Shown: one piece after another, positions 1 through 64,000 of the stretch
Numbering within the stretch: the stretch's first letter is position 1
Layout of the letters: the number at the start of each line of letters is the position of its first letter
Origin: Phycisphaerae bacterium
GTDB lineage: Bacteria; Planctomycetota; Phycisphaerae; FEN-1346; JAACEH01
DNA length: 64,000 nucleotides
NCBI GenBank assembly: GCA_012729015.1
Contig: JAAYDY010000105.1
Coordinates: 35,296-99,295 of the forward strand
Reading direction: 5' to 3'
Made by a program: the position numbers and the translations under genes
Notes under the pieces: model-generated
What the model was told of the DNA's origin: nothing
What the model saw: only the letters and a program-made list of their open reading frames with translations
Databases searched by the model: none

Positions 1-148
1 GGATCGGTGAGGCTCGGCGTATCGTGAAGGCCGGTGTTGCGGCGGCCCGGGTCGGGCGGATGGAAAATGACGGCAGCAGGCTCTTGGCGAAGAAGGGCCT
101 GCTGCCGCTGAGCAAGAATGAGGCGGTGACGGCTGCTCGTGCCGTCAG

Positions 149-466
149 TTACTTGGCCATGTCCTTCAGAGCCTTCAGGGGCCGGACCTTAATGACGTTG
201 CGGGCCGGCTTGGCGGCGAAGACCTGCTCCTGCTTGGTGAACGGATTGATGCCCTTGCGCTTCGGCACGGCCGGCTTGTGCACGACCGTCACCTTCATCA
301 GGCCCGGAACGGTGAAGATGCCAGGGCCCTTCTTGCCGACTGCACTCTTGATCTCTGCGGCCAACGCGTCGAACACCGACGCGACCTGCTTCCGCGTCAG
401 CTCGGTGGCCTCCGCGATGTTGGCCAGAATCTCACTCTTCGTTGCAGCTTTGGCACTCTTTGCCAT
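149..466 (-). CDS. hup: HU/IHF-family histone-like DNA-binding protein
   Basis: 105-aa translation has the HU signature (…GFGTF…R.ARNP.TG… arm region, K/A-rich). ATG at 466 preceded by AGGAG. Confidence 0.8.
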   Translation of the reverse strand: MAKSAKAATKSEILANIAEATELTRKQVASVFDALAAEIKSAVGKKGPGIFTVPGLMKVTVVHKPAVPKRKGINPFTKQEQVFAAKPARNVIKVRPLKALKDMAK

Positions 467-659
467 TCTCTTGCTCCTTCGTCAACAGGGTTAAAGGGAC
501 GGGTGACCACAACTCCTTGGGTCGTCATTCTACGAGAACGTCTTGGCCATGGCAATAGGTGGTGCGAGTTTCTCCGCAGATTTCCGGCCTCTGGAAAGGT
601 GTCCCCGGGCCCCCTCTCCGCCCTGCCGTTGACCGTCCGGGAGCCGGTCCCGTGGCCGT

Positions 660-1433
660 TTACCGGTCGGCAAGCACGCCGACCAGGCGCAGCAGGCCGT
701 CGAGGATGGTCAGGGGATGCGGCGGGCATCCCGGCACAAACAGGTCCACCGGAAGCAGCGCCGCGATGCCATTGTGGACTTCGGGATGGTCGACGAAGGG
801 GCCGCCCGCGACGGCGCAACTGCCCACGGCAATCACGATCTTCGGCGCGGGAACGGCTTCGTAGGTCTTCAGCAGAGCCGTCCGCATGTTCTCGGTCACC
901 GGGCCAGTCACGAGGATGCCGTCGGCATGGCGCGGCGAAGCGACGAAATCGATGCCGAAGCGTTGGAGATCCCAGCCCACGGTGGTCAGAACGTTGCTGT
1001 CGGCCTCGCAGGCGTTGCAACCGCCGGCGCTGACCTGTCGCAGGCGAAGCGACCGTCCAAGGAAGCTGCGCAGACGATTACCCATGGCCGTGGCGAGCTG
1101 CAACTGCGCACCGGCCGCCAGCAGCAGATCCTCGCGCCGACTGACCGCCAGGCGATGATCGGTGGTGAACGCGATGGCCTGCTGCGGGCACGCCTCGGCA
1201 CAGCGTCCGCAGAACAGGCAGCGGCCCAGGTCCATGACCAGGCGGCCGTCGGGGCCGGCCGCGGCGGCGCCGGTCGGGCAGACGTCACGGCAGACGGAGC
1301 ACCCGGGCAGGCAGCGCGCGGGGTCGAGGGTCGGCCGTCCGCGCAGCCGATCGGAGACCTTCGGCGCAGGACCGTCGGGGTAGCGGAACGTGCGGTGTTT
1401 CTGGTGAAGTCGGGCCAGAAGAATGCTGATCAT
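660..1433 (-). CDS. Group-4 hydrogenase-like small subunit (NuoB-like) fused to an N-terminal 2x[4Fe-4S] ferredoxin (NuoI/HyfH-like)
   Basis: Two CxxCxxCxxxCP motifs at the N-terminus. The C-terminal NuoB/HycG-like domain carries GGCNACE, GSCAVAGG and PGCPP cysteines for a proximal Fe-S cluster. Confidence 0.8.
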   Translation of the reverse strand: MISILLARLHQKHRTFRYPDGPAPKVSDRLRGRPTLDPARCLPGCSVCRDVCPTGAAAAGPDGRLVMDLGRCLFCGRCAEACPQQAIAFTTDHRLAVSRREDLLLAAGAQLQLATAMGNRLRSFLGRSLRLRQVSAGGCNACEADSNVLTTVGWDLQRFGIDFVASPRHADGILVTGPVTENMRTALLKTYEAVPAPKIVIAVGSCAVAGGPFVDHPEVHNGIAALLPVDLFVPGCPPHPLTILDGLLRLVGVLADR

Positions 1434-1476
1434 CGTTCACCTTTCGCGGCGGGCCGGCGACCCGGCTCCGCCGGAC

Positions 1477-3003
1477 TCACAAATCGTGTCCGCAATACGA
1501 CAGGTTGAAGCTCTTGTTGCAGAGCGGGAAATCGGATATCTGCTGTCCGCGCAGTGCCAGCGCCAGGCCGAACCAGTTGTGCAGGGACGGATCGATGATC
1601 TTGTAGTGGGCCAGGCGGCCCGCGTCGTCGGTGGCGGCCACATGGCAGACTTCGCCGCGCCATCCCTCGACCAGCGTCACGACGGTGCGGCCAGGGGCCA
1701 GAGGCGGCATCGCGACGGCGATCGGCCCGTCGGGCAGGCCGCGGAGCTGGTCGCGGACAAACTCGACGGAACGCTGCACTTCGAGCCAGCGGACATACGC
1801 GCGGGCGAAGACGTCGCCGGAGTGCCACGTGGCGACGGGAACGTGCGCGAAGCTGAAGATGCCGGCGGGATGGTCGTGTCGCACGTCGAGGCCGATGCCG
1901 CAGGCCCTGGCGGCCGGGCCGACCAGGCCGATCTGGCGAACCGTCTCGGCGCTGAGCGTCCCGGTCTCTTCGAACCGGGCCATGACGGACGGCTTGTTCC
2001 ATAGCAGGTTGATCGCGGAGGCGGCGTCGGCAGCAACGGCATCCAGCCGGCGCAGCAAGTCGTCGGCACGGGCGGCGTCGATGTCGAATCGCACGCCGCC
2101 GGGGGTGAGCAGGCCGCGGCCGAAGCGGCTGCCGCAGAGTTGGGCCGTCATGTTGAGGCCGTCGCCGCGGATGCGTCCGCAGTAGCTGGCGGTGGGCAGG
2201 AAGCCGATGTCCCCGGCCAGGGCTCCCAGGTCGCCGATGTGACACGTCAGACGTTCCAGCTCGAGGGCGATGCCGCGGATGGCCTGGGCGCGGGCCGGGA
2301 CACCGACACCCGCAAGCGACTCCAGGGCCTGGCAGTATGCCGTGGCGTGACCGACGGTCGTGTCGCCGGCGGCGGTCTCGACGAGGTGAAGCGTGCGGGC
2401 ATCGGGGCCGCCGACAAGGCGTCGCTCGATTCCACGGTGCTGATAGCCGAGAGAGATTTCCAGATGCAGCACGGTTTCGCCGTGACACTGGAAGCGGAAG
2501 TGTCCGGGCTCGATCACTCCGGCGTGAACGGGGCCGACGGCGACCTCGTGGATTTCCTCGCCCTCGACGCGGAAGAAGTCGGTGACGCCGCACAGGGGGC
2601 CCTGCCCCGGATGTGCGAACACGCCGGCGCCTCGGGCGTAGGGCTCGTGGAAGCGGACCGGCTTGAGCCACGGGTGGCCCTTCGGGCGGATGTCCCACTG
2701 CTCGGCGATCTCGCGTTCGAACCAATGGGCCTGCGGACAGTCGGGCGTGAGAGCGGGGTAGTCTCGCTCCACACACGTTCGCAGGAGAGACAAGTGCGAC
2801 GTGCTGTCGGATGCCAGGACGGCGACGAGGCGGATTGCGCCGGGGGCGTCGGCGTCCGGTCGGCCGAACAGAGCGGCCAGTCGCATGCCTCCCGCCACGG
2901 CGGCTACAACCCGGTTTCGGAACACGTCGATGCCCACGTCCGGGACGGCGCCGAGGGGCGCCGCCTGCCCGTTGCGAAGGAGAAGGTCCGCGTTGACGGT
3001 CAT
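1477..3003 (-). CDS. NuoC-NuoD fused large subunit of a Group-4-hydrogenase-like complex (HycE/HyfG-like) lacking canonical NiFe cysteines
   Basis: N-terminal 30-kDa NuoC-like domain followed by a large-subunit fold (GPVHAG…YQHRGIE…, GWRGE). Region aligning to the HycE RxCGxCxxxH motif reads AAGDTTVGHATAY. C-terminus reads NLSYCGHDL instead of DPCxxCxxR/H. Confidence 0.8.
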   Translation of the reverse strand: MTVNADLLLRNGQAAPLGAVPDVGIDVFRNRVVAAVAGGMRLAALFGRPDADAPGAIRLVAVLASDSTSHLSLLRTCVERDYPALTPDCPQAHWFEREIAEQWDIRPKGHPWLKPVRFHEPYARGAGVFAHPGQGPLCGVTDFFRVEGEEIHEVAVGPVHAGVIEPGHFRFQCHGETVLHLEISLGYQHRGIERRLVGGPDARTLHLVETAAGDTTVGHATAYCQALESLAGVGVPARAQAIRGIALELERLTCHIGDLGALAGDIGFLPTASYCGRIRGDGLNMTAQLCGSRFGRGLLTPGGVRFDIDAARADDLLRRLDAVAADAASAINLLWNKPSVMARFEETGTLSAETVRQIGLVGPAARACGIGLDVRHDHPAGIFSFAHVPVATWHSGDVFARAYVRWLEVQRSVEFVRDQLRGLPDGPIAVAMPPLAPGRTVVTLVEGWRGEVCHVAATDDAGRLAHYKIIDPSLHNWFGLALALRGQQISDFPLCNKSFNLSYCGHDL

Positions 3004-4481
3004 TGCCGACCTCCCAGGGCCAGGGCTGCCAGTCGCAGCGCATCCTCAACGACAGGAGGCACGTAGACCCCCAGCACGAGCACCAGAACGGCCAGCGCCA
3101 GCGGCGGCAGGAACGTGCACGCTTGCTCGCGTGGGCGCGTCTCGGCCGCAAGCCGCTCCGGCGGAGCCCCGTAGGCCATCCGAAGCATGGCGGCGGCCAT
3201 GCCGATGAAGATGACGGCCAGCAGCGAGAGCACCGCGACGGCGACCCATGTGGCGTTCTGGTCGAAGGCCGCCTTGATGATCGCCAGTTCGCTGACGAAA
3301 GGGCCGAACGGCGGGCTGCCGCAGATGGCGAGAATGCCTGCAATCCACAGGGCGCCGGAGACGGGAAGAACGCGGATGGCGCCGCCCGTCCCGGCGACGC
3401 TCTTAGTGCGGTAGGCCGCCAGGAGGTTGCCGGCGACCAGGAAGAGCATGCCCTTGGTGAGGCTGTGGTTGAGGGCGTGGAGCATGGCGCCGAACGTAGC
3501 CGCGCCGCCGAGGCCGACGCCCAGAGCGAGGAGCCCCATGTGCTCGACGCTGGAGTAGGCGAGCATGCGTTTAAAATCGTCCTGTCGGATGATAAATACG
3601 GCGGCGACGGACATGGAAAGGAGGCCGAAGAGAATCAGCAGCGGCTGCGCGAATCCGGCGAGGCCTGCGGCGCTGCAGACCTGGAGAATGCGCAGGATGG
3701 CGAGGAAAGCGCAGTTGAGCAGGGCGCCGCTGAGCAGGGCCGAGACCATGGACGGAGCCTCGCTGTGGGCGTCGGGCAGCCAGGTGTGCAGGGGCGCCAG
3801 GCCCATCTTGGTGCCGTAGCCGACCAGGAAGAGCAGGAAGGTGGCCTTGAGCCAGGTGGGGTCGAGCTGGTCGGCCGCGGCGAGCAGATCGTTGAGGACC
3901 AAGGGGATGCTGCGGCCATCGGGCTCGGTGACGGCAATGGCGAGGAAGAAGTTGCCGAGCAGCGCGACGGCGATGCCCACGGAACAGACCAGGAGATACT
4001 TCCATGTGGCTTCGAGCGAGCGTTTTTGTCGGTGGAAGTAGATGAGCGGCGCGCTGGCCAGGGTGGTGGCCTCGACGGCGACCCAGAGGAGGCCAAAGTT
4101 GTGGCTGACGGTAACGAGGGTCATGGTGGCCAGGAACATGAGGAGGCAGGCGGTGAAGACGGCCTCGGGCTGGTTGGTGGCCAGGAATCCCTCGTCGGCC
4201 AGGCCGGTGGGGCGGCGGGCCTCGCGGGCGAGGTATCCGATTCCATAGAGCGCAGCGGTCAGGAACAGCAGGCTGAGGATGGCCAGGAAGACGGCCCCGA
4301 GCGGGTCCAGGAGGAGCCAGCCGCCGAGCTGCGGGCCGGCGGGGCGGACGAACGTGGCGGCAGTCAGACCGGCATGCCCCAGAGCAACCAGCACGAGGAG
4401 GGTTCGGCGCGCGGCGGCGGACCGGATGGCCAGAACGGCCGCAGCGGCGAAGGTCGGCAGGAGGATCAGGGCGACTATCAT
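3000..4481 (-). CDS. NuoM/NuoN-like antiporter-type membrane subunit (HyfF/HyfD-like)
   Basis: 493-aa polytopic hydrophobic protein of the complex I L/M/N (Mrp antiporter) family. Overlaps neighbouring genes in operon fashion. Confidence 0.75.
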   Translation of the reverse strand: MIVALILLPTFAAAAVLAIRSAAARRTLLVLVALGHAGLTAATFVRPAGPQLGGWLLLDPLGAVFLAILSLLFLTAALYGIGYLAREARRPTGLADEGFLATNQPEAVFTACLLMFLATMTLVTVSHNFGLLWVAVEATTLASAPLIYFHRQKRSLEATWKYLLVCSVGIAVALLGNFFLAIAVTEPDGRSIPLVLNDLLAAADQLDPTWLKATFLLFLVGYGTKMGLAPLHTWLPDAHSEAPSMVSALLSGALLNCAFLAILRILQVCSAAGLAGFAQPLLILFGLLSMSVAAVFIIRQDDFKRMLAYSSVEHMGLLALGVGLGGAATFGAMLHALNHSLTKGMLFLVAGNLLAAYRTKSVAGTGGAIRVLPVSGALWIAGILAICGSPPFGPFVSELAIIKAAFDQNATWVAVAVLSLLAVIFIGMAAAMLRMAYGAPPERLAAETRPREQACTFLPPLALAVLVLVLGVYVPPVVEDALRLAALALGGRQ

Positions 4482-4486
4482 GACGG

Positions 4487-5143
4487 TCAGTCCTTCAGCG
4501 CGGACAACTCGCCCGCGTCAATGTGATCGAATTCGCGGCTGATGTGGAAGATGATGATGCCCATGACGAAGACGGCCATGAAGGCGTCCAGGAGGATGCC
4601 AAGTTCGACCAGCAGTGCCTCCTTGAGGGCGAATCCGAGGCCGAAAGCCGTGATGCCGTTCTCGATGGACAGATATCCGACGACCTGCGTGAGGGCCTTG
4701 CGTCGGGCAACGATCATGAACAGGCCGACCATGAGCGTGAAGAGCGCCGCGGGGACGAGCAAGGGTGACGCCTGGACGCCGACGGGCAGCGGCAGGCGGC
4801 TGCCGATCCAGAGGCAGATGCCGATCAGGAGAACGCCGAGGAGCATGGAAGCGCCGAATCCGATGGCCGGCTCGACCTCTCGCCGCAAGTGCGTTTCGCG
4901 CAGGGCTCGCATGAGGAGCCACGGGAAGACCAACCCCTTGAGGACGATGTTGACGGCGGCCAGGACGATGCCGTGGGCGGCGAGGCCGCCGCTGGCGCCG
5001 ACGATGGCCAGGACGCCGAGCAGAACGCCCTGGAATGCCACGGTGTGAACGCAGGAGACGACGCGGCTGGAGCCCAGCAGCCGCAGATTCGTCATGGCGA
5101 TCAGCACGACGAGACAGTTGACCCAGAAGTCCAAGGTGCTCAC
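4487..5143 (-). CDS. HyfE-like small membrane subunit of hydrogenase-4-type complex
   Basis: Hydrophobic ~218-aa protein. The ORF extends to 5176, but a GTG at 5143 overlapping the upstream stop (GTGA) fits the operon junction better. Start uncertain. Confidence 0.55.
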   Translation of the reverse strand: MSTLDFWVNCLVVLIAMTNLRLLGSSRVVSCVHTVAFQGVLLGVLAIVGASGGLAAHGIVLAAVNIVLKGLVFPWLLMRALRETHLRREVEPAIGFGASMLLGVLLIGICLWIGSRLPLPVGVQASPLLVPAALFTLMVGLFMIVARRKALTQVVGYLSIENGITAFGLGFALKEALLVELGILLDAFMAVFVMGIIIFHISREFDHIDAGELSALKD

Positions 5144-6048
5144 CTCAGAACGAGAACCACCGCCAGAGCTGCACACGCCACGGCCGCCAGGAGCAACTGG
5201 GGCACGCGTACGAGACGAAGTCGGGCCATGGTGGACTCAACCACACCGATGCCCACCGCCACGGCCGCCATAGCGGCCAGAGCCAGGGCCACGTCGGCCC
5301 ACAGGACGCCGGTTCGCCATGGAACCAGGACCCCCACCAGCAGCGCGGCGAAGGCCCACTGCTTGAGCAGGGCGGCGTAGCCGGCAAACGCCAGGTCTGG
5401 GCCGCTGGTGTCGAGGATCATCACTTCATGAATCATCGTGAGTTCCAGGTGCGTGTTGGGGTCGTCCACGGGGATGCGGGCATTCTCGGCCAGCAGGACA
5501 ATGCCCACGGCGGCGGCCGCAAGCAGCAACACCGGGATACTGACCGCCGGGTTGGCAACGGCACCGGCCAGGAGTCCGCTGAGAGAGGGCGAACCGGCCA
5601 TGCGGGCCAGAGCGGCCAGGGCCAGCAGCAGGGCCGGCTCGGCCAGGGCGGAGAACGTGACTTCGCGGCTGGCGCCCATGCCTTCGAAACTGGACCCCGT
5701 GTCCAGGGCGGCCGCCACCATTAGAAACCGGACCAGGCCGAAGAGGTAAGCGAATACGATCAGGTCCCCGGCAAAGGACAATGGCGCGGCGGTCCCGCCG
5801 AACGGCAGCATCGCCAGGGCGGTCACGACGGCGGCCAGCGAGACGATGGGACCGGCCCTGAGAATCCAACTCGTCGTGCGACTGTAGACGGCTCCCTTGT
5901 GAAGCAACCGCCAGAGGTCGCGATACGGCTGAAGCACGGGCGGCCCGTTGCGTCCGGCGAAAGCGGACTTCGTCTTGTTGACAATGCCGGCCATGAGCGG
6001 CGCCAGGGCCAGTGCCAGCAGAGGATGTATCAGTTGCGTGGCATCCAT
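5140..6048 (-). CDS. NuoH/HycD/HyfC-like membrane subunit
   Basis: The C-terminal 302 aa of the 902-aa ORF (MDATQLIHPLLALALAPLMAG…) is NuoH-like. The upstream part of that ORF is an out-of-context Arg-rich artefact. ATG rev-comp at 6046-6048 lies directly after the stop of the upstream gene at 6051. Confidence 0.75.
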   Translation of the reverse strand: MDATQLIHPLLALALAPLMAGIVNKTKSAFAGRNGPPVLQPYRDLWRLLHKGAVYSRTTSWILRAGPIVSLAAVVTALAMLPFGGTAAPLSFAGDLIVFAYLFGLVRFLMVAAALDTGSSFEGMGASREVTFSALAEPALLLALAALARMAGSPSLSGLLAGAVANPAVSIPVLLLAAAAVGIVLLAENARIPVDDPNTHLELTMIHEVMILDTSGPDLAFAGYAALLKQWAFAALLVGVLVPWRTGVLWADVALALAAMAAVAVGIGVVESTMARLRLVRVPQLLLAAVACAALAVVLVLR

Positions 6049-6050
6049 CG

Positions 6051-8033
6051 TCAGCCGAGCTTCCAGACAAGCAACACCAGAAGGGTCAGAGCGATATAGA
6101 GAACGTACCACTGGACGCGGCCGTGCTGAATCCACCGGAGGCGGCTCAGCACTTCGCGCACACGTCGGAAGGCCGGGGCGATCAGTCGGTCTGTGAAGAG
6201 GTCGCCCACGTGTGTCTGAAGATGGGCCGCCGTCGGAAACAGTTCGACGATGGGGGCGGCGTCGCGCCTGGGGCGAAGCAGCCCGCGGAACAGGTCGACC
6301 AGCGGCTGGGCAAAGGATGACGAGGTATACTGCATGCGAGCAGTCGGGCGCTGGTATCCACAGTCCCAGGTGCCGCTCTGGGTGACGCTGCGCCCGGCGA
6401 GGAGCCGCCGCCGCAAGAGGACGAGAATGAGAGCGATGCCGATGAAGGCCGCCGCGGCAAGGACCACTCCTGTGAGCGGGGAGGAGGCGACGTTCAGGTC
6501 GATGGGCAGGCCGGCTGGTGCGGGACACAGCACGGCCAGTGGCGACGCCAAGCTGCGACCGATGAGCCAGGGCGACGCCACGCCGACGACGACGCATGCG
6601 ACCATCAACAGCGCCATGGTCGCCCACATGGTCCCCCCTGCCTCGTGGGCCTCGTCGGCCTCGGAAGTCCGCGGTTCCCCAAGGAAGATCGTGCCGCATG
6701 CCTTGGTGAAACAGGCCACCGCCAGCCCGCCGATGACGGCCAGTCCGGCGATGACGGCCGCTGTCGTGGCGCCGACCAGGAGATCGCCCGAGAGCATGCC
6801 GTTCAGCGCGGCGATGAAGACCAGGAACTCGCTCGTGAACCCGTTCAGCGGGGGCAGGCCGCACACGGCGACGGCTCCGAACAGAAACGCCATCGCGGTG
6901 CGCGGCATGCGTCGGGCCAGGCCGCCGAGTCGGTCGATGCGGGTCGTTCCGGCGGCGTGCAGAACGGCGCCGGCGCCCAGGAAGAGCAATCCCTTGAAGA
7001 GGGCGTGATTGAGAACATGCCACAGGGCGGCGGCATATCCCAGCGTCGCGACGGTCGGAGCGGCATAGGCGGTGCCGAGGACGCCCAGGCCGAGGCCCAT
7101 CGCAATGATGCCGATATTCTCGACGCTGCTGTAGGCCAGGAGGCGTTTGAGGTCGTGCTGTGCCAGGGCGAACAGGATGCCGAGGATGCCGCTGGAGAGG
7201 CCGATGGCAATGAGCAGCCAGCCCCACCAGGCGGGCGGCGGGCCGATGAGTGAGAGTATTCGCAGGAGTCCGTAGATGCCGGTCTTGATCATGACGCCCG
7301 ACATGACGGCCGAGACGTGGCTCGGCGCCGCAGGGTGCGCCTCGGGAAGCCAGACGTGCAGGGGCATGAAGCCCGCCTTGGTGCCGAACCCGGCGACGGC
7401 AAGCAGGAAACAGAGCGAGGCCAGGGCCGAGGTCATGCCACCGGCGTTCCAGTGGTCGAAATCGAGCGATCCGTGCTGGCGTGCCATAAGCACAAACAGG
7501 GCAATCAGGGCCGCCGTGCCGATGTGTGTGGCGACGAGGTAGGTCCACGCGGCGTGCCGCACGGACTCGCGGCGGTCGTCGTAGGCGACCAGGAAGAACG
7601 AGGCCAGCGACATCGTCTCCCAGGCCAGCAGGAAGAGGACGGCGTCGCGAGCGACGACCACGGCGATCATGCCGCAGGTCAGCAGGCTGTAGAAGAACCA
7701 GGAGACGCCGACGCGCGGGCCGGTGTCGTGGCCGAGATAGCGTGTTCCGTACACGGCGGCAACGGCGGTGAGGACAAGGATCGGCACGAGAAAGAGACCC
7801 GAGAGGGCGTCGAGGGCGACGTGAAACTCCCCAAGCGGCAGACCCCACGGACAGGCAATCGCGTCATGGGTGCCGCCCAGGACGGCGCGCAGCGCAGGAA
7901 CCAGGCCGACGGCGCTGCCTGCGATGGCGCCTACAGCCGCCAGCACGGAGGCGGCGCGGGGCCGACTTGCCACTGCCAGGGCCAGGAGACCCCCAAGAAA
8001 GATGATTGCGGTAGAGGCCAGGATCAGTTGCAT
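6051..8033 (-). CDS. NuoL/HyfB/HycC-like antiporter-type membrane subunit
   Basis: 660-aa polytopic protein of the complex I subunit L / MnhA family. ATG at 8033. Confidence 0.8.
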   Translation of the reverse strand: MQLILASTAIIFLGGLLALAVASRPRAASVLAAVGAIAGSAVGLVPALRAVLGGTHDAIACPWGLPLGEFHVALDALSGLFLVPILVLTAVAAVYGTRYLGHDTGPRVGVSWFFYSLLTCGMIAVVVARDAVLFLLAWETMSLASFFLVAYDDRRESVRHAAWTYLVATHIGTAALIALFVLMARQHGSLDFDHWNAGGMTSALASLCFLLAVAGFGTKAGFMPLHVWLPEAHPAAPSHVSAVMSGVMIKTGIYGLLRILSLIGPPPAWWGWLLIAIGLSSGILGILFALAQHDLKRLLAYSSVENIGIIAMGLGLGVLGTAYAAPTVATLGYAAALWHVLNHALFKGLLFLGAGAVLHAAGTTRIDRLGGLARRMPRTAMAFLFGAVAVCGLPPLNGFTSEFLVFIAALNGMLSGDLLVGATTAAVIAGLAVIGGLAVACFTKACGTIFLGEPRTSEADEAHEAGGTMWATMALLMVACVVVGVASPWLIGRSLASPLAVLCPAPAGLPIDLNVASSPLTGVVLAAAAFIGIALILVLLRRRLLAGRSVTQSGTWDCGYQRPTARMQYTSSSFAQPLVDLFRGLLRPRRDAAPIVELFPTAAHLQTHVGDLFTDRLIAPAFRRVREVLSRLRWIQHGRVQWYVLYIALTLLVLLVWKLG

Positions 8034-8036
8034 CGG

Positions 8037-8738
8037 TCAGTCGCCCTGCTGTCCGTGGCCGACCGATGCGAGGTTGCCCTCAACCTGCTCGACGCAGCGG
8101 AAGATCTCTTCGCGCGAGGCCTGGTTCTGCAGGACATCGCGAATCTTCGGCTCCCGCAGGACGAACGCCAGCCGCGACAGGAGATGCAGATGGGTTCTCA
8201 CGGTGGGACTGATCACGTTGAAGAGGATGCCGACGGGACGGCCGTCCAGTGCGGCAAAGTCGATGGGCTCTTCGAGGAACACCAGCGTGACCATGGGCCG
8301 GGCCACGTGCAGCACGATCGGATTGCGGACGTGCGGAATGGCGATGCCGTCGCCGATGCCGGTGGAGCCGAGCGATTCGCGGGCCAGCATGACATTGAGC
8401 AGAAACTGACGATCCACGTCCTCGGGCAGCGGCATGAGGCCCACAACCGACCGCAGAACGGAGGGCTTGTCCTTGCCTTCCACACGGTAGAAGACGCCGC
8501 CGGCCCTCAGCGCCTCGGTCAGCGTCGGTTGCGGCGCCTCTGCACTGACCGGTTCGGCGAACATGTCGGGCGAGACGTTCAGACGCTGGGCTGTTGCCCA
8601 TTCAAGCAACTCGCTGCGGTTGAAGCGATATTGCTCACCTACCTTGTAGGCAGGCAGTCGGCCCTGGCTGATCCAACGATAAATCGTTTTTTCAGAGACG
8701 CTTAGAATTCCAGCAGCGTCGCGAACAGTTAATCTCAT
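8037..8738 (-). CDS. Transcriptional regulator: excisionase/MerR-type HTH fused to a PTS EIIA(Ntr)-like domain
   Basis: N-terminus MRLTVRDAAGILSVSEKTIYRWI is an HTH. The C-terminal domain has an EIIA type-2 fold with GIAIPH (phosphorylatable His). Ends 3 nt before the hydrogenase-like operon. ORF may instead start at GTG 8750. Confidence 0.6.
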   Translation of the reverse strand: MRLTVRDAAGILSVSEKTIYRWISQGRLPAYKVGEQYRFNRSELLEWATAQRLNVSPDMFAEPVSAEAPQPTLTEALRAGGVFYRVEGKDKPSVLRSVVGLMPLPEDVDRQFLLNVMLARESLGSTGIGDGIAIPHVRNPIVLHVARPMVTLVFLEEPIDFAALDGRPVGILFNVISPTVRTHLHLLSRLAFVLREPKIRDVLQNQASREEIFRCVEQVEGNLASVGHGQQGD

Positions 8739-8986
8739 CGTTCCCACCACATTCTCGTCTGTCTCACCCGGTGGACATTACGGGACAGTCTACATCAGAA
8801 CTCCGCGTTGTCAAGCTGTTTCCCGCTGGGGTTCCCGCGGTGGGCGAGTCGATCCTCAGGATAGAGGCTTGATTCCCTGTGACGGACATCGGTACGATGC
8901 ATGGTGTCGTACTGTCATTTCGATGACCCTGCGTGGAGCCGCAGCGATCACATCTGTAGCCGTCCGGACAAGGGGGGGAGCCTATC

Positions 8987-9703
8987 ATGCGTACCATAGC
9001 AATGCATTGTCTGTTTGTCGTCGTGACTCTGTTGATGATCTGCGGGGGCCCTGCCCTGGCTGCACCGCGCGATCGGGGCGATGATGACGACCTCAACCGC
9101 AACCGGCTGAAGATGGCGGGGCTGCTGGACGAGGCGCGCACCCTGGGACAGGAAGGCGGGCAGTTGACCCGCGAGGCCGTCGAAGGTCGCGTGCCCGATC
9201 GTACCAAGCCTGCCGCCGAGGGCGAGGGCGCACGCGAGGAACGCTGGATCGAGTTGACCGACGAAGAGCGGCTGTCGCGATTCGCCGACGCAAGGAAGAA
9301 GTTCGACGCCTCGTTCCGCAAGGTGACCGAGGTGGAGGAGTTCCTCAAAACGCATCCGGACATCATTCGCGAGAACATTCCCGCCGAGGCCAAGAAGAAA
9401 CTCCAGCAGGCGTGTTCGCGGACGCTGGTGGCCGAGGCCCGATTCCGCATGTCGAAGGACCTCGGCACCGCCAGCCAGTGGCGCAAACTGATCGACCAGG
9501 CGCTGAAACTCGACGCCGACAGCGTCGAGGCCAGGCGGGCGCAGGAAGAACTCCAGAAGAAGATCGACGAGCAGAGGGACAAGCAGAAGAGTGATGACCC
9601 GAAGGACAACCCGAAGAAGGACGACGCCGGCAGCGATGGGAACAAGAAGGACGGGGACCCGAAGGACGACAACCAGAAGAAGTCGGAAGACGGCAAGCAG
9701 TAG
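8987..9703 (+). CDS. Secreted hypothetical protein with signal peptide and K/D/E-rich low-complexity C-terminus
   Basis: ATG at 8987 preceded by GGGGGGAG. Hydrophobic signal sequence then charged coiled-coil-like region. Preferred over the antisense ORF 8764..9720. Confidence 0.45.
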   Translation: MRTIAMHCLFVVVTLLMICGGPALAAPRDRGDDDDLNRNRLKMAGLLDEARTLGQEGGQLTREAVEGRVPDRTKPAAEGEGAREERWIELTDEERLSRFADARKKFDASFRKVTEVEEFLKTHPDIIRENIPAEAKKKLQQACSRTLVAEARFRMSKDLGTASQWRKLIDQALKLDADSVEARRAQEELQKKIDEQRDKQKSDDPKDNPKKDDAGSDGNKKDGDPKDDNQKKSEDGKQ

Positions 9704-10135
9704 CCAGTGGCGCGGCGCATAAAAATCCCGGCAGGCTCGCGCTATGACCTGCCGGGCGTTTGGCGCCGACCATCGGCGCCCAACATTCGTCCGACACTCC
9801 TTCATGCAGAGCGTCGGCTGTTTTGTCTTCGTACCTGAATGATATGCGCCCGCCGTACACGGTCAACCCCTCTGAAAAAACAGGGTTTCGCGACGCGCAC
9901 TTCAGGTTAATAACGGGGCCATTCTGTAAGCCACAGGCTACAGAGTGTTCCAGCCCAATCTGTGGACACCTTGTGAAACCCTTCCGGTGCGACAATGGAC
10001 CGCGCCTATCGCTAGTCTTTCTGCGGTCGTAACGCAGCATTCCGCACGGCCTCGTCCTCGCTCTATCTTGTGGCGCTCCATCCACATGACTATCATAGGC
10101 GGCCTGTCGGTCTCTTTTCGGAGGCAAGGTGGTCC

Positions 10136-10480
10136 ATGGAAGTCGCTCACATCTTCGAAGCCGTGATGCTTTTCTGTTTCGGGTTCAGTTGGCCGGTGGC
10201 CATCCGCAAGACGCTCCGCGTGCGCATGGTCCACGGCAAGAGCGTGGGATTCCTGTACCTGGTGGTCGTCGGCTACCTGGCCGGCATCGTGATGAAGTTC
10301 CTGCGTGCCGATGGCGGCCTGCCCGACTGGGTGACGCTGCTTTACGCCACCAACGCCGTGATGGTCTCGATCGAGATTGTTCTGTATTACCGATTCCGTC
10401 GCGCGCCGACGGAGCCGGGGCTGGACCTGGTCCCCGAGTCGCCAGGGACCGACGTCGAACCGCCCGAGCACTGTCGCTGA
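10136..10480 (+). CDS. Small hypothetical membrane protein (~3 TM)
   Basis: Hydrophobic segments only. Start ambiguous (10070 or internal ATG at 10136). Confidence 0.25.
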   Translation: MEVAHIFEAVMLFCFGFSWPVAIRKTLRVRMVHGKSVGFLYLVVVGYLAGIVMKFLRADGGLPDWVTLLYATNAVMVSIEIVLYYRFRRAPTEPGLDLVPESPGTDVEPPEHCR

Positions 10481-10597
10481 TTGTCGCAGGTCACGGGGCG
10501 GCCTGCTTGGCCCTATTCTCCACGGCGTCGTGGTGCTATAATCCGCCTATTCGAATCGCTCCGGGACTCCAGGCGAGGGCTGCCGCGGCAGACACAC

Positions 10598-11482
10598 GTG
10601 GCCAGGTACGCGACGTTCCATAATCCGATCTCCGGTTCCGGTCGGGCCGCCGAGTTGGTCGGCCTGATCACGGCCGAGCTTCGAGCCCACGGTCACGAGG
10701 TGGCGGCGTTCGCCCCTCGCAGCCGCGAAGAAGCCGTCGAGCAGGCCCGGTCGCTGGACGAATCGCACGACGCCCTGCTGAGCGTCGGCGGCGACGGCAC
10801 GCACAACACGATTGCCAGCGGGCTGCTGGGGCGCCCCGTGCCGATGTTGCCTGTGCCGGCCGGCACCGAGAATGTCCTGTGCCGGGCTATCGACATACCG
10901 CCCGACCCGGTCCTGATACGCCAGATGCTGGAAACCGGCCGGGCGATCCCGGTGGACGTGGCAATGGCCAACGGCCACCCGTTCCTGATCATGAGCGGCG
11001 TGGGGTTCGACGCCGCCGTCACGCGGGAGGTGCACCGCCACCGCCGCGGCCCCATCCGCCGACGCGACTACTACCTGCCGTCGGTGCGGCTCTGGTGGGG
11101 CTACCGGTGGCCGCATCTGGCCATCGAGGTGGACGGCCGCACCGTCGCCGAGAACGCTGCCTTGGCCATCGTGGGCAACATGCGGCTGTACGCCGACAAG
11201 TTGCACATCTGCGCCGACGCGACGCCGACCGACGGTCTGCTGGACATCTGCGTGTTCACCAAACCCGGCCGGTGGCACCTCCTGAAGTACTTCCTGCTGA
11301 CCAAGGCCGGACGCCACACGCGATGCAGCGACGTGGTCTACCGCCAGGGCAAGCGTTTGGTCGTGCGACCGGTTGAGGGCGACGTGCCGTACCAGGTGGA
11401 CGGCGACGCTGTCGCGGCAGCGCCGGTCGAGTACACGATTCAGCCGGGCGGCATTCGATTGTTCACGCGTGTCGCCTTGTAG
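10598..11482 (+). CDS. Diacylglycerol-kinase-catalytic-domain family lipid kinase (YegS/BmrU-like)
   Basis: NPxSG…GGDGT motif and overall DAGK_cat fold. Start uncertain (TTG 10481 or GTG 10598). Confidence 0.6.
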   Translation: MARYATFHNPISGSGRAAELVGLITAELRAHGHEVAAFAPRSREEAVEQARSLDESHDALLSVGGDGTHNTIASGLLGRPVPMLPVPAGTENVLCRAIDIPPDPVLIRQMLETGRAIPVDVAMANGHPFLIMSGVGFDAAVTREVHRHRRGPIRRRDYYLPSVRLWWGYRWPHLAIEVDGRTVAENAALAIVGNMRLYADKLHICADATPTDGLLDICVFTKPGRWHLLKYFLLTKAGRHTRCSDVVYRQGKRLVVRPVEGDVPYQVDGDAVAAAPVEYTIQPGGIRLFTRVAL

Positions 11483-11519
11483 GACGAATTGTCACCCCTC
11501 AGCCAAGGAGTCGCAGACC

Positions 11520-12344
11520 ATGAATGTGTCGTCCGTAAAGGTGGGCAAGCTCAGCCTCGGCAACGGGCCGTTGTTCCTGATCGCCGGTCCTTGCGTGATC
11601 GAGTCGCCGGACCTCCTGCGTCGCGTGGCCGACGTGCTGGTGCCGATGGCCGCGCGTCTGGGCGTGCCCTTCGTGTTCAAGGCCTCGTTCGACAAGGCCA
11701 ACCGCTCGAGCGCCGGCAGCTACCGCGGCGTCGCCATGGACGAGGGGCTGGCGGACCTGGCCGCGATTCGCGACGCCTATGGGTGCCCGATTCTGTCGGA
11801 CATTCACGAGTCGGGCCAGGCCCCCGTGGCCGCCCAGGTGCTCGATTGTCTTCAGATTCCCGCTTTCCTGTGCCGCCAGACCGATCTGTTGCTGGCTGCC
11901 GCCGCCACGGCCAAGCCCGTCAACGTCAAGAAAGGCCAGTTCCTGGCCCCGTGGGACATGAAGAACGTGGTGGAGAAGATCGCCGGCGCCTCGCCGTGCG
12001 GCCAGGCGCGGCTCATGCTGACCGAGCGCGGCACCAGCTTCGGCTACAACCGCCTCGTGAGCGACATGACGGCCATTCCCACGATGCGCCAGTACGGCTA
12101 CCCCGTCATCTTCGACGCCACCCACAGCGTCCAGCAGCCCGGCGGCCTGGGCAACGCCAGCGGCGGCAACAGGGCCATGGTCCCGACGCTGGCCCGCGCA
12201 GCCGTGGCGGCCGGCTGCGACGGCCTCTTCCTGGAGGTCCACCCCGATCCGGACAAGGCCCTCAGCGACGGGCCCAACATGCTCGCGCTGCCCGAGGTGG
12301 AGCCCTTGATGAAGCAACTGCTGGCGATTCGGGCGGCCCTGTGA
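11520..12344 (+). CDS. kdsA: 3-deoxy-8-phosphooctulonate (KDO-8-P) synthase
   Basis: Full-length similarity to KdsA (…LFLIAGPCVIES…FKASFDKANRSS…, DATHSVQ). ATG at 11520 with AAGGAG 8 nt upstream. Confidence 0.85.
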   Translation: MNVSSVKVGKLSLGNGPLFLIAGPCVIESPDLLRRVADVLVPMAARLGVPFVFKASFDKANRSSAGSYRGVAMDEGLADLAAIRDAYGCPILSDIHESGQAPVAAQVLDCLQIPAFLCRQTDLLLAAAATAKPVNVKKGQFLAPWDMKNVVEKIAGASPCGQARLMLTERGTSFGYNRLVSDMTAIPTMRQYGYPVIFDATHSVQQPGGLGNASGGNRAMVPTLARAAVAAGCDGLFLEVHPDPDKALSDGPNMLALPEVEPLMKQLLAIRAAL

Positions 12345-12428
12345 CACACGTGCCAGAAGGCCATCGCGGGCTCTGTGTGTCTGTCATCGCGGCCGGAGAA
12401 GCCCGAGGAACCGAAGGAGGCTCGATCG

Positions 12429-12766
12429 TGACCGAACCCTACCGATCGCTGCTGGGACACCAGGAGGGCGCCCGGCGGCTCCACGTCCACCTGAGCGACC
12501 TCGACACGTCGCAAGCCGGGATGCATTACCAGCATGCGCACGCCGCCGAGGAAGCCGTCTACGTGATCGAAGGTCGGGCGCGCTACACCTTTGCCGGCAG
12601 CACGCACGAATGCGGCCCGGGCGATCTGGTGTTCTTTCCACCAAATGTGATGCACGCCGAGGTCGAGTACCGGAGCCCGAGACTGAAGTACCTGGTGATC
12701 CGGAGCGTGGAACCGGGCGATCCGCCCTGCTGTTGCGGGAAGGATCGCCCGTCGGCGGAGGCTTGA
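12429..12766 (+). CDS. Cupin-domain protein
   Basis: HxH…E…H cupin motifs (MHYQHAH…EGRARY…MHAE). GTG at 12429 with GGAGG 8 nt upstream. Confidence 0.5.
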
Positions 12767-12931
12767 CTCCTGTTGCGTCCCACGCGGACGGCCCAGGGCA
12801 GTTATACAGTACGTCGAGCGGAAGATGCCACGAATAACGCGTATCCTTGCCTCCCATTCGGGTTAAAAATCATGCAGGTCCGGCTCCGTTCGCCGCGACC
12901 GCGGACAACCACACCCTTCAGGAGACGCAGA

Positions 12932-14260
12932 ATGACCATTCCGCTTCGGCACATGATCCGCTTGGCAATGGCGGCCTCGACGGTCCTGGGCTTGTCCTGT
13001 GGCTGCACGCCGCAGGCCGACTCCGCTGCATGCTCGCCGGCCATGTCGCCCTACGCGGCCTGGGAGAACGGGCCGCCCACCGATCCCGGGTTCTTCCCCA
13101 TCGCTGTGTACCTCCAGGCGCCGCAGAATGCCTCGCGGTACAAGCAGATCGGCATCAACACCTACATCGACCTGTGGAAAGGGCCGACTGAGGAGCAGCT
13201 TGCCGAGCTTCGCCGTCACGGGATGAAGCTCATCTGCCAGCAGAATGAGGTCGGCCTGAAGTACCGCGGCGACCCGATGATCATCGGCTGGATGCAGGTG
13301 GACGAGCCCGACAACGCCCAGTCCATGGAGAAGGTCTGGAAGAATAACGTCGAGGCGATTCGCCAGGCGTGGCCCGACGAGAAGCCGTGGCAGGAGCGGA
13401 CGCTTGAGGACTGGGGCCAGTGGGGACCGCCCTACTCGCCCCAGCAGATCGTTGCACGCTACAAGGAGATGGTCGCCAACGATCCGACGCGGCCGGTGTA
13501 CCTGGGGCTCGGCGTGGGCGTGGCCTGGGATGAATGGCAGGGCCGCCGCCGCGCCGACCATCCGCAGGACTACCCGCGTTACATCGACGGGGCCGACATC
13601 GTCGGCTTCGACATCTACCCATTCGCCACGAGCGCTACGGCCGTCCTCGGCCAGGTGCACTATGTGCCCTACGGCGTGCGACGGCTGGGCAACTGGTCCC
13701 AGGGCCGCAAGATTCTCTGGAACTCGCTGGAGTGTACGGCCATGACCAGCCTCGACCGCAAGCCGACGCCCGAGCAGGTCCGCGGCGAAGTCTGGATGTC
13801 GCTGGTCCATGGCTCCATGGGCATCATCTACTTCGCCCACGTCATGGAGAAGGACCGCTTCAGCGAAACCGGGCTGCTTGACGACACGGCCATGGCCGAA
13901 GCGGTGTGCAGGACGAACCGCCAGATCGCGCGGTTGGCCCCGGTGCTGAACAGCCCGACCGTGCCGCTGGCGGCCACCGTCCAGGCCGACCCGCCCGACG
14001 TCAGCCGCGACAATGCCAGGTTCCTCGACGGCCAGCCCGTGGCGACAATGGTCAAGCAACATGACGGCGCCACATACCTTTTCGCCGTCCGCATGGAAGG
14101 CTCGCCCTGCAAGGCAACCTTCACCATCAAGGATTTGCCGGCCCGCGCGACGGCCGAGGTCATCGACGAGGACCGGACCCTGCAGCTGGTGGACGGCCGG
14201 TTGACCGACCAGTTCGACGCCTACGGCGTCCACCTCTACCGGATCACGCCGTTGCAGTGA
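12932..14260 (+). CDS. Secreted lipoprotein, putative TIM-barrel glycoside hydrolase
   Basis: Lipobox LGLSCGC after a signal peptide. QVDEPDN and DIVGFDIYPF motifs are reminiscent of GH5/GH42-type barrels. ATG 12932 preceded by GGAG. Confidence 0.45.
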   Translation: MTIPLRHMIRLAMAASTVLGLSCGCTPQADSAACSPAMSPYAAWENGPPTDPGFFPIAVYLQAPQNASRYKQIGINTYIDLWKGPTEEQLAELRRHGMKLICQQNEVGLKYRGDPMIIGWMQVDEPDNAQSMEKVWKNNVEAIRQAWPDEKPWQERTLEDWGQWGPPYSPQQIVARYKEMVANDPTRPVYLGLGVGVAWDEWQGRRRADHPQDYPRYIDGADIVGFDIYPFATSATAVLGQVHYVPYGVRRLGNWSQGRKILWNSLECTAMTSLDRKPTPEQVRGEVWMSLVHGSMGIIYFAHVMEKDRFSETGLLDDTAMAEAVCRTNRQIARLAPVLNSPTVPLAATVQADPPDVSRDNARFLDGQPVATMVKQHDGATYLFAVRMEGSPCKATFTIKDLPARATAEVIDEDRTLQLVDGRLTDQFDAYGVHLYRITPLQ

Positions 14261-14369
14261 CGCCCCCGCCCCGGCAGCGTGCCGGTCCGCATCGTCCGGA
14301 GCGACAGGGTTGCCTTCTCACGGCGGCCCTGTCGCTCCGGTGATTTCACGGTCGGGGCCTCGGCAGGGG

Positions 14370-15596
14370 CTACTGCCCTGCCGAGGCGCGAAAGAGAACC
14401 TGGAAGAAACTGAAGTAGACAAATGCGACGAGCCCTCCGACCACCAGCAGCAGCGCGGGTTCGAAGAGCGTCGTAAGCCACCGGATGCGTTCGCTCAGGC
14501 GGGTCTCATAGTGTGTGGCGAGTTCACTGAGAACATGGTCGAGTGAGCCGGTCAGTTCGCCGACGCGGACGGCCTCGCAGAAGACGGGATCGAAACGTTC
14601 GGCCTCCAGGGAGCGGGACAGGCTGCGGCCCTCCTGGAGGATCGCGTGGCCGATGCGTCCGAGGCGGCGGCGGAAGAGCTCATTGCCGAGGGAACCGCTG
14701 AGCAGATCGAGCGATTCGAGCAATGGGTGGCCGCTGGCGAGCAGGACCGAGAGCATGCGTGCGACCGAGAGCATCAGCGCCAGGCGGAGGAGCCGGCCGA
14801 CGAGCGGCAGATAGAGGATCGTGGCGTGCAGAACGAGTCGGGGCCTGGGGAGGCGCAAGGCAACAAAGATGGCGATGACGGCGCCGGCAACAGCGAGGCC
14901 CAGGTGGGTGCCGTGGTCGCGCAACCACGTGGACACGTCGATGAGCATGCGTGTCGAGTCGGGCAGCACGAGGTTCCGGTTGCTGAGAAAGGACTCGAAC
15001 TTCGGAATGATGTGCGTGACGAGATAGGCGACGACGCCGGTGGTCAACAGGACCAGAACGATGGGGTAGGTCATACCGGTGAGCAAGGCGGCGCGGAGTT
15101 GGCGGCGTCCGGCCATCACCCGGACAAGCTGGTCGAGAACAAGGGTCAACTGCCCGGTGGCCTCGGCGGCGCGGACCATGCCGACGGCGGAGGGAGAGAG
15201 AAAGCCTCGCTGGCGGGCCAGGGCGGAGGAAAACTTCTCGCCGCGCTCGACGGCTTCGATGAGGCGTGTCAGAATCCGCGCCATCAGGGGTTTGCGGGTC
15301 TGACGTCGGCAGGCGTCAAGGGCATCGACGACCGTCAGCCCGGACTTAAGGAGCAGGGCAAGCTGCTCGAGCAGGAGAATCTTGTCCTGGGTGCGGATGG
15401 GCAGCGGGCGGCGCAGAAACCAGCCGGCCCCGAGGTGTCGCGTGCCGGCATTGGCTTTGCCGCCAGCCTCAAGGGAGAGGACCAAGAGGCTCTGGGCACG
15501 GAGCTGGGTTGCGGCGGCGGACTGGTTGTCGGCCTCGATCCATCCCGACAGCCGCTGCCCGTGCGGGTCCATGGCCTTGTAACCGTAGAGGCTCAC
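14370..15596 (-). CDS. gspF: Type II secretion / type IV pilus platform protein GspF/PilC family
   Basis: 408 aa, two GspF repeats, three TM helices. GTG start overlaps the upstream stop. Confidence 0.85.
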   Translation of the reverse strand: MSLYGYKAMDPHGQRLSGWIEADNQSAAATQLRAQSLLVLSLEAGGKANAGTRHLGAGWFLRRPLPIRTQDKILLLEQLALLLKSGLTVVDALDACRRQTRKPLMARILTRLIEAVERGEKFSSALARQRGFLSPSAVGMVRAAEATGQLTLVLDQLVRVMAGRRQLRAALLTGMTYPIVLVLLTTGVVAYLVTHIIPKFESFLSNRNLVLPDSTRMLIDVSTWLRDHGTHLGLAVAGAVIAIFVALRLPRPRLVLHATILYLPLVGRLLRLALMLSVARMLSVLLASGHPLLESLDLLSGSLGNELFRRRLGRIGHAILQEGRSLSRSLEAERFDPVFCEAVRVGELTGSLDHVLSELATHYETRLSERIRWLTTLFEPALLLVVGGLVAFVYFSFFQVLFRASAGQ

Positions 15597-16777
15597 TCAT
15601 CGACCTCCAGGTGTCCGACGGGGGCGGCTTCGGCCCATGAGGTGATGCCCGATGCGACTTTGGCCAAGACGTCCTCGCGCAACGATCGGATCAGCGGCGT
15701 GGCGACCAGAATCTGCTCCTCGTTGTCGCGACGGTGGATGGCGGCGCGGGCGGCACGGTCGATTACGAAGAGCTCGAAGATGCCCACGCGTCCGTAGTAT
15801 CCCGTGCCTTCGCAATGGGGACAGCCGACCGGTTCGTAGAGCGTGGCGCCGTCGCCGAGCAAGGCCCGCTGCCGGGCGGTCGGTTCGACAGCTCGGCGGC
15901 ACTTCAGGCAGAGTCGCCGGACCAGCCGTTGGGAGAGGCAGGCGGTGAGGGTCGCGGCGACCATGTAGGGCTCGCATCCCATGTCCACCAGCCGCGTGAC
16001 GGCGGCGACAGCGGTGTTGGTGTGCAGGGTCGAGAGAACCAGGTGGCCGGTGGCGGCGGCGCGGAGCGCGATCTCGGCGGTCTCCTGGTCGCGGATTTCG
16101 CCGACCATCAGAATGTCGGGGTCGTGTCGCAGGATGGACCGCAGGGCCTTGGCGAAGGTCACCTTGCCGACGGCGTCCACCTGCATCTGGGAAACGCCCG
16201 GCAGCGAGTATTCGATGGGGTCCTCGACGGTCACGATATTGACCTCGTCGCGATTGAGCACCCCGAGGGCCGTGTAGAGGGTGGTGCTCTTGCCGCTGCC
16301 GGTGGGTCCGGTGACCAGAAGGAATCCCTGCGGACGGGCGATGAGTTCGCGGAATCGCTTCTCGACGATCGGATCCATGCCCAGTTGCTCGACGGCGACG
16401 GCGTCCATGCCGGTGCCGAGCAGGCGAAGGGTCATTCGTTCGCCGTGACTGGTGGCGGCCGTGGCAACGCGGACGTCCACTTCGGCCTGCGGCCGCAGCG
16501 GGTGCGCCAGCTTGAAGCTGCCGTCCTGCGACTGTCGGGACTCGGCGATGTCGAGCGAGGCCAGCACCTTCAGCCGTGAGACCATCGGCTCGCACTGTGC
16601 CGCGGGCAGGTTCTGGCGGTAGGCGCGGAGGCGCCCATCGACTCGGAACCGGATGCGATATCCGGTGCGGCCGGGTTCGATATGAACGTCGGTGGCGTGG
16701 TGAGAGAAGGCGTCGCGGAACATCATATCGATGAACCGCCCTGCCCCGCCGCCCAGGGAATCGGAGAGTCGGGTCAT
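15593..16777 (-). CDS. gspE: GspE/PilB-family secretion ATPase (short form)
   Basis: Walker A GPTGSGKST, Asp/His boxes, C-terminal tetracysteine CxxC…CxxC. The real CDS is the C-terminal 394 aa of the 965-aa ORF. ATG at 16777 overlaps the upstream stop (ATGA). Confidence 0.85.
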   Translation of the reverse strand: MTRLSDSLGGGAGRFIDMMFRDAFSHHATDVHIEPGRTGYRIRFRVDGRLRAYRQNLPAAQCEPMVSRLKVLASLDIAESRQSQDGSFKLAHPLRPQAEVDVRVATAATSHGERMTLRLLGTGMDAVAVEQLGMDPIVEKRFRELIARPQGFLLVTGPTGSGKSTTLYTALGVLNRDEVNIVTVEDPIEYSLPGVSQMQVDAVGKVTFAKALRSILRHDPDILMVGEIRDQETAEIALRAAATGHLVLSTLHTNTAVAAVTRLVDMGCEPYMVAATLTACLSQRLVRRLCLKCRRAVEPTARQRALLGDGATLYEPVGCPHCEGTGYYGRVGIFELFVIDRAARAAIHRRDNEEQILVATPLIRSLREDVLAKVASGITSWAEAAPVGHLEVDE

Positions 16778-17862
16778 GGCGTCCTCGTTCCGCCGTTGCC
16801 GGCGTAGTGCTTCATCCAGCGGTCGAACACGTCGGGCATGGCGCTCTGTCGTCGCGCCTCGTGCGTCTGGACGCGTCCGCCGGCGGCGAGCATGGCCAGG
16901 GACTGTTCCATGGTCTGCATGCCGTCGGCGCGGGCATTCTCCATGGCGCTGTACATCTGTTCGGTCTTTCGCTGACGGACCATGTTGGCCACGGCGGGGG
17001 TGATTCGAAGGACCTCGACGGCGGGCAGGCGACGGTCCCCCTGGCGGGCGACGACGAGCCGCTGGCTGACGACGACGCGCAGGACCATGGACATCTGCTG
17101 AGCGATGAGCGGCTGCTCGGCGGCCGGGAACATGCCGAGGAGTCGCTCCATGGCGCCGACGGCCGAGCCGGTGTGAAGGGTGGAGAAGACGAGGTGCCCC
17201 GTCTCGGCGGCGGTGACGGCGGCCCGCATGGTCTCCAGGTCTCTCATTTCGCCGATAAGGATGACGTCGGGGTCTTCGCGCATCGCGGCGCGGACGGCCG
17301 AGGGAAAGTCCGGCACGTCGCTGTGCAGCTCGCGCTGGTGGACCAGGCTGCCGCCGTTGTGATAGAGATACTCGATGGGGTCCTCGATGGTGACGACGTG
17401 GCAGGCGCGAGTACGGCAGATGGTGTCGAGAATGGTCGCCAGGGTGGTGGTCTTTCCCGAGCCGGTCGGTCCGGTCATGAGCACCAGGCCGTCGTGAAGA
17501 AGGGCCAGGTCGCCGAGCGACTCGGGAAGGCCGAGGTCCTGGAACGAGCGGAATCGGCTTTCGAGGCGGCGGAACGTGGCGGCAAGACTGCCCCGGTGCT
17601 GGTACAGGTGGCCGCGGAACCGCGTGCCGTTGGAGGACGCCAGGGCCAGGTCGAGGACACCCGTTTCGTCGAACAGGGTCCGCCGCGACGGCGGCAACTG
17701 GGCCACCGCGGCCGCGAGGTCGGGCGGCTCCACGTCGAGCGTCTGGAGATTGCCCTGGCAGCGCAGCCACGGCGGCTGACCCTGCGTCAGGTGCAGGTCG
17801 GAGGCATCGCGGGCGATGCACAGGTCGAGCAGGCTCATGAGCGAAGGGGTCAGCGGGATCAT
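16774..17862 (-). CDS. pilT: PilT-like twitching-motility/retraction ATPase
   Basis: GPTGSGKTTTLA Walker A and PilT-type C-terminus (no Zn tetracysteine). Start at MIPLTPS (ATG 17862). Confidence 0.8.
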   Translation of the reverse strand: MIPLTPSLMSLLDLCIARDASDLHLTQGQPPWLRCQGNLQTLDVEPPDLAAAVAQLPPSRRTLFDETGVLDLALASSNGTRFRGHLYQHRGSLAATFRRLESRFRSFQDLGLPESLGDLALLHDGLVLMTGPTGSGKTTTLATILDTICRTRACHVVTIEDPIEYLYHNGGSLVHQRELHSDVPDFPSAVRAAMREDPDVILIGEMRDLETMRAAVTAAETGHLVFSTLHTGSAVGAMERLLGMFPAAEQPLIAQQMSMVLRVVVSQRLVVARQGDRRLPAVEVLRITPAVANMVRQRKTEQMYSAMENARADGMQTMEQSLAMLAAGGRVQTHEARRQSAMPDVFDRWMKHYAGNGGTRTP

Positions 17863-18512
17863 TCTTGCACCTTCCAGCCAAGCAGCAGCGTGACACGAAG
17901 CCCGGGGCCTCCGGGACCATCGGGCCCCCTGGGCGACAGTTTGGAATCGGCGGCAACCTCCCACCTGAGCGGCAACACGTTCGGGTGCTCGCGATGAAGC
18001 TCGCCGAAGAAGGCCCGGATGCCGGGGAACGTGGCGACGGCCGTGGACCGCCAGACGACAAGCGGCTGGCCGGCGGCGTCCATGCGCTGAAGCAAGGTGG
18101 ACTCGATCCGCGTCTGCCTGTCGATCCGGCCGCCGCGCGGCGACGGAAGGTCGTCGGACACATCGGCGACGGCGCGCGCCTTGACGAGTGCGGAGGCCGG
18201 GACCGGCGGTTCGTCGGACACCATGACGAAGCCGCAACGCTGCATGAGGTCGAGCACGGACCGGCGGTCGGGGCGCGGCACCGCTGGGGCCGCGTCGGCC
18301 AGCAGGGTTTGTGCCCGGGCGAGTTGTCCCTGCAACTGCTCGTGGCGGAGAGTCTCGTCGTCAAGCCGCTGCTGGAGTTCGGCGGCCGACGACACGTCGG
18401 GCCTCTGGCAAATCTCGTCCTGGAGGCGGCGGTGTCGATGGACGAAGAGGCCCGCCGCAATGGCCAGCGCGAGGAATGTCGCCGTGGCAAAGTGTCGCGC
18501 GTTGCCGGTCAT
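17859..18512 (-). CDS. Bitopic membrane protein, GspM/PilO-like assembly component (putative)
   Basis: Single N-terminal TM (FATATFLALAIAAGLF) followed by a coiled-coil. Position between GspL-like and ATPase genes. 4-nt overlaps on both sides. Confidence 0.4.
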   Translation of the reverse strand: MTGNARHFATATFLALAIAAGLFVHRHRRLQDEICQRPDVSSAAELQQRLDDETLRHEQLQGQLARAQTLLADAAPAVPRPDRRSVLDLMQRCGFVMVSDEPPVPASALVKARAVADVSDDLPSPRGGRIDRQTRIESTLLQRMDAAGQPLVVWRSTAVATFPGIRAFFGELHREHPNVLPLRWEVAADSKLSPRGPDGPGGPGLRVTLLLGWKVQE

Positions 18513-19666
18513 GGCGCCCCTCCCTCTCCGCGAACGGTGCAGCGGTAGGCGAACGGGTACCGGGCCCGGCCGTCGGGCGTTTCGATGCGGCGAGTATCCT
18601 CCGCCGGATCGGCCCGCAGGCAGGTGCCCCCGGCCACGAGGGCCTGACGAAACGCCTCGTTGGTTTCGATCGACGGACCCCACCCTCGAATGATCACGCG
18701 GCCGTCGGGTTCGTCGCAGCACTCCTGGACCACAAGCCCCTGCGGCGTCCGCTGCGCCAGTGCGTCGAGCACCCTGGCCGGGCGGAGCCGGTAGTCAGGC
18801 ACAAGACGCTGCTGGAGTTGAATGCGGCGACGTGCGGCGGCTATCTCGGCGGCCAGTTTCTCGTTGGCAGTTCGGGCCGCCTCGGCCTGACCGGCCAGGT
18901 CCAGGCGAACCGCCCAGGCCGCACGATCCTGCTCCAGTCGGAGCCAGGCAAAAGCCAGCCACGCGGCACAAGCCACTCCAGCGAGGGCGTAGAGCCACTG
19001 TCTCGTCAGGACGATTCGGCGGGCGGCCCGCGGTCCTGGCGCTACGCACAGCACGGGCGTCCGCTCGTCGGCACACAGATAGTGCCGCGCCGCCTCCAGG
19101 ATCGGTTCGCCAGCATCCGCGGCCGGACCGGCAGCGTCGGTTGCGACGGCGGGCGACTCGAGGGGATAGATGCCTCGCAGACGCAGGCGGTGTGCCGTCA
19201 GTTCACGCGTCCACGCCGGAAGCGCGTCCGCGGGAAGAGCCCCGGCGAGGATTTCCCTGGTCCCGTTGCCGGAGGACGGCAGCACGCGGTGGCAGTAGTG
19301 GACGTCGGCCGAATGGTGAAAGCGTTCGGCGACGCGCGGCTCCAGTTCCCATCGCACCAATTGCTGCAACTCGTCCCCGACGGGAAGCGTCGCGGGCGGG
19401 ACGGGCAGCACGATCCGGTGCAGAAGGAAGTGCGATGTCAGCAGGATGGCGTCCATTGGAGCGCCGTTGCCGGCCGAGCCGTTGACGGCGCTGCGCAGGG
19501 CGTCGGCCAGGGATGCAGCGGGGTCGCCGCGCCGTCGCACCTGGGGCGTTCCGTCGGGCGATGCGGCTACGATCTCGCATCGCCACGAGGCGCCGTCGGA
19601 CGCAATGGCCACGACCTGCGACGGATGGCGGCGACGACCTCGGAGGTTGTTTAGCAGATCGACCAT
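18509..19666 (-). CDS. GspL-like protein (cytoplasmic domain, TM, periplasmic domain)
   Basis: Central TM (LYALAGVACAAWLAFAWL) followed by a coiled-coil. Topology and operon position only. Confidence 0.4.
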   Translation of the reverse strand: MVDLLNNLRGRRRHPSQVVAIASDGASWRCEIVAASPDGTPQVRRRGDPAASLADALRSAVNGSAGNGAPMDAILLTSHFLLHRIVLPVPPATLPVGDELQQLVRWELEPRVAERFHHSADVHYCHRVLPSSGNGTREILAGALPADALPAWTRELTAHRLRLRGIYPLESPAVATDAAGPAADAGEPILEAARHYLCADERTPVLCVAPGPRAARRIVLTRQWLYALAGVACAAWLAFAWLRLEQDRAAWAVRLDLAGQAEAARTANEKLAAEIAAARRRIQLQQRLVPDYRLRPARVLDALAQRTPQGLVVQECCDEPDGRVIIRGWGPSIETNEAFRQALVAGGTCLRADPAEDTRRIETPDGRARYPFAYRCTVRGEGGAP

Positions 19667-19669
19667 AGC

Positions 19670-20761
19670 TCAGTTCGACAGCCCCGCGATATCGAACTCG
19701 ATGGCCGGCGGCGAAATGCCGGGCCAGATCCAGACGGCCTGCCCGAGCGGTCGGACATGACCGTCGGCATCGCTGAGCACGTCGGGGGTCGCGCGCAGCG
19801 GCGAGCCCTCGTCGTCGCCGGTACGCGGCTCGGACTTGACCAGAAACAGCATCCGTCGCCCCACGGCCACGGGATGCGGGCGTGCATCCGCTTCCTGGCT
19901 GCCGAAGTACAGGGCAACCGTCCCTCCGGCCGGCACGACGACGGGCAACGACAGCGCGGCGCCGACATGCCCGAGGGCAGCCTCCTCCTCGGGCGACTCG
20001 GGCCAGTGGTCCAGGTACACTCGCGGGAGGTCGTCGGAACCGGTCCTCCACACGGGAACCACGACCATCCATCGACAGCCCGCCAGATTCAGTGTCACGG
20101 TCTGCTGGCCGCTGTTGGTGAGTGTGATCGCCCAGCCGCCGATGTCCACGGTCCATTCGTCGGCGTCCACAAGGGCCGCACCTTCGGGGGGCACGGGCTC
20201 GGCCTCGTCGCCGGCGGGGCCAAGGCTGCGAATCGTCAGGTCCGGATAGAGCGTATGGGCGTCGCGCGGTTCCGGCAGCGAGGCCAGAAGCGAGGTCCAG
20301 AATCGCGGGGTGGGCGGCCACTGGTCGGGAGTCCATCCTGCCAGCGGGCGTCCCCAGCCGTCGAGCACGGCGCGCGTGCCGTCGGGGGCGGCCGATGGGA
20401 GGGTCAGATACGGGCCCGCCCAGCCGCGATAGCTCTGCCAGGTGGCGTCGTACAACCGCCGCACATTCCGCGGATCGGCGGCGTCGCGGCCGGCGTTTGG
20501 GGGGAACCGCGAGGCGTCCCAGAGATCGGCCCCGTCGACGGGCGGCCAGCCCATGTCGGCGAGGAAACCTCCGGCAGGCATCCCGGCGGCCGGCGCCGAC
20601 CCCAGAATGGCCTGCCGCACGGCGGCGAGGGCCCGCAGCGAGTCCTCGTGACGTCGTCGCCGGTCCAGGGTATCGGTGGCCGAGACCACCATCCCGGCGG
20701 TGACGGCGAGCAACGCCACGACCACCAGCAACTCCAACAGTGTCAGGCCGCGTCGGGTCAT
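19670..20761 (-). CDS. Pseudopilin/pilin with prepilin-type N-terminal cleavage/methylation domain (363 aa)
   Basis: MTRRGLTLLELLVVVALLAVTAG N-terminus. ATG 20761 directly follows the upstream stop. Confidence 0.7.
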   Translation of the reverse strand: MTRRGLTLLELLVVVALLAVTAGMVVSATDTLDRRRRHEDSLRALAAVRQAILGSAPAAGMPAGGFLADMGWPPVDGADLWDASRFPPNAGRDAADPRNVRRLYDATWQSYRGWAGPYLTLPSAAPDGTRAVLDGWGRPLAGWTPDQWPPTPRFWTSLLASLPEPRDAHTLYPDLTIRSLGPAGDEAEPVPPEGAALVDADEWTVDIGGWAITLTNSGQQTVTLNLAGCRWMVVVPVWRTGSDDLPRVYLDHWPESPEEEAALGHVGAALSLPVVVPAGGTVALYFGSQEADARPHPVAVGRRMLFLVKSEPRTGDDEGSPLRATPDVLSDADGHVRPLGQAVWIWPGISPPAIEFDIAGLSN

Positions 20762-20763
20762 GG

Positions 20764-21615
20764 TCACCTCGCCGGCGGCGTAAGGCCGGTCCAGACGATG
20801 GGCGTCCGAGCCCGCCGCATCGCCGCGTCCGCGGTCGCGGCATCGCGAAGCGACTGGGTCACCAGGCGAATGCCAAGATCCTGCCGCTCGTAGTCGTAGA
20901 CGAGTTCGTAGTTCGACACACAGACGTTCCGCGTCGCGTCGGTCGCATCCTGAAGGTAGTCCTGCGGACAACTGGCATACTGACTGGCCAACAGGGTCAG
21001 GTGGTACAGCCGTAGAGCATCGTCGCCGCAGTGCGTTTCGACGGCCTCGTCCCATCGCGATTCAGGAGGATTCGGGTCGTCAGGGTCATGGATGTCGGCA
21101 TCCTGGTGAGGCCGGACGACACATCGCACCTCGCGGAAGTCCAGCACAGTGACGGTCTGTCCGAGCACAGCCGGGCGCTGTGGCCATCGGCTGGAGAGTT
21201 CGGCCTTGATGTAGGGCCCGTTCCACCCGCGGCGCGTGGCGGGGTCGTAGACCCAGAGTCCGCGGGCGGGGTAGGCGGCACAGACGGGATCGCCGTCGGT
21301 GTCCAGGGCGGGATGGTCGCCGCCGTCGCGCCACCACCAGCCGTGATGGGCGTCGTCGGGGTCGGGCGACTGCATCAACTCGCACAGGAACTGCGGCGGC
21401 TCGCCCATGTCGAGGGCGAACTGGCGGACGGCATCGGCCAGTTGGCCGAGTTCGACCTGCCCGAGCCCCTGCTCGGCTTGATCCTGGACGCCGTTGTAGT
21501 GTACGAGGGCCACCCCCGCAATGACCGACAGCAGAGCGACGACAATCAGTAGCTCCGTGAGGGTGAATGCCCTGCGGGGGCCCCTGCTCTGCCGCGCCTG
21601 ATCACGTTGTCCCAT
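20764..21615 (-). CDS. Pseudopilin/pilin with prepilin-type N-terminal domain (284 aa)
   Basis: RRAFTLTELLIVVALLSVIAGVAL N-terminus. ATG 21615 preceded by GGAGG. Confidence 0.7.
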   Translation of the reverse strand: MGQRDQARQSRGPRRAFTLTELLIVVALLSVIAGVALVHYNGVQDQAEQGLGQVELGQLADAVRQFALDMGEPPQFLCELMQSPDPDDAHHGWWWRDGGDHPALDTDGDPVCAAYPARGLWVYDPATRRGWNGPYIKAELSSRWPQRPAVLGQTVTVLDFREVRCVVRPHQDADIHDPDDPNPPESRWDEAVETHCGDDALRLYHLTLLASQYASCPQDYLQDATDATRNVCVSNYELVYDYERQDLGIRLVTQSLRDAATADAAMRRARTPIVWTGLTPPAR

Positions 21616-21740
21616 GGCACACCTCCGACAAAGTGACGGGGCGCCGGTCGAACCGGGCGGTCCGACCGGCCCCGTTGACATCCCGACGGTCAGCGGACGG
21701 CGCGGAAGCGTCCCTGGCGTCGGGGGTTGAGTGTGCCCGC

Positions 21741-22745
21741 TCAGCTTCGCCAGTCGCTCTGATGCCGGGCCTGGCGGGCAGTCTCCATCTTCGGGCTCAA
21801 CACGCCGGCGATCTCGGCGTAGAGAATGCCCGTGCTCGAATGCATTCGAACGGCAACGATGTAGTGGTGGTAGTAGTTCTTGCCGACAGCGTCGTCCTGC
21901 GGCGGCTGGCTCATGCCGCCCTTGCGGGCGCCGACGATGGAGCAGTTGTTGCCGAGGCCGAACAGGAGCAGACGCTCGCCCGAGGGGGTCGTCGCGCTCG
22001 TCTCGATGTCGTCGCTCGTGTCATCCGGCGTGCCGTTGTCGTCGGAGGAGGTGGTGGTGTTGAGGGAGACGCCGAAGTAGTCGTACAGAGTCTTGCCGTT
22101 GCCGGTCTCGGGGTTGACGGTGAGCACGGGCTGACCGGCCGCCAGGGTCCGCGGGAACACCGGCGTGTCTTCGACGCGGAATCCTGGGCCGCTGGTGACG
22201 CCAGCGCCGGCGTACGGGCCGCGGTTGGCGTGGATCAGCAGCGGATTGTGGTCGTAGACGGTGGTCAGCCCCAGTTCCTTCAGTGCCTCCACATCGGAGG
22301 CGTTGAGGTAGTAGATGCCGACGCTGGCATTGGTGCTGGTCGTGCCGATGCCAAGACCGGCGGGATGCAGGCCGTGGTTCTGCGTCTTCTGATCGTCGGT
22401 CAGGGCATCGTCGCCCAGGGCGTTGTAACCCTTCATGCCGCGGTAGACGCCCGGAGCCGTCATGTCATAGAGCATGGAGGCGTCGGTCAGGAAGCTGCCG
22501 GCGGCGCCGTTGGCCGTCTGGTAGTCCAGCAGCGAGTCGAGGCTGTTCAGGGCTCCCTTGTTGAGCAGGACGAAATTCTGGAGCGCTCGCATCGTGGCAG
22601 CCTGGTTGGCGATGGAGACTTTCTGCTGAGCGTCTCTTTCGGCGTTGCCGAACAGCGTGAAGGCAATAGTCCCGAGCGCGGCCAGAATGGCAACGACCAG
22701 CAGCAGTTCGGCCAGCGTGAATGCTGTGTGTGTGCGACGTGTCAT
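21741..22745 (-). CDS. Pseudopilin/pilin with prepilin-type N-terminal domain (334 aa)
   Basis: HTAFTLAELLLVVAILAALG N-terminus. ATG 22745 preceded by GGAGG. Confidence 0.7.
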   Translation of the reverse strand: MTRRTHTAFTLAELLLVVAILAALGTIAFTLFGNAERDAQQKVSIANQAATMRALQNFVLLNKGALNSLDSLLDYQTANGAAGSFLTDASMLYDMTAPGVYRGMKGYNALGDDALTDDQKTQNHGLHPAGLGIGTTSTNASVGIYYLNASDVEALKELGLTTVYDHNPLLIHANRGPYAGAGVTSGPGFRVEDTPVFPRTLAAGQPVLTVNPETGNGKTLYDYFGVSLNTTTSSDDNGTPDDTSDDIETSATTPSGERLLLFGLGNNCSIVGARKGGMSQPPQDDAVGKNYYHHYIVAVRMHSSTGILYAEIAGVLSPKMETARQARHQSDWRS

Positions 22746-22808
22746 GACTTGGTCCTCCAAAGGCGTCTGCTCGTCCTGAGATCGTGGTGCTGCAACTGAA
22801 CCATCCGG

Positions 22809-24338
22809 TTACTGGCCCCCCTCATTGAACATCTCCTTGAGAATCTCGCGGGGCTTGTCACCGCCGTAGCGTTCCGGTTTCTCGGTGAGCGTGTGCTGCC
22901 GTGCGGTTCGAGCCGCCAGGGCTGCTTTCTCAGGCAACTGGGCGTATTGCTCGACGAAGCGCCAATCGCCCTGCTGTTCGGCGGCGGCGAGCAGTTGGCG
23001 TGCCTCGGCGGCGGCCCGGTCGGTCTGGCCGCGGATGCACCGCAGGACCAGATCAAGGGCCTCCCTCCGCAGGAGCCGCGATGCCGCTCCGTGCTGATGC
23101 GGGTCGATGCGGACCTGATCGACGAGGCCGCGGGCCTTGTCGGTGGCGCCGCTGCGAATCAGTTCCGTGGCGGCATTCAGGGCCAGGTCGGCTTGTTCGA
23201 CGGGCGCCAGGGCGTCGCCGCCCCAGTCCAGGCCGTGAAGGAAGACGGCTGCGGCCTGTTCGTGGCGGCCCTGGAGGGCGAGGACGCACCCGAGTTGCCC
23301 GGCCGCGGCGGCGCGGTTCACGGCGGACAAGCCGTCGGTCTGCTCGACGGCGGCCATGGCGTGGTGCAGGGCGATGTCGTTTTGCCCCAGGGCCATGTGG
23401 GCGGCAGACAGAACACGGCGGACCTCGTTCTGCGCCGCCGGATCGGCGGCAGCATCGGCCTGTGCCTGCCACTGGCCGGCGTAGCGTAAGGCCAGTTCGG
23501 GCATCCCCGTTTCGAGACACCCGTGGGCAAGGTAACCGCACCACTGGATTGCCGCGCGGCCGGAGACCACCGCATTGCCGACGGGAAGCAGGGACTCCAG
23601 GTCCGCGGCCAGTCGCACGGCATGGACGTCGCGTGCTTCGGCCACCAGTTGCCCGACCAGTTCGGTGCGTTGAGCGTCGGAGGGAGCCTGCCGATAGGCC
23701 TGGATGAGTCTGAGGGCTTGGCGGCGAGCGGCCGTCAGCCGCGTGGAGGCAGGGGCGGGCGCCTGTTGGGTCACAGCGTCGGTAGCCTCGGCAAGACAAC
23801 GGGCCCGGGCAGCCAGCAGGGCCTCCTCGTCCGCCCAGAGAGGCACAGTGTTTGCCTCAGCTTGGGATAGCATTGCAGCCGCTTCCTGCGGCAGACGGTC
23901 GTAGATCAGCGTCCGGGCAGTGGTGAGGGTGTCAAGAAGCTCCCTGGCGGCATTCGGCCCGCGGCGATAGGCGGCCAGGGCATCGACAAGGGCGGTCTCG
24001 CCGAAGGCTTCCTGCCATGACTGGGCGACGACCTCGGCGGCAGCGGGGCGCGCGGATGCGATCGCTCGCTCGAAGGCTCGCATGGCGGCCTCGGGCGATT
24101 CGGCCACAAGCCGGCGACGGCACGCCGCCTGTTCGTGCGACGACCAGCGTCCCAGCCGCTCCGCCAGGCGATTGGCGGCGGCGTCCAGCGACGCCTCCCA
24201 CGGGTCGGCCGACACGTGGGAAACGGACGGACCCTGGGCGGCATGGCGCAGGCGCGCATCGCGATTCGCGCCGTGGTCGCAGCCGGCGGCCGTCAGTGCC
24301 AGTGCCAGCGTCAGGACGATTCCCTTGGCGACTCTCAC
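22809..24338 (-). CDS. TPR-repeat lipoprotein, candidate secretin pilotin (PilF/PilW-like)
   Basis: Signal peptide with lipobox LTAAGC and Ala-rich helical TPR-like repeats. Immediately downstream of the secretin with a 4-nt overlap. Confidence 0.5.
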   Translation of the reverse strand: MRVAKGIVLTLALALTAAGCDHGANRDARLRHAAQGPSVSHVSADPWEASLDAAANRLAERLGRWSSHEQAACRRRLVAESPEAAMRAFERAIASARPAAAEVVAQSWQEAFGETALVDALAAYRRGPNAARELLDTLTTARTLIYDRLPQEAAAMLSQAEANTVPLWADEEALLAARARCLAEATDAVTQQAPAPASTRLTAARRQALRLIQAYRQAPSDAQRTELVGQLVAEARDVHAVRLAADLESLLPVGNAVVSGRAAIQWCGYLAHGCLETGMPELALRYAGQWQAQADAAADPAAQNEVRRVLSAAHMALGQNDIALHHAMAAVEQTDGLSAVNRAAAAGQLGCVLALQGRHEQAAAVFLHGLDWGGDALAPVEQADLALNAATELIRSGATDKARGLVDQVRIDPHQHGAASRLLRREALDLVLRCIRGQTDRAAAEARQLLAAAEQQGDWRFVEQYAQLPEKAALAARTARQHTLTEKPERYGGDKPREILKEMFNEGGQ

Positions 24339-26302
24339 GGCAGGCCTCCCGGCGTCACGGGGCGGAGCACGTCATCGAAGACATCGATCCGCGTGCGGGT
24401 CTTCTCGCCGACGGAGGTGTAGGGCATGGCCTTGTCGCCGCGCTCGAGGAACGGGTGCGACGACAGTGCCAGCAACCGTTCGCGGCTGGGGCCGGCTGCC
24501 TCGTCCGGGGCCATCATCACGTAGGGCGTGATGAGCAGCACGCGCTCGGTCTTGATCTGCTGCTGGACTTTCTGCCGGAACAGGAGACCGACGCCCGGCA
24601 GGTCGCCGATGACGGGCACCTTGTTCTCGGCCTGGGACTGAGTGGTCTGGATGAGGCCGCCGAGGGCGATGGTCATGCGGTCGCGTGCCACGACAACGGC
24701 GTCGATGTCGGTGTTGAAGGTCGTGTCCACCGTCAGCGGCGCGCCGCCCATGGGATTCGGCAGGGTGGCTCCGTTGGTGGTCAGGCTCGAGATGGACTGG
24801 CCGATGCGGAGCGATACGGTGCGGTCGGCGTTGATCCGCGGGGTGATCTCGAGCGACGAGCCGACGTCCACCATCTCGACCTCGGGGACGAGAATCTGGG
24901 TCGTGATGCCGTTCTCGGCCGTGACGGTGTCGAGGGAATAGGTTCGCAGCATCGGCCGCTTTTCGCCGACGAAGATGTTGGAGACTTCGTTGTTGGCGCA
25001 CATCAGCAGCGGCGCGCCGATGGACTGCACGCGGTTCTGGCTTTCGAGCAGTTGCAGGCGCAACTGGATGTACGAGTTCATGAACTGGTACACGAAGGAG
25101 TTGCCGGCGGCGGAAACGGAGCTGTTGACCGTGCCGATGATATTGCCGGCGACGGTGTCAGGCGTGGCGCCGGGCGTCAGGGGATTGAGGGGCTGGCCGT
25201 TGGCATTGCCGGAGGTGGGCTGGCCGAAGGCGGCGTTGAAGTCGAAGACCGAGTGGAATCCGTCGGCCAGGGTCACTTCGAGAATCTTTACCTCCAGGAG
25301 CACCTGCGACGTGGGGCGGTCCACGTCGGCGATCAGGGCGGCGATTTCGTCAATGGCCTCGCGGTCGGCCGTGCGGACGAGAATCATGTTGTTGGGACGG
25401 TTGACCGAGACGTAGATTCGCTGGGTCCGGTCCTGCCGGACAAGCTCCTGCTGGACCTTCGAGGCGGGCTCGGCGCCGGTGAGGCCCGACTGGGTATCCT
25501 TGCGACGCGCCTCCTCCAGAGCCCGCAACTCATCGGACGACCGGTCGGTCAACTGGGTGCGTCGGCCGCCGTAGAAGCCGGTGCCCTCGGTGCGGTAGAG
25601 CCCGCCGCCGTAGCGGTTGTCGGAGCGGGTCGAATCCCAGTTGTAGTAGGATCCCGAGCCGGACGCGTCGGAGGAGGTGCCGCTTTCGCTGAGCCTCTCG
25701 TCCGTGCCGAGGGACAACTCGACACGGTCCTCAAACAAGTCCTCGATCTGCCGGGCGACCAGCGTGGCGTTGGGGTACAGAAGCGTGAAGGTTCGCGTGA
25801 ACACCTCGGGCCGCACGACGAGATCCTGAAGGTACTCGTCGCGCGTCATCAGGCGGGTGACATGGCGCTGCTCGTCGTAGCGGAACCAGAGGCCGCTGAC
25901 GTGGCAGAGGGTCTCGACCGCAGTGGGCACGGATACGCCCTGAAGGAAGAGCGACACGCTCCGCTTGCCGGCCTCTTCGGTGCAGACGATGTTCTGGCCG
26001 GTCTCGCGTGACAAGGTCCACAGGGCGGACTGGAGGGTGACGTTCTTCAGGTTGAGAGCCCGGAGGGTCGGGCCCCGTGGACTGGTAGCCGGATCGACCT
26101 CGACGATAGCGACATGCTGGCGATCGTCGATGGGCACCTCAAAGGGGTTTCGCCCCGCGTCGCCGTTCTGCGTTGCCGCAACGCCCTGTGCGGCGGCATC
26201 CGGCGCGGCAGCCTCGGGCGTCGGCTGGGCGCGTGCCGGCACCCACGCCGCCAGCAGCGCGGCCACCGACACGATGGAGCAGATCTTGGAGCGGCTGAGC
26301 AT
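24335..26302 (-). CDS. Secretin (GspD/PilQ family)
   Basis: Signal peptide, N-domains, and the conserved secretin C-domain (…VPVIGDLPGVGLLFR…ERVLLITPYV). ATG 26302 preceded by AGGAG. Confidence 0.85.
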   Translation of the reverse strand: MLSRSKICSIVSVAALLAAWVPARAQPTPEAAAPDAAAQGVAATQNGDAGRNPFEVPIDDRQHVAIVEVDPATSPRGPTLRALNLKNVTLQSALWTLSRETGQNIVCTEEAGKRSVSLFLQGVSVPTAVETLCHVSGLWFRYDEQRHVTRLMTRDEYLQDLVVRPEVFTRTFTLLYPNATLVARQIEDLFEDRVELSLGTDERLSESGTSSDASGSGSYYNWDSTRSDNRYGGGLYRTEGTGFYGGRRTQLTDRSSDELRALEEARRKDTQSGLTGAEPASKVQQELVRQDRTQRIYVSVNRPNNMILVRTADREAIDEIAALIADVDRPTSQVLLEVKILEVTLADGFHSVFDFNAAFGQPTSGNANGQPLNPLTPGATPDTVAGNIIGTVNSSVSAAGNSFVYQFMNSYIQLRLQLLESQNRVQSIGAPLLMCANNEVSNIFVGEKRPMLRTYSLDTVTAENGITTQILVPEVEMVDVGSSLEITPRINADRTVSLRIGQSISSLTTNGATLPNPMGGAPLTVDTTFNTDIDAVVVARDRMTIALGGLIQTTQSQAENKVPVIGDLPGVGLLFRQKVQQQIKTERVLLITPYVMMAPDEAAGPSRERLLALSSHPFLERGDKAMPYTSVGEKTRTRIDVFDDVLRPVTPGGLP

Positions 26303-26502
26303 GGAATCTCCTTGCGACCCCGCAGTCTGATCGCAAGAGGGGCAAATCGTGTGCCAGAATGGAGCTACGGTCACGCCGCCGCGGCCGGAAGCATCAGGTG
26401 GCAGTTTCGAAATAAGCTTTCAGTGAATACCGGGGCAATGGCGGCGGAGCGATGCACATTGTTTGTGCAGCCAGGGGCGTGCGGTGTGCAGAAAGCAGGC
26501 CG

Positions 26503-27741
26503 TCAAGGGCGAGGGGCTGCCAGTTGGCGGTAGATGTCGAGGGCGGCCGGGAACGGCGTCAGGGCCCGCTGGAAGATGCCGAGGGACCAGGCGATGGTGA
26601 GGCCGTAGTTGGTGATCGGGACGCCGGCCTCGCGACAGCGGAGGATTCGCGAGAGCATCTCGCGGCGGTTCCAGACGCACGCGGCACAGTGGACCACCAG
26701 TTTGTAGGAAGCCATGTCGGCCGGGAAGTCGTGGCCCTGGGTGTGGTCGATGTGGAGTTTGCCGCCGACGTATTGCGTGAGCCACCGCGGAATCTTGACG
26801 GTGCCGATGTCCTCGCCGATCGGGTGATGCGAGCAGGCCTCGGCGATCAGGACGCGGTCGCCGGGCTTGAGGGATTCGATGGCCATGGCGCCGCGGACGA
26901 ACTCGTTGAGATCGCCCTTGAACCTCGCGAAGAGGATGGAAAAGGAGGTCATGGGAACAGCCTGCGGCGTGTCGCCGGCCACCTTGAGGAAGGCCTGACT
27001 GTCGGTCACGACAAGCGCCGGGGGACGATTGAGCCTGTCCAGGGCATCGCGCAGCTCGCGTTCCTTGACGACCATGCAGTAGGCGTCGTTGTCGAGCAGG
27101 TCGCGGATGGTCTGGACCTGGGGGACAATCAATCGGCCTTTGGGGGCCTCGAGGTCGATGGGAACGACGAGGACGGCCATGTCGCCGGGGGGGACGAGGT
27201 CGCCGATGATTGTGGGGGCGTTGACGAATTCCTCGGGCGCGGCACGGATGATGGCCTCGCGCAGATCGAGAACGCCATCGCCGCGACTGGCGACGGTCTC
27301 GACCATGGGCACCTTGGCCTCCTTGAGGCGTTGGACCACCTCGGGGCGCGGCGGGTGGAGATCGACCTTGTTGAAGACGGCGACGGCGGGCGTCTTGCGT
27401 CGGGTGAGTTCGTCGAGGATGGCGTCCTCGAACTGGCTCCAGTGCCCTGCCTCGGTGACGATGACGCCGAGGTCGGTTCGGTCGAAGACCTGTCGGGTTC
27501 GCTCGACGCGCATCTGGCCGAGGGCGCCGACGTCGTCGATGCCGGCCGTGTCGATGAAGAGGACGGGGCCCACCGGGAGCAGCTCCATGGGCTTCTCCAC
27601 CGGATCGGTGGTGGTCCCGGCGACGTCCGAGACAATGGAGACAGCCTGCCGCGTCATGGCGTTCAGCAGGGAGGACTTGCCGACATTGCGGCGTCCGAAG
27701 AGGCCGATGTGGAGGCGAAATCCCTTGGGGGCGGCTCTCAT
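26503..27741 (-). CDS. hydF: [FeFe]-hydrogenase maturation GTPase HydF
   Basis: N-terminal GTPase (GRRNVGKSSL, DTAG, NKVD) and C-terminal cluster-binding CxHx…HC motifs (EACSHHP, HCAACV). Real CDS is the C-terminal 412 aa of the ORF. Confidence 0.85.
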   Translation of the reverse strand: MRAAPKGFRLHIGLFGRRNVGKSSLLNAMTRQAVSIVSDVAGTTTDPVEKPMELLPVGPVLFIDTAGIDDVGALGQMRVERTRQVFDRTDLGVIVTEAGHWSQFEDAILDELTRRKTPAVAVFNKVDLHPPRPEVVQRLKEAKVPMVETVASRGDGVLDLREAIIRAAPEEFVNAPTIIGDLVPPGDMAVLVVPIDLEAPKGRLIVPQVQTIRDLLDNDAYCMVVKERELRDALDRLNRPPALVVTDSQAFLKVAGDTPQAVPMTSFSILFARFKGDLNEFVRGAMAIESLKPGDRVLIAEACSHHPIGEDIGTVKIPRWLTQYVGGKLHIDHTQGHDFPADMASYKLVVHCAACVWNRREMLSRILRCREAGVPITNYGLTIAWSLGIFQRALTPFPAALDIYRQLAAPRP

Positions 27742-29153
27742 GGGGTCTCCTTGTGCCCGGTCGGGCTCCCGAGACGCATGACGCTCTCGCCGGCGACCAG
27801 GGAATCGAACTGCTCGGCGGTCAGGAGTCCGGCGGCCATGGCGGCGTCGCGGACGGTCTGGCCCGAGCGTCGGGCTTCGGCGGCGATGCGCTGGGCGGCC
27901 TCGTATCCAACGGCGGCCACGAGGGCCGTGGCACTGGCCGTGGCGCCGTGGACCGTTCGCCGGCAGCGGTCTTCGTCGGCCTCGATGCCGGCGACGCACA
28001 GTCGCCGGAGGATGCCGCAGGCGGCCGTCAGCAGGTCGAGGCTTGTCAACAGTGCGTCGGCCACGAGGGGCAGGAAGGCATTGAGTTCCAGGTTGCCCAG
28101 GGAACATGCCATCGTGAGGGCGTGATCGTGAGCCATGACGGCCATGGCGGCCTGGCTGACGGCCTCGGGGATCACGGGGTTGACCTTGCCTGGCATGATG
28201 GAGGAGCCGGCCTGGCGCGGGGGCAGGCGGATTTCGCCAAGCCCGGCATCGGGCCCCGAGGCCAGCAGGCGAAGATCGCTCGACACTTTCAGAAGGTTCG
28301 AGGCGCACGCCTTGAGAATGCCGCTGACCTCGACGAAGACGTCGGCGTTCTGGGTGGCCTCAACGAGGTTCTCCGCGCGTCCGAGGCCGTAGCCGGTGAT
28401 CTCGCGGAGGTGATCGACCACGCGGAAGATGTACTGCCGCGGGGCGGCAAGGCCGGTGCCGATGGCTGTGCCGCCAAGATTAACGGTGCGGAGCCGCTCC
28501 TCGCACTTGTAGATGCGCCAGCGGTCGCGAGCGAAGGCTTCGGCGTAGGCGCCCATCTCGCGGCCGAGGGTGAGCAGAACGGCGTCCTGCAACTGCGTTC
28601 GGCCCACCTTCACGACGTGGGCCATCTGTTTCTCTTTGCGCTGGAACTCTTCGAGCAGGGCGACGACCTCGCGCTCCAGATCGCGCAGACGTCCGACGGC
28701 GGCCACCTTGAGGGCTGTCGGGTAAGTGTCGTTGGTGGACTGGTGCCGGTTGAGGTCTTCGGTGGGACTGACGGCAGCGTAGTCGCCCAGGGGCCGGCCG
28801 AGGAGTTGCAACGCGCGGTTGGCAAGAACCTCGTTGACGTTCATGTTGGTGGAGGTGCCTGCGCCGCCCTGAAGCGCATCGACGACGACGTGGGCATCGA
28901 GCCGGCCTTCGATCATCTCCTCGCAGGCGGCTTCAATGGCCGCGGCCGTGCGGTCGTCCCAGCATCCGAGTTCGCGGTTGGTCCGGGCGCAGGCCAGTTT
29001 GACGGCACCGTAGGCACGGACGAGCGCGGGGTTGACCGCGCGGCGGGCCAGCGGGAAGTTCTCGATGGCCCGCTCGGTGTGGATGCCATGCAGAGCGTGG
29101 GCGGGAACGTCCCGCTCGCCGAGAAGATCGTGTTCTTTGCGATAGGCAGTCAT
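27738..29153 (-). CDS. Aspartate ammonia-lyase / class II fumarase family protein
   Basis: GSSIMPGKVNP signature and full-length AspA/FumC similarity. Embedded between hydG and hydF with operon-type spacing. Confidence 0.8.
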   Translation of the reverse strand: MTAYRKEHDLLGERDVPAHALHGIHTERAIENFPLARRAVNPALVRAYGAVKLACARTNRELGCWDDRTAAAIEAACEEMIEGRLDAHVVVDALQGGAGTSTNMNVNEVLANRALQLLGRPLGDYAAVSPTEDLNRHQSTNDTYPTALKVAAVGRLRDLEREVVALLEEFQRKEKQMAHVVKVGRTQLQDAVLLTLGREMGAYAEAFARDRWRIYKCEERLRTVNLGGTAIGTGLAAPRQYIFRVVDHLREITGYGLGRAENLVEATQNADVFVEVSGILKACASNLLKVSSDLRLLASGPDAGLGEIRLPPRQAGSSIMPGKVNPVIPEAVSQAAMAVMAHDHALTMACSLGNLELNAFLPLVADALLTSLDLLTAACGILRRLCVAGIEADEDRCRRTVHGATASATALVAAVGYEAAQRIAAEARRSGQTVRDAAMAAGLLTAEQFDSLVAGESVMRLGSPTGHKETP

Positions 29154-29169
29154 GGTTGATCACCGGGGT

Positions 29170-30594
29170 CTAGAAGTACAGGTCGCGGTCGTCGCTGGTC
29201 CGAATCCGATTGAGCCTCGAGGCCAGTTCCGTCTTGATCGTTCCCTCGGGCAGCCGGTCGAGTTCGGCAGCAATCAGGCGGCGGCCGGCCTCTCGCGTCT
29301 CGGGCGATGCGTAGTCGGTCAGGTACTCCGTCAGGGTGCTCAGGGCGTTGGGGGTGCAGAAGTCGCGAATGAATCCCGGAATGGCAAACTCCATGAAGTG
29401 CTCGCCCGTGCGACCGAGGCGGTAGCAGGCCGTGCAGAAGCTCGGAACGTAGCCGTCCTGGATCAACTCGCGCATCACCAGGTCCAGCGGTCGGATGTCG
29501 CCGAGCATGAACTGCTCGCGCTGCATGACCTGGGTGTCGCCGGCCTCGGTGTATCCGCCGATCTCGATACGGCTGCCGGCGTCGATCTGCGAGACGCCGA
29601 AGGCCATGACTTCGCGGCGCAGTTCCGGCCGCTCACGGGCGGTCATAATCAGCCCCGTGTACGGCACGGACACACGCAGAATCGCCACCAACCGTTTGAA
29701 CTGGTCATCGGTGACGAGGTGACGCGGGTCGGTCTGGACGCCGGCGGCCGGTTGCAGGCGCGGAAAACTGATCGTGTGGGGGCCGACGCCGTACCGTTGC
29801 TGCAAGTGCAGCGCGTGCTGCACGAGTCCCAGCACTTCGAACCGCCAGTCGCACAGGCCGAACAGGGCGCCGATGCCCATGTCGTCGCAGCCGGCCTCGA
29901 AAGCCCGGCTGAGGGCGTCGAGCCGCCAGAGGTAATCCGCCTTGCGCGTTCCGGCCGGATGCAACCGGGCGTAGGTCTCGTGGTGATAGGTTTCCTGAAA
30001 GACCTGGTAGGTGCCGATGCCGGCCTGCTTGACGATGCGGTAGCCCTCGTGGTCCTGGGGCGCGGCATTGATGTTGACTCGCCGGATGCTGCCGTGGCCC
30101 ACCTTCACGTCGTAGACCGTGCGCACCGTGTCGGCGATGAACGAGGCATCGTATTTCGGATGCTCGCCGTAGACGAGAATCAGCCGCTTGTGACCGACCT
30201 GCTCCAGGGCTTCGACCTGGGCGATCAGTTCGTCGCGTGTGAGAGTGCGACGGACGGCATCGCGATTGGAGCGTTTGAACCCGCAGTAGGCGCAGTCGTT
30301 GACGCAATCGTTGCCGACATAGAGCGGCGCGAAGAGCACGATGCGGTTGCCGTAGACGTCGCGTTTCAACTGCCTGGCGGTGTTCAGAATCCGTTCGACG
30401 AGCGCCGGGTCCTCAGCAGCCAGGAGGACCGCCGTCTCCTCGATCGTCAGCGCCTGCTTGGCCCGGCTCTTGGCCAGGATGTCGTCCACGCGGGCTGCGT
30501 CGGGCCGGGCCGTGTGCAGCAGGTCGGTCAGGTGCGCATCATGAATGAAATCCACAGCTCCTTCGCTGAGGGTCATTGCCGCAAGCTTTCCCAT
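29170..30594 (-). CDS. hydG: [FeFe]-hydrogenase maturase HydG (radical SAM tyrosine lyase)
   Basis: CVNDCAYCGF radical-SAM motif. C-terminal CTACYR…C cluster motif. 474 aa. Confidence 0.9.
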   Translation of the reverse strand: MGKLAAMTLSEGAVDFIHDAHLTDLLHTARPDAARVDDILAKSRAKQALTIEETAVLLAAEDPALVERILNTARQLKRDVYGNRIVLFAPLYVGNDCVNDCAYCGFKRSNRDAVRRTLTRDELIAQVEALEQVGHKRLILVYGEHPKYDASFIADTVRTVYDVKVGHGSIRRVNINAAPQDHEGYRIVKQAGIGTYQVFQETYHHETYARLHPAGTRKADYLWRLDALSRAFEAGCDDMGIGALFGLCDWRFEVLGLVQHALHLQQRYGVGPHTISFPRLQPAAGVQTDPRHLVTDDQFKRLVAILRVSVPYTGLIMTARERPELRREVMAFGVSQIDAGSRIEIGGYTEAGDTQVMQREQFMLGDIRPLDLVMRELIQDGYVPSFCTACYRLGRTGEHFMEFAIPGFIRDFCTPNALSTLTEYLTDYASPETREAGRRLIAAELDRLPEGTIKTELASRLNRIRTSDDRDLYF

Positions 30595-30610
30595 GTCAGA
30601 CCACTCCTCT

Positions 30611-31681
30611 CTACGCCTTCATCGGGCCGGGTGCCTGCCGGAGACGATACGCTCCGGAGTCGCCCCGCCCTCGACCGATGGTTCGCCCCATGGCCACAAT
30701 GCCGGCCTTCACCTGTCGGTCGAATTCGTCCGTTTCCCCGCAAGAGGCCTTGCCGGGATAAATCTCGTACATGGCACGATACGCCGGCGGCGTCAGGTTG
30801 GGCATGACGACGTTGCCGCCGCGAGCCAGCCCGAGTTGTCGCCCGCCCTCGGCATTCAGCGTGGCCAGGGCCGTCGTGCTCGGGATGTTGGCCCTCGGAC
30901 AGACGATTCGCGCCAAGGCCACCGCCTTACAGCCAGTGAGCTCGTCGGCAGGCGCCTGCTCCCCCGGCGGCAGGCACCATGCCTGGCCGTCGCGGCCCAG
31001 GGGCGTGTCCGGGTGTGCGATGAACGGCCCCAGGCCGATCATGTCCAGGTCGAGTTCGCCGAACAGTTCGATGTCCCGAGCCAGATCGTCGAGACTCTGG
31101 CCGGGGATGCCCACCATGACGCCGCTGCCGATCTCGTAGCCCATGGCGCGCAGGTATCGCAGAATCGCCAGCCGGTCGCGAGGCTCCGCCCCCGGTCGCG
31201 CCGGGTGAATCCTCGCGAACAACGCCTTGTTGCTCGTTTCGAACCGAAGCAGGTAGCGGTCGGCCCCGGCGTCGCGCCACAGGGCCAGTTCGTCGTTGGT
31301 CCGCTCGCCCAGACTGAGCGTTATGGCCAAGGGCGTCTCGGCCTTGATGCGGCGGATGACCTCGGCAAGCCAGCGGGCCTCGATGCTCCAGTCTTCGCCC
31401 GATTGCAGGACAACGGTGCCATAGCCGAGAGCAACGGCTTTGTCGGCGGCAGCGAGAATCTCGCCGGCGGTCATGCGATAGCGCGGTAAGCCCGTGCGGT
31501 CGGCCCTCACGCCACAGTAAAGGCATTGACGAGAGCAGTGGTTGGATATCTCGATGAGGCCGCGCAGGTGCACTTCGTCGCCGACACACTCTCGCCGCAC
31601 GTCGTCTGCGTGCTTCCACAACGACTCGAGGCGGCCGGGCTCGGTCTGTCGAAGCCACGAGCGGATGTCGTCATGCGTCAT
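30611..31681 (-). CDS. hydE: [FeFe]-hydrogenase maturase HydE (radical SAM, BioB-like)
   Basis: CSRQCLYCG radical-SAM motif and BioB-like fold. Start at MTHDDIRSWL (ATG 31681). Confidence 0.85.
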   Translation of the reverse strand: MTHDDIRSWLRQTEPGRLESLWKHADDVRRECVGDEVHLRGLIEISNHCSRQCLYCGVRADRTGLPRYRMTAGEILAAADKAVALGYGTVVLQSGEDWSIEARWLAEVIRRIKAETPLAITLSLGERTNDELALWRDAGADRYLLRFETSNKALFARIHPARPGAEPRDRLAILRYLRAMGYEIGSGVMVGIPGQSLDDLARDIELFGELDLDMIGLGPFIAHPDTPLGRDGQAWCLPPGEQAPADELTGCKAVALARIVCPRANIPSTTALATLNAEGGRQLGLARGGNVVMPNLTPPAYRAMYEIYPGKASCGETDEFDRQVKAGIVAMGRTIGRGRGDSGAYRLRQAPGPMKA

Positions 31682-32834
31682 GATCCTGTACCGCCTCGAC
31701 GGCCTGATCGGCCCGGACCTTGCGCGACAGGACGACTGTGAAGGTGCTGCCGACGTCGGGTTCGCTCTCGACGCGAACCTCGCCGCCGTAGAGGGTCGCG
31801 AGCCGGCGGACAATCGACAATCCGAGGCCGCTGCCCAGGATGTTGCGCGTTCGGTCGTTCTTGATCCGGACGAACTCGCCGAACAGTCGCGACGTTTCCT
31901 CTTTGCTCATCCCGATGCCCGTGTCGGTGACGGCGATGGTGATCGTGTCGGCATCGCCGCCGAGCCGCACGTCCACGCGGCCGTTGTCGCGATTGTACTT
32001 CACGGCATTGGAAACAAGGTTGTTCAGGACGATCTCGATCTCGCCTGCGTCGGCCATCATCAGGAGCGGCCCGGACCCGTGAATCTGGAGCGTGATGCTG
32101 CGTGCCCTGGCGTCGGGCATCGCCGTCTCGACAGCGGTATCTGCCAGAGCGCGGACATCGACTTCGGCCAGTTCGCGTTTCTTGCGGCCGGACTCGATGT
32201 GCGTCAGGTCGAGCAGGTCGACGATCAGTTTGCGCATGTGCCGCGTGCGGATCAGGCATCGGTCGAGCATGTGGTCGTAGGTGGCCTGATCGTCGCCGGC
32301 GGTTCGGTCGCGTACAATCTGAAGGTAACCCTCGACGGCGGCCAGGGGCGACTTGAGCTCGTGAGCGACAACGCGGATGAACTCGAACCGGACCTGTCGC
32401 TTCTCCTGGGCGAGGCGGCGGGCCTGTCGGGCCGTGATCAGCGTCTCAGCGGCCCGTCGGATCGTGGTCTTCAGCTCGCTGGGCGTGAAGGGTTTGGCCA
32501 GGAAGTCGTAGGCCCCCTGCTTGATGGCGCTGACGGCCGTCTCGAGCGAGGCGTAGGCGGTGATCATGATCGTGAGCATATGATCGCTGCGTCCGACGTG
32601 GTCCAGGACGTCGAGGCCCGACATGCCGGGGAGCTTGTGATCGAGCAGGAGGATGTCGGGCTCGGAGGCGCGGATCATCTCAAGGGCCTTCTCGCCGGTG
32701 TCGGCGGTCTCGACGGTGAACGCCACGCGCTGGTCGATGTCCGTGAGGTCGAAATGGCAGTCGCCCAGCGCGCGGGCCACCCCCATCCGCATCCCCGGTT
32801 CGTCGTCCACGACCAGCACGCGAAGCGTCTCCAC
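31671..32834 (-). CDS. Hybrid two-component protein: N-terminal receiver domain fused to HisKA-HATPase histidine kinase
   Basis: VLVVDDE…ILLLDHKLPGMSGLD receiver. H-box VAHELKSPLAAV. G1/G2 ATPase boxes (DTGIGM, GSGLGLSIV). Confidence 0.8.
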   Translation of the reverse strand: METLRVLVVDDEPGMRMGVARALGDCHFDLTDIDQRVAFTVETADTGEKALEMIRASEPDILLLDHKLPGMSGLDVLDHVGRSDHMLTIMITAYASLETAVSAIKQGAYDFLAKPFTPSELKTTIRRAAETLITARQARRLAQEKRQVRFEFIRVVAHELKSPLAAVEGYLQIVRDRTAGDDQATYDHMLDRCLIRTRHMRKLIVDLLDLTHIESGRKKRELAEVDVRALADTAVETAMPDARARSITLQIHGSGPLLMMADAGEIEIVLNNLVSNAVKYNRDNGRVDVRLGGDADTITIAVTDTGIGMSKEETSRLFGEFVRIKNDRTRNILGSGLGLSIVRRLATLYGGEVRVESEPDVGSTFTVVLSRKVRADQAVEAVQDHDA

Positions 32835-32838
32835 GAGC

Positions 32839-33228
32839 CTACCCTTTCACCAGTCGGCCGATTTCCCGCTTGAGTTGCTCGAACCGCACGGGCTTGTCCA
32901 GAATCGCGTCGGCCTTCACCCAGGCCCGCTCGCCGTCGGTCGTAGCATCGAACTTGATGCCCGTCTCGGCGGCCACAGCGGTGACCATGACGACCGGCAG
33001 CGCGGCGTCCTTGGCCTTGATCTCGTGGCAAAGGACAAACCCGTCGTCCATGTGCTCCATCATCAGGTCCACCACAACGAGATCCGGCCGGCCCTGCGCC
33101 AGGGCCTTGCGGGCCTCGGCGAGGCCGTCGGCCTCGACCACCGCAAAACCGGCGGCCTCCAGTTGCACGCGCAGCTGGGCGCGGAAATCCATGTCGTCGT
33201 CTACTACCAGAATCGTTCGTGCAGCCAT
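32839..33228 (-). CDS. Single-domain CheY-like response regulator
   Basis: 129 aa, ILVVDDD…DLVVVDLMMEHMDDG receiver domain only. Real CDS is the C-terminal part of the 525-aa ORF. Confidence 0.8.
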   Translation of the reverse strand: MAARTILVVDDDMDFRAQLRVQLEAAGFAVVEADGLAEARKALAQGRPDLVVVDLMMEHMDDGFVLCHEIKAKDAALPVVMVTAVAAETGIKFDATTDGERAWVKADAILDKPVRFEQLKREIGRLVKG

Positions 33229-33293
33229 GCTCTTCGTCCTGCCTTTCACTGTCGCAGCGTCGCCGGAGGGATGCGCCGGGAGCGCCGCAGCCC

Positions 33294-35336
33294 TCAGACC
33301 TTCACCGTCCTGGCCTCGGCCCGACGCGGCAACGTCACCGTGAACGTTGTCCCCGTGGGGCCGGCCTTCGGATCGGCATTGGATCGCACGCGGATGTCTC
33401 CGCGGTGCATCTTCACGATACCGTAACTGACAGCCAATCCCAAGCCTGTTCCTTCGCCGATCTGCTTCGTCGTGAAGAACGGCTCGAAAATCTTCTCCAG
33501 GTTCTCCTTGGCGATGCCGACGCCCGTGTCGGTCACCTCGATCTGGACTCGGTCGCCCTGGGCCCGCGTCGTGACGGTCAGCGTGCCGCCCTCCGGCATG
33601 GCGGCCACGGCGTTGCTGGCCAGGTTGGTCAGCACCTGGACCATCTGGTCGCGGTCCAGGTCCACGACGGGATCCGCTAACTGGTGATCCACAACGACCT
33701 TGACGTTCTCGGGCATCGCAACGCCGCCGAGCATCGCCTCGACCAGTTCCTTCGTGTCGGTCGGCTCGTGGACCACCTTGTTCTGCCGGGCGAAGTGGAG
33801 CAGGCCGGAGACGATCTTCTTGCAGCGATCTGCCTGCTCGGCCACCATGGCCAGGTCGCCGCGAAGCCGCGCGTCTTTCGGACACTCGTCCAGCAACAGG
33901 TGCGCGTACATCAGGACCACGCCGAGCGGGTTGTTCACCTCGTGGGCGATACCGGCGGCAAGCTGTCCCATGCTGGCCAGCTTCTCGGATTGGATCAGGG
34001 CGGCCTGCGCACTGGCCAGTTGGTCGTTGCTGACAGCCAGGTCCTTGACCGCGCGGCGGAGCTGCTCGATCGTGTAGGGCAGGCACATTTCGCTTTCGGC
34101 CAGGCCCTTGAAGATAGCGATGGCGTGCTCGCGGCAGGTGTCGTAGCCGCAGGCGCCGCAGTTCAGCTCGTCCTGCGGGGTGAACTTGCCCATTCGCGCC
34201 AGGATGGTGCGGATGTCGTCGTCGTCCAGGGGCGCCGGCATGCGCTGATCGTTGGAGGCGAACACGCGGCCCAGGTCGAGGTCGGCCATGTCGTCCATCG
34301 CGCGGCGCCAGGCGTCCATGTCGAACTGCTCGCGGCGGCGACGCACGTACTGGCTGACGCGCGAACGGCGGCGGAAGAGGGCATCGGTGCTGCTGGTGCC
34401 GGCGCCCATGATACACCCGTTGCAGCAGAGGACTTCCAGGAGCCGCGCGTCGAGGTCGCCCGACTTGAACTCGGCGATGGCCTCGACGAAATTGGTGCGC
34501 CCGTCGGCCGCGACGACCTGGCCGGTCATCAGATCCTCGCTGATGCCGGCGGCCTGGAGCATGCCGCGACTGATGGGGAAGAGGGCCCCTGCCCCTCCGA
34601 GCGGCGGATCAAAGTCCGACGGCTCGGCCTTGGACGCGGCGAGGCCGGCTTCGCGCAGCATGTCCTGCAACTCGATGAACGTCAGGACGGCATCGACCTC
34701 GTGGGCCACGCGGACGCTGGCGGCCTCGCCTTTTTTGGCGATGCATGGACCGACGAAGACGACCTTCAGATCCGGGCCGTGCAGCCGCCTCAGGACGCGG
34801 GCCGTGGCGATCATCGGCGACACGATGGGCGCCAATGACGCCACGACCTCGGGGTGATAGCGTTCCACGTATCCGAAAATCGCCGGGCAGCTCGTGGCGA
34901 TGTACCGCTTGTCGGGATTCTCCTGGAGCAGCCGGCGGTAGCGGTCGGCCACCAGGTCGGCGCCGAAGGCCACCTCATTGACGAGGTCGAAGCCCAGGGC
35001 GCGGATCATGCCGACGACCCTGAGCGGATCGACGCCGGCGAACTCGGCCGGGAAACTCGGCGCGACGATGGCTGCGACGCGAGAGGGCCCTTTCAGGATC
35101 GCCCTGACGTCGGCCGTGGAATCCAGAACCTGTTTGGCCCGCTGGCTGCAAACGCGGACGCAGTTTCCGCAGCCGATGCAACGCTGTGGAATGACGTCGG
35201 CCTGGCCGTCGGCGATGCGGATGGCCTTGGCCGGGCATTCGCGCACGCACGTATAGCAGACGCGGCAGCGCTCCTTGACCGTCGTGACCAGAGGAAGGTT
35301 CTGTGCATGCTTCAACCGACGTTCCTCACTTGACAA
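33294..35336 (-). CDS. Sensory-type [FeFe]-hydrogenase (HydS-like H-domain) fused to a histidine kinase
   Basis: N-terminal 2x[4Fe-4S] ([24 protein letters not shown]). H-cluster motifs L1 ATSCP, L2 [10 protein letters not shown]3 [14 protein letters not shown] Cx2Cx4Cx16C motif (CGACGYDTC…EMC). Then HisKA ([12 protein letters not shown]) and HATPase_c. TTG start at 35336, overlapping hydA by 11 nt. Confidence 0.85.
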
Positions 35337-37047
35337 CTTCGCGCGGTGCGTAATGCGTGTGCAGCAGGTGATGGCTCTTCTCGCCCAGGGGCTTGCCGAG
35401 GAACTCCTCGTAGAGCCGCTGGACTTCCTTGTTGGCGTGCGACGTCCGGAGGGCGGCGTCGCGGTCGATCTTGTACAGGGCCCTCATTCGGGCACGGACC
35501 TGCTCGGGCTGCGTCTGGTACGGTTGTCCGCCGCCGGCGATGCACCCGCCGGGGCAGGTCATGACCTCGATGAAGTGCAGGTCGTTGCGTCCGGCGCGGA
35601 TCTGTTCGAGCAGCCGGCGGGCGTTGGCCAGGCCACTAACGACGGCGACGCCCACGTCCAGCCCGTCAACATTGAGGCGGGCCTCTTTAACGCCCTTGGC
35701 GCCGCGAACGGCCTGGACCTTCAGTTCGTCCATTTCGCGGCCGGTGATCAGCCAGTACGCCGTGCGGATGGCGGCCTCCATGACGCCGCCGCTGGCACCG
35801 AAGAGCTTGCCGGCGCTGGACCGCTCGCCGAACGGCGTGTCGGCGGAGTCGGGCTCCAGCGAAGCCAGGTCGATGCCTCGCATGTGAATCAGGCGCGCCA
35901 CTTCGCGCGTCGTCAGGACGGCGTCGATGTCGGGATTGCCGCTCTGGGTCATCTCGGGGCGGCCGGCCTCGAACTTCTTGGCTGTGCACGGCATGATCGC
36001 CACGCTGAAGATGCGCGACGGGTCCAGCCCGGCACGCTGGGCGAAATGTGTCTTGATGATTGCGCCGAGCATCTGCTGCGGGCTCTTGCACGTGGACAGG
36101 TTCTCGATGAAGTCCGGGAAGAACTGCTCGACGAATTTGATCCAACCCGGAGAGCAACTGGTCATCATCGGCAGCCGGCCGCCGGTCTTGACGCGTTGGA
36201 CAAACTCGCTGGCTTCTTCCATGATCGTCAGGTCGGCGCTGAACGAGGTGTCGAACACACGGTCGAATCCAAGGGCTCGCAGGGCCGCCGTGAGGGTGCC
36301 GGCCATGTCGATGCCGGGCTTCAGGCCGAACTCCTCGGCCACCGTGACGGACACTGCCGGTGCGTGCTGCACGACCACCGTCATGTCGGGATCGTTCAGC
36401 GCATCGACCACCAGCTTGAGGTGACTCTGTTCTCGCAGCGCCCCGGTCGGGCAGACCATGATGCACTGGCCGCAGTTGATGCAACTGGACACGTTGAGCC
36501 CATCGTTGAAGGCGGTGGTGACCTGGGTGTGACATCCTCGGCCGACGAAATCAATGGCCGAGACGCCCTGGATTTCCTCGCATACGCGGACGCAGCGGCC
36601 GCACAGGATGCACTTGGCCGGATCGCGCACGATGGACGGGCTGGAGAGGTCCATCTTGTCGTCGTTCTTGGCGCCGGTGAATCGTCGCTCGCGAACGCCG
36701 AGCTCCTCGGCGAGCGACTGGAGCTGGCAACTGCCGCTGCGGACGCAGAAGAGGCAGTCGTCCGGATGGTTCGACAGGAGCAGTTCGACGATCGTCTTGC
36801 GGGCCCTGAGGACGCGCGGCGAGTGGGTCTGAACCTTCATGCCCGCAGTCACGGGGAATGCGCAACTGGGGACGAGGCCCCGTTGTCCTTCGACCTCGAC
36901 GACGCACATGCGGCACGCGCCGCTGGGAAACAGCTCGTCCATATGGCAGAGCGTCGGCACCTTGATGCCGGCTCGTTTCAGCGTGTCCAGCAGCATTTCG
37001 CCCGGCTGGGCTTCCACTGTCCGATGATTGACTTCAATGGTAACCAC
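35326..37047 (-). CDS. hydA: [FeFe]-hydrogenase catalytic subunit HydA (M3-type, NuoG-like N-terminus)
   Basis: 2Fe-2S, His-ligated 4Fe-4S and 2x[4Fe-4S] domains at the N-terminus. H-cluster motifs TSCSPGW (L1 variant), MPCTAKKFE (L2), EVMTCPGGCIAGGG (L3). GTG start with GGGAG upstream. Confidence 0.85.
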   Translation of the reverse strand: MVTIEVNHRTVEAQPGEMLLDTLKRAGIKVPTLCHMDELFPSGACRMCVVEVEGQRGLVPSCAFPVTAGMKVQTHSPRVLRARKTIVELLLSNHPDDCLFCVRSGSCQLQSLAEELGVRERRFTGAKNDDKMDLSSPSIVRDPAKCILCGRCVRVCEEIQGVSAIDFVGRGCHTQVTTAFNDGLNVSSCINCGQCIMVCPTGALREQSHLKLVVDALNDPDMTVVVQHAPAVSVTVAEEFGLKPGIDMAGTLTAALRALGFDRVFDTSFSADLTIMEEASEFVQRVKTGGRLPMMTSCSPGWIKFVEQFFPDFIENLSTCKSPQQMLGAIIKTHFAQRAGLDPSRIFSVAIMPCTAKKFEAGRPEMTQSGNPDIDAVLTTREVARLIHMRGIDLASLEPDSADTPFGERSSAGKLFGASGGVMEAAIRTAYWLITGREMDELKVQAVRGAKGVKEARLNVDGLDVGVAVVSGLANARRLLEQIRAGRNDLHFIEVMTCPGGCIAGGGQPYQTQPEQVRARMRALYKIDRDAALRTSHANKEVQRLYEEFLGKPLGEKSHHLLHTHYAPREVVK

Positions 37048-37062
37048 AGTATGACTCCCGAC

Positions 37063-39030
37063 TTATTCCACGGTAATGGCATTGAACCGACAGGCCGCGA
37101 CACACGAGCCGCAAGCGACGCACTTTTCCGGAACGATGTAGTGTGGGCTCTTCGGTGCGCCCATGATGGCGCCGCTGGGACACTGGCGAGCGCAGAGCGT
37201 GCACCCCTTGCACTTGTCCGGATCGATCTTGTACACAAGCAGTTCCGTGCAGACTCCCGCGGGGCAGCGACGCTCGTAGATGTGAGCCTCGTACTCGTCG
37301 CGGAACCATCGGAGCGTGCTCAGCACGGGGTTCGGGGCGGTCTGCCCCAGGCCGCAGAGGCTGGCGTCACGAATGACCTCGGCCAGCCGTTCGAGGTTCA
37401 TCACGCCCTTGAAGCGTTCGAGGGCGGCGGGCCCCTTCTCGGTGCGGTAGCCCTGTGTGATGCGTTGGAGGATTTCGAGCATGCGGCGCGTGCCCTCGCG
37501 ACACGGGATGCACTTGCCGCAGCTTTCGCGCTGGATGAAGTCCATGAAGAACTTGGCCACATCGACCATGCAGGTGTCTTCGTCCATGACGACGAGGCCG
37601 CCGCTGCCCATCATAGCGCCGACGGTCTTGAGGGACTCGTAGTCGATCAGGATGCCCAGGTGCTGGGTCGGGATGCAGCCGCCCGACGGGCCGCCGATCT
37701 GGACGGCCTTGAAGGCCTTGCCGTTGGGAATGCCGCCGCCGATGTCCAGGACGATCTGGCGGATGGGCGTGCCCATGGCCACTTCGACCAGGCCCGTGCG
37801 CGACACCTTGCCGGAGAGGGCGAACACCTTCGTGCCCTTGCTGGTCTGAGTTCCCGTGGCGGCGAACCAGTCGGCGCCCTTGGAGACGAGCATCGGCAGG
37901 TTGGCCAGGGTCTCGACGTTGTTGATGACCGTGGGCTTGCCGAACAGGCCGCTGACGGCCGGATAGGGCGGCCTCGGCCGCGGCATGCCGCGTTTGCCCT
38001 CGACGCTGTTGATCAGGGCAGTTTCCTCGCCGCAGACGAAGGCGCCGGCACCCTGCTTGAGCATGATTTCGAGGTCGAACCCGCTGTCGAGGATATTGCG
38101 GCCGAGCAGGCCGTAGGCCTTGGCCTGGGCGATGGCCTGGTTCAACCGCTCAATGGCCAGGGGATACTCGGCGCGGATGTAGACGTAGGCCTTGTTGGCG
38201 CCGATGGCGTAGGCGGCCAGGGCCATGCCCTCGAGCAGGCGATGCGGATCGCCCTCGATGACGGCCCGGTCCATGAAAGCACCGGGGTCGCCCTCGTCGG
38301 CGTTGCAGATCAGGTACTTCTGGTCGGCGGGCTGCTGGAGAGCGAACCGCCACTTGCGGCCGGTCGGGAACCCGCCGCCGCCGCGGCCTCGCAGGCCGCT
38401 GCGCTCGACCGTCGCGCAGAGGTCGTCGCGCGTCATGCCGCGAAGCGCGTCGGCGAAGGCGCGGTACCCGCCGCGGGCGATGTACTCTTCGATGCTCTTC
38501 GGGTCGATGCGGCCGATGTCCACGAGGACCCAGCGCGTCTGCGGGCCGAAGAACGGGTGCTCGTCCAGGAACGGCACGCCCGACCAACTTTCCAGGGTGG
38601 GGTGGCGGTGCTGGCCGATGAGGCCTTCCTGCGGCACGTTGCCCGCCAGCACGGCGTCCAGCAGGGCCGGCACCTTGTCGGACGTGACCTCGCCGAAGGA
38701 CAACCGCGTGCGGCCGGGCAGTTGCACGTCCACCATGGGTTCCACGGCGCAAAGGCCAATGCACCCGACCTCGACGACGTCGGCATCGACGCCCTTGGCG
38801 GCCAGATGGGCCCGGACGGCTTCGAGGGTCTTGCCGGCGCCGGCACCCAGGCCACACGTGCCGGCCCCGACGAAGACGCACGGACGCTCAATCACGTCCC
38901 GGCGGAGGCAGGCCAGCAGGGCTTCGTCCTGGACGGGATCGCCGGCGATATACGCAAGAAGCTCCGGCGACGGGGCGGAGCCCACGCGCCGGCGTGTTCT
39001 GTCTTGATTTCGTTCACTTACTGTGGACAT
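37063..39030 (-). CDS. hydB: NuoF-like NADH-binding flavoprotein subunit of [FeFe] hydrogenase (HydB/HndC-like)
   Basis: N-terminal thioredoxin-like 2Fe-2S. NuoF core (GRGGGGFPTGRKW, CNADEGDPGAF, ESCGKCIPCR). C-terminal 2x[4Fe-4S]. Confidence 0.85.
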   Translation of the reverse strand: MSTVSERNQDRTRRRVGSAPSPELLAYIAGDPVQDEALLACLRRDVIERPCVFVGAGTCGLGAGAGKTLEAVRAHLAAKGVDADVVEVGCIGLCAVEPMVDVQLPGRTRLSFGEVTSDKVPALLDAVLAGNVPQEGLIGQHRHPTLESWSGVPFLDEHPFFGPQTRWVLVDIGRIDPKSIEEYIARGGYRAFADALRGMTRDDLCATVERSGLRGRGGGGFPTGRKWRFALQQPADQKYLICNADEGDPGAFMDRAVIEGDPHRLLEGMALAAYAIGANKAYVYIRAEYPLAIERLNQAIAQAKAYGLLGRNILDSGFDLEIMLKQGAGAFVCGEETALINSVEGKRGMPRPRPPYPAVSGLFGKPTVINNVETLANLPMLVSKGADWFAATGTQTSKGTKVFALSGKVSRTGLVEVAMGTPIRQIVLDIGGGIPNGKAFKAVQIGGPSGGCIPTQHLGILIDYESLKTVGAMMGSGGLVVMDEDTCMVDVAKFFMDFIQRESCGKCIPCREGTRRMLEILQRITQGYRTEKGPAALERFKGVMNLERLAEVIRDASLCGLGQTAPNPVLSTLRWFRDEYEAHIYERRCPAGVCTELLVYKIDPDKCKGCTLCARQCPSGAIMGAPKSPHYIVPEKCVACGSCVAACRFNAITVE

Positions 39031-39499
39031 CGGCAGAGGCCTTTCCTCGATACGAATCCAGAATCTTCCTGACCGAATCCGGCGTCAGTTTCGCATGAAA
39101 CTCGCCGTTGACGCACATCACCGGAGCCAGGCCGCAAGCCCCGATACAAGCCACGACCTCCAGGCTGAACAGGCCGTCGCGGGTCGTTTCGCCCGGCTTG
39201 AGCTTCAGCTCGCGCTTCACGGCTTCCAGAATGCCGGCCGACCCCTTCACGTGGCAGGCCGTGCCGCGGCAGAGCTGAATGTGGAAGCGTCCCTGCGGCT
39301 GAAACCGGAACTGGTTGTAAAAGGTGGCCACGCCATAGACCTTGCTGGCCGGCAACCCCAGATGCTCGCCTACGCGGGCGACCGATTCTCGCGACAGGTA
39401 GCCCTCGACCTGCTGCACCTTCTGCAGGATCGGAATGAGGGCATCGCGACCGGCGCCGGCATAGTCCTTGAGAATTCCGCCTACGTCGACCTTTGTCAC
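39014..39499 (-). CDS. hydC: NuoE-like 2Fe-2S subunit (HydC/HndA-like)
   Basis: Cx4C…Cx3C thioredoxin-like ferredoxin (LCRGTACHVKG…ACIGACGLAP). GTG 39499 with AGGAAGG upstream. Upstream part of the ORF is artefactual. Confidence 0.75.
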   Translation of the reverse strand: MTKVDVGGILKDYAGAGRDALIPILQKVQQVEGYLSRESVARVGEHLGLPASKVYGVATFYNQFRFQPQGRFHIQLCRGTACHVKGSAGILEAVKRELKLKPGETTRDGLFSLEVVACIGACGLAPVMCVNGEFHAKLTPDSVRKILDSYRGKASADVHSK

Positions 39500-39510
39500 A
39501 GCAGTCCTTC

Positions 39511-40152
39511 CTAACTGACCGACACCTTGTGGGCTCGCTTCTGGCGAGCGAAGAACGCCACCTTCTCCAGAGAGGTGGTCACATCGATATCTTCGACATA
39601 CACATGCTCCGGCACGCGAATCGCCACGGGAGCGAAGTTGAGCAGTCCACGGACGCCGGCCCGCACAAGCACATCGGCCACGTCCTGGGCGGCCTCGGCC
39701 GGAACGGCCACCATGGCCACCCGAATGCCTCTGTCGTCGACGACCGAGGCCATGTCTTCGATCGGATAGCACCGACATCCATGCACCACGCGATTGGTCT
39801 TGGAGCCGTCCTGATCGAACGCAGCCACCATCTTGAGCTTGGGCCGGCGGCCCTCGAAGTAGGCCATCATCGCGCGGCCGATGTTGCCGACACCCACCAG
39901 GGCAACCGCCTCCGGCTCGTCAGCATCCAGGAAGAGCCCGATATGCTCAATGAGCTCGGGCACGTCATATCCCCTGGCCGGACTCCCGGAACAGCCGACC
40001 GTCATCATGTCGCGACGCACCTGGGCAGCGGTAACGCCGGCGGCAGACGCAAGTTCATGTGAGAACACGTGTCTTGTGCCACGGTTGCGCATGGCAACCA
40101 GGAGCCTTCGATAGAGGCTCAGCCGTCCTACGGTTCGCTCGGGAGTCATCAT
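39511..40152 (-). CDS. rex: Redox-sensing transcriptional repressor Rex
   Basis: Winged-helix N-terminus plus Rossmann NADH-binding domain (LVGVGNIGRA). 213 aa. Confidence 0.85.
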   Translation of the reverse strand: MMTPERTVGRLSLYRRLLVAMRNRGTRHVFSHELASAAGVTAAQVRRDMMTVGCSGSPARGYDVPELIEHIGLFLDADEPEAVALVGVGNIGRAMMAYFEGRRPKLKMVAAFDQDGSKTNRVVHGCRCYPIEDMASVVDDRGIRVAMVAVPAEAAQDVADVLVRAGVRGLLNFAPVAIRVPEHVYVEDIDVTTSLEKVAFFARQKRAHKVSVS

Positions 40153-40197
40153 AGGGGCCTCGTTGCCAGGCAGCCAAGCACCGTTACGCGCCTCACG

Positions 40198-40215
40198 CTG
40201 TGAATCATTTCACAA
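40198..40215. promoter_or_regulatory. Putative Rex operator (cTGTGAA-TCAT-TTCACAA) ~45 nt upstream of rex
   Basis: Inverted repeat matching the Rex consensus TTGTGAA-N4-TTCACAA at 17/18 positions, read directly from the sequence. Confidence 0.6.
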
Positions 40216-40960
40216 GCATATTATCGGTTTTCGGCCCGGATTTCAACCCAAAATTCGCCCCATTCTTGACATTTGGTGGAAATCCCAGGGGGCTCTGCCC
40301 TCTCCAAGCGGGGCTCCTGCGGGGCGGACGATTCGCTTCCTGTCACTGCCCAGAACGCACTCGCCCTGGTGGGCCGTCACGTCTGAATCTGAACGTGCCA
40401 TGAATGTGAGAGTGTCGTCTAAAGGTGTGCGACTCGGTGCACGGAGCTCGCTCTGACATCGGCTGTGCGGCCGCTGCAAGGTGAGCCCTCAACGTCCGTT
40501 CGCGTCCCTAACGGCCTGCCAGACATCCTGGCCACGCGAACAGGCACGCGTGCGGCAACTCGCGCCGCAGCGCACTGACACCGCCGTCGTGGACAGCCGG
40601 GAGGGAATCTGGTGAGCCAACCACCCGGTCTTGCTATGGCAGGTGCAGCATGCGGGCACGCGGCGTGGTGCTGCGGACAGACGCCGGCACGGCAGGCGCG
40701 AACGGCCGTTGGATCGGGCAGCGTCGATGTGTTGCGTTATTGCAGCCAGTGGGAATTGTTTGTGATTATGCAATGAAGGGGGTTGCCATGGGCGCGCGAC
40801 CCGGTATAATTCCGAGCAGTACCTGGGGATCGACTTCGCAATTCGCCCGTTGCCGCGGCGACGGGATCTGGAACAGCAGAACGGGAAAACTATCCGAGTT
40901 CGTCCAGAGAGGCGCCTGTTGACAACACAAGGCGCGCAGGATTTCGAAGTAACCCCCTGA

Positions 40961-40978
40961 TTGTGAAATGGTTCACAA
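40961..40978. promoter_or_regulatory. Putative Rex operator (TTGTGAAATGGTTCACAA) ~125 nt upstream of hoxF
   Basis: Perfect match to the Rex consensus palindrome TTGTGAA-N4-TTCACAA. Confidence 0.7.
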
Positions 40979-41104
40979 GGGAATGTTGGTCGCCGTGTCA
41001 ATGAGTATGAGTCGCTGTTGGTGACGAGTACCTCCGGGCGCTGGCAAGATGGTTTGGGGCGTGTTTCAACGGTTCCCTGGTTTCGATGCGATTGAGGGCA
41101 CTGC

Positions 41105-42916
41105 ATGAGCAAGTCACTCGAAGCAGACGTCAAGAAGATCTGCAAAGCCTGCGGCAACGACCGAACGAGGATGATGGACATCGTTCGATCCGTCCAGGAG
41201 CAATGCGGATGCGTTTCGGGCGAGGCGATGGACCTGATCGCCCGGGAGGTGTCGTGCCATCGGGTTGAGGTTGAGAGCGTGGTCTCGTTCTACGCCTTCC
41301 TCTCCACGCGGCCCAAAGGCAAGGTGGTCATCCGCCTGTGCGACGACGTAATCGACGAGATGAAGGGATCGGATCAGGTGGCGGCGGCGCTGAAGACCGA
41401 ACTGGGGATTGATTTCGGCGAGACGACGGCCGACGGCGCCATCACCCTCGAACACACGCCGTGCATCGGCATGTGCGATCAGGCGCCGGCGGCGATGGTG
41501 AATGACGAAGTGGTCACTTACCTGTCCGGGGATGCGGCGCGGAGCATGGTGCGGTCGCTCCGCGAGCACATGGATCCGAAGAAACTGGTCGGGCGTTTCG
41601 GCGACGGCAACAACGGCCACGATCTGGTGCGATCCATGGTGCATAACAACATCCGCCAGTCGGGCGAGGTGGTGCTGGCGCCGCTGGCGGAGGGGGCGGC
41701 ACTGAAGAACGCCCTGGCGATGAGTCCGGCGGAGGTGATTCGCGACGTGAAGACGGCGCGGCTTCGCGGCCGTGGCGGCGCAGGGTTTCCTACGGGAATG
41801 AAATGGGAGTTTACGCGGAACGCCCCCGGCACACAGAGATACGTGCTGTGCAACGCCGACGAGGGCGAGCCGGGCACGTTCAAGGACCGGGTCATTCTGA
41901 CCGAGCGTCCGGACGTGCTGATTGAGGGCATGACCATTGCCGGGTACGCCATTGGATCGGATACGGGCGTGCTCTACCTGAGGGCGGAATACGCCTATCT
42001 TCGTTCGTTCCTGGAGCAGGCGCTGCACGACCGCCGCAACAAGGGCCTGCTGGGCAAAGACATCTGCGGCAAGAAGGGTTTCAATTTCGACATCCGGATC
42101 CAGATGGGGGCCGGAGCGTACATTTGCGGCGAAGAAACGTCGCTGATCAGCAGCGTCGAAGGGTTGCGGGGCGACCCGAAGAATCGCCCCCCCTTCCCCG
42201 CCCAGAAGGGCCTGCATCAGTGCCCGACGACGGTCAACAACGTGGAGACGTTCTGCTGCGTGTCGCGGATCCTGGAGAAAGGCCCCGGCTGGTTCGCGCA
42301 GATGGGGTCGAAGGGGAGCCCCGGCACCAAGGTGCTGAGCATCTCCGGCGACTGCCATCGGCCTGGGGTCTACGAGGTGCCGTTCGGCATCAAGCTGAGC
42401 GACGTGCTGAAGCTCTGCGGCGCGGAGGATGCCGCCGCGGTGCAAGTGGGCGGCCCGAGCGGCACGATGGTGTCGCCGGCGGAGTTCGGGCGGACGATCT
42501 GCTACGACGATCTGGCCACGGGCGGCTCGGTCATGGTGTTCGGCCCGAAACGGAACCTGCTGAAGGTCGTGCGGAAATTCCTGGAGTTCTTCATCGAGGA
42601 GAGCTGTGGCTACTGCACCCCGTGTCGCGTCGGGAACGTGTTGCTGCTGGAACGGCTCAACCGGATTCTGGACGGCAGGGGCGAGCCTTCGGATCTGCCC
42701 TACCTGGAGCGTCTTGGCCAGACGATCAAGACGGCCGCCCGGTGTGGGCTCGGCCAGACGTCGCCCAACCCGGTGCTGACAACACTGAAGAGCTTCCGCT
42801 CGGCGTATGAGTCGCTGGTGAAGGAGGCTCCGGACGGCCTTCAGCCATCGTTCGACATAGGTGCGGCCCTGGGGGATGCGAAAACGATCACCGGGCGCGA
42901 GTCGGTCCACTTTTAG
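41105..42916 (+). CDS. hoxF: NAD(H)-linked [NiFe] hydrogenase diaphorase subunit HoxF (NuoE-like N-domain fused to NuoF-like core)
   Basis: GRGGAGFPTGMKWEF, CNADEGEPGTFKD, ESCGYCTPCR motifs. N-terminal thioredoxin-like domain. Confidence 0.85.
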   Translation: MSKSLEADVKKICKACGNDRTRMMDIVRSVQEQCGCVSGEAMDLIAREVSCHRVEVESVVSFYAFLSTRPKGKVVIRLCDDVIDEMKGSDQVAAALKTELGIDFGETTADGAITLEHTPCIGMCDQAPAAMVNDEVVTYLSGDAARSMVRSLREHMDPKKLVGRFGDGNNGHDLVRSMVHNNIRQSGEVVLAPLAEGAALKNALAMSPAEVIRDVKTARLRGRGGAGFPTGMKWEFTRNAPGTQRYVLCNADEGEPGTFKDRVILTERPDVLIEGMTIAGYAIGSDTGVLYLRAEYAYLRSFLEQALHDRRNKGLLGKDICGKKGFNFDIRIQMGAGAYICGEETSLISSVEGLRGDPKNRPPFPAQKGLHQCPTTVNNVETFCCVSRILEKGPGWFAQMGSKGSPGTKVLSISGDCHRPGVYEVPFGIKLSDVLKLCGAEDAAAVQVGGPSGTMVSPAEFGRTICYDDLATGGSVMVFGPKRNLLKVVRKFLEFFIEESCGYCTPCRVGNVLLLERLNRILDGRGEPSDLPYLERLGQTIKTAARCGLGQTSPNPVLTTLKSFRSAYESLVKEAPDGLQPSFDIGAALGDAKTITGRESVHF

Positions 42917-42940
42917 AGTCTGCTAAGGGGCGAACTGGCG

Positions 42941-43654
42941 ATGAGCGAAACGATCACGTTCACAATCGACGGTAAGGAAGTCAGTGCCCAGCCGGGCCAG
43001 ACGATCATGCAGGCCGCCGACGCCGCGGGCATCTACATTCCACGTTTGTGCGCCTTCGAAGGCCTCGTGCCGCACGGCAGTTGCCGCGTCTGCACGGTGA
43101 TGGTCAACGGGCGTGCGCAGGCGGCATGCACGCAGCCGGTGGCCGACGGCATCGTCGTCGAGAACGATACCGAGAAGCTGCTGGCGATTCGACGGGACAT
43201 CATCGAGATGCTCTTCGTCGAGGGCAACCACTACTGCATGTTCTGCGAGAAGAGCGGCAACTGCGAGCTTCAGGCGTTGGCGTACCGGTTCGGCATCGCC
43301 GCTCCGAAGTATCCGTACCTTTTCCCGAAGCGGGAGATCGACGCCACTCACCCGGACATTTTCATTGATCGCAACCGTTGCGTTCTGTGCGGCCGGTGCG
43401 TTCGGGCGTCACGCGACGTGGACGGCAAGGGCGTGTTCGAGTTTGTGGGTCGCGGCCCGCAGAAGCGTGTGGCCGTGAATGCGGAGGCGAACCTGGCCGA
43501 CACGGATCTGAAGACGAGCGACAAGGCCGTCGAGGTGTGCCCGGTCGGGGCCATTCTCAGGAAACGGGTAGGCTATGCCGTTCCGGTGGGCAGACGCCGG
43601 TACGACCACAAGCCGATCGGTTCGGACATTGAACAGGCTGCATCGAAGAAATAG
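42941..43654 (+). CDS. hoxU: HoxU diaphorase Fe-S subunit (NuoG N-terminal-like: 2Fe-2S plus 4Fe-4S)
   Basis: 2Fe-2S CxxC…C motif near the N-terminus. HxxxCxxC and CVLCGRCVRAS clusters. ATG preceded by AAGGGG. Confidence 0.85.
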   Translation: MSETITFTIDGKEVSAQPGQTIMQAADAAGIYIPRLCAFEGLVPHGSCRVCTVMVNGRAQAACTQPVADGIVVENDTEKLLAIRRDIIEMLFVEGNHYCMFCEKSGNCELQALAYRFGIAAPKYPYLFPKREIDATHPDIFIDRNRCVLCGRCVRASRDVDGKGVFEFVGRGPQKRVAVNAEANLADTDLKTSDKAVEVCPVGAILRKRVGYAVPVGRRRYDHKPIGSDIEQAASKK

Positions 43655-43667
43655 GGGCTATTGTCAC

Positions 43668-44213
43668 ATGGCAAAAGCGAAAGTTGCAACGACCTCGCTG
43701 TGCGGCTGTTTCGGTTGCCACATGTCCCTCCTGGACATCGACGACCGGATTCTGAAGCTCGTGGAGTTAGTGGATTTCAACAAGTCGCCGATCAACGACA
43801 TCAAGGAATTCACTGAGCGATGCACGGTGGGCCTGATCGAGGGCGGCTGCTGCAACGAGGAGAACGTCCGGGTGCTTCGCGACTTCCGCAAGCATTGCGA
43901 CATTCTGATCTCGGTGGGCGACTGTGCGACGATGGGCGGCATTCCGGCCATGCGGAACACTATCCCGCTCAAGGAGTGCCTCGACGAAGCGTATCTGAAC
44001 GGCCCGACCGTGCATAACCCGAGCGGACAGATACCGAACGATCCCGAGATCCCGCTGCTGCTGAATCGCGTCTACCCGTGCCATGAGGTGGTGAAGATCG
44101 ACTACCACCTGCCTGGGTGCCCGCCGTCGGCCGACACGCTGTGGGAGGCCCTGGTGGCCCTACTGACCGATAAGCCCGTCGCGCTGCCGTACGAGCTGAT
44201 CAAGTACGACTGA
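43668..44213 (+). CDS. hoxY: [NiFe] hydrogenase small subunit, group 3 (HoxY)
   Basis: CGCFGCH, GDCATMGG, PGCPP motifs of short group-3 small subunits. Start at MAKAKV (ATG 43668). Confidence 0.85.
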   Translation: MAKAKVATTSLCGCFGCHMSLLDIDDRILKLVELVDFNKSPINDIKEFTERCTVGLIEGGCCNEENVRVLRDFRKHCDILISVGDCATMGGIPAMRNTIPLKECLDEAYLNGPTVHNPSGQIPNDPEIPLLLNRVYPCHEVVKIDYHLPGCPPSADTLWEALVALLTDKPVALPYELIKYD

Positions 44214-44237
44214 TCCCATGTTTTTGGAGCCCAACAC

Positions 44238-45677
44238 GTGGCAAGCACAAAACAGAAGCGAGTGATCATCGAGCCCGTGACCCGAGTGGAGGGCCACGGC
44301 AAGGTCAGCATTCTGCTGGACGAGAAGAACACCGTGACGCAGGCTCGGCTGCACATCGTCGAGTTCCGCGGCTTCGAACGGTTCGTCCAGGGGCGGCCGT
44401 TCTGGGAAGTGCCTGTGCTGGTGCAGCGTCTGTGCGGCATCTGCCCGGTCAGCCACCACCTGGCCGCCGCAAAGGCCATGGACTGGATCGTCGGCGGGGA
44501 GAAGCTGACGCCGACGGCGGAGAAGATGCGACGGCTGATGCATTACGGCCAGACGTTCCAGAGCCACGCGCTGCACTTCTTCCACCTGGCCTCGCCCGAT
44601 CTCTTGTTCGGCTTCGACGCCGACGTGGCGATTCGCAATGTGATCGGCGTGGCGGCGAAGTACCCGGACCTGGCCGTCCAGGGCGTGATGATGCGGAAGT
44701 ACGGGCAGGAAATCATCAAGGCCACGGCCGGCAAAAAGATCCACGGCACGGGCGCCATCCCGGGCGGCATCAACAAGAACCTGTCAATCGCCGAGCGTGA
44801 CGTGTTCCTGAAGGACATCGACCAGATGCTCACGTGGTGCCGCGGCGCGCTGAAGGTGGCCGTGGACTACACCACGGCGAACCTGGCGACGGCGGCCCCG
44901 TTCGGATCGTTCGATTCGAATCACCTGTCGATCGTCCGCAAGGACGGCTCGATGGACCTGTACGACGGGAACCTGCGCGCCATCGACGCCCAGGGCAAGA
45001 AGATTCTGGACCAGGTCGCGCCGCAGGACTACTACAAAGTCATCGCCGAGGAAGTGCGACCGTGGTCGTACATGAAGTTCCCGTTCATCAAGAGCATCGG
45101 CCCGAAGGACGGCTGGTACCGGGTGGGCCCGCTGGCCCGCATCAATACATGCGACTTCATCGACACGCCCGAAGCCGAGGCCGCCCGCAAGGAGTTCATG
45201 AAGCTGACCGACGGCAAGCCCAACAACATCACGATGGCTTACCATTGGGCGCGGATGATCGAGCTGCTGCACTCGGGCGAGAAGATTCGCGATCTCCTGA
45301 ACGACAAGGATCTCCAGGGCACCGACCTGGTGACCAAGGGGGATCGTCGGGACGAGGGTATTGCCATTGTCGAGGCGCCGCGCGGGACGCTGTTCCATCA
45401 TTACCGCGTGAACAAGGACGACCAGGTGGTCATGGCGAACCTGATCGTCTCGACGACGAGCAACAACGAGCCGATGAACCGGGCGGTCCAGAAGGTGGCC
45501 CAGGATCACATTTCCGGCAAGCCGGAGATCACCGAAGGGCTGCTGAATCACATTGAGGTGGCCATCCGGGCCTACGACCCGTGCCTGTCGTGTGCGACGC
45601 ACGCCCTGGGGCGGATGCCGCTCGAGGTGATCCTGGTCGACAGCACAGGAACCGTGATCGACCGGAAGCGCAAGTGA
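44238..45677 (+). CDS. hoxH: [NiFe] hydrogenase large subunit, group 3d (HoxH)
   Basis: L1 RLCGICPVSHH. C-terminal DPCLSCATH followed by a protease-cleaved extension. GTG start with GGAG upstream. Confidence 0.9.
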   Translation: MASTKQKRVIIEPVTRVEGHGKVSILLDEKNTVTQARLHIVEFRGFERFVQGRPFWEVPVLVQRLCGICPVSHHLAAAKAMDWIVGGEKLTPTAEKMRRLMHYGQTFQSHALHFFHLASPDLLFGFDADVAIRNVIGVAAKYPDLAVQGVMMRKYGQEIIKATAGKKIHGTGAIPGGINKNLSIAERDVFLKDIDQMLTWCRGALKVAVDYTTANLATAAPFGSFDSNHLSIVRKDGSMDLYDGNLRAIDAQGKKILDQVAPQDYYKVIAEEVRPWSYMKFPFIKSIGPKDGWYRVGPLARINTCDFIDTPEAEAARKEFMKLTDGKPNNITMAYHWARMIELLHSGEKIRDLLNDKDLQGTDLVTKGDRRDEGIAIVEAPRGTLFHHYRVNKDDQVVMANLIVSTTSNNEPMNRAVQKVAQDHISGKPEITEGLLNHIEVAIRAYDPCLSCATHALGRMPLEVILVDSTGTVIDRKRK

Positions 45678-46189
45678 TGGATGCGGCGAAGACGGGCATC
45701 CTGGTGATCGGGTTCGGCAATCCTGGGCGGTTGGACGATGGTCTGGGCCCTGCCCTGGCGTCGCGGATCGAAGGGATGAACCTGCCGAACGTGACGGTAG
45801 ACTCGGACTACCAGTTGACCGTGGAGGACGCGGCGGAGGTGGCGCGGCACGACGTGGTGGTCTTCGCCGACGCGGATGTGGGCGGGCCGGAGCCGTTCTA
45901 TGTGCGGCGACTGAGACCGAGCGGAGGAACGTTGAGTTTCAGCACGCACAGCGTGACGCCGGCCGCGGTACTGACGCTGGCCCGCGAGTTGTTCCGTTCT
46001 GAGCCGCAGGGATTCCTGCTGGGCATCCGCGGCTACGAGTTCAACGAGTTCGGTGAGCGGCTGTCTGAGCGGGCCGTGGAGAATCTTGAGGCCGCAGCGA
46101 CGTACCTTGCGGCCGCACTGAGAACGGGTAGGATCGAAGAGATTCGGGCCGACGGAGACCTGCCGCGAGGCGGCTCGGCCAAGTCCTGA
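45677..46189 (+). CDS. hoxW: Hydrogenase maturation endopeptidase (HoxW/HybD/HycI family)
   Basis: GxGN…D…H protease fold (VIGFGNPGRLDDGLG). ATG overlaps the hoxH stop by 1 nt. Confidence 0.8.
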   Translation: MDAAKTGILVIGFGNPGRLDDGLGPALASRIEGMNLPNVTVDSDYQLTVEDAAEVARHDVVVFADADVGGPEPFYVRRLRPSGGTLSFSTHSVTPAAVLTLARELFRSEPQGFLLGIRGYEFNEFGERLSERAVENLEAAATYLAAALRTGRIEEIRADGDLPRGGSAKS

Positions 46190-46203
46190 ATAGGGGAAAT
46201 GCA

Positions 46204-46581
46204 ATGCGCGACGGCAAGTACGTGATCCTCTGCATCGATGACGACGACGATATCCTGCTGGTGCTGAAGACGGTCCTCGAGGCGAATGGCTATGTGTTCG
46301 CCGGGGCCTCCAGCGCCGAACAGGGACTGAAGAAGCACGAGGAGGTGTCGCCGGACCTGATCATTGTGGACCTGATGATGGAGGAGATCGATGCCGGGAC
46401 GAGCTTCGTGCGTGAGCTGAAGGCACGCGGCTGCAAGGCGCCGATCTACATGCTGAGCAGCGTCGGCGACGACCTGAACCGCTCGATCGACTACTCGGCC
46501 CTGGGACTGTCGGGCGTGTTCCAGAAGCCGATCGAGAACGACAAGCTTCTGGCTTTGCTGAAGACGAAGCTGAAGAAGTAG
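46204..46581 (+). CDS. Single-domain CheY-like response regulator
   Basis: ILCIDDDDD…DLIIVDLMMEEIDAG receiver. Paralogous to the regulator at 32839..33228. Confidence 0.8.
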   Translation: MRDGKYVILCIDDDDDILLVLKTVLEANGYVFAGASSAEQGLKKHEEVSPDLIIVDLMMEEIDAGTSFVRELKARGCKAPIYMLSSVGDDLNRSIDYSALGLSGVFQKPIENDKLLALLKTKLKK

Positions 46582-46686
46582 GAGTTGGTTGCGAAGTCGC
46601 CCTGCGCGACACGTGTCCGTCGGCTTGAGGGAGCCGAGGGGCATTCGACGCCAGGACAGCATCCATCCGTTGATTCACAGAGGATC

Positions 46687-46711
46687 GACCGCGGCACGCG
46701 CTGCCGCGGTC
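46687..46711. terminator. Candidate hairpin (10-bp perfect stem GACCGCGGCA/TGCCGCGGTC, 5-nt loop) between convergent genes
   Basis: Inverted repeat seen directly. Followed by GTTTG. Could terminate the hox-regulator transcript or the convergent membrane gene. Weak U-tract. Confidence 0.3.
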
Positions 46712-46821
46712 GTTTGCTGCGCGGGAGCGCCCCAGGATATCAGGGCCATTCATTGCGACGGATCGACGGGATCGGCGAGGCAGGCAACTGTCGGCGGCGC
46801 ATCGGGGCGTCGTTCGAGCGG

Positions 46822-48384
46822 CTATGGCCGCGGGGATCGCCACAGCAGCGCCACCAGCCCGCTGACCGGCAGCGTGGCGACCATGAGCAATAGGCATGAC
46901 ACGCTTGCGAGGCCGTCGGGGTGCCGCTGCATCAGGCTGAACAGCCACTGTGTGGAGTGCGGCGCGCCGGGCGGTCGCAGAAGCATCGTGGCGGAGAGTT
47001 CGACGACACTGAGCGCGGCCACGAGCAGGAGAACGCTGGCAGAGGCTCGCCACACGACCGGCCACCAGGGCCGGCGCTGGGGGAAGTCGTCCGTGCCGAC
47101 CGGGTCGTCGCACGGCGTGGCAAGCCGCCCACGATCAATCTGCGATCGGGCGACGAGGAAGAGCAGAACGGCGAGCCCGGCGAATCTGACGGCCTGCCCG
47201 AAGGCGACGGCGGGCCAGCGGTCCATAAGCCAGACCATCGACGGGGCGGCGGGCGCGGCCTCCAGGAGTGCGACGCCGACGAGGGCGCCCGGAATGAAAG
47301 CTGCGGCAATCAGCGAGACCTGCATGAGCCGCGACACGATGGCGGCCCAGCGCCCGCTGCGTTCGAGGACCACAGCCGCGGCAGCCATGGACAACGCCAG
47401 CCCCGCTGCCAGGACGGCGGCAGCGAGGGCGTTGACGAGCCCGGCGCGATCGGGACGGCAGGAACTCCCGGGCAAATCGCCCTTGCAGATGCCCATGAGC
47501 AACAACATGACTGGAACCGCCAACGAGAGGATCAGCACCGTCGCGAGGGCTGCCCACTGAATGCGAGAAACCGTGGAATGTGCGTCGGCGGTATGGCATG
47601 TGGCGTCGATGAGCCACGTGCGTCGCCGCAGCACGATCGCCATGGCAACCGCCACGGCCACGAGGGGCCACGACGCGCGGGCGACGGATTCCGTGGAGCC
47701 GGTGGCCTTGTAGATGGCGACGAGTTCGGTTCCGTAGGTGCGGACGCCCGCGATGCTGAAGGCGTCGTACTGGCATAGCGCCAGAACGAAGCAGACGGCG
47801 AAGGCGACTGCGACGGATTGGCCGAGGGGGCGGCAGATCGCGGCAAGCGTGGGCATCCTGCCCTGCTGGCCTGCGGCCTGAATCCCGGGCGTATCACTGC
47901 GGACGCACTGTCTCCCTCGGGCGATGATCAGGGCCGCCAGGGGCCAGCACCAGAGCACCTGGACAAAGCACGCAACGGCGGCGCGGACAACCTGATTCTC
48001 GTCGGCAGATTGGGAAGCCACGAGCCAGCCCAGGGGAGCCGTGGGACCAAGAAGCAGCGACCAGGCATAGCAGGTGACGTACTGCGGCCACAGGATCGGG
48101 ACCAGCATGAGCCACAACAGCCACGTTCGGCCTCGGTCAGCAGTTGCCAGGACTCGGCCAGGAATGTACCCCAGGACAACGGCGCCAAAAGCCACCGCGA
48201 CGGCCAGGCCGATGCTTCGTGCGATCAGGCTGTGGAGCGTCTGCGGCGCATAGACGCGCCCGGCCATGGCCCAGTGATCGGCCGTCACTGCGGCCGTGAT
48301 CGCCAGGGGCGAGGCCACGAGGAACAGCCAGACAGCCAGACCGGCCATTGCGACGAGGCCGTGAGCCAGAGTGGGACGGTTCAT
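46822..48384 (-). CDS. Polytopic membrane protein, possibly an ABC-type permease with duplicated transmembrane domain
   Basis: ~12 predicted TM helices in two repeats. No diagnostic motif recognised. Start uncertain. Confidence 0.3.
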   Translation of the reverse strand: MNRPTLAHGLVAMAGLAVWLFLVASPLAITAAVTADHWAMAGRVYAPQTLHSLIARSIGLAVAVAFGAVVLGYIPGRVLATADRGRTWLLWLMLVPILWPQYVTCYAWSLLLGPTAPLGWLVASQSADENQVVRAAVACFVQVLWCWPLAALIIARGRQCVRSDTPGIQAAGQQGRMPTLAAICRPLGQSVAVAFAVCFVLALCQYDAFSIAGVRTYGTELVAIYKATGSTESVARASWPLVAVAVAMAIVLRRRTWLIDATCHTADAHSTVSRIQWAALATVLILSLAVPVMLLLMGICKGDLPGSSCRPDRAGLVNALAAAVLAAGLALSMAAAAVVLERSGRWAAIVSRLMQVSLIAAAFIPGALVGVALLEAAPAAPSMVWLMDRWPAVAFGQAVRFAGLAVLLFLVARSQIDRGRLATPCDDPVGTDDFPQRRPWWPVVWRASASVLLLVAALSVVELSATMLLRPPGAPHSTQWLFSLMQRHPDGLASVSCLLLMVATLPVSGLVALLWRSPRP

Positions 48385-48773
48385 TGGAAGGCTTCGGCGG
48401 TGATGGCATCGAGAACCGCCTCCGCCACATCTCCATAACATGCATTCAACGGATCGGCCATGGCGTAACGGCGAACGCGCGCGGCCACGGACGGATGCAC
48501 CGGGGAGAACTCACCGCAGATTTGTCCGGCGTGCGGCAGCCTTGGCCGTATACGTTCGACTGGTGCCGCATCACGTGACATGGCGCCCCCTTGCAAGCCG
48601 CAGGATCATTCTCTTGAAGCCCCCTATCCAAAGCAAGACAAAACCATGCCTCGCCTGATGCAGAGTGAGGCAACGAGGGTGCGGCATGTTGTGGGCCGGA
48701 GCGGACAGCAGTACAATCGTCGTCTGCCGAGGGGGCGCGTTGCGGGCGATGGGATCCCGCCCCGGAGAAGACG

Positions 48774-49757
48774 ATGGCGAGGCGGAAGAGCGTATCGGGG
48801 CGGAGAGAGGCGACGGCAGATACGCCTTGCGTCGCCGCGCCATTGGCTGCGGTTCTTGTGTTGGCGTGTCTTGTCGCCGCATCGTGTCAGGACACTCCGC
48901 CTTCTCCGCATACCAAGGACACGCCGCCACCGCCCGCGGCGTTGGCGACTGGGAATGGGGAACGGCCCTGTTCGGCCGACCCGGCGGCGTATCGGTGGCT
49001 GGGCTCATTCCACCAGGCGGACATCCTGGCCAACCGCATCGCTCCCCCCGATGGCTTCATGAGGCAACAGTCACCGCCGGAGAGCTTCGGCTATTGGCTC
49101 CAGCGCCTTCCACTGAAGCCGGGGCTTCCCGCCGTCCGCCTGCACGACGGGCGGGCGGCATCGAACCAGGAGGCCCACGCGGCGGTCATCGACATCGATG
49201 TCGGCACCGGAGACCTGCAACAATGCGCAGACGCGGTGATTCGGCTCCGTGGCGAGTACCTTTATGCCATGGGCATGGGCCAGCAGGTGTCGTTCGACTT
49301 CACAAGCGGGGACGAGGCGAGTTTCCGGCAATGGTCTCGCGGCTTTCGCCCAACGGTGCACGGCAACAGGGTACAGTGGACGCGATCGACGGCGGCCGAC
49401 GACTCCTATGCCGCGTTCAGGCAGTACCTGCGGACCGTGTTCACCTACGCGGGCACAATGTCTCTCCGCAGGCAATTGACACCGGTGGCAGACCCTTCGC
49501 AGGTGCAGATCGGCGACGTCTTCATCCAAGGAGGTTCTCCGGGCCATGCCGTGATCGTGGTTGACGTCGCGATACACCCTGAGACGCAGCACAGGGTGTT
49601 CCTGCTGGCACAAAGCTATATGCCGGCCCAGGATGTGCATGTTCTGAAGAACCCGCACGACGGCTGGCTGAGTCCGTGGTACTCAGCCGACATGGGTTCG
49701 GGGCTTCATACGCCACAGTGGGAGTTCGCAAGGACCGACCTCCGGCGTTTCCCGTGA
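48774..49757 (+). CDS. Hypothetical lipoprotein
   Basis: Signal peptide with lipobox LVAASC. ATG preceded by GGAGAAG. No recognisable catalytic motif. Confidence 0.45.
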   Translation: MARRKSVSGRREATADTPCVAAPLAAVLVLACLVAASCQDTPPSPHTKDTPPPPAALATGNGERPCSADPAAYRWLGSFHQADILANRIAPPDGFMRQQSPPESFGYWLQRLPLKPGLPAVRLHDGRAASNQEAHAAVIDIDVGTGDLQQCADAVIRLRGEYLYAMGMGQQVSFDFTSGDEASFRQWSRGFRPTVHGNRVQWTRSTAADDSYAAFRQYLRTVFTYAGTMSLRRQLTPVADPSQVQIGDVFIQGGSPGHAVIVVDVAIHPETQHRVFLLAQSYMPAQDVHVLKNPHDGWLSPWYSADMGSGLHTPQWEFARTDLRRFP

Positions 49758-50015
49758 GCCAGCGACGGCTTTATGGGAAGGGACCGCTGGACGCACGCCA
49801 CACACCCGGGTCGCAATCGAAGCCCGGTGTGACACGCATCACCCACCTTGGCCTGGCGGCGGTGTATCCTCTGGATTCATTGTCCGGTTGCTGCTGTCGG
49901 TTGATTAGCGGCGCTGGGAGGTCTATAATTCGCACCAGTGACGAGGCGCCACGCACGTGCCCGCTCATGAGGCGGCATCACACGCGGTGCGTATGACGGG
50001 GACTCGGACAACGCG

Positions 50016-52121
50016 ATGGCCGTGTGGGGCCATCCTCTACGAGGTCAGACGGTGGACGAACTGACGTCAGGCGAATTGAAGCGACTCGGTGACAGCCGCA
50101 TGCTGATGCAGCGGGAGTGGTCGCCGTGCAGATACCATTGCCCGGTGCATGCGGACGTGCGGTCGTACATCGAGTTGGCCGCGCGGGGTCGGTGGCGTGA
50201 GGCCATCGACGTGATCCGCGAACGTCTGCCATTTGCGTCCGTGTGCGGGCGCGTGTGCCATCATCCGTGCGAGGCCAACTGCCGTCGCGCGGGCGTGGAC
50301 GAAGCCGTGGCGATCCGCGAGGTGAAGCGGTTCGTGAGCGAGCAACAGGGCGCCTCGGGAGCAACGGTACGCCGCGTGGTACAGGACAAGGCGCCGGTGG
50401 CGATCGTCGGCGCAGGTCCTGCCGGCATGGCCGCGGCGCTCGATCTGGCGCTTCTGGGATATCGGCCGACGGTGTTTGAGAAGTTCGCCGTCGCAGGGGG
50501 CATACCGGCCACGGCCATTCCTCCGTATCGCCTGCCGCGCGACGTTCTTCAGCAGGACATCGACTGGATCTGCGCCCACGGGGTGACTGTGGTCACGGGC
50601 GTTGAGATCGGCAAGGACAAGACGCTCGCGGACCTGAAGAGCGAGGGCTTTGCAGCCATCGTGATTGCCACGGGCCTAGCGCTTTCGCGAACGTTGCCCA
50701 TTCCGGGCGCGAACCACGAGCGAGTCTATCCCGTGCTGGATTTCCTGACGGCGGTGTGCTCAGACAGGGCGCCCCGGATCGGCTCGGACGTCGTGGTGAT
50801 CGGCGGCGGCAACGTGGCGATGGACGCAGCGCGGACAGCGGTGCGGCTGGGTGCGACTCGCGTGCGGGCGATGTGCCTTGAGGCCGAGGACGAGATGCCG
50901 GCGTGGGACTGGGAGCGCAGCGAGGCGGCCGAGGAAGGCGTCGGGTTCATCCATCGCCGCGGACCGACCGATATCGTGATTCGCGACGGGCGGATCGTTG
51001 CGGTTGCGGCGCGGAAGGTCACTCGCGTGTTCGATGCCGACCACCGATTCGATCCGCGTTACGACGACGCCGATGTCGTGAGCGTGGAGTGCGACACGGT
51101 GATCATGGCGATCGGGCAGACGGCGGACATGGGATTTCTCGCCGGGAGCCCTCTGGCCAAGGATACCCGCGGACGCCTGACGTACGATTCGGCCACGCAC
51201 CAGACCAGCGATCCGTCAATCTTTGCGTGCGGCGAAATCGTAACCGCGCCGGGATCGGTTGTTGAGGCCTGCGCGTCGGGTCAGCGTGCGGCGAAGGGCG
51301 TGGACCTGTTCCTGAGCGGCAAGCCGATCCGGCTTGCCGACGCGCTGCCTCCGGTGATTGGCGAGATGGCCCCCGACACCGCGGCCAAGGTATCGAAGTC
51401 GCCGCGAAACGCTGTCCTGCAACGCGCAGCGGACGAACGCCGGCGCGATAGTCTGCCCATTGACGCGAACTTCACGGCGGATGCGGCCATGCACGAGGCA
51501 CAGCGCTGCATGGGGTGCGGCGGAGGCGCCGAGGTTCTGATCGACAAGTGCGCCGCGTGCCTGACGTGCCTCCGCGTGTGCCCGTTCGACATTCCGGTGG
51601 TGACGGACGTGGCGCGGATCGAGTCCTCGCTCTGCCAGGCGTGCGGTATGTGCATCGTTGAGTGCCCGGCCAACGCCATCGTGTCGCGAAGCTGGGACAC
51701 GCGGGAGGAGATCGGAAACACGGCCGCGCGGCTGGCCGGCGCGGGTGCCGGGCCGAAGGTGGTGGCCTACATCAACGGGTACCATGCCCCCGCGGCCGCA
51801 TGGGGCGCGTCGGCAGAGGATGCCTTGCCCGGCGTGCTGGAGGTCTGGCTGCCAAGCGTGAGCCGCCTGGGCGTGGCCGAGATGCTTCGCGCCATCGAGA
51901 ACGGGGCGGACGGGATCGTGGTGGTGGCGGGCTACCTGGGCGGCGACCGTTACCCCACGGTGCGCGAACGCATGGCTCGCCGCGTCGAACAGCTCCGGGC
52001 GATGCTGGGCGAAATCGGCATGAACCCCGAGCGTATTCAGCTGGTCCACTGTGCGGACGAGGGACGCGACGCGATGCGCCGGGCCATCGTCGAAGCAACG
52101 GGGAAGATTGCGGCATGTTGA
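50016..52121 (+). CDS. GltD/NfnB-like NAD(P)H flavin oxidoreductase fused to 2x[4Fe-4S] ferredoxin and a cysteine-less MvhD-like domain
   Basis: N-terminal Cys clusters (CRYHCPVHADV, CGRVCHHPCEANC). Two Rossmann GxGxxG motifs (VAIVGAGPAG, VVVIGGGNVA). CAACLTCLRVCP and CQACGMCIVECP. C-terminal region aligns to MvhD/FlpD but FCCNWC, MCSGR and GCHxGDCHY are replaced by YINGYH, LPSVSR and GYLGGDRY. Confidence 0.75.
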   Translation: MAVWGHPLRGQTVDELTSGELKRLGDSRMLMQREWSPCRYHCPVHADVRSYIELAARGRWREAIDVIRERLPFASVCGRVCHHPCEANCRRAGVDEAVAIREVKRFVSEQQGASGATVRRVVQDKAPVAIVGAGPAGMAAALDLALLGYRPTVFEKFAVAGGIPATAIPPYRLPRDVLQQDIDWICAHGVTVVTGVEIGKDKTLADLKSEGFAAIVIATGLALSRTLPIPGANHERVYPVLDFLTAVCSDRAPRIGSDVVVIGGGNVAMDAARTAVRLGATRVRAMCLEAEDEMPAWDWERSEAAEEGVGFIHRRGPTDIVIRDGRIVAVAARKVTRVFDADHRFDPRYDDADVVSVECDTVIMAIGQTADMGFLAGSPLAKDTRGRLTYDSATHQTSDPSIFACGEIVTAPGSVVEACASGQRAAKGVDLFLSGKPIRLADALPPVIGEMAPDTAAKVSKSPRNAVLQRAADERRRDSLPIDANFTADAAMHEAQRCMGCGGGAEVLIDKCAACLTCLRVCPFDIPVVTDVARIESSLCQACGMCIVECPANAIVSRSWDTREEIGNTAARLAGAGAGPKVVAYINGYHAPAAAWGASAEDALPGVLEVWLPSVSRLGVAEMLRAIENGADGIVVVAGYLGGDRYPTVRERMARRVEQLRAMLGEIGMNPERIQLVHCADEGRDAMRRAIVEATGKIAAC

Positions 52122-52170
52122 GACCGCGGACGTGCGGACGTCGGGCGCGCTGCGGCGGGAGAAGGCGTCA

Positions 52171-52860
52171 ATGATCGTAGCTGAACGCAAACCCATGGAC
52201 GAGATCGTCGCCATGCTGGCGCCGCACCGGAAGGTGCTGGTGCTGGGTTGCGGCGGGTGCGTGACGGTCTGCCTGACCGGCGGGGAGAAGCAGGCCGAGC
52301 TCCTGGCCGGGCAACTGCGACTGGCGGCGCGGCAGGCCGGCCGGACGCTGGAGGCCGCCTTTGACTGCATCACGCGACAGTGCGAGCGAGAGTTCTTCGA
52401 CAATCTCACGGAGGATCCTCGCACCTACGACGCCGTGCTCAGCATCGCCTGCGGCGCCGGCGTGCAGTACATGAGCGAACTGTACCCCGAGGTGCCGATT
52501 CTGCCGGGGATGAACACAACGTTTCTCGCCTCGAACGTGGCCGGCGGCGTCTGGGAGGAGTACTGTCGCGGCTGCGGCGACTGCGTGCTGGCGTGGACGG
52601 GCGGCATCTGCCCGATCACGCAATGCTCCAAGAGCCTGATCAACGGAACGTGCGGCGGCACGAACAACGGCAAGTGCGAGGTCAACCCGGAGATGGAGTG
52701 CGGGTGGCTGAGGATTTACGAACGGCTGAAGGCGCTCGGCCAACTGGACAACTACCGGACGCTTCGGGCGGCTCGCGACCATCGCAAGGACCGCGGCGGC
52801 GGCGTGAGGCGGCTTGTGCTCAAGGACATGGCCGAGAGCCAGGAGAGCGGCAATGAGTGA
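52171..52860 (+). CDS. metV: MetV-like Cys-rich small subunit of methylene-THF reductase (MTHFR C-terminal-like domain)
   Basis: Cys-rich motifs (LGCGGCVTVC, CRGCGDCV, GGICPITQC, CGGTNNGKCE). ATG 52171 preceded by GGGAGAAGG. Stop overlaps metF. Confidence 0.7.
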   Translation: MIVAERKPMDEIVAMLAPHRKVLVLGCGGCVTVCLTGGEKQAELLAGQLRLAARQAGRTLEAAFDCITRQCEREFFDNLTEDPRTYDAVLSIACGAGVQYMSELYPEVPILPGMNTTFLASNVAGGVWEEYCRGCGDCVLAWTGGICPITQCSKSLINGTCGGTNNGKCEVNPEMECGWLRIYERLKALGQLDNYRTLRAARDHRKDRGGGVRRLVLKDMAESQESGNE

Positions 52861-53761
52861 GCCCGTCAGCAAACTGGAGTCGGCCCTTCGTGCGGGCACA
52901 TTCGTTTTCACGGGCGAGATCGGCCCGCCGAAGGGCACGCATATCGAGCCTGTGATTCACGAGGCGGTCGCCAGCCTGAAAGGGCGATGCGCGGCGGTGA
53001 ACGTGACGGACATTCAGACGGCCGTCATGCGTGCCTCGTCCGTGGCCGGATGCAAGCTGCTGCTGGACGCAGGGGTGGAACCGGTGCTCCAGATGGTGTG
53101 CCGCGACCGCAACCGCCTGGCTCTCCAGAGCGACTTGCTCGGAGCACATATCCTGGGGATTCGCAATGTGCTGGCCCTGACCGGCGACCACACGACGCTG
53201 GGCGACCATCCGCAGTCCATGCCCGTGTACGATCTGGATTCGGTCGGCCTGCTTGAAGCCATCGTGCGCCTGGAGTCGGGCACGGACATGGGCCGGGACA
53301 TGAAAGGGAACCCCAATCAACTGGACGGATCGCCGCGGTTCTTCAAGGGGTGCTGCGTTACACCGTGCGCGGAGGTGGTGGACCCGCAGATCATCAAGCT
53401 CGAAAAGAAGGTGGCCGCGGGAGCGCAGTTCGTTCAGACGCAGGCAGTGTACGATCCGGCCGCCTTCGAGGCGTTCATGCGCAATGTGGAGTCGCTGAAG
53501 GTGCCGGTGCTGGTCGGCATTGTCATGTTGAAATCGGCGGCCATGGCGAAGTACATGAACCGGTCGGTGCCGGGCGTGGTGGTTCCCGAGTGGATCATCA
53601 CCCGACTGACCGAGGCGTCGAAGGAGGATCGGCAGAAGGTGTCGATCGAGATCTGCGGGCAACTGATCCGCCAGATGAAAAGCTGCTGCCAGGGGGCGCA
53701 CCTGATGACGCTGGGTTGGGACCACTGCGTTCCGGAGATCATCGCCGCGGCCGAGGCGTAA
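52853..53761 (+). CDS. metF: 5,10-methylenetetrahydrofolate reductase
   Basis: Full-length MetF TIM-barrel similarity (…FVFTGEIGPPKG…, LALTGDH, VGIVMLKS). ATG 52853 preceded by AGGAGA. Confidence 0.85.
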   Translation: MSEPVSKLESALRAGTFVFTGEIGPPKGTHIEPVIHEAVASLKGRCAAVNVTDIQTAVMRASSVAGCKLLLDAGVEPVLQMVCRDRNRLALQSDLLGAHILGIRNVLALTGDHTTLGDHPQSMPVYDLDSVGLLEAIVRLESGTDMGRDMKGNPNQLDGSPRFFKGCCVTPCAEVVDPQIIKLEKKVAAGAQFVQTQAVYDPAAFEAFMRNVESLKVPVLVGIVMLKSAAMAKYMNRSVPGVVVPEWIITRLTEASKEDRQKVSIEICGQLIRQMKSCCQGAHLMTLGWDHCVPEIIAAAEA

Positions 53762-53819
53762 GGAGTACGGCGCGTCCGGTGCGACGCGGGCCAGTGCGGG
53801 AACACACCAAGGAGATGCC

Positions 53820-54188
53820 ATGATCCAGACGGAAGCCGTGATCCGCTACCTCGACGAGACACCTGCGACGGACTGTCCGTATGGCAACGTCCGCCGCGTG
53901 GTGACTGGCGGCCTGGGGGGCGTGGCCAACGTGCATGTGGTCACGGTCACGGCAGGAAACGCGCACGTCCACACGGGGTACGACGAGACATACTACGTTC
54001 TGGCCGGTACAGGCACCATCACCCTGGCCGGGCGCAGCCATGCGCTGCGTCCGGGCGCGGTGGTCGTGATTCCTCGCGGCACCGGGCACGCGATTCAGGC
54101 GGACACGGGAAAGGCGCTCGAGTTTGTGATCTTCGGGACGCCGGCCATGGGCGCCGACGATGAGCGTTTCATGCCCCGCAAGCCGTGA
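53820..54188 (+). CDS. Cupin-domain protein
   Basis: HxH…H cupin motifs (NVHVVT…HVHTGYDETYYVL…GHAIQ). ATG preceded by AAGGAG. Confidence 0.6.
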   Translation: MIQTEAVIRYLDETPATDCPYGNVRRVVTGGLGGVANVHVVTVTAGNAHVHTGYDETYYVLAGTGTITLAGRSHALRPGAVVVIPRGTGHAIQADTGKALEFVIFGTPAMGADDERFMPRKP

Positions 54189-54195
54189 TCGGGAA

Positions 54196-55482
54196 TCACA
54201 CTCCCAGCACATCCGCATAGATCCGCAGAGTCGTCTCGGCCATCGTCCGCGAAGAGAAGTGCGTTTCGACGCCACGCGCCGCCGCGACGGACATATCGGT
54301 GAGACGGCGGCGGTCATCCGCCAGAGACACCAGGGCCGCCGCCAGCGATTCGGCACCGCAGGGGTCCACAAGCATCCCGCCTCCGGTTGATTCGACGATT
54401 TCCGCCAGGATGCCATTGCGAGGGGCAACCAGCACGGCGCCGCAGGCCATTGCCTCCAGCGCCGCCACGGCCCGGCGTTCCGGCTGCCGGCTCGGACGCA
54501 CAAACACGTCGAGGCTCTGAAACAGGTCGAGTTTCCCGCCGAACGTCACCTGTCCGCGGAAGGCGAAACCGTCGCGGTTCTGTTGCAGACCGGTCTCGTC
54601 CAGCACGGATTGCCACCAGCGACGGTCTGCCGGGGCGAGCTGTCCGGCGACGCTCAACCGCACCTGCCCCGGGCGCTCTCGATGGACGATGGCCGCCGCG
54701 CGGCACAGGATGTCCAGCCCCTTGGCCGGCGCAATGCGCGACAGGTATCCCACGTGGACTGGCCCACCTTCGCTGCGCACAGCCGGTCGGAACACGCCGA
54801 CATCGACGCCCGGGTGGACCACGCGAATGCGGTCTCGACCGACACCAAGAAACTCCGCGACTTCGTCGGCATAGCCGGCGGCCGGTGCGATGAACAGATC
54901 AATGTCCTCGGCGGCCAGGCGCACGAGGGCCATGGCTTCATCGCGAAAAGGCGGAGGCAGATCGCGAACGAACGCCTCCTCACCCTGGACCATGCAGACG
55001 ATCCGGCAGCCAAGCCGCTCGCGAATAGCGGGCGCCAGGCCGGCCAGCAGCGAGTTCGTCAGGTTCACGACGTCGGGACTCCCCTGCCCGTGCAGGTAAT
55101 CGAGCAACGCGCGAAGTTCCTTCGCCTGGCGGCCCTGGCTGCCGCGCAGCACGGAGACGGTCATCGCCCCCAGGTCCTCGGGCTGCGTGTCGATGGCCAA
55201 TCGGGAGACTGCCCGCAGGATCCACCGGCTGTCGAACAGCCTGTCGAGAAGTTTGGGCGTGTGTCGGAAGAGGGCGAACTTCTGCTGGAGCACGGCACTG
55301 ATGCCGCCGTAGAACACGCGACGGTCGCTGGGATCGGGCCCGTCAAGCCTCAGGGGCGTGTACAGAGGAAGCATCGTCACCTCGTGGCCGAGCGCGATGA
55401 GGCTGCGGGCCAGTGCGGCATCGCGGGCGCATGCGCCGCAATACTGCCCTGCCGCCCCGGCTGCGAGGTAGACAATCTTCAT
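54196..55482 (-). CDS. Glycosyltransferase family 4 (GT-B fold)
   Basis: Conserved GT4 C-terminal EX7E-type region (…ALEAMACGAVLVAPRNGILAEIVE…) and N-terminal donor-binding domain. Confidence 0.8.
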   Translation of the reverse strand: MKIVYLAAGAAGQYCGACARDAALARSLIALGHEVTMLPLYTPLRLDGPDPSDRRVFYGGISAVLQQKFALFRHTPKLLDRLFDSRWILRAVSRLAIDTQPEDLGAMTVSVLRGSQGRQAKELRALLDYLHGQGSPDVVNLTNSLLAGLAPAIRERLGCRIVCMVQGEEAFVRDLPPPFRDEAMALVRLAAEDIDLFIAPAAGYADEVAEFLGVGRDRIRVVHPGVDVGVFRPAVRSEGGPVHVGYLSRIAPAKGLDILCRAAAIVHRERPGQVRLSVAGQLAPADRRWWQSVLDETGLQQNRDGFAFRGQVTFGGKLDLFQSLDVFVRPSRQPERRAVAALEAMACGAVLVAPRNGILAEIVESTGGGMLVDPCGAESLAAALVSLADDRRRLTDMSVAAARGVETHFSSRTMAETTLRIYADVLGV

Positions 55483-55489
55483 GCCCGAC

Positions 55490-57145
55490 TCAGCCTCCGC
55501 TGTCTCGCAGGGCTCGCTTCAGGCTCAGGGCTCCGGTCGGACAATGCTCGACACATCGTCGCGCCGTGCGACGAAGCGCCTCGCTCAACTCCGACGAGAA
55601 CGGCGCCGCCGTGCGAACGCTGAAGCCGCGACCGATGAACGTGAGGCCGAGCGTTTCTCGATCCTGTTCGGCGATGCGCACGCACCGACCGCATTGGATG
55701 CACTTGCCCGACTCAAACACGATGTCAGGATGGGTGGCGTCGCGCTCGAAGGGCCGGCGAGGACCATGGTACCGCGTCGGCGACGCACCGTACCGAGCGG
55801 CCAATTGACGCAACGCACACGTATCGCGTTTGCCGCAGTCGCAATCGAGGCAGCGTCCGGCCTCAGCACGGACCTCTGTGTCGCTGGCCGTCGCGGCGGC
55901 CGCTGGATTGCCGGAATCGGGCATGCCCCGGGGACTAGGGTCGGCATGGGCACGCAGCACCGCTACCTCGTCGCCGCTGAGATCGCGCATGAGCACGTTG
56001 ACATGCGCGGGGTCTCCGACAACGTCCGCGCCTCGGAGAAACTGGTCCACGGCAACGGCGGCGCGGCGGCCGCTCGCCACGGCGTGAACGCCGTAATTCG
56101 GGCCGGTCACCACATTCCCGGCGGCAAAGACACCGGCGCGGCCCGTAGCCAGCGTCGCACGGTCCGCCTGCACACCTCGGCGTGAGGGCTGGAGGCCCAG
56201 GGCGTTGAGCAGCGAGAAGTCGTACCGCACCTCGCCGCCGGCCAGGCGTCCCTCGGCATAGAAGGCCGCCTGGTCCATCGCGGTCTGGGTGCCGATGGCT
56301 AGGACGACGGCATTGTGGCGAGCGAGAAGGTCGTCCAGGCTGACATCTCGCCCGAGGCGAACGCCGGATCGCAGCTGCACGCCGAGGCCCAGAATCGCAG
56401 CAATTTCGGCGTCAAGCACGTCGCGCGGCAGCCGCCGGGCGTCGATGCCGCAGCGATACAGCCCACCGGCCTGTGGCTGCGCCTCGTACAGCGTGCAGGC
56501 GTGACCCATCTGTCGGAGGTAGTATGCGGCAGAAAGGCCCGCAGGCCCGGCGCCGACCACGGCGACGCTCTTGCCCGACTCGGTCGCACCATCGGGCCTG
56601 TGTGGATCGCTGGAAGCGAGATCCTTGTCGGCCACCCAGCGGTGCAGGTCGCGAATGTTGACGGCTTCGTCCAGTTCCTTGCGCCGACATGCTCGCTCGC
56701 AGAATCGTGGACACACGCGGCCCAGGGATGCCGGCAGGGGAAGCCGCCGCCTGACGATGCCGGCTGCGCGGCGGTTGTCACCGGCCACGATGGCAGCGAC
56801 GAAGTCGGCCACCTTGAGGTGGGCGGGGCACGCCAAAGAGCATGGGGCTACGCAGTCGCCCGGGTGGTCACTGAGAAGAAGTTCCAGAGCGGTACGACGG
56901 GCTCGCATCACGACGTCGGACTGCGTCCGCACCACCATCCCCTCGGCCACAGGCATGGCGCACGACGGTTTCAGACCGGCCTGCCCTTCGATTTCGACAA
57001 CGCACATGAAGCAGGACGTGTGCGGCTGGAGACCGTCGAGGTGACACAACGTGGGAATGTCGATGCCGAGGCGGCGCGCGGCTTCGAGAACGGTCGTCCC
57101 CGGAGGCACATCTATGCTGCGATTGTCGATGGTCAGTCTCGGCAC
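55490..57145 (-). CDS. HydA-N-terminal-like Fe-S domain (2Fe-2S plus His-ligated 4Fe-4S) fused to NfnB/GltD-like NADPH-FAD oxidoreductase (StnC-like)
   Basis: N-terminal plant-type 2Fe-2S (CHLDGLQPHTSCFMCVV), HPGDCVAPCSLACP, CPRFCERAC. GxGxxG (VAVVGAGPAGL). C-terminal CIQCGRCV cluster. No H-cluster motifs. GTG start overlaps the upstream stop. Confidence 0.75.
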   Translation of the reverse strand: MPRLTIDNRSIDVPPGTTVLEAARRLGIDIPTLCHLDGLQPHTSCFMCVVEIEGQAGLKPSCAMPVAEGMVVRTQSDVVMRARRTALELLLSDHPGDCVAPCSLACPAHLKVADFVAAIVAGDNRRAAGIVRRRLPLPASLGRVCPRFCERACRRKELDEAVNIRDLHRWVADKDLASSDPHRPDGATESGKSVAVVGAGPAGLSAAYYLRQMGHACTLYEAQPQAGGLYRCGIDARRLPRDVLDAEIAAILGLGVQLRSGVRLGRDVSLDDLLARHNAVVLAIGTQTAMDQAAFYAEGRLAGGEVRYDFSLLNALGLQPSRRGVQADRATLATGRAGVFAAGNVVTGPNYGVHAVASGRRAAVAVDQFLRGADVVGDPAHVNVLMRDLSGDEVAVLRAHADPSPRGMPDSGNPAAAATASDTEVRAEAGRCLDCDCGKRDTCALRQLAARYGASPTRYHGPRRPFERDATHPDIVFESGKCIQCGRCVRIAEQDRETLGLTFIGRGFSVRTAAPFSSELSEALRRTARRCVEHCPTGALSLKRALRDSGG

Positions 57146-57151
57146 CGCGGT

Positions 57152-58993
57152 TCACTCCACCACAATGGCGTCTGCCGGGCATCCGGCCTTGCACATGCCG
57201 CAACGGATACACTTCTCGGCGTCGATTGTGTGCTGCTCGTAAGGTGTCGGTTGAATGGCCTGGACCGGGCATCGCTGGGCACAGCGCGTGCAGCCGATGC
57301 ACGTGTCCGTGACACGATAGGCAATAAGGGCTTTGCATTTGCGTGCCGGGCAGCGGCCCTGGAGATGGGCCTCGTACTCGTCGCGGAAGTAGCGCAGCGT
57401 CGTCAGCACCGGATTCGGCGCCGTCCGCCCCAGCCCGCAGAGGCTGGTGTGTCGCACCTGGTCGCACAGCATCTCCAGATCGTCCAGATCCTCGGGGTGC
57501 CCCTTGCCATCGCACAGCCGCTCGAGGATGTCAAGCATGCGCCGCGTGCCAACGCGGCAGAACGTACACTTGCCGCAGGACTCCTTCTCGGTGAACTCGA
57601 GGAAGAACCGGGCGATGTCCACCATGCAGTCTGAATCATCGAGCACGACAAGGCCGCCGGACCCCATGATGGCGCCAGTGCGGGTGAGCGCCTCGTAGTC
57701 GATAGGCAGGTCGGCCATGGAGGCCGGAATGCAGCCACCCGAAGGCCCGCCGATCTGGACGGCCTTGAAGCGACGTCCCTCGTGCATGCCGCCGCCGATG
57801 TTCTCGACCACGTCGCGAATCGTCGTGCCCATAGGAACTTCGATGAGGCCGCCCCGCCGGATGCGGCCGGCCAGGGCGAACACCTTGGTTCCTTTGCTGC
57901 GCTCGGTGCCGATGGCCGCAAAGGCGGCGGACCCATGGCGCACGATCCACGGCACACAGGCGAACGTCTCGACGTTGTTGACGCTCGTGGGCTTGCCCCA
58001 CAGGCCGCTCTCGGCGGGATAGGGCGGACGGAATCGCGGCATGCCGCGGCGGCCCATGATGGAGGCCATCAGGGCTGTCTCCTCGCCACAGACAAACGCC
58101 CCGGCCCCTTCCATGACATGGAGCCGCAGCGAGAACCCCGTCCCAAGAATACCCTGTCCAAGGTATCCGGCCCGCTCGGCCTGGGCGATCGCCTCGCGGA
58201 GCACTCGGACGGCCAGCGGGTACTCGGCGCGAATGTAGATGTAACCTTCAGCGGCGCCGATAGCGTAGGCGGCAATGGCCATGCCCTCGATGACCCGTTG
58301 CGGGTCGCTTTCGAGGACGAGCCGGTCCATGAACGCTCCGGGGTCGCCCTCGTCGGCGTTGCAGACGACGTAGCGCGTCGAGTCCTGCTGACTCCGGGCG
58401 GTGGCCCACTTCAGGCCGGTCGGATACCCGCCGCCACCGCGGCCGCGCAAGCCGGACTGGGTGACGGCGTCGATCACCTGCTGCGGCGTCATGTCGGCAA
58501 CGCACCGCCGCAGGGCCGCATACCCTCCGCGGGCCAGGTACTCGTCGATACACAGCGGGTCGATCTGGCCGCAGTTCTCGAGGACGATGAGTTTCTGTTC
58601 GCCGGCTTGTCCGGCTTCCGTCGCGGACTCTGGATGGGCCGCAAATGGCTTGACCGACACCCACGCCTCGTCCGACAGCAGCAGGTCCGCCATGCGGCCC
58701 GCCCAGGCCATGGCTTTGCCCACCATGCCCCTGGGCGTCACGCAGTCGCGCACGATGCGGCGCGCCTCGGCCGGCCTCACGCCGCCGAACACTTGGCGAC
58801 GGCCGTCCGTGGAAACCACTTCGACGATGGGCTCCTGGTGGCACAGGCCGCTGCATCCGACGGCCTTCACCGGAACGTGCAGACCATGGCGACGGGCGGC
58901 CTCATGCACGGCTTCATGCACCGGCCGTCCGCCGCTGGCGATGCCGCAGGTGGCCAGGCCGACACGAATCTCCTTGACGTTGTGATCGCTCAT
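57152..58993 (-). CDS. NuoF-like NADH-binding flavoprotein subunit (second copy)
   Basis: GRGGGGYPTGLKW, CNADEGDPGAF, ESCGKCTFCR. N-terminal thioredoxin-like 2Fe-2S and C-terminal 2x[4Fe-4S]. Confidence 0.85.
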   Translation of the reverse strand: MSDHNVKEIRVGLATCGIASGGRPVHEAVHEAARRHGLHVPVKAVGCSGLCHQEPIVEVVSTDGRRQVFGGVRPAEARRIVRDCVTPRGMVGKAMAWAGRMADLLLSDEAWVSVKPFAAHPESATEAGQAGEQKLIVLENCGQIDPLCIDEYLARGGYAALRRCVADMTPQQVIDAVTQSGLRGRGGGGYPTGLKWATARSQQDSTRYVVCNADEGDPGAFMDRLVLESDPQRVIEGMAIAAYAIGAAEGYIYIRAEYPLAVRVLREAIAQAERAGYLGQGILGTGFSLRLHVMEGAGAFVCGEETALMASIMGRRGMPRFRPPYPAESGLWGKPTSVNNVETFACVPWIVRHGSAAFAAIGTERSKGTKVFALAGRIRRGGLIEVPMGTTIRDVVENIGGGMHEGRRFKAVQIGGPSGGCIPASMADLPIDYEALTRTGAIMGSGGLVVLDDSDCMVDIARFFLEFTEKESCGKCTFCRVGTRRMLDILERLCDGKGHPEDLDDLEMLCDQVRHTSLCGLGRTAPNPVLTTLRYFRDEYEAHLQGRCPARKCKALIAYRVTDTCIGCTRCAQRCPVQAIQPTPYEQHTIDAEKCIRCGMCKAGCPADAIVVE

Positions 58994-59499
58994 CGGCCCG
59001 ACTCCTTCCGCACCTTGTCGATGATCATGGTGGCCTTGTGCGGCGTGAGCTTGCCGTAGGTCACATCGTCAATCGTCATGCACGGCGCCAGCGAGCAGCA
59101 GCCGAGGCAAGGGACCTTCTCGATGGTGAAGAGCCGGTCGGCGTCGGTGTCTTCGTGGTCGTCGTCGATGCCCAGGTGGCGGCGGAGCGCCTCGGTAATC
59201 AGCGGTGCCCCGGCCACGTGACAGGCGGTGCCGTGACAGACGCGAACCATGTGCCGGCCGACAGGCTTGTGACGGAACTGGCTATAAAACGTCGAGACGC
59301 CGGCGATCTGAGCCGCCGTAATCTCCGTCGTACGGCAGACGTGCTCCAGGGCCTCTTGCGGCAGATATCGGAAATGCGACTGAATCGCCTGAAGAATCGG
59401 TATCGCTGCGTCGGCGGTCGTCCCCGTCCGGCGCACAATATTGTCCACCGCCGCCAGGTCGATCGGCTCGTCCACGGGTTGTCGTTTCGCCTTGGTCAT
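58990..59499 (-). CDS. NuoE-like 2Fe-2S subunit (second copy)
   Basis: VCHGTACHVAG…CLGCCSLAP thioredoxin-like ferredoxin. 4-nt overlap with the downstream NuoF-like gene. Confidence 0.85.
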   Translation of the reverse strand: MTKAKRQPVDEPIDLAAVDNIVRRTGTTADAAIPILQAIQSHFRYLPQEALEHVCRTTEITAAQIAGVSTFYSQFRHKPVGRHMVRVCHGTACHVAGAPLITEALRRHLGIDDDHEDTDADRLFTIEKVPCLGCCSLAPCMTIDDVTYGKLTPHKATMIIDKVRKESGR

Positions 59500-59511
59500 G
59501 CAAACGCCTCG

Positions 59512-61707
59512 TCACTTGCCGATGCAGAACAGCCTTTTCTCGCCGCGAATGAGAATCCGGCCCCCGACAAACGCCGGTGACGCGTGTGTCCTCTCTCCCA
59601 CCTTGCACGTGCTTTTGAGCGCAAAGACATCCGCGAAGTCGAAGAGGAACATGTCGCCCTCGAGGCTGGGCAGGTACACCGTGTCTCCGACCAACGACGG
59701 TGACGGAGTCATGGACGTCTGGAAGTCGTGCTGCCAGAGAATCCTGCCGTCGGTGGCCCCATAGCAGACCGCCGCCCCGTAGTTGTGGACGTGAAGATAG
59801 CGATGCTCGTCGGCCAGCGGACTGACGATGTTCGGCAGGTCCGTCTGGTCCTTCCAGAGAACATGGGTTTCCGTCACGTCGCCGGCACCCCCTGCCCTGA
59901 TGGCCGCCACGCGGCTGTACTCGTTGGCTACGAAGACGACGCCGCCTGCGACCACCGGACTCGGACCGACCTCGCCGTCGATGACAGCGGCTCGCCACAG
60001 TTCGGCTCCGGTGGCCGGGGCATACGCGATGACGAGCGGCGCAGCCGCTGTGATCAGTTCGTCCCGGTCGCCGACCCGGGCGATGACGGGCGTGCTCCAT
60101 GCGGAGCGCACCGGCCGCACCGTCTCCCAGATCACGCGTCCCGTGGAGGTGTCCATGGCCAGGATGGACGACTTCTCCTCGGTCGGTTCGATGCCCTGGT
60201 CAAACTGAAGAATGACCGTGTTCCTGTACGGAACCAGCGACGAGGCCAGTCCGTAGGGAGTGTCGGGCTCGCCGAGATTGATGGACCACTTCTGCCTGCC
60301 GTCGTGACCGACGGCGGCGACATCGGCGTTGGCGAACGTCACGTAGACGCCGCGGGCATCCACGGCTGCCGTCGGAGCGGCCAGGCCGGTGTCGGGAAAC
60401 GCCTCCACCTTCTTGCCGGCCATGGGACTGTTGGGCGGAGACTTGACCTGCGTTCTCCACAGCACGCTTCCGTCGAGGAGGCTGAAGCAGTGAAGCCAAT
60501 TGCGGTCGGCGTCGGCACTGGTCAGGTAGACGTGGTCGCCCCAGACCACGGGCGAACTGTTGCCGTCGGCGGGGATGCCCTTGTCGGGGTCGCCGATGGG
60601 AACCGCCCAGAGAATTCCGTTGCCGGTCGCGGCGTCCCATTCCGTGGGCCACTGGCCGTCGGGAACAAGGCCGCAGCCCGTGGGTCCGCGGAATCGCGGC
60701 CACGTGAGCGTGACGGCGGCGGGATCCTCCCCGGCGCCGTCGGCGCTCCCAGCGTCGCTCGACAGCCGGACCGTCGGGACGACGAGAGCCATGGCCACCG
60801 CGGCCGCGGCGAGCACGCCGGCGCCATAGGTCACGGCACGCGAGTTTCTACGGGCCACGACCTCCCAGTCGGGCTCTTCCGCACCGGCGTCCAGCGGCGG
60901 CCCCGCCGGTCCATGGCCAAGCCAGACATACCCGTGGAAACAGACGACCGCAAGCACCACGCCCGCCAGCAGCAACCACCGCCCGACGGCCATCTGCCGG
61001 CCGCGAGCGAAGAAGTCACGCCGAAGGGCGGCATCCTCGTTGCGAATGGCCTCCATGACGAGTTCGTCATCGGGCGACTCGACGAGCTGTCGCTGAAGAT
61101 CGGCCATGCGAGGCGGATTCTGCCAGAGGAGATCGTAGGCCGAGGTGTAGTTGCGCAACATCGTGGCCAGGATGATCGCCGAGAACGTAGCGGCCAGAAT
61201 GCCCAGGGACATAAGCATGGGACGCATCAGCGGCGCGGAAGGACGTCGGCGCACGCCGGCGGCCCATCGGGACAGGCCAGACATCCCGCGAGCCCACCAT
61301 GTGGCCCCTTGCTTCCATGCCAGGTGCTCGCGAGGACAGGCCGCGAAGCATCGTCCGCAACTGACGCACATCCCTCGTTCGATCTGGAACCCCTTGTGCA
61401 GCGGCACACGTGCCATGGCCGCCGCCTTCAGCGCCGCCACCACGCCGCACCAGAATCCGAGCAGGGCGCAGCCGATACGGAACCGCCGGACGATGGCCGT
61501 GGCCTCGTTTCGCAACAGCTCTTCGTCACCTCCCTGCATGCGAAAGGCGCGCACCTCGAACGTGTCGGCGGCTTCGGGCGTCGCCGACGCCGGACCGAGG
61601 ACCAGCTCGGCCAAGGCCACCGTGCGGTGGCTGCGCGCGGGCACGTGGCCGGCCATCCAGCCCGCTGCTGCCAGCACCAGCGGCAACGCCGCCAGAAGAA
61701 TTCGCAT
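59512..61707 (-). CDS. Membrane-anchored protein with a 4Fe-4S ferredoxin motif and a C-terminal PQQ/BamB-type beta-propeller domain
   Basis: TM helices flank CVSCGRCFAACP. The C-terminal ~400 aa has repeated hydrophobic-Y/W-G motifs typical of PQQ-like propellers (…HVYLTSADADRNWLHCFSLLDGSVLWR…). Start uncertain (ORF extends to 61770). Confidence 0.55.
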   Translation of the reverse strand: MRILLAALPLVLAAAGWMAGHVPARSHRTVALAELVLGPASATPEAADTFEVRAFRMQGGDEELLRNEATAIVRRFRIGCALLGFWCGVVAALKAAAMARVPLHKGFQIERGMCVSCGRCFAACPREHLAWKQGATWWARGMSGLSRWAAGVRRRPSAPLMRPMLMSLGILAATFSAIILATMLRNYTSAYDLLWQNPPRMADLQRQLVESPDDELVMEAIRNEDAALRRDFFARGRQMAVGRWLLLAGVVLAVVCFHGYVWLGHGPAGPPLDAGAEEPDWEVVARRNSRAVTYGAGVLAAAAVAMALVVPTVRLSSDAGSADGAGEDPAAVTLTWPRFRGPTGCGLVPDGQWPTEWDAATGNGILWAVPIGDPDKGIPADGNSSPVVWGDHVYLTSADADRNWLHCFSLLDGSVLWRTQVKSPPNSPMAGKKVEAFPDTGLAAPTAAVDARGVYVTFANADVAAVGHDGRQKWSINLGEPDTPYGLASSLVPYRNTVILQFDQGIEPTEEKSSILAMDTSTGRVIWETVRPVRSAWSTPVIARVGDRDELITAAAPLVIAYAPATGAELWRAAVIDGEVGPSPVVAGGVVFVANEYSRVAAIRAGGAGDVTETHVLWKDQTDLPNIVSPLADEHRYLHVHNYGAAVCYGATDGRILWQHDFQTSMTPSPSLVGDTVYLPSLEGDMFLFDFADVFALKSTCKVGERTHASPAFVGGRILIRGEKRLFCIGK

Positions 61708-61721
61708 GACCCTCTTCACGA

Positions 61722-62579
61722 TCACGCGTCCTCCTCGGTCGTAGCCGGGCGGATCGCCCCGAACGGACACGCGTCTTCACAGAGGCGGCAGTTCACGCAC
61801 TCGTCGGGCGTGATGGTCACGTGCTTCCAGGCCACGCGACTGCACAAGCCGAGGAGTGCCCCGTACGGGCACAGGAACCGGCAGTAGGGACGTCCCACGA
61901 ATGTGGAGACGATCAACAGAACGCCGCCGAGGATCATGACCGGGAGATTGCCGTCGAGCCGGAAGAAACCGACGAAGGGGTCCCAGCGACACACGATGAA
62001 GAAACTGTCGGTGGCGGCCATGAGGATGGCCGCGCCGAGGTAGACGAAGGGGACCAGGCCCAGGACCGACTGGAGCCACAGGGGCACGCGCAGCGGCCGG
62101 ATGAGGACCAGATCCTGGATGGCCCCGAGCGGACACACGCCGCTGCAGAACACCCGGCCGAAGAGCAAGGCGAAGACAACGGGCAGCGCGAAGATGAACA
62201 CCACGGAGACCGGCAGCGTGTAATCGGCGTCGGCCAGCGCGAGCGTTACGTTCTGAATCGAGCCGATCGGGCACACGCAACCCCCGAGATAGAAGCCGAA
62301 GTAGACGAGCGACGCCACGGCCAGCCAGCGGATCGCGGTGCGGCTTCGCAGGCGCAGAGAGAACCATGTGCTGAGGGCGAGCCCGGTCGCCAGTGCGGCC
62401 ACGTGGACCCTATCCATCCACGGCGGCAACCGCAACGGCCGCTGGTCGAGCTCGGGCAACTGGTGCCCCGAGTAGAAGTCCGGCGGCGGAAACCGCTCGA
62501 TGGCCCACGCATCGGCGGCGCACACAGCCGCCGCCAGCAGCGCCATCGCCACCAGGACAACGCGTCGGCGAGAGCTCAT
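61722..62579 (-). CDS. NapH/MauN-type membrane polyferredoxin
   Basis: TM-embedded GGCVCPIGS and CSGVCPLGA (Cx3CP) motifs plus a C-terminal 2x[4Fe-4S] (CRFLCPYGA, CVNCRLCEDACP). ATG 62579 preceded by GGAGG. Confidence 0.7.
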   Translation of the reverse strand: MSSRRRVVLVAMALLAAAVCAADAWAIERFPPPDFYSGHQLPELDQRPLRLPPWMDRVHVAALATGLALSTWFSLRLRSRTAIRWLAVASLVYFGFYLGGCVCPIGSIQNVTLALADADYTLPVSVVFIFALPVVFALLFGRVFCSGVCPLGAIQDLVLIRPLRVPLWLQSVLGLVPFVYLGAAILMAATDSFFIVCRWDPFVGFFRLDGNLPVMILGGVLLIVSTFVGRPYCRFLCPYGALLGLCSRVAWKHVTITPDECVNCRLCEDACPFGAIRPATTEEDA

Positions 62580-63163
62580 CCGCCCTCCTTCTGCCGTCCG
62601 AGATGCTTGACGACATACGGGCGGTCGGCCGGTACGCGCATGAAGGCGTCGGACGGGCACTGGGCCGCGATGGCGCACTGGTTGCAGTTCAGACAGCGGT
62701 CCTGGCGCACCTGGAGGTAGAGCGATCCGTTGCCGTAGTCGGTGCAGCCCTTGACGCAGATGCCACAACCGGTACACAGCAACTCGTCGATGTGGTACTC
62801 GAAGTACGGTTCCTCGACGAAGCGGCGGATGATGGCGCCTGCCGGGCATAGTTGGTTCTCGGCCCCGGTCTCCAGCCTGTTGGGCTCTGGATGGAAGAAG
62901 CCGGTACACAGGTCGCAGTAGCCGCACATGGCGAAATCGTGTACGCACTTGACCGCCGAGTCTTCGAGGACACATGCCGTGCGACAGTTCCCGCACTGGA
63001 TGCACTTGAAGGGATCGATCTGCCAGAGGTCGTCCTTGGCGCGGACCCTGCCGGCTGCGGCAACACCGACGCCGGCAACGCCGACGCCGAGCAGGCCGCG
63101 AGCGATACCGCCGAGGAACCCGCGGCGCGTCAGGGCCGGATTGGCTGTGCGATCGTCGCTCAT
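62576..63163 (-). CDS. NapG-like periplasmic ferredoxin with Tat signal (4x[4Fe-4S])
   Basis: Twin-arginine motif TRRGFLGG. Four Cys clusters (CIQCGNCRTAC, CGYCDLC, CTGCGICVKGC, CLNCNQCAIAAQC). ATGA overlap with the downstream gene. Confidence 0.7.
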   Translation of the reverse strand: MSDDRTANPALTRRGFLGGIARGLLGVGVAGVGVAAAGRVRAKDDLWQIDPFKCIQCGNCRTACVLEDSAVKCVHDFAMCGYCDLCTGFFHPEPNRLETGAENQLCPAGAIIRRFVEEPYFEYHIDELLCTGCGICVKGCTDYGNGSLYLQVRQDRCLNCNQCAIAAQCPSDAFMRVPADRPYVVKHLGRQKEGG

Positions 63164-63507
63164 CAGTTGGCCATCCTGCCGTTCGGACCGGCGTCGAAGG
63201 CGCGACGTCCCTGGTCGCACAGGGCGTCCCGTAGCCCGGCCTCGCCGTACCGGGACCTGCGGACCGGAGTCACCAGACCCAGGCCCCTGCTCCGCTGTTG
63301 TTCGGCCTCGGGCAGGCGGCACGACTCGAACGCTCCGCAACGAGTGCACCGTGCCGTCGCCGGTCCGCCGGCCATCGGCCGCCGCAGGCCACGAGCGACC
63401 AGCCGCACCGCCGCAGCCCCGATCAGGGCCAGACCCGTCCAACGGGCCGCGCTGACCAGCACGTCGCGCCGCGTGAGCCTACGGAAGATGCCGCGAGGAG
63501 CCGTCAT
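63163..63507 (-). CDS. Small hypothetical protein with possible Tat-like signal
   Basis: RRLTRRDVLVSAARWTGLALIGAAA N-terminus. Stop overlaps the NapG-like start. Weak support. Confidence 0.2.
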   Translation of the reverse strand: MTAPRGIFRRLTRRDVLVSAARWTGLALIGAAAVRLVARGLRRPMAGGPATARCTRCGAFESCRLPEAEQQRSRGLGLVTPVRRSRYGEAGLRDALCDQGRRAFDAGPNGRMAN

Positions 63508-64000
63508 CCTTCCTCCGCCATACGCTCGAACACAAGCACCGCCCCCTGCGCCGGATCGACCACGAACACTCGGCCTCCTGCGTCAACGGCCAGGTCCATG
63601 CCGGCGCTGGCCGGGGCGAAGAACTCCGTGCCGATGATCCCCAGGGCCTGCCCCTGGCGGTCGCTGACTTTGACGCGCGGCGACCGGCCCTTTTCGGCAG
63701 TGACGACGTAACCGTCGGCCGACAGTGCCAGGTTCGTCGGGTTGCAGCACCCGGGGAACCGGTTCGGCGCCGTCCCTTGCCCGCCCCAGTACCCAAGGCG
63801 CTCGCCGCCGCGGCTGTAGCGCTCGACGCGCCAATAGCCAGGATTTGTGATCATCACCTCGCCGTCCGTGCCTGCGGCCACATCCATGTACGGACTGGGA
63901 CAGAGAATCCGCGGCTGCCCCGTCGTCTCGTCCCGACCGGCAATGCTGTCCACCAGGTCGCCCGTCACGTCGAAATGGTGCAAGGCACGATTCCCAGCGT
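63504..64000 (-). CDS. NHL-repeat / six-bladed beta-propeller protein (partial, start beyond window end)
   Basis: Repeated …DGxVYVxDxxNxRVxxF-like blades. ORF is open to the window edge. Confidence 0.4.
   Translation of the reverse strand, partial: AGNRALHHFDVTGDLVDSIAGRDETTGQPRILCPSPYMDVAAGTDGEVMITNPGYWRVERYSRGGERLGYWGGQGTAPNRFPGCCNPTNLALSADGYVVTAEKGRSPRVKVSDRQGQALGIIGTEFFAPASAGMDLAVDAGGRVFVVDPAQGAVLVFERMAEEG

Follow-up and report, generated by a model that had tools for sequence, protein, structure and literature searches.

The 64,000-nucleotide stretch of Phycisphaerae DNA analysed here (the window) carries, at 660-8738 on the minus strand, an operon of six ehr genes and one regulator gene that, judged by sequence, is a new member of the already named and widespread Ehr family. 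It is a new member of a known family and not a new family, because this family includes the Geobacter prototype (59% identity between the EhrL proteins of the window and of the cultured Geobacter pickeringii). Again judged by sequence, the complex is descended from group 4 [NiFe] hydrogenases of the Hyf/formate hydrogenlyase (FHL) type and has lost their NiFe site, a loss that would leave it unable to make or use H2. We give about an even chance to a fuller reading, in which the operon encodes a ferredoxin-linked, H2-independent ion pump, regulated by a PtsN-like protein and with an inorganic-carbon output. The relevant features are as follows.

REG, 8037..8738, minus strand: first gene of the operon, HTH_17 domain (excisionase/MerR-like) fused to a PtsN/EIIA(Ntr)-like domain.
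Sigma-70-like promoter candidate, 8787..8814, minus strand: TTGACA-16-TAGACT, upstream of REG, a consensus match only (consensus scan, 10/12 matches).
ehrA, 6051..8033, minus strand: 660 aa, Proton_antipo_M, NuoL/HyfB/HycC-like, antiporter-type (NCBIfam 'hydrogenase 4 subunit B', 640 bits).
ehrB, 5140..6048, minus strand: 302 aa, NADHdh, NuoH/HycD-like membrane anchor with E-channel.
ehrC, 4487..5134, minus strand: 215 aa, HyfE-like (NF008556, 6.9e-26), C-terminal half NuoK-like.
ehrD, 3000..4481, minus strand: 493 aa, Proton_antipo_M, NuoM/HyfF-like, antiporter-type.
ehrL, 1477..3003, minus strand: 508 aa, Complex1_30kDa and Complex1_49kDa, fused NuoC and NuoD/HycE-like, without NiFe ligands.
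EhrL residues 156-172, VGPVHAGVIEPGHFRFQ, 2488..2538, minus strand: beta1-beta2 coupling loop, family-invariant.
EhrL residues 209-219, ETAAGDTTVGH, 2347..2379, minus strand: equivalent of the N-terminal RxCGxCxxxH in degenerate form, with A212 and T215 at the Cys positions.
EhrL residues 490-508, SDFPLCNKSFNLSYCGHDL, 1480..1536, minus strand: equivalent of the C-terminal DPCxxCxxH/R in degenerate form, with S502 and G505 at the Cys positions.
ehrS, 660..1433, minus strand: 257 aa, Fer4 dicluster and Oxidored_q6, fused HycF/NuoI-like 2x[4Fe-4S] and HycG/NuoB-like domains.
EhrS ferredoxin-type cysteines, within 1188-1313, minus strand: C41/45/48/52 and C72/75/78/82.
EhrS proximal-cluster cysteines (NuoB-type), within 726-1019, minus strand: C139, C142, C206, C236.
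HydABC-type [FeFe] enzyme, 35326-39700: HydA with TSCSPGW instead of TSCCP.
HoxFUYH, 41096-45677: RLCGICPVSH and DPCLSC motifs present.

Along the minus strand, REG is followed by ehrA-B-C-D-L-S, with gaps of -4 to 43 nt among the six ehr genes; REG ends 3 nt before ehrA and has an alternative GTG start at 8750, and ehrC starts at the TTG called in the public contig (L001), within an ORF that reaches 5176. The preliminary description had proposed a six-subunit Ehr module. All six genes were found, domain and profile searches returned the subunit types it had listed (NuoL-, NuoH-, HyfE- and NuoM-like, fused NuoC-NuoD, fused ferredoxin-NuoB), and every hallmark of Ehr that can be checked is present (Cys-less large subunit, Fe-S small subunit, membrane subunits, gene order), but the seventh gene, at 8037-8738 (HTH_17 and PTS_EIIA_2), had been missed. 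The label 'complex-I-like' holds at the superfamily level, but all six subunits are nearest to FHL or MBH chains, not to complex I. It had also stated that the function is unknown, and papers up to July 2025 still say so.

Ehr relatives occur in at least 596 species genomes, and the order ehrA-B-C-D-L-S, published for Geobacter (GSU0739-0745; PMC7894505) and Methylacidiphilum (PMC6688271), is kept in 50 of 52 complete related loci, that of G. pickeringii included. Like the window operon, the Geobacter and Methylacidiphilum systems have the six subunit types in identical order and a large subunit without NiFe cysteines, and the Ehr signature motifs HAGxIEPGHFRF, ExxAGDT...H and SDFPLCNKSFNLSYCGxDL are identical to those of the window. 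Every Ehr subunit has been detected in the proteome of Geobacter sulfurreducens (PMC7894505); the sequence comparison was made with G. pickeringii. Whereas the window has a single EhrA, Geobacter-type loci have an additional NuoL-like gene that is often divergent, and G. pickeringii lacks REG, which in the window lies directly upstream of ehrA. Furthermore, EhrS of Geobacteraceae has lost the ligands of one ferredoxin-type cluster (that of G. pickeringii has no Fer4 Pfam match), whereas the window EhrS keeps both clusters.

The loss of the NiFe site is read from EhrL. In the alignment with HycE (7z0s_E, phmmer, E=1e-47), RVCGICGFAH faces ETAAGDTTVGH and LDPCYSC faces FNLSYCG, which places A212, T215, S502 and G505 at the four ligand positions; BLASTP against the closest Cys-bearing relative, P0459 (ERICGVCAASH / SFELCYSCTDL), gives the same four non-Cys positions. 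The earlier claim that no canonical ligand position holds Cys is thus upheld, with its motifs quoted exactly, and no alignment restores the four cysteines; its list of nearby cysteines quoted the ATAYCQ and SYC motifs exactly but omitted the conserved C495 (FPLCNKSF), also near the C-terminal motif. The protein ends at this motif without any C-terminal extension, contains no CxxC anywhere and, unlike the Cys-bearing relative, gives no PF00374 match. All of 82 orthologues share E209, G213, D214 and H219. It is extremely improbable that Ehr is still a hydrogenase whose metal centre sits on non-canonical ligands such as C224, C495, C504, D214 and H219. Indeed, although C495 and C504 are family-specific and lie in the C-terminal segment beside the lost ligand positions, none of the three cysteines is strictly conserved: C495 is found in 96% (N495 in Geomonas), C504 in 93% (A504 in Gemmatimonadota) and C224 in 71% of sequences, and nearly all of ~110 representative clusters lack Cys at all four canonical positions. 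Moreover, the Ehr of N. moscoviensis is not induced by H2 (PMC12342949), and M. tuberculosis, devoid of NiFe maturation genes, has hyc-family genes homologous to EHR complexes (PMC6728331).

Only four of ~110 near-full-length representatives (P0459, P0485, P0490 and P0502; 38-39% identity) bear the cysteines, and these are the nearest hydrogenases in sequence. They share with Ehr the loop motif HAGIIEPGHFR and the C-terminal context FPLxNKSF(E/N)L.., but differ by ERxCGxC...H, LCYSCxD(L/R) and a PF00374 match. In an unrooted NJ tree they group as a single small clade next to Cys-less sequences, and they are probably the 'group 4f' clade, close to which Ehr has been placed (PMC10284858).

Around the Cys-less pocket, much of the hydrogenase machinery is retained. 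In the beta1-beta2 loop, H160 corresponds to HycE H188 and E165 to E193, the proton-donor Glu (alignment and PMC9474812); the proton-relay residues E165, H255, R366, E408 and R449 are kept, as are three coupling loops in the complex (beta1-beta2, ND1-like and ND3-like). The AF2 model of EhrL (pTM 0.78) has HycE 7z0s_E as top fold match (TM 0.76), with low confidence at the pocket itself (residues 156-167 and 488-508); therefore, no argument is drawn from pocket geometry. E. coli FHL/hydrogenase-4 (group 4a [NiFe], PDB 7Z0S; Hyf) provides the top solved matches of EhrA, EhrB and EhrL (HycC, HycD and HycE), and HycG and HycF come close behind the top match of EhrS. FHL and the window Ehr have in common the beta1-beta2 loop Glu, the canopy Arg, the H284/E437/R395 proton path, the HycD E-channel and the ND3-like loop Cys of HycC. 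By contrast with FHL, the window Ehr lacks the NiFe ligands, the PF00374 match and any FdhF or HycB partner, has N500 in EhrL in place of the HycE canopy Asp D529, fuses HycF and HycG, has additional HyfE- and HyfF-like subunits, and carries in EhrA a TM7 Lys absent from HycC.

EhrS, described earlier as having a four-Cys proximal site and a 2x[4Fe-4S] ferredoxin domain, indeed possesses all 12 cysteines. Its first ferredoxin motif has the spacing CX3CX2CX3CP, its proximal-cluster motif is the CxxC of hydrogenases and not the tandem CC of complex I, and its top PDB matches are MbhJ (4e-33), HycG (4e-29) and HycF (1e-15). Across phyla, 57 of 73 EhrS sequences (78%) have all 12 cysteines. The other ~22% have lost ligands of at least one cluster; among them, the proximal cluster is gone in five lineages and both ferredoxin-type clusters in three. 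As the pocket motifs of EhrL are invariant even so, electron delivery to the pocket cannot be universally essential.

In the membrane arm, the Lys/Glu/His chains of both antiporter-like subunits and the E-channel are kept in the window operon. The top PDB match of EhrA is HycC (7z0s_C, 5.8e-75); 57 orthologues share the EhrA residues E139, K219, K250, H339, H343, K347 and E402 without exception, and the C-terminus of EhrA contains the ND3-like loop (TWDCGY). EhrB best matches HycD (1.2e-37), whose Y102, R108, E130, E138 and E189 are all conserved as Y101, R107, E129, E137 and E188. EhrC conserves E158, E177 and D183. EhrD best matches MbhH (4e-31); relative to NuoM, K234 corresponds to K225, E407 to a Glu and K265 to N256, and its E137, K225, H335 and K343 are invariant among orthologues.

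REG matches Pfam HTH_17 (1.5e-18), PTS_EIIA_2 (8.6e-24) and TIGR01419 PtsN (2.7e-22), and 42 orthologues all keep its phospho-acceptor motif GxGxAxPH (His136) and a second His. Of 52 loci, 30 have REG immediately before ehrA and eight more have it at another place in the locus, and three of three REG homologues picked blind stand in front of an Ehr operon; to judge from these positions, it is the dedicated first gene of the Ehr operon. The control of K+ and ion homeostasis by PtsN-type regulators of proteobacteria is one reason to consider Ehr as an Mrp-like secondary cation/proton antiporter or a device for pH/ion homeostasis, its peripheral arm serving as a structural or redox-sensing cap, a reading that also draws on the mosaic erosion of the Fe-S ligands beside a fully conserved membrane arm and interface loops, on the lack of conserved partner genes, and on the speculative listing of Ehr under pH homeostasis in the acidophile Methylacidiphilum (PMC6688271). 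It is nevertheless unlikely: the retention of the 12 cysteines by most orthologues in many phyla argues for selection on the clusters, the Na+-linked Mrp small subunits (MrpB/C/E/F/G, MbhA-G) are absent, and the proton-relay residues of hydrogenases are invariant around the pocket.

Among 280 genes flanking ~75 Ehr loci, no redox-partner gene recurs, the sole recurrent neighbours being REG and an extra antiporter-like gene; therefore, a diffusible donor and acceptor are required. Formate dehydrogenase, HycB-like and NuoE/F genes likewise fail to recur around these loci and none adjoins the window operon, which makes very unlikely a formate-linked complex (FDH-Ehr), akin to FHL with another electron sink, in which Ehr would be the membrane module. 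In favour of such a complex, it has been proposed for Margulisbacteria and Saganbacteria (PMC6349859), the Ehr subunits of Geobacter reach higher levels with formate than with H2 (PMC7894505), and FHL is the closest solved relative.

In the ion-pump reading, a soluble low-potential donor, most probably reduced ferredoxin, would dock on the HycF-like domain of EhrS; the HydABC-type hydrogenase in the window is counted for this ferredoxin link. Electrons would travel over three clusters and reach the Cys-less pocket, located where EhrL, EhrS and EhrB meet; there, an acceptor other than H+ would be reduced and protonated. The resulting charge and conformational change would reach EhrA and EhrD by way of the loops and the E-channel, and these two subunits would move protons (or another ion) across the membrane; the reaction may also run backwards. 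Expression would probably be set by the PtsN-like regulator according to C/N status, via a phosphorelay. One physiological output, suggested by gene context in relatives, may be the energising or balancing of inorganic-carbon uptake.

Menaquinone is the leading, if unproven, candidate acceptor where the host has it. Every Ehr subunit has superfamily-level homology to the complex I/NDH-1 core (NuoBCDHLMN); NuoC and NuoD are fused as in E. coli, the folds are alike (TM ~0.7), the Asp of Nqo4 D139 is kept as D265 of EhrL, and EhrD has the NuoM-like TM12 Glu. Against a quinone, the ligands of complex I are not conserved in EhrL (Nqo4 Y87 and H38 correspond to G213 and I164), and EhrB is HycD-like and not ND1-like, no ND1 chain appearing below 1e-5 in its PDB search. 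NuoA, J and N and the NADH module are also absent. In Riflemargulisbacteria, which have an Ehr complex possibly of another clade than that of the window, no quinone pathway was found (PMC6349859). A group-4-derived complex that has lost hydrogenase chemistry and kept its Fe-S wire and ion translocation is known in Pyrococcus, the membrane-bound sulfane reductase MBS/Mbx (PDB 6U8Y). Its chains are detectable Ehr homologues, with much weaker similarity than FHL or MBH, and its 13 subunits include an Mrp-type Na+ module absent from the window Ehr; sulfur reduction seems implausible for the many aerobic Ehr hosts.

The carbon output is drawn from relatives. One locus (L017) reads REG-EhrL-EhrS-DabA (PF10070, 2e-241)-DabB-DabB'-SulP::P-II on a single strand; two (L098/L102) read DabB1-DabB2-ehrABCDLS-SulP::P-II, the DabB2 stop overlapping the ehrA start; and five (L052/L091/L093/L094 and L113) read (REG-)ehrABCDLS-SulP::P-II. 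SulP-STAS immediately precedes REG-ehr in L060 and L084 and is close by in L074, and in the P0087 locus SbtA (PF05982) stands between two Ehr modules, with accB/accC downstream. Conversely, 44 of 80 SulP::P-II loci have DabA/DabB in the position held by Ehr in six others, and REG-like genes adjoin DAB/SulP::P-II even without Ehr (L114, L156). DAB, with its NuoL-like DabB, works as a PMF-driven vectorial carbonic anhydrase (PMC13144422); like cyanobacterial NDH-1MS, it is a functional analogue of Ehr through a NuoL-type proton-conducting subunit, but is not homologous as a whole. Ehr operons join or replace DAB genes beside SulP::P-II in several lineages. Ehr might thus belong to an energy-coupled system of inorganic-carbon uptake, or stand in for one as a non-orthologous replacement, either with its antiporter-like arm working with DabA/DabB, as NDH-1MS does with CupA, or with the Cys-less pocket itself hydrating CO2 vectorially; in the latter case, the former hydrogenase gas channel and proton relay would be reused and the proton would leave through the E-channel. 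Such a proton-producing, non-redox reaction would explain an invariant proton relay beside lineage-dispensable Fe-S ligands. This remains rather unlikely, as inorganic-carbon neighbours occur at only ~7% of genome-sampled Ehr loci (5/80, plus the SbtA case), DabA and SulP have no match in the 64-kb window, and the window operon lacks a DabA-like beta-carbonic-anhydrase domain, only its antiporter-like subunits being homologous to DAB. Moreover, EhrL has no obvious strictly conserved set of Zn ligands (H506 is kept in 57%, and C504, C495 and C224 vary as above), and most members, several DIC-linked ones included, retain the Fe-S cysteines. The adjacency, seen as gene neighbourhood in relatives only, could mean shared C/N regulation or proton/ion balance and not shared catalysis; it suggests a role of Ehr in carbon uptake as a testable lead.

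The two bona fide hydrogenases announced earlier beside the operon both exist in the window, as HoxFUYH and the HydABC-type enzyme, but the HydA motif of the latter departs from the canonical one.

The Ehr operon consists of seven tightly packed genes running on the minus strand from position 8738 to position 660 of the window, with intergenic gaps of -4 to 43 nt. The gene calls match in public contigs encoding identical proteins, and a 'hydrogenase' from a Phycisphaerae MAG is 100% identical to the window large subunit. The six subunits that the preliminary description had recognized at 660-8738 are all confirmed by Pfam and NCBIfam, but a regulator gene (REG) lying inside this interval had been overlooked. 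The operon is organized as follows, the genes being assigned with Pfam and NCBIfam:

8814-8787, minus strand: candidate sigma-70-like promoter match, 5' of REG
8037-8738, minus strand: REG, 233 aa; HTH_17 + PTS_EIIA_2, PtsN-like
6051-8033, minus strand: ehrA, 660 aa; Proton_antipo_M; 'hydrogenase 4 subunit B', 640 bits
5140-6048, minus strand: ehrB, 302 aa; NADHdh
4487-5134, minus strand: ehrC, 215 aa; HyfE-like
3000-4481, minus strand: ehrD, 493 aa; Proton_antipo_M; HyfF-like
1477-3003, minus strand: ehrL, 508 aa; Complex1_30kDa + Complex1_49kDa
660-1433, minus strand: ehrS, 257 aa; 4Fe-4S dicluster + Oxidored_q6

A terminator scan 3' of ehrS gave nothing convincing, the matches being at chance level, and the downstream HU gene has a promoter match of its own. 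Divergent from the Ehr promoter region, a predicted secreted protein rich in Lys, Asp and Glu is encoded at 8987-9703 (plus strand), in a stretch with a G+C content of 0.61 versus ~0.67.

The first match to the large subunit, EhrL, among all PDB chains (phmmer) is HycE of the E. coli formate hydrogenlyase (FHL; 7z0s_E, 1e-47), and EhrL also matches the Complex1_49kDa profile (3e-34). In the phmmer register, RVCGICGFAH of HycE faces ETAAGDTTVGH of EhrL and LDPCYSC faces FNLSYCG, so that the four NiFe-ligand positions are occupied by A212, T215, S502 and G505. The same register is obtained by BLASTP against P0459 (38% identity; sequence from a 2.2 kb contig), the closest Cys-bearing relative, which displays ERICGVCAASH ... 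SFELCYSCTDL. EhrL has 12 cysteines and no CxxC motif, carries neither the L1 (RxCGxCxxxH) nor the L2 (DPCxxCxx(H/R)) motif of group 4 [NiFe]-hydrogenases, and does not match the Ni-dependent hydrogenase profile PF00374, which is matched by HoxH of the window and by P0459. Since the HycE and P0459 alignments agree, neither recovers any of the four NiFe cysteines and PF00374 is unmatched, the claim that the large subunit has lost these ligands holds. The AF2 model of EhrL, built from a 24-sequence alignment, has a pTM of 0.78, with pLDDT <50 at the beta1-beta2 loop and over the last 20 residues; a fold search with it retrieved HycE (7z0s_E, TM 0.76) as best match, then E. coli NuoCD, and also MbhL. 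From its sequence, the window complex is an ordinary member of the known Ehr family and would not be a hydrogenase. A cryptic hydrogenase, HycE-like in sequence and fold and devoid of all four NiFe ligands, is extremely improbable.

The other subunits lead to the same solved complexes, FHL and the Pyrococcus membrane-bound hydrogenase (Mbh chains). The best PDB matches are HycC for EhrA (6e-75), HycD for EhrB (1e-37), MbhH for EhrD (4e-31), and MbhJ (4e-33), HycG (4e-29) and HycF (1e-15) for EhrS; the only solved chains matched by EhrB are HycD, MbhM and MbsM, with no ND1 chain below 1e-5. Every subunit thus appears closest to a chain of one of these two hydrogenases, not to complex I. Residues from the FHL structure paper were mapped onto the EhrL/HycE alignment (chain index offset by 12). 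EhrL keeps H160, H255, R366 and E408 (H188, H284, R395 and E437 of HycE), as well as the proton-donor Glu (E165 = HycE E193) and the canopy Arg (R449 = HycE R478). The canopy Asp D529 of HycE is replaced by Asn (N500), and E or N also occupies this position in the Cys-bearing sister sequences. All HycD E-channel residues are kept in EhrB. In EhrA the ND3-like loop is preserved, including its Cys (TWDCGY), and E139, K219, K250, H339, H343, K347 and E402 are invariant; EhrD keeps E137, K225, H335, K343 and the TM12 Glu and has Asn in place of the TM8 Lys, and EhrC retains both membrane Glu residues. This conservation of loop, relay, E-channel and antiporter residues argues for strong selection on the machinery of coupling and ion translocation, the metal site alone having been lost.

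Coppi reportedly named the Ehr complexes in 2005, and in 2013 Marreiros et al. are said to have seen in them a 'missing link' that connects complex I to membrane-bound hydrogenases. Geobacter GSU0739-0745 are the genes for which the name was introduced (PMC7894505), and the ehrABCDLS naming is used for Methylacidiphilum (PMC6688271); the window gene order is that of published Ehr cluster descriptions. A Geobacter-MAG orthologue used as query retrieves cultured Geobacter (AOG1, grbiciae, OR-1 and pickeringii). On the G. pickeringii chromosome (CP009788.1), an extra divergent NuoL-like gene is followed by ehrA-B-C-D-L-S; the EhrL encoded there is 59% identical to that of the window over 499 aa and has the C-terminus ...SDFPLCNKSFNLSYCGFDL. 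Since both EhrL and the locus of G. pickeringii match, membership of the window operon in Ehr can be considered established at the sequence level, the prototype compared being G. pickeringii and not GSU0743 of strain PCA. The subunit set, the loss of cysteines, the gene order and the Geobacter orthology all agree with the assignment made in the preliminary description: the observation is confirmed and the Ehr interpretation supported.

The family is large. A word-indexed search gave 8000 scored homologues, the best 120 of which show 64-100% identity and belong to Planctomycetota, Methylomirabilota/NC10, Deltaproteobacteria and Binatia. When one genome of each GTDB species was scanned, at least 596 loci were confirmed, in taxa including Verrucomicrobiota, Geobacteraceae, Geothrix, Spirochaetota, Gemmatimonadota, Omnitrophota and Elusimicrobia, and HMMER, run exhaustively on 1.84 billion cluster representatives, found 1004 clusters at E<1e-30. 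Among 82 orthologues down to 52% identity, the segments VGPVHAGxIEPGHFRFQ, LGYQHRG, ExxAGD(T/S)xxxH and SDFPLCNKSFNLSY(C/A)Gx DL of EhrL are invariant or nearly so, and the order L-H-E-M-LSU-SSU is found in 50 of 52 complete loci (tblastn maps). All four NiFe cysteines are present in only four of ~110 near-full-length representatives (P0459, P0485, P0490 and P0502), which form one small clade beside the Cys-less sequences in an unrooted, star-like NJ tree of 90 representatives; this position fits the published statement that Ehr is close to group 4f (PMC10284858). In Nitrospira moscoviensis, Ehr is not induced by H2 (PMC12342949). Papers published between 2019 and July 2025 call the function of Ehr undetermined, as the preliminary description did, and a literature search found no paper assigning one. 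Ehr being present in at least ~600 species-level genomes (Planctomycetota, Verrucomicrobiota, Geobacter, Nitrospira, NC10, methanotrophic Verrucomicrobia), one more member, in a Phycisphaerae MAG with Hox [NiFe] and HydABC-type [FeFe] hydrogenases, is unsurprising alone and the finding in itself is modest. Its value lies in patterns found among the relatives, i.e. a PtsN-like HTH regulator, no conserved redox partner, loss of Fe-S ligands and fusion with genes for inorganic-carbon (DIC) uptake, which make the question of Ehr function experimentally approachable.

Complex I differs from Ehr in many respects. Its core comprises at least eleven subunits, with NuoA, J, K, N and a NuoH of the ND1 type among them, whereas Ehr has only six. 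The quinone-binding Tyr and His of NuoD are not found in EhrL (ungapped phmmer aligns Nqo4 Y87 with G213 and H38 with I164), whereas the Asp is kept (Nqo4 D139, EhrL D265), and the tandem-Cys N2 motif of NuoB differs from GGCNACE of EhrS. A complex-I-type quinone site was therefore rejected as a homology argument, as the ligands are not conserved, EhrB is HycD-like and EhrS has CxxC; convergent quinone reduction may still occur. Margulisbacteria with a reported Ehr complex, maybe not of the window's clade, have no recognisable quinone synthesis (PMC6349859). Unlike MBS/Mbx, which have 13 subunits with a Mrp-type Na+ module, the window operon encodes no homologue of MbhA-G/MrpB-G.

The regulator combines an excisionase/MerR-type HTH with an EIIA(Ntr)-type domain (PF00359, 8.6e-24), whose phospho-acceptor His (GIAIPH136) is present in 98% of 42 orthologues. 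Among 52 loci with sufficient flanking sequence, 30 have REG directly upstream of the Ehr genes and on the same strand, and 8 others have it at another place in the locus. Its family exceeds 7500 homologues, with a conservation about equal to that of EhrL, and three out of three homologues picked blind to context precede an Ehr operon. This type of gene, which neither the preliminary description nor the Ehr papers found in our literature search mention, thus appears to be a conserved and dedicated first gene of Ehr operons. The association of an HTH with an EIIA(Ntr)-type domain carrying the conserved His suggests that the operon would be under PTS(Ntr)-type control, i.e. would respond to carbon/nitrogen status, and we infer that the PtsN-like factor regulates the Ehr module.

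In agreement with the preliminary description, EhrS of the window keeps a four-Cys proximal site and a 2x[4Fe-4S] domain, its 12 cysteines being intact: four are of the NuoB/HycG cluster type, in the hydrogenase-type CxxC arrangement (GGCNACE), and eight correspond to two ferredoxin-type clusters (1188-1313, minus strand). The usual spacing of ferredoxin motifs is CX2CX2CX3CP; the first motif of EhrS (residues 41-52) has CX3CX2CX3CP, family-wide. All 12 cysteines are kept in 57 of 73 EhrS sequences and the 16 others deviate. Losses affecting the ferredoxin domain (L037, L040, L057, L068, L079, L075, L076, L083, L073, L084) concern the ligands of one cluster in Geobacteraceae and an Elusimicrobia MAG, the other cluster in two Gemmatimonadota MAGs, both clusters in a third, and the whole domain in two Omnitrophota MAGs. 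In five Planctomycetota/Verrucomicrobiota lineages (L022, L024, L052, L067, L070), the four ligands of the proximal cluster are replaced (e.g. DSDN, SEEW) although the rest of this domain is well conserved; L025 EhrS ends short in this domain, probably an extraction artefact. As the EhrL pocket motifs are unchanged in all Fe-S-deviant members, about one lineage in five seems able to do without electron delivery to the pocket, so that non-redox readings stay viable. One of the main rival readings, in which Ehr would be a secondary antiporter and its arm vestigial or a sensor, is quite unlikely.

Neighbours were surveyed by Pfam around ~75 loci, with 140 upstream genes taken from up to 4.5 kb and 140 downstream genes from up to 2.2 kb. 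Upstream, PTS_EIIA_2 (36), HTH_17 (34) and an extra Proton_antipo_M (8) stand out, all others occurring at most 3 times; downstream, no domain exceeds 4. No FDH, CODH, NuoEFG, carbonic anhydrase or hyp/maturation genes recur around these ~75 loci. A formate-linked complex, with subunits resembling those of FHL and no recurrent FDH nearby, is very unlikely. As no partner gene is conserved, the donor would be a common soluble carrier, and ferredoxin is the natural candidate because of the HycF-like domain of EhrS and the HydABC-type hydrogenase of the window. We thus favour, with middling confidence, a ferredoxin-fed, H2-independent, ion-translocating module, in which reduced ferredoxin would be the electron source and electrons would reach a putative acceptor other than H+.

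The two other hydrogenases announced by the preliminary description are indeed encoded by the window. A complete Hox-type NAD-linked [NiFe] hydrogenase (HoxE/F fusion, HoxU, HoxY and HoxH; 41096-45677, plus strand) carries canonical RLCGICPVSH and DPCLSC motifs in HoxH. A HydABC-type [FeFe] cluster includes a HydA (35326-37062, minus strand) with MPCTAKKFE and MTCPGGCIAGGGQP motifs and with TSCSPGW instead of the canonical TSCCP. The Cys to which proton transfer is usually assigned is therefore a Ser in the window HydA. A third NuoF-like/NuoE-like pair (Complex1_51K + 2Fe-2S_thioredx) lies at 57152-59511 (minus strand), and no catalytic hydrogenase/dehydrogenase subunit was identified beside it.

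A minority of Ehr loci are embedded in DIC-uptake clusters, which raises the idea that Ehr may take part, directly or as an auxiliary, in the energy-coupled uptake of CO2/bicarbonate. In L017 (Planctomycetaceae; 3782-12371), a REG-like gene, EhrL, EhrS and DabA (PF10070, 2e-241) are co-directional with a pair of DabB-like genes (PF00361) and with a gene for a SulP transporter that carries a fused P-II domain (SulP::P-II). SulP::P-II directly follows ehrS in L052 (Isosphaeraceae; 9991-11952), and SulP-STAS genes directly precede REG in L060 (2336-4243) and L084 (2567-4366) or lie near it in L074, the three proteins being 43-59% identical to one another. In the metagenomic P0087 locus, SbtA lies between two Ehr modules, with accB/accC downstream. 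In a reverse test, metagenome contigs were scanned with a SulP::P-II alignment. DabA/DabB adjoin SulP::P-II in 44 of the 80 loci obtained, which therefore assigns this transporter to DAB (DabA/DabB) clusters, and the Ehr operon takes the DabA/DabB position in six. Among these six are L113 (REG-ehrABCDLS-SulP::P-II) and L098 (1-11968)/L102; in the latter pair the order is DabB1-DabB2-ehrABCDLS-SulP::P-II, and the reading frames of DabB2 and ehrA overlap. In L114 and L156, a REG-like gene is found next to DAB/SulP::P-II in the absence of Ehr.

DAB is now described as a vectorial carbonic anhydrase that is driven by the PMF and contains a NuoL-like subunit (PMC13144422). It differs from Ehr in combining DabA (PF10070), a beta-CA-like subunit, with a PF00361 subunit; DabA adjoins Ehr genes in relatives only (L017), the 64-kb window matching neither DabA nor SulP. 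However, a DIC context is found in only ~7% of Ehr loci, some of them closely related to one another, and DIC-linked Ehrs comprise both intact-wire and broken-wire types. A systematic absence of Fe-S ligands from these Ehrs was rejected, L017, L098, L113, L060 and L074 being intact; an Isosphaeraceae-type lineage among them lacks the proximal cluster. No paper found in our literature search links Ehr to DabA, SbtA or SulP. A role in carbon uptake, the other main rival to the ferredoxin-fed module, is unlikely, as is the bolder proposal that Ehr could be the missing engine of non-cyanobacterial CO2/bicarbonate acquisition, as a partner of DAB or its non-orthologous replacement. Vectorial CO2 hydration would then be driven or balanced by the gas channel, proton relay and antiporter arm taken over from the hydrogenase, with the PtsN-like transcription factor setting C/N-status control. 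The Fe-S wire would not lead to a reducible substrate but would supply energy or act as a sensor. If this link were true, genome surveys of hydrogen metabolism should drop Ehr loci from hydrogenase counts, and the carbon-acquisition toolkits of heterotrophs and chemolithoautotrophs would gain a new component.

Variants of the module itself were also encountered. In some genomes a second Ehr-like module is present, which is more divergent, with a large subunit 37-40% identical (L046:13404-19917, L064:2535-9048 and the P0087 locus), and the EPGH loop motif has decayed in some divergent representatives (P0394, P0397, P0400, P0402, P0416, P0421, P0425, P0468, P0504). An additional NuoL-like gene (EhrA-2 type) is present in L015, L028, L031, L038, L049, L057, L088, L089 and others, especially in Geobacteraceae; it is either in tandem or divergent together with REG, and a toxin-antitoxin pair sometimes lies between this gene and the operon.

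Follow-up and report, generated by a model that had tools for sequence, protein, structure and literature searches.

The eleven consecutive minus-strand genes at 26503-40152 of a Phycisphaerae (Planctomycetota) genome raise the question of whether a catalytic [FeFe] hydrogenase, a putative hydrogen sensor, two receiver proteins and the H-cluster maturases form one regulated unit, and on what the sensor's signal would finally act. The reading that we favour, with a probability of roughly 0.55 for the whole, is that of a self-contained mobile cassette, most likely read from one Rex-gated promoter, with the relay proposed below.

Gene content of the locus

Gene identities were examined in a window of 64 kb (the whole stretch of DNA analysed), and all eleven are backed by Pfam or NCBIfam matches. 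The order is rex, hydC, hydB, hydA, hydS-HK, REC (a stand-alone receiver), REC-HK (a receiver-kinase), hydE, hydG, an aspA-like gene and hydF, so that both identities and order given in an earlier note on this DNA were correct. The successive junctions, with overlaps as negative values, are rex/hydC +11, hydC/hydB -17, hydB/hydA +15, hydA/hydS-HK +10, hydS-HK/REC +65, REC/REC-HK +4, REC-HK/hydE -11, hydE/hydG +16, hydG/aspA +16 and aspA/hydF -4 nt. The tight packing and overlaps described previously hold, while the upper limit of 63 nt then given for the gaps does not, since the largest is the 65 nt between hydS-HK and REC (44 nt if GTG 33249 is used as start). For six of the proteins, identical sequences exist among the consecutively numbered NCBI entries NLX60122 to NLX60131, from a Phycisphaerae MAG contig 187,850 bp long, and the gaps in the accession numbering correspond to one gene each for the cassette genes between. 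The observation of an eleven-gene hydrogen-metabolism cassette is confirmed.

Three genes encode the catalytic enzyme (model scores are given against cutoffs). The hydC gene (39014..39499, minus strand), with a GTG start and the ribosome-binding site GGAAGG, encodes a NuoE-like [2Fe-2S] subunit of 161 amino acids (PF01257, 1e-51; NF005722, 155.7 against 141), and hydB (37063..39030, minus strand) a NuoF-like FMN/NADH subunit of 655 amino acids, in which Pfam identified an N-terminal [2Fe-2S]-type domain, the NuoF core and a C-terminal 2x[4Fe-4S] domain. HydB can be aligned over its full length with the B subunits of bifurcating enzymes of known structure (7t2r_B, 9n5u_B, 7q4v_B, 8a6t_B and 7p5h_B) and contains the bifurcating-type signatures GAFMDR, GAGAFVCGEE and GGPSG, the residues at the positions held to be diagnostic being A/M, F and GGPSG. 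The catalytic subunit HydA (35326..37047, minus strand; 573 amino acids; exact match to NLX60128.1) was assigned by NF040763 (841 against 765), the model of 'NADH-dependent [FeFe] hydrogenase group A6'; it scored 628 bits against Thermoanaerobacter kivui HydA1 (8a6t_A) and 589 bits against Acetobacterium woodii HydA1 (7q4v_A), and has canonical L2 and L3 motifs and a variant L1, TSCSPGW. The NuoE/NuoF-linked HydABC architecture of the earlier note was thus borne out, and HydB also has the sequence features published for bifurcating enzymes. Judged by its sequence, HydABC is a trimer, and its flavin subunit matches electron-bifurcating (confurcating) enzymes both in its set of clusters and in its signature residues.

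The maturation genes close the cluster, all on the minus strand. The radical-SAM H-cluster maturase HydE (30611..31681; 356 amino acids; TIGR03956, 288 against 254.6) contains CX3CX2C, and its start overlaps the REC-HK stop. The radical-SAM maturase HydG (29170..30594; 474 amino acids; TIGR03955, 502.4 against 312; matching NLX60123.1) has CX3CX2C and C-terminal CX2CX22C motifs. HydF, the maturation GTPase/scaffold (26503..27741; 412 amino acids; TIGR03918, 558 against 325.6), has a P-loop and CxH...HCxxC motifs, and its gene shares an ATGA overlap with aspA. The aspA-like gene itself (27738..29153) encodes an aspartate ammonia-lyase homologue of 471 amino acids (NF008909, 626 against 510; below the cutoff of TIGR00839, 493 against 681) with the GSSIMPGKVNP loop. 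The role of ammonia-lyases in H-cluster maturation and their association with hyd operons were explained in 2024 (PMC11736057), and this product is a probable supplier of ammonium for the dithiomethylamine bridge.

The putative sensor and the proposed relay

HydS-HK (33294..35315, minus strand) is a fusion of a sensory-type [FeFe] hydrogenase domain with a histidine kinase, of 673 amino acids, with Fer4, Fe_hyd_lg_C, PF04060 FeS, HisKA and HATPase_c domains. The start is that of NCBI (identical to NLX60127.1, which carries only the annotation '4Fe-4S binding protein'); an alternative TTG at 35336 would give 680 amino acids and a hydA/hydS-HK junction of -11 nt. The full domain architecture is common to all 120 listed clusters of HydS-HK at 90% identity. 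Invariant in 25/25 orthologues are eight N-terminal cysteines, the four H-cluster cysteines, the Cx2Cx4Cx16C motif, His458 and the N, G1 and G2 boxes, and the H-cluster cysteines together with K/E of L2 are invariant both in these 25 and in 47/47 metagenome homologues. Most orthologues have S, T or D just ahead of the L1 cysteine, and cysteine is not one of the common residues at that position; all 25 have Gly in place of M353 and Leu in place of M497, substitutions described for group C/D sensory [FeFe] enzymes. At the equivalents of E279, E282, R286 and S319, located by hand count from the L1 cysteine, the protein has V, R, L and A. The AF2 model contains no PAS-like fold, lacks any beta-sheet domain in the stretch from residue 300 to 430, and joins the C-terminal four-cysteine motif via helices directly to a canonical kinase core. 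Retention of all cluster-binding cysteines and kinase motifs, together with the lack of proton-transfer residues and PAS domain, is as expected of a sensor.

The putative sensory enzymes TmHydS (group C, M2f) and TamHydS (group D, M2e) resemble HydS-HK in the N-terminal 2x[4Fe-4S] domain, the C-terminal Cx2Cx4Cx16C, an H-domain lacking Cys299 and the proton-transfer pathway, the replacement of Met353 and Met497, and their location beside a bifurcating group A enzyme. They differ in that TmHydS signals via a PAS domain and TamHydS is without a signalling domain, whereas in HydS-HK the four-cysteine motif leads by helices into the HisKA/HATPase_c core; neither has a defined downstream partner. 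It is unlikely that HydS-HK senses redox state or electron flux instead of H2, with the hydrogenase-like domain only an iron-sulfur scaffold and the input coming from reduced ferredoxin or from docking on HydABC as a fourth 'T' subunit. A survey of Hydrogenedentota (PMC11406978) does treat this protein type as a 'BfuT' subunit and questions the recognisability of H-cluster motifs in its separate group C1 hydrogenases, HydS-HK has up to three accessory clusters, and for group C enzymes a sensory role continues to be termed putative. However, the invariance of the H-cluster cysteines and of L2 K/E is difficult to account for if no H-cluster is bound, maturase genes are often co-encoded with HydS-HK, and characterised members of groups C/D that share these substitutions contain a functional H-cluster and do react with H2.

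Two receiver proteins follow, and Pfam identified a DNA-binding domain in neither, as the earlier note had stated. The stand-alone receiver (32839..33228, minus strand; 129 amino acids) matches PF00072 only, without an output domain; Asp54 and Lys112 are kept in at least 26 of 27 sequences, our threshold for near-invariance, and the family has the signature D-L-M-M-E-x-x-D-x-G. REC-HK (31671..32834, minus strand; 387 amino acids; exact match to NLX60125.1) has by Pfam the architecture REC-HisKA-HATPase_c, with the receiver as its sole input domain, and Asp65, Thr92, Lys114, His158, Asn276 and the G boxes are near-invariant in 26 orthologues. The kinase core of HydS-HK scored best against AtoS and ZraS, kinases that pair with the NtrC-family regulators AtoC and ZraR, and that of REC-HK against PnpS and PhoR, partners of PhoB-type regulators. 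For the stand-alone receiver, the best scores were those against RpaB, OmpR and PhoB, while the receiver of REC-HK is the window's best match to an NtrC-type regulator of a related locus (L007; L numbers denote cassette loci in other genomes) and also matches a LuxO-like receiver. From family resemblance of the kinase and receiver domains only, we infer the relay order HydS-HK to REC-HK to stand-alone receiver. No conserved transcription factor lies downstream of REC-HK in any cassette locus.

In the proposed mechanism, a high NADH/NAD+ ratio would release Rex and the whole unit would be expressed. HydE, HydG and HydF, with an aspartate ammonia-lyase that can supply the bridgehead nitrogen, would make the H-cluster, and the same maturases would load it into both HydA and HydS. 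HydABC would dispose of NADH and reduced ferredoxin as H2, whose binding and slow oxidation at HydS may alter the redox state of the accessory clusters and thereby set autophosphorylation at His458. The phosphoryl group would pass from HydS-HK to the NtrC-like receiver of REC-HK, and the PhoR-like core of the latter would phosphorylate the OmpR-like stand-alone receiver.

Conservation, predicted Rex control and transcription units

The core hydCBA-hydS-HK-REC-REC-HK was found in about 27 loci. The earlier note had made its reading depend on synteny in other genomes, and the comparison revealed conservation in at least eight phyla (Planctomycetota, Acidobacteriota, Bacteroidota, Myxococcota, Elusimicrobiota, WOR-3, Bdellovibrionota and Hydrogenedentota); two further metagenome contigs (L081 and L082) carry the core, one of them with all eleven genes in the same order. 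Recurrence of this order in many unrelated genomes indicates that the arrangement is not due to chance, and a self-contained, horizontally mobile hydrogen-metabolism unit appears to be its best explanation. Positions vary around the core: four Bacteroidales loci have rex after REC-HK, REC precedes hydS in L010, L018, L025 and L026, and in more than half of the loci hydEGF is not downstream, being absent or elsewhere.

The first gene (39511..40152, minus strand) encodes Rex, an NADH/NAD+-sensing repressor of 213 amino acids (PF06971 and PF02629; NF003995, 206.6 bits against 126; exact match to NLX60131.1). Upstream of it, a consensus scan gave a sigma-70-like promoter candidate, TTGAAA-17-TAATAT (40218..40246, minus strand), with 9/12 consensus matches, which is weak alone, the planctomycete promoter consensus being outside the tool's coverage. 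A predicted Rex operator, TTGTGAAATGATTCACAG (40198..40215, minus strand), with one mismatch to TTGTGAA-N4-TTCACAA, starts 3 nt past the -10 hexamer, and 46 nt separate its end from the rex ATG downstream. Only two sites with at most three mismatches occur in the 64 kb (0.56 expected), and both fall in one 950-bp intergenic region between two hydrogenase operons. The second, TTGTGAAATGGTTCACAA (40961..40978), is perfect, with 0 mismatches, and lies 127 nt upstream of a divergent NAD-linked [NiFe] hydrogenase operon (41105-46581, plus strand); the two sites thus place both hydrogenase operons under the predicted control of the cassette-encoded Rex. Rex-like boxes precede the first cassette gene in five relatives (L009, L013, L021, L024 and L026), and a box is recognisable, at up to two mismatches, in only about a third of related loci.

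Co-transcription of the eleven genes is plausible, given the three overlapping junctions (hydC/hydB, 17 nt; REC-HK/hydE, 11 nt; aspA/hydF, 4 nt), the 4-nt overlaps of hydS/REC and REC/REC-HK in L081 and L082, the promoter-like site with its Rex operator, and the lack of a convincing internal terminator or promoter. Minus-strand terminator-like sites in the operon were limited to one weak match inside hydB, and the predicted folding of the hydS-REC gap (z = +0.65) and of the hydF 3' region was no better than that of shuffled sequences. The promoter scan covered the sigma-70 consensus only, which planctomycete promoters embedded in coding sequence would escape, and gave no convincing internal candidate, and none in the hydS-REC gap. 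A conserved neighbourhood of three units, rex-hydCBA, hydS-REC-REC-HK and hydE-hydG-aspA-hydF, each with its own promoter inside the preceding coding sequence, is a possible but distinctly less probable arrangement, in which sensor and maturase levels would be uncoupled from the enzyme. The variable positions of rex, REC and hydEGF in relatives speak for it, since the shift of rex in Bacteroidales and the absence or displacement of hydEGF in many loci indicate that modules can function separately, as do the 65-nt gap and the restricted promoter scan. However, that gap has neither a terminator-like structure nor a promoter-like site, hydS and REC overlap in L081 and L082, and the REC-HK/hydE overlap links the signalling and maturation modules.

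Proposed output of the relay and relation to known systems

Since the cassette moves between phyla and is without a DNA-binding response regulator when rex is present, the terminal receiver is taken to act by protein contact; its most plausible cassette-encoded partner would be Rex, followed by HydABC. Contact with either, if true, would supplement control by NADH with feedback from the product, H2. We regard with some doubt the alternative of a transcriptional output through a DNA-binding regulator encoded elsewhere (e.g., an NtrC-type enhancer-binding protein), with the stand-alone receiver as phosphate sink or modulator; that receiver is conserved along with a signature of its own, an argument for a specific role. 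Among the three rex-less cassettes, two do carry a divergent receiver-Fis-HTH regulator: L007 (Thermoguttaceae) has a REC-AAA+-Fis protein of the NtrC type and a near-perfect sigma-54 promoter, TGGCAC-N5-TTGCT, 48 nt upstream of hydC, and L025 a REC-Fis-HTH protein. In the other ~25 loci, no DNA-binding regulator is linked to the cassette, despite its movement between phyla. The receivers of the L007 and L025 regulators are most similar to that of REC-HK, the NtrB/AtoS/ZraS-like HydS kinase core favours a distal NtrC-type regulator, and the L007/L025 proteins fit such a regulator in this genome equally well; however, the 64-kb window (of a 188-kb contig) contains no NtrC-type regulator, and neither the operon region nor the window a sigma-54-like promoter scoring at least 10 of 11 fixed positions.

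A slow sensor-type hydrogenase also controls the histidine kinase governing hydrogenase expression in the HoxBC-HoxJ-HoxA system of Cupriavidus necator (Ralstonia eutropha), whose sensor-to-kinase step is like that proposed for the cassette. HoxBC, however, is a [NiFe] enzyme bound non-covalently to its kinase, with the NtrC-type DNA-binding HoxA as output, whereas the window sensor is [FeFe]-type and kinase-fused and the cassette has no linked DNA-binding regulator, except in L007. Leptospira LvrA/LvrB and Myxococcus RedCDEF are multi-kinase relays without DNA-binding output, acting by protein contact or in an undefined way. As proposed for the cassette, a kinase feeds a second REC-HisKA-HATPase protein, with additional stand-alone receivers, and the matches of REC-HK include the LvrB model and structure; the likeness is architectural only, with unrelated inputs and no homology beyond generic kinase and receiver domains.

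The content of the earlier note was right, and the main correction concerns novelty: a 2017 study of Caldithrix abyssi had already described rex-hydCBA-hydS(HK) together with a Rex site, and the cassette type is already in the literature (C. abyssi, Elusimicrobia, Hydrogenedentota), so that the locus is a good but not a new example. Cabys_3679 of that organism is presumably the kinase-fused hydrogenase. The C. abyssi cluster differs in phylum, and the window additionally has hydE, hydG, aspA and hydF. Cabys_3675-3679 comprise rex, a hydC/B/A-type bifurcating [FeFe] hydrogenase and Cabys_3679 (Kublanov et al. 2017, PMC5317091), with rex first and then three hydrogenase subunits, as in the window, and the Rex site just upstream of rex, cTGTGAATCAATTCACAt, is almost identical to that of the window, CTGTGAATCATTTCACAA in plus-strand reading. 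The authors interpreted the cluster as an operon de-repressed at high NADH/NAD+ ratio; their description mentions neither a kinase fusion nor the two receiver proteins nor linked maturase genes (PMC5317091).

A later paper refers to C. abyssi for clusters in which the catalytic subunit is followed by a sensory hydrogenase with a kinase domain, and 'Sub-type V' BfuABC clusters with BfuT (a group C3 [FeFe] hydrogenase with a histidine-kinase domain) were described from Hydrogenedentota, Calditrichota and Bacteroidota (PMC11406978). In groundwater Elusimicrobia, a HATPase-fused group C hydrogenase lies beside a trimeric group A enzyme and Rex (bioRxiv 10.1101/765248). The clusters of both studies share with the window the fusion protein, the trimeric hydrogenase type and a nearby Rex; the studies catalogue genes, and the conserved REC/REC-HK pair, relay logic, Rex operators and maturase linkage are not described there, the term response regulators being absent from the text of PMC11406978. 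The extra upstream hydS copy that the same work describes for Bacteroidota matches the one found in L011, L013 and L015.

Gene organization and enzymes of the cassette

Analysis of the window, which is GC-rich (about 67%), revealed that every real gene between 26503 and 40152 lies on the minus strand. Start codons were set by ribosome-binding sites and by the points at which profile matches begin, giving the order rex (40152-39511), hydC (39499-39014), hydB (39030-37063), hydA (37047-35326), hydS-HK (35315-33294), a gene for a stand-alone receiver of 129 amino acids (REC; 33228-32839), a gene for a receiver-kinase (REC-HK; 32834-31671), hydE (31681-30611), hydG (30594-29170), an aspartate ammonia-lyase homologue (aspA-like; 29153-27738) and hydF (27741-26503). 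For hydS-HK the start is that of NCBI, with a TTG at 35336 as an alternative. All eleven gene names are backed by Pfam and NCBIfam, mostly above the curated cutoffs, and exact protein matches were found in a Phycisphaerae MAG (NLX60122.1, 60123.1, 60125.1, 60127.1, 60128.1, and 60131.1), where the accession gaps are consistent with one gene each in between. From rex to hydF, the junctions measure +11, -17, +15, +10, +65, +4, -11, +16, +16, and -4 nt. The earlier note had the gene content, strand and order of the cassette right, but the largest gap is 65 nt rather than 63 nt; its observation is confirmed, and its interpretation is supported to the extent that sequence allows.

Of the features expected of a single operon, a common strand, short or overlapping junctions and a conserved order are present; the others are a promoter at the 5' end alone and the lack of internal terminators. 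A consensus scan of 25800-41300, which is weak for this phylum, detected no promoter-like site at the gene junctions and a single minus-strand terminator-like site, itself weak and located inside hydB. Predicted RNA folding of the hydS-REC gap was no better than that of shuffled sequences (z = +0.65). The 130 nt past hydF also folded no better than shuffles (z = -0.52), so that the 3' end of the unit is not defined. The next gene, 128 nt on (24335-26374, minus strand), encodes a GspD/PilQ-like secretin, and no recognisable terminator lies between it and hydF. Because the genes after hydF vary among relatives, the secretin gene is probably not part of the cassette.

The catalytic subunit was assessed by the H-cluster motifs L1 (TSCCPxW), L2 (MPCxxKxxE), and L3 (ExMxCxxGCxxG), together with N-terminal NuoG-like clusters, and HydA fits this description, with a variant L1. 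L2 (MPCTAKKFE) and L3 (EVMTCPGGCIAGG) are both present, and the protein scores 841 bits against NF040763 (cutoff 765). L1 reads TSCSPGW, a variant of TSCCPxW (window 36130-36170, HydA residues 296-302), in which the Ser aligns with the position of CpI Cys300 when the register is taken from the conserved equivalents of E279, E282, R286, and S319. CpI Cys300 coordinates the [4Fe-4S] portion of the H-cluster. The TSCSPGW variant is found in 17 of 20 cassette HydAs (loci L002-L026, from other genomes) and in the characterised A. woodii HydA1 (7q4v), and the TSCSP form of L1 has been reported in Melainabacteria. HydA matched the HydA1 proteins of Thermoanaerobacter kivui (628 bits) and Acetobacterium woodii (589 bits), both from solved electron-bifurcating complexes, and directly upstream of hydA are hydB and hydC, which overlap each other by 17 nt and encode NuoF-like (FMN/NADH) and NuoE-like ([2Fe-2S]) proteins. 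The trimer is a member of the flavin-linked HydABC type of [FeFe] hydrogenases (group A3, NCBIfam "A6"; Bfu family).

The NCBIfam label for the HydA family, "NADH-dependent", disagrees with the signatures of HydB. Over its whole length, N-terminal [2Fe-2S]-type and C-terminal 2x[4Fe-4S] domains included, this subunit aligned with its counterparts in five bifurcating enzymes of solved structure (7q4v_B, 8a6t_B, and 7p5h_B among them). The criteria proposed by Losey et al. (2020) distinguish bifurcating from NADH-only enzymes by Ala/Glu-x-Met (GAFMDR), Phe (GAGAFxCGEE), and GGPSG in HydB, and the HydB of the window holds four bifurcating marks: the Ala and the Met in GAFMDR, the Phe in GAGAFVCGEE, and GGPSG. 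The non-bifurcating, NADH-only type implied by the family name was rejected on these signatures, in a question that enzymology alone can decide. HydABC is thus predicted to be of the electron-bifurcating subclass, with a putative synergistic activity from NADH and reduced ferredoxin to H2.

The maturases HydE (TIGR03956, 288 vs. cutoff 254.6), HydG (TIGR03955, 502 vs. 312), and HydF (TIGR03918, 558 vs. 326) retain their motifs, that is, the radical-SAM CX3CX2C, the HydG CX2CX22C, and the P-loop and CxH...HCxxC of HydF. The AspA-like protein scores above the cutoff of subfamily NF008909 (626 vs. 510) and below that of the equivalog TIGR00839 (493 vs. 681), and carries the SS-loop GSSIMPGKVNP (expected GSSxMPxKxN). 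A 2024 study (PMC11736057) described ammonia-lyase genes in hyd operons and the capacity of the enzymes to provide the bridgehead nitrogen.

The sensor kinase and the two receivers

HydS-HK (673 amino acids) comprises two N-terminal ferredoxin-type cluster motifs, the H-domain, a Cx2Cx4Cx16C motif of exact spacing (C386, C389, C394, and C411; PF04060 matches), and a HisKA/HATPase_c core. None of the H-cluster ligands C143, C191, C298, and C301 varies among 25 orthologues, which represent eight phyla, or among 47 metagenome homologues. The same invariance holds in 25/25 and 47/47 sequences for the eight N-terminal cysteines and the four-cysteine motif, and for the kinase residues H458, N564/N568, DTGVGI (G1), and GTGLGL (G2). 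Cys498 (window 33822-33824), located in the sequence QADRCKKIV of the second DHp helix, is also invariant across both sets (25/25 and 47/47). At the position equivalent to Cys299, which precedes the L1 Cys, the orthologues have mostly S, T or D, Cys not being among the common residues; Met353 is replaced by Gly and Met497 by Leu in 25/25 orthologues; and a manual count of the register gives V, R, L, and A for the equivalents of the proton-transfer residues E279, E282, R286, and S319 in the HydS-HK of the window. Retained ligands, absence of Cys299 and of the proton-transfer residues, and replacement of Met353 and Met497 have been described together for the putative sensory enzymes of groups C and D. 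By its sequence, HydS-HK can be assigned to the group C, HydS-like putative sensory [FeFe] hydrogenases.

Pfam detected no PAS domain in HydS-HK, and residues 300-430 of the AlphaFold model (mean pLDDT 80.5) are purely helical; a cryptic PAS domain was ruled out by these two analyses, and HydS-HK is therefore not a member of M2f (TmHydS type). It belongs to the kinase-fused variant of group C enzymes noted in surveys of Elusimicrobia and Hydrogenedentota. In the model, the H-domain is connected to the kinase by helices only, the four-cysteine motif being continued by helix 412-426 and this in turn by the long DHp helix (434-477), which bears His458. In such an arrangement, the redox state of the C-terminal cluster would be mechanically coupled to the kinase helices. 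In the literature consulted, an H2-dependent signal output was experimentally demonstrated for no member of the group C, HydS-like enzymes, and no experiment on H2 sensing by a kinase-fused form was found.

Both receivers retain the Asp that accepts the phosphoryl group as well as the conserved Lys. The stand-alone REC has D10/D11 (the acidic pair in this sequence), D54, and K112, and the receiver of REC-HK has D10, D11, D65, T92, and K114. In the kinase of REC-HK, H158, N276, D304-G306-G308, and G334-G338 are near-invariant; the core looks functional, and the receiver is its sole input domain. Pfam detected no DNA-binding or enzymatic output domain, the 129-residue REC consisting of PF00072 only and REC-HK (387 amino acids) having nothing but the kinase core past its receiver.

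The kinase core of HydS-HK scores best against AtoS and ZraS, which partner NtrC-type receivers, and the receiver of REC-HK is the best match in the window both to an NtrC-type regulator and to a LuxO-like receiver. PnpS and PhoR are the highest-scoring matches of the REC-HK kinase core, and RpaB, OmpR, and PhoB those of the stand-alone REC. On account of these family resemblances, a phosphorelay that would run from HydS-HK to REC-HK and on to REC is the favoured order.

Conservation of the cassette and related systems

When genomes were scanned at species level with HydS-HK, 27 full-length relatives and a partial one were obtained, and their loci were mapped by tblastn with all eleven cassette proteins. 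All 25 loci long enough to show it have hydA upstream of hydS, in some cases separated from it by REC, and REC-HK is downstream in every locus where the sequence continues. The rex gene was found in 13 loci, in nine before hydC and in four, from Bacteroidales, after REC-HK, and 11 loci continue with maturase genes on the same strand. One relative (L021) shows the same order up to aspA, where its contig ends. Among metagenome contigs, L081 carries the seven-gene core, and the complete set of eleven genes, in unchanged order, is found on L082, where the pairs hydS/REC, REC/REC-HK, and REC-HK/hydE each overlap by 4 nt. In L082, a small gene whose product has a 23S_rRNA_IVP (four-helix-bundle) domain (7763-8242) is placed between hydB and hydA, the cassette being otherwise identical. 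The cassette occurs in at least eight phyla, namely Planctomycetota, Acidobacteriota, Bacteroidota, Myxococcota, Elusimicrobiota, WOR-3, Bdellovibrionota, and Hydrogenedentota, a spread from which we infer that it is mobile. At least 120 clusters at 90% identity are homologous to HydS-HK and, because all 120 among the matches listed share the full architecture (120/120, at ≥65% identity), the family is abundant; metagenomes from anoxic environments contain it very often.

Comparable loci have been described in other bacteria. Caldithrix abyssi has a cluster of rex, hydCBA, and one further gene, with a Rex site nearly identical to that of the window (PMC5317091), while in Elusimicrobia a HATPase-fused group C hydrogenase is found beside a trimeric group A enzyme and Rex (bioRxiv 10.1101/765248). 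"BfuT" subunits with a histidine-kinase domain have been catalogued in Hydrogenedentota, Calditrichota, and Bacteroidota (PMC11406978), and the extra upstream BfuT copy of that study was also found in three of the present relatives (L011, L013, and L015). The REC and REC-HK pair and its relay are analysed in none of these papers, nor in the ammonia-lyase report. The locus of the window thus belongs to a known, widespread and biochemically uncharacterised type of cassette and adds little beyond the cultured C. abyssi and the published surveys; it is a clean example and an entry to a tractable experiment, not a discovery. Its additions are the clean eleven-gene version, the evidence for a conserved REC/REC-HK pair, and rex and a DNA-binding receiver regulator as apparent alternatives. 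The kinase fusion with adjacent partner receivers is the most tractable form of the question whether "sensory" [FeFe] hydrogenases sense H2 and how the signal is passed on; an understanding of the cassette would show how H2 production is adjusted in many uncultured fermenters.

Rex operators and the output of the signal

Rex consists of a winged-helix N-terminal domain (PF06971) and a Rossmann NAD(H) domain (PF02629), and scores above the cutoffs of NF003995 (206.6 vs. 126), NF003996 (175.9 vs. 138), and NF003994 (167.6 vs. 130). At up to three mismatches, the Rex operator TTGTGAA-N4-TTCACAA occurs just twice in the window, compared to 0.56 expected, and both sites are located in the 950-bp region between rex and the divergent hox operon. 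The first predicted operator (40215-40198, minus strand; one mismatch) starts 3 nt past the -10 hexamer of a promoter candidate (TTGAAA-17-TAATAT, from the same consensus scan, weak for this phylum) and ends 46 nt upstream of the rex ATG. The second (40961-40978) is a perfect match upstream of the hox operon (41105-46581, plus strand), which encodes a HoxE/F fusion, HoxU, the [NiFe] small and large subunits, a maturation protease, and a stand-alone receiver. The residues of the HoxE/F fusion are of non-bifurcating type (GTFKDR, GAGAYICGEE). Since Rex boxes precede both operons, Rex probably gates two hydrogenases. Operator conservation among relatives is partial: in 17 loci, only two exact boxes were found, and only six when up to two mismatches were allowed, five of the six just upstream of the first cassette gene.

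The intergenic region (40153-41104) is unusually long (about 950 bp) and lower in GC (about 0.62), and Rfam returned nothing credible within it. A strong sigma-70-like site, TTGCCA-16-TATAAT (40783-40810, plus strand), is located 150 nt upstream of the perfect Rex box. The receiver of the hox operon (46132-46581) shares D-L-M-M-E-x-x-D-x-G with the REC of the hyd operon, at 29% identity.

The signal could leave the relay either through a distal DNA-binding regulator or through a target of the terminal receiver within the cassette. DNA-binding regulators were seen among relatives, where two of the three cassettes without rex carry a divergent receiver-Fis-HTH regulator beside hydC. In L007, it is an NtrC-type enhancer-binding protein with receiver, AAA+, and Fis-HTH domains (4073-5771), and a near-consensus sigma-54 promoter candidate, TGGCACGTTTTTTGCT (5708-5723), lies 48 nt before hydC; in L025, the regulator (2827-3990) is accompanied by two copies of the repeat TTyGTGAAAAAArGCACGA upstream of hydC. 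The NtrC-type regulator and sigma-54 promoter of L007 show that the hydrogenase operon is transcriptionally controlled by the sensor system in at least one relative. These two rex-less loci, only one of them with a full NtrC-type regulator and a sigma-54 promoter, suggest that the DNA-binding part of the cassette can be either rex or a receiver regulator that binds DNA. When the L007 and L025 regulators were searched against the window by tblastn, only the two cassette receivers matched and no such regulator was found, and no sigma-54 promoter scoring at least 10 of 11 fixed positions was detected in the operon region of the window. No conserved transcription factor was found downstream of REC-HK, and the genes at that place in loci lacking maturases were unrelated in the 10 of 90 downstream ORFs read by eye (by appearance riboflavin-kinase-like, metallo-beta-lactamase-like, PEP-CTERM, and esterase proteins).

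Because the cassette crosses phyla without a DNA-binding response regulator, a cassette-internal target of the terminal receiver seems somewhat more likely than a distal regulator, if by a small margin, with Rex as the first candidate and HydABC as the second. The specific form of the internal reading, in which phosphorylated REC would bind Rex (or HydABC) directly and the H2 partial pressure registered by the [FeFe] sensor kinase and the NADH/NAD+ ratio registered by Rex would be integrated at a single operator, is in our judgement improbable. If true, it would make the cassette a self-contained circuit for product feedback that is portable between genomes, and Rex would be controlled in a manner not known before.

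Two further anaerobic redox modules are encoded in the window. One (49971-53761, plus strand) comprises a GltD/HdrA-like flavoprotein with a fused MvhD (FlpD) domain and, after it, MetV-like and MetF (methylene-THF reductase) proteins, and the other (57152-59511, minus strand) is a second pair of NuoE and NuoF, the latter with a C-terminal ferredoxin, of Bfu type.

What the first reader, a model, noticed from the sequence alone, without database searches (positions are those of the whole stretch)
33294..35336. HydS-type sensory [FeFe]-hydrogenase domain fused directly to a histidine kinase (putative H2-sensing kinase)
One 680-aa ORF combines an N-terminal 2x[4Fe-4S] ferredoxin domain with a complete H-cluster domain, then a kinase. 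All three H-cluster motifs are present: L1 ATSCP, L2 [10 protein letters not shown]3 [13 protein letters not shown]. It also has the accessory Cx2Cx4Cx16C motif (CGACGYDTC…16 aa…C) that marks sensory HydS proteins. A HisKA H-box ([12 protein letters not shown]) and HATPase_c domain follow. In L1 the proton-relay Cys of canonical TSCCP is replaced by Ser. That change is expected to slow turnover and is typical of regulatory rather than catalytic [FeFe] hydrogenases. No PAS domain intervenes, so H2 binding at the H-cluster would be coupled directly to autophosphorylation. This architecture corresponds to the 'histidine-kinase-linked' putative sensory [FeFe] group from genome surveys. To my knowledge it has no biochemical characterisation. 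Here it sits inside a catalytic hydABC operon with its own maturases and two response-regulator genes, a complete candidate H2-signalling module.
Basis: partly seen in the sequence, partly recalled or inferred. Interest (0 to 1): 0.85.

Follow-up and report, generated by a model that had tools for sequence, protein, structure and literature searches.

The report
Hydrogenase-type hydrogen sensor fused to kinase
Inside a hydrogen-metabolism operon of an uncultured planctomycete-like bacterium lies an intact gene that joins a modified [FeFe]-hydrogenase module directly to a histidine kinase; it is probably a hydrogen-sensing switch of a widespread type that genome surveys have already noted but nobody has tested biochemically.

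Summary
One intact gene (33294..35315, minus strand, 673 aa; the 680-codon ORF starts 7 codons too early) encodes 2x[4Fe-4S], an H-domain, a Cx2Cx4Cx16C cluster, HisKA and HATPase_c. There is no PAS domain. All four H-cluster cysteines and the residues that contact the cyanide ligands are invariant in 80 relatives. The proton-relay Cys is never kept.

New here:
- The last cluster cysteine lies exactly 47 residues before the phospho-His in 197 of 200 close relatives. In distant ones the spacing is 47 plus or minus multiples of 7, so the linker is an in-phase coiled coil.
- A REC-HisKA-HATPase kinase follows the gene in 74 of 75 loci and a stand-alone receiver lies beside it in 73 of 80. No DNA-binding output is linked, so the module is not "complete".
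- The same sensor module is fused elsewhere to PAS, sigma-54 activator, GGDEF or MCP outputs, which argues for a sensory role.

The architecture is not new. It was noted in Elusimicrobia/Caldithrix (2020) and as "BfuT" in Hydrogenedentota (2024, typed as HydDB C3, not C1). It occurs in at least 80 species genomes from many phyla. I found no biochemical study.

Verdict: a new member of a known but uncharacterised kind, and a good experimental handle on [FeFe] H2 sensing.

The parts
33294..35315 (-). hydS-HK gene (673 aa plus stop): sensory [FeFe]-hydrogenase module fused to a histidine kinase. The maximal ORF extends to 35336.
35139..35276 (-). N-terminal 2x[4Fe-4S] ferredoxin-like domain (res 14-59). 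All eight Cys are kept in 80 of 80 relatives.
34401..35081 (-). H-domain (res 79-305). Motifs: L1 ATSCP (34884-34898), L2 GPCIAKKGE (34725-34751), L3 EVLCCNGC (34413-34436).
34083..34160 (-). C-terminal Cx2Cx4Cx16C [4Fe-4S] motif (C386, C389, C394, C411; Pfam PF04060)
33945..34082 (-). Helical heptad linker (res 412-457) from the last cluster Cys to the phospho-His. The Cys-to-His spacing is fixed at 47 residues in the family.
33783..33971 (-). HisKA/DHp domain. The H-box His458 codon is 33942-33944.
33321..33656 (-). HATPase_c catalytic domain. The N, G1, F and G2 boxes are invariant.
32839..33228 (-). Stand-alone receiver (REC only, 129 aa). Phospho-acceptor Asp and Lys are conserved. It starts 65 nt after hydS-HK.
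31671..32834 (-). REC-HisKA-HATPase_c kinase (387 aa) with an NtrC/AtoC-like receiver and a PhoR/PnpS-like transmitter. It is the most constant partner of hydS-HK.
35326..37047 (-). hydA, catalytic [FeFe]-hydrogenase subunit (NCBIfam NF040763, 841 bits against a cut-off of 765). It stops 10 nt before hydS-HK.
37063..39030 (-). hydB (NuoF-like flavoprotein subunit)
39014..39499 (-). hydC (NuoE-like [2Fe-2S] subunit)
39511..40152 (-). rex (redox-sensing repressor), first gene of the array
40198..40215 (.). Rex-box-like palindrome (1 mismatch) upstream of rex-hydC
30611..31681 (-). hydE maturase (TIGR03956, above cut-off). Its start overlaps the REC-HK stop by 11 nt.
29170..30594 (-). hydG maturase (TIGR03955, above cut-off)
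26503..27741 (-). hydF maturase GTPase (TIGR03918, above cut-off). Its ATG overlaps the stop codon of the aspartase-like gene.

Best explanation
HydS-HK is a soluble, presumably dimeric sensor histidine kinase. Its input domain is a HydS-type [FeFe] hydrogenase that lacks the canonical proton-relay Cys and proton pathway.

Proposed mechanism:
1. H2 binds and is heterolytically split at an H-cluster that lacks the fast proton pathway.
2. The resulting redox or conformational state of the H-domain passes through the C-terminal [4Fe-4S] knot. The fourth Cys ligand of that knot sits at the N-terminus of a continuous coiled coil.
3. The coiled coil runs, in fixed heptad phase, into the DHp helix that carries His458. 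This switches the balance between autokinase and phosphatase activity.
4. The phosphoryl group goes to the NtrC-like receiver of the adjacent REC-HK kinase, making a kinase-to-kinase relay, and/or to the stand-alone receiver, which may act as a sink or a protein-binding effector.
5. The final output lies outside the cluster. It would adjust hydrogen and fermentative electron flow, in parallel with Rex control of the operon.

Shown here: the domain order, the intact catalytic and ligand residues, the linker periodicity, the synteny and the modular fusions.
Inferred: H-cluster occupancy, H2 dependence, the sign of the response, the phosphotransfer partners and the output.
For: - Domains and motifs.
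- In 80 relatives from many phyla the four H-cluster Cys (C143, C191, C298, C301) are 100% conserved. So are the counterparts of CpI K358 and E361 (K194, E197), the Cx2Cx4Cx16C Cys (three at 80/80, C394 at 79/80), His458 and the N, G1 and G2 boxes. The counterparts of CpI A230-P231-S232 (A85-P86-S87) are invariant in the 70-sequence alignment (alignment to CpI).
- The C299 position is D/T/S/A/N and never Cys. E279, E282, S319 and R286 are not kept. M353 is Gly in 80 of 80, as reported for TmHydS.
- The AF2 model (pLDDT 80) shows only helices between L3 and the DHp and no PAS fold. The N-terminal ~440 aa match [FeFe]-hydrogenase structures. The C-terminus matches the ZraS cytoplasmic domain at 35% identity.
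- The distance from the last cluster Cys to the phospho-His is 47 in 197 of 200 close relatives and 40 in 2. Among 30 distant direct fusions, 27 have 33, 40, 47, 54 or 68, that is 47+7k. Hydrophobic a/d positions are continuous from L412.
- Synteny: hydA lies immediately upstream in 69 of 74 loci with room, REC-HK downstream in 74 of 75, and the REC-only gene is adjacent in 73 of 80. Phospho-sites are intact in both partners.
- The transmitter's best matches are AtoS and ZraS. The receiver of REC-HK best matches AtoC, NtrX and NtrC.
- The same Fer4x2-H-FeS module is fused in its nearest relatives to PAS only (58), HisKA-HATPase (47), sigma-54 AAA+ with HTH_8 (15), GGDEF (3) or MCP (3). This pattern is expected of a sensory input domain.
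- H-domain identity is ~40% to PAS-type HydS and ~26% to catalytic HydA.
Against: - No sensory [FeFe] hydrogenase has been shown to signal. Only TmHydS and TamHydS have been characterised, as isolated enzymes.
- In TamHydS the C-terminal cluster is not reduced under 1 atm H2. A simple redox switch at that cluster is therefore doubtful.
- No output-domain regulator is linked. Rex boxes could explain operon control without the kinase.
- H-cluster occupancy cannot be read from sequence.
- In the Bacteroidota-type members the C299 position is Asp. From the literature as I recall it, the C299D variant of group A enzymes keeps substantial activity (PDB 6glz is that variant), so "slow turnover" may not hold for the whole family.
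- The AF2 linker has low confidence because the protein was modelled as a monomer.
Confidence: 0.6

Rival explanations
1. It senses redox poise rather than H2. The N-terminal [4Fe-4S] clusters exchange electrons with ferredoxin or with HydABC, and the H-cluster serves only as a vent or reference electrode. The kinase then reports the ferredoxin/NADH state, or the driving force for H2 production, and not the H2 concentration as such.
For: - The N-terminal dicluster domain is fully conserved. In TamHydS it is the main electron path.
- The gene is translationally close to hydCBA and shares an operon with Rex, another redox sensor.
- The C-terminal cluster of TamHydS does not respond to H2.
Against: - The four H-cluster Cys and the CN-contacting residues are invariant across phyla. 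That is hard to explain if H2 chemistry were incidental.
- Simpler Fe-S or PAS sensors would be enough to sense redox state.
- The whole class always keeps the H-domain, whatever the output domain.
Confidence: 0.2
2. The hydrogenase-like domain has lost the [2Fe] subcluster, as in Nar1/NARF proteins. It carries only Fe-S clusters and the kinase senses O2, oxidative stress or Fe-S status.
For: - The canonical P1-P3 signatures are not matched literally: ATSCP, GPC and EVLCCNGC.
- A survey reported that it could hardly find the P1-P3 signatures in kinase-domain-bearing group C1 proteins.
- Cysteine conservation alone cannot prove that the [2Fe] subcluster is present.
Against: - The same deviations occur in TmHydS and TamHydS, which do bind an active H-cluster.
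- The counterparts of S232, K358 and E361 and the bridging Cys are invariant.
- The gene is embedded between hydA and hydE/G/F.
Confidence: 0.1
3. It is a structural or catalytic fourth subunit ("BfuT") of the HydABC complex. The kinase-like part would act as an ATPase or an anchor rather than in phosphorelay signalling.
For: - It was named the T subunit of BfuABC in the Hydrogenedentota survey.
- Only 10 nt separate it from hydA.
- It is almost always adjacent to hydA.
Against: - The phospho-His, the ATP-lid boxes and two adjacent intact receivers are conserved.
- HydS-HK and REC-HK stay together even where hydA is not adjacent: L017, L019, L021, L026.
- The sensor module is fused to many unrelated signalling outputs.
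Confidence: 0.07

Closest known systems
Kinase-fused group C [FeFe] hydrogenases noted in genome surveys: Elusimicrobia lineage V / Ignavibacterium / Caldithrix (bioRxiv 10.1101/765248, 2020) and "BfuT, sub-type V" of Hydrogenedentota, Calditrichota and Bacteroidota (mSystems 2024, PMC11406978)
   Same: [quoted passage not shown]
- Same position downstream of trimeric hydCBA, with Rex nearby.
- My related loci include Hydrogenedentota and Elusimicrobia MAGs, and Bacteroidales loci with the reported second, PAS-type copy upstream of hydC.
   Different: Nothing essential differs. This window is a further member, probably from an uncultured Planctomycetota bacterium. Those papers did not report the REC/REC-HK partners, the fixed 47-residue linker or the residue-level conservation.
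[quoted passage not shown]
   Same: - Two N-terminal [4Fe-4S] clusters, an H-domain without the proton-relay Cys and proton pathway, M353 replaced by Gly, and the C-terminal Cx2Cx4Cx16C cluster.
- Encoded next to a group A hydrogenase.
   Different: - TmHydS ends in a PAS domain and has no kinase. Here a coiled coil leads straight into DHp-CA.
- M497 is Ser in TmHydS and Leu here.
- Sequence identity to TmHydS itself was not measured. PAS-type relatives in my loci are ~40% identical.
[quoted passage not shown]
   Same: No PAS domain, a C-terminal Cx2Cx4Cx16C cluster, M497 replaced by Leu, and loss of C299.
   Different: Group D has Ser/Thr at M353, whereas Gly is invariant here. [quoted passage not shown]
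[NiFe] regulatory hydrogenase systems: HoxBC-HoxJ-HoxA of Cupriavidus necator and HupUV-HupT-HupR of Rhodobacter (HydDB [NiFe] group 2b)
   Same: Same logic: a hydrogenase-type H2 sensor controls a histidine kinase and a phosphorelay that governs hydrogenase expression (otherwise from established knowledge).
   Different: The metal site and fold are unrelated. Sensor and kinase are separate polypeptides linked through a PAS-containing kinase. The output is a known NtrC-type regulator encoded in cis. Here sensor and kinase are one chain and the output is unknown.
NtrB/AtoS/ZraS-type HisKA transmitters, and cofactor-based sensor kinases such as FixL (haem) or NreB ([4Fe-4S])
   Same: - The transmitter is 35% identical to the ZraS cytoplasmic domain and has the same fold. 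Its best NCBIfam matches are AtoS and ZraS.
- The principle is the same: a gas- or redox-reactive cofactor gates a kinase.
   Different: The input is a whole hydrogenase module joined by a coiled coil, not a PAS or GAF domain. The protein reaches no NCBIfam curated cut-off.

Membership tests
Putative sensory [FeFe] hydrogenases, group C (HydS / M2f type) | [quoted passage not shown] | tested here: met
   Pfam Fer4 families. All eight Cys are kept in 80 of 80 relatives.
Putative sensory [FeFe] hydrogenases, group C (HydS / M2f type) | H-domain with the four H-cluster cysteines (CpI C300, C355, C499, C503) | tested here: met
   Fe_hyd_lg_C E 1e-46. Alignment to HydA1 and CpI. C143, C191, C298 and C301 are kept in 80 of 80.
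Putative sensory [FeFe] hydrogenases, group C (HydS / M2f type) | Proton-relay Cys (C299) and the group A proton pathway are not conserved | tested here: met
   Ser aligns with the mutated residue of 6gly (C299A). S319 is replaced by Ala, E279 and E282 by Arg, and R286 falls in a gap. Across the family the C299 position is D38/T19/S17/A4/N2.
Putative sensory [FeFe] hydrogenases, group C (HydS / M2f type) | C-terminal Cx2Cx4Cx16C cluster motif | tested here: met
   PF04060. The four Cys are kept in 79-80 of 80. The spacing is 16 in 134 of 134 relatives that carry the motif.
Putative sensory [FeFe] hydrogenases, group C (HydS / M2f type) | PAS domain after the C-terminal cluster | tested here: not met
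   No PAS hit at E<=0.01. The AF2 model shows only helices between the cluster and the DHp. The gene is therefore a kinase-output variant of the group, not M2f in the strict sense.
Putative sensory [FeFe] hydrogenases, group C (HydS / M2f type) | Nearest sequence relatives are PAS-type HydS; encoded beside a group A hydrogenase | tested here: met
   ~40% identity to PAS-type copies against ~26% to HydA. PAS-only proteins are the largest class among the nearest representatives. hydA lies upstream in 69 of 74 loci.
Putative sensory [FeFe] hydrogenases, group C (HydS / M2f type) | Binds the [2Fe] subcluster; low turnover; stabilised reduced states | not testable with these tools
   Needs protein expression, maturation, FTIR/EPR and electrochemistry.
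Group D (M2e, TamHydS-like) | M353 replaced by a hydroxyl donor (Ser/Thr), reported as well conserved in M2e | tested here: not met
   Gly in 80 of 80.
HydDB subgroup C1, "histidine kinase-linked" | Assignment by the HydDB k-NN classifier | not testable with these tools
   HydDB cannot be run here. Published C1 cases have a separate kinase gene. The kinase-fused BfuT downstream of bfuA was typed as C3.
Class I (HisKA) sensor histidine kinases | H-box His and N, G1, F and G2 boxes; DHp plus CA fold | tested here: met
   HisKA and HATPase_c. H458, N568, D596/G598/G600 and G622-L627 are 79-80 of 80. Foldseek match to ZraS 9jfj, TM 0.74.
Class I (HisKA) sensor histidine kinases | Autophosphorylation and transfer to a cognate receiver | not testable with these tools
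   Only adjacency and family-level pairing (AtoS/ZraS-like transmitter, AtoC/NtrC-like receiver) are available.
[NiFe] regulatory hydrogenase / HoxJ-type H2 sensing | [NiFe] large and small subunits complexed with a PAS-kinase | tested here: not met
   The sensor is an [FeFe] H-domain. This is a functional analogue only.

The most novel reading that the evidence does not exclude
HydS-HK is a true H2-gated kinase in which the C-terminal [4Fe-4S] knot acts as a mechanical hinge, not a redox switch, that drives a phase-locked coiled coil. It heads a kinase-to-kinase relay (HydS-HK to REC-HK, with a stand-alone receiver as branch or sink). The output of that relay is not a cis-encoded transcription factor. 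It may be post-translational control of HydABC, or an unlinked OmpR-type regulator. That would make it the first mechanistically defined [FeFe]-based H2 signalling pathway.
Probability: 0.3. Interest if true: 0.65.

Novelty: new member of a known kind. Interest (0 to 1): 0.4.

Why it matters
Whether the "sensory" [FeFe] hydrogenases (groups C and D) really sense H2, and how the signal leaves the H-domain, has been open since they were first proposed. The two enzymes studied so far have no measurable output, and the latest work calls for their partners to be identified. A version with the kinase in the same polypeptide gives a direct in vitro read-out: autophosphorylation with and without H2. 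The phase-locked 47-residue linker and the conserved REC and REC-HK partners give concrete mutational and phosphotransfer tests. Ecologically, the module is attached to NADH/ferredoxin-linked hydrogenases in fermenters of many phyla. It may therefore set how these organisms respond to H2 build-up in anoxic sediments, digesters and similar habitats.

Tried and rejected
- Frameshift or fusion artefact: rejected. Full-length colinear homologues occur in 80 genomes, and an independent gene call is identical.
- Sigma-54 promoter (TGGCAC-N5-TTGC) upstream of the operon, as a pointer to an NtrC-type output: 64 matches against 73 expected, and none well placed.
- Internal terminators that would split the array: fewer than chance, and none intergenic on the coding strand.
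- A conserved DNA-binding response regulator near the module:
  - Unbiased clustering of all ORFs in 80 loci gave only Rex, the hyd genes, a FAD synthetase (Bacteroidota), a SpoIIE phosphatase and HydF.
  - The extra genes in L034 and L037 are further stand-alone receivers and a REC-Ser/Thr kinase.
- Rex box as a universal feature: found upstream of rex or hydC in only 8 of 59 loci with this consensus.
- HydDB subgroup from the supplement of PMC11406978: the stored files were cut and gave no per-gene table.
- Group D membership: rejected on the M353 criterion.
- Greening et al. 2016 (ISME J) could not be retrieved.
- A Pfam census on the 150-sequence alignment exceeded the size limit. It was replaced by tail clustering plus representative scans.
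Full report
**1. The observation**

A single uninterrupted ORF lies on the minus strand at 33294..35336 (680 codons from the first TTG). That TTG overlaps the end of hydA. A second in-frame TTG at 35315 has a GAGGA Shine-Dalgarno 7 nt upstream and lies 10 nt after the hydA stop codon. An identical 673-aa product was called independently on a JGI metagenome contig (P0001).

Pfam finds the following, in 680-aa numbering:
- a 4Fe-4S dicluster domain, 21-66
- Fe_hyd_lg_C, 86-312, E 1e-46
- the small "FeS" domain PF04060, 391-420
- HisKA, 456-518
- HATPase_c, 561-672
- no PAS domain

The fusion is not an assembly or frameshift artefact. Eighty loci from different species-level genomes align colinearly over query residues ~8-674. 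All 120 listed protein clusters at 65-100% identity carry the same Pfam set.

**2. The hydrogenase site**

PDB chains of CpI point mutants served as rulers.
- The Ser of ATSCP aligns with the mutated residue of 6gly (C299A), and the following Cys aligns with C300.
- S319, identified from 6gm4 (S319A), is Ala.
- E279 and E282 are Arg, and R286 falls in a gap.
- GPC corresponds to MPC, so M353 is Gly.
- EVLCC-NGC corresponds to EVMACPGGC, so M497 is Leu and C499 and C503 are kept.

In an alignment of the window protein with 79 full-length relatives from related loci:
- The four H-cluster cysteines are invariant, as are G189 (M353), L296 (M497), K194 (K358) and E197 (E361).
- The C299 position is D38/T19/S17/A4/N2 and never Cys. 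Asp is confined to the Bacteroidota-type loci.
- The counterparts of E279 and E282 vary.

The A85-P86-S87 triplet, the counterpart of CpI A230-P231-S232, is invariant in the 70-sequence alignment.

According to Land et al. 2020 (PMC8163306), loss of C299 and of the proton pathway, together with the Cx2Cx4Cx16C motif, marks groups C and D. M353 is Gly in TmHydS (group C). Ser/Thr at M353 is the conserved group D feature. By these criteria the module is group C-like and not group D.

**3. The kinase**

- His458, the N box (N564, N568), the G1 box (D596-x-G-x-G), the F box and the G2 box (G622-T-G-L-G-L) are 79-80 of 80.
- An AlphaFold2 model built on 70 sequences has mean pLDDT 80.3, with the H-domain above 90.
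- Between L3 and the DHp the model shows only helices and the small cluster knot. Long helices at 408-425 and 433-477 carry His458. A second DHp helix (483-510) and an alpha/beta CA domain follow. There is no PAS fold.
- Foldseek matches the first ~440 residues to [FeFe]-hydrogenase structures (8a6t, CpI, CbA5H, TmHydA; E ~1e-21 to 1e-19). It matches the last ~235 residues to the ZraS cytoplasmic domain (9jfj; 35% identity, TM 0.74).
- The PDB copy searched holds no sensory HydS structure.
- No NCBIfam model reaches its cut-off. The best partial matches are AtoS and ZraS. This explains the generic public names "4Fe-4S binding protein" and "histidine kinase".

**4. A phase-locked linker (new here)**

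The distance from the last cysteine of the C-terminal cluster motif (C411) to the phospho-accepting His (H458) is exactly 47 residues in 197 of 200 close relatives. It is 40 (47 minus 7) in two. Among the more distant cluster representatives in which a kinase follows the cluster directly, 27 of 30 have 33, 40, 47, 54 or 68 residues, that is 47+7k. The three exceptions are 38, 48 and 49. Conserved hydrophobic positions follow an a/d heptad pattern from L412 onward. The E-M-C-L-P segment around the fourth ligand is almost invariant. Together these point to a continuous coiled coil that couples the cluster knot rigidly, and in register, to the DHp.

**5. Context in the window**

The minus strand carries an 11-gene array of 13.65 kb (26503-40152) with gaps of -17 to +65 nt:
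- rex
- hydC, hydB and hydA (hydA is NF040763, 841 bits against a cut-off of 765)
- hydS-HK
- a stand-alone receiver (129 aa)
- a REC-HisKA-HATPase kinase (387 aa)
- hydE (TIGR03956), hydG (TIGR03955), an aspartate-ammonia-lyase-like gene, and hydF (TIGR03918); all three maturases score above their cut-offs

No intergenic terminator-like site lies on the coding strand. The only two Rex-box-like palindromes in the 64 kb window (0.08 expected by chance) lie upstream of rex-hydC (40198-40215) and upstream of a divergent Hox-type [NiFe] hydrogenase cluster (40961-40978).

The window has 66% G+C. Its nearest named relatives are Planctomycetes (88%) and Phycisphaerae (67-69%) MAGs.

**6. Conserved partners**

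Window proteins were mapped by tblastn onto the 80 loci. These come from Planctomycetota, Hydrogenedentota, Sumerlaeota, Myxococcota, Acidobacteriota, Verrucomicrobiota/Lentisphaerae, Bacteroidota, Thermoleophilia, Elusimicrobia, Krumholzibacteriia, WOR-3, Clostridia and others. The results:
- hydA lies immediately upstream in 69 of 74 loci with room.
- The REC-HK kinase lies downstream in 74 of 75.
- The stand-alone receiver is adjacent in 73 of 80: downstream in 64, and between hydA and hydS-HK in 10 (one locus has both).
- The HydS-HK/REC-HK pair persists even where hydA is not adjacent (L017, L019, L021, L026).

Both partners keep their phospho-acceptor Asp and Lys, and REC-HK keeps its His and ATP-binding boxes. 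The receiver of REC-HK best matches AtoC, NtrX and NtrC receivers. That fits an AtoS/ZraS-like donor. Its own transmitter is PhoR/PnpS-like.

No DNA-binding or other output-domain regulator is conserved nearby. Extra genes in some loci are further stand-alone receivers or a REC-Ser/Thr kinase.

**7. The module is a swappable input domain**

An exhaustive phmmer search with residues 1-430, run against 1.84 billion cluster representatives, gave 1035 hits at E<=1e-30. Of the best 150, 134 carry Cx2Cx4Cx16C. I clustered the sequences C-terminal to the last Cys and checked one representative of each group with Pfam:
- 58 PAS-only (the classical HydS type)
- 47 HisKA-HATPase, including PAS-HK, GAF-GAF-HK and PAS-HK-REC-REC variants
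- 15 sigma-54 activator AAA+ with HTH_8
- 3 GGDEF
- 3 MCP signalling domain
- 1 HisKA_3 kinase

In every case the output begins within about 10-50 residues of the cluster knot. One conserved N-terminal module joined to many alternative transmitters is what is expected of a sensory input domain. It argues against a purely catalytic or structural role.

Bacteroidales loci carry both a PAS-type copy with a SpoIIE phosphatase upstream of hydC and the kinase-type copy downstream of hydA. H-domain identity is ~40% between the two types and ~26% to HydA.

**8. What is already known**

- HydDB lists [FeFe] C1 "histidine kinase-linked", C2 "chemotactic" and C3 "phosphatase-linked". All are marked putative, with an undetermined role (PMC5037454).
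- Published C1 cases have a separate kinase gene (PMC6163223, PMC8542988).
- The fused architecture has been noted at least twice:
  - As "BfuT" of sub-type V BfuABC clusters in Hydrogenedentota, Calditrichota and Bacteroidota, where it was typed as C3 (PMC11406978).
- The Caldithrix genome paper treats Cabys_3675-3679 as a Rex-controlled operon and does not discuss the fifth gene (PMC5317091).
- Reviews describe group C simply as PAS fusions.
- As of April 2026 only TmHydS and TamHydS have been characterised. The TamHydS C-terminal cluster is not reduced by H2, and the authors call for the interaction partners to be identified (PMC13104023).
- Six literature searches found no biochemical or genetic study of a kinase-fused member.

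**9. Mechanism and rivals**

The best-supported model (confidence ~0.6) has four steps:
1. H2 reacts at an H-cluster that lacks the canonical proton-relay Cys and proton pathway.
2. The resulting state passes through the C-terminal cluster knot and the phase-locked coiled coil to the DHp.
3. Phosphoryl flow goes to REC-HK and/or the stand-alone receiver.
4. The output is unlinked and acts alongside Rex.

The anatomy, conservation, periodicity, synteny and modularity are shown here. Cofactor occupancy, H2 dependence, the sign of the response, the partners and the output are inferred.

The rivals are:
- a redox-poise sensor that uses the N-terminal clusters (0.2)
- an H-cluster-less Fe-S, O2 or stress sensor (0.1)
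- a true fourth subunit of HydABC (0.07)

**10. Verdict**

The system is a new member of a known, widespread and already noticed, but biochemically untested, kind. Its value is as an experimental handle on the open question of [FeFe] H2 sensing. The linker rule and the conserved REC/REC-HK partners were not reported in the survey papers I read. Interest is 0.4.

Noticed in passing
window 36142-36162 (within hydA, 35326-37047, minus strand); also L001-L080: The catalytic HydA has the L1 motif TSCSPGW instead of TSCCPxW. Anchoring on the flanking Pro and Trp, the [4Fe-4S]H ligand Cys (CpI C300) is Ser, while the proton-relay Cys (C299) is kept. L3 is EVMTCPGGC. The variant occurs in 36 of the HydA-like genes in the related loci (33 TSCSP and 3 SSCSP; some loci carry two copies) and mostly accompanies Thr at the A498 position. 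Bacteroidota and Myxococcota copies have TSCCP. It has been mentioned once in passing, for Melainabacteria (PMC3787301). How the cubane is ligated in these enzymes is unexplained.
   Followed up: partly
proteins P0245 (755 aa), P0140 (603 aa), P0171 (585 aa), P0153, P0177, P0190: The same Fer4x2-H-domain-FeS sensor module is fused directly to other outputs: a sigma-54 activator AAA+ domain with a Fis-type HTH (15 of the 134 nearest cluster representatives that carry the cluster motif; a one-component candidate H2-responsive enhancer-binding protein), GGDEF (3), an MCP signalling domain (3), a HisKA_3 kinase, GAF-GAF-HK and PAS-HK-REC-REC. Neither the sigma-54 nor the GGDEF fusion has a subgroup in the HydDB scheme.
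   Followed up: partly
window 40198-40215 and 40961-40978: The window has only two Rex-box palindromes (TTGTGAA-N4-TTCACAA; 0.08 expected). One lies upstream of rex-hydC. A perfect one lies upstream of the divergent Hox-type [NiFe] cluster. With this consensus, only 8 of 59 related loci show a box upstream of rex or hydC.
   Followed up: partly
window 41105-46581, plus strand: A divergently transcribed NAD-linked [NiFe] hydrogenase cluster: a NuoE-NuoF fusion (41105-42916), HoxU-like (42941-43654), a small subunit (43575-44213) and a NiFe large subunit (44238-45677). A third stand-alone receiver gene follows (46204-46581), 32% identical over 81 residues to the hyd-linked one.
   Followed up: no
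window 27738-29153, minus strand; also L001, L012, L016, L021, L023, L038: An aspartate-ammonia-lyase-like gene (NF008909, 626 bits) sits between hydG and hydF, with a 4-nt overlap onto hydF. It keeps this place beside the maturase genes in several related loci. That suggests a role in H-cluster maturation, perhaps as a nitrogen donor. This was not examined.
   Followed up: no
L027 1324-3177 (minus), L040, L042, L058, L072: Some PAS-type HydS copies upstream of hydC in Bacteroidales lack the first L3 cysteine (FYHSGC, FYNEGC or FYDEGC in place of FxCxGC). One cubane ligand is therefore missing, whereas the kinase-type copy in the same loci keeps all four. Each PAS-type copy examined (L027) is followed by a SpoIIE-type phosphatase.
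   Followed up: partly
L034 11515-13529: In a Verrucomicrobiota locus the REC-HK gene is followed by a further stand-alone receiver and by a receiver fused to a Ser/Thr protein kinase. This hints that the relay branches differently in different lineages.
   Followed up: no
window 55505-57145, minus strand: Two further tblastn matches to the N-terminal Fe-S part of HydA (52% over 99 aa and 32% over 111 aa). They suggest another NuoG/formate-dehydrogenase-like gene. Not annotated here.
   Followed up: no
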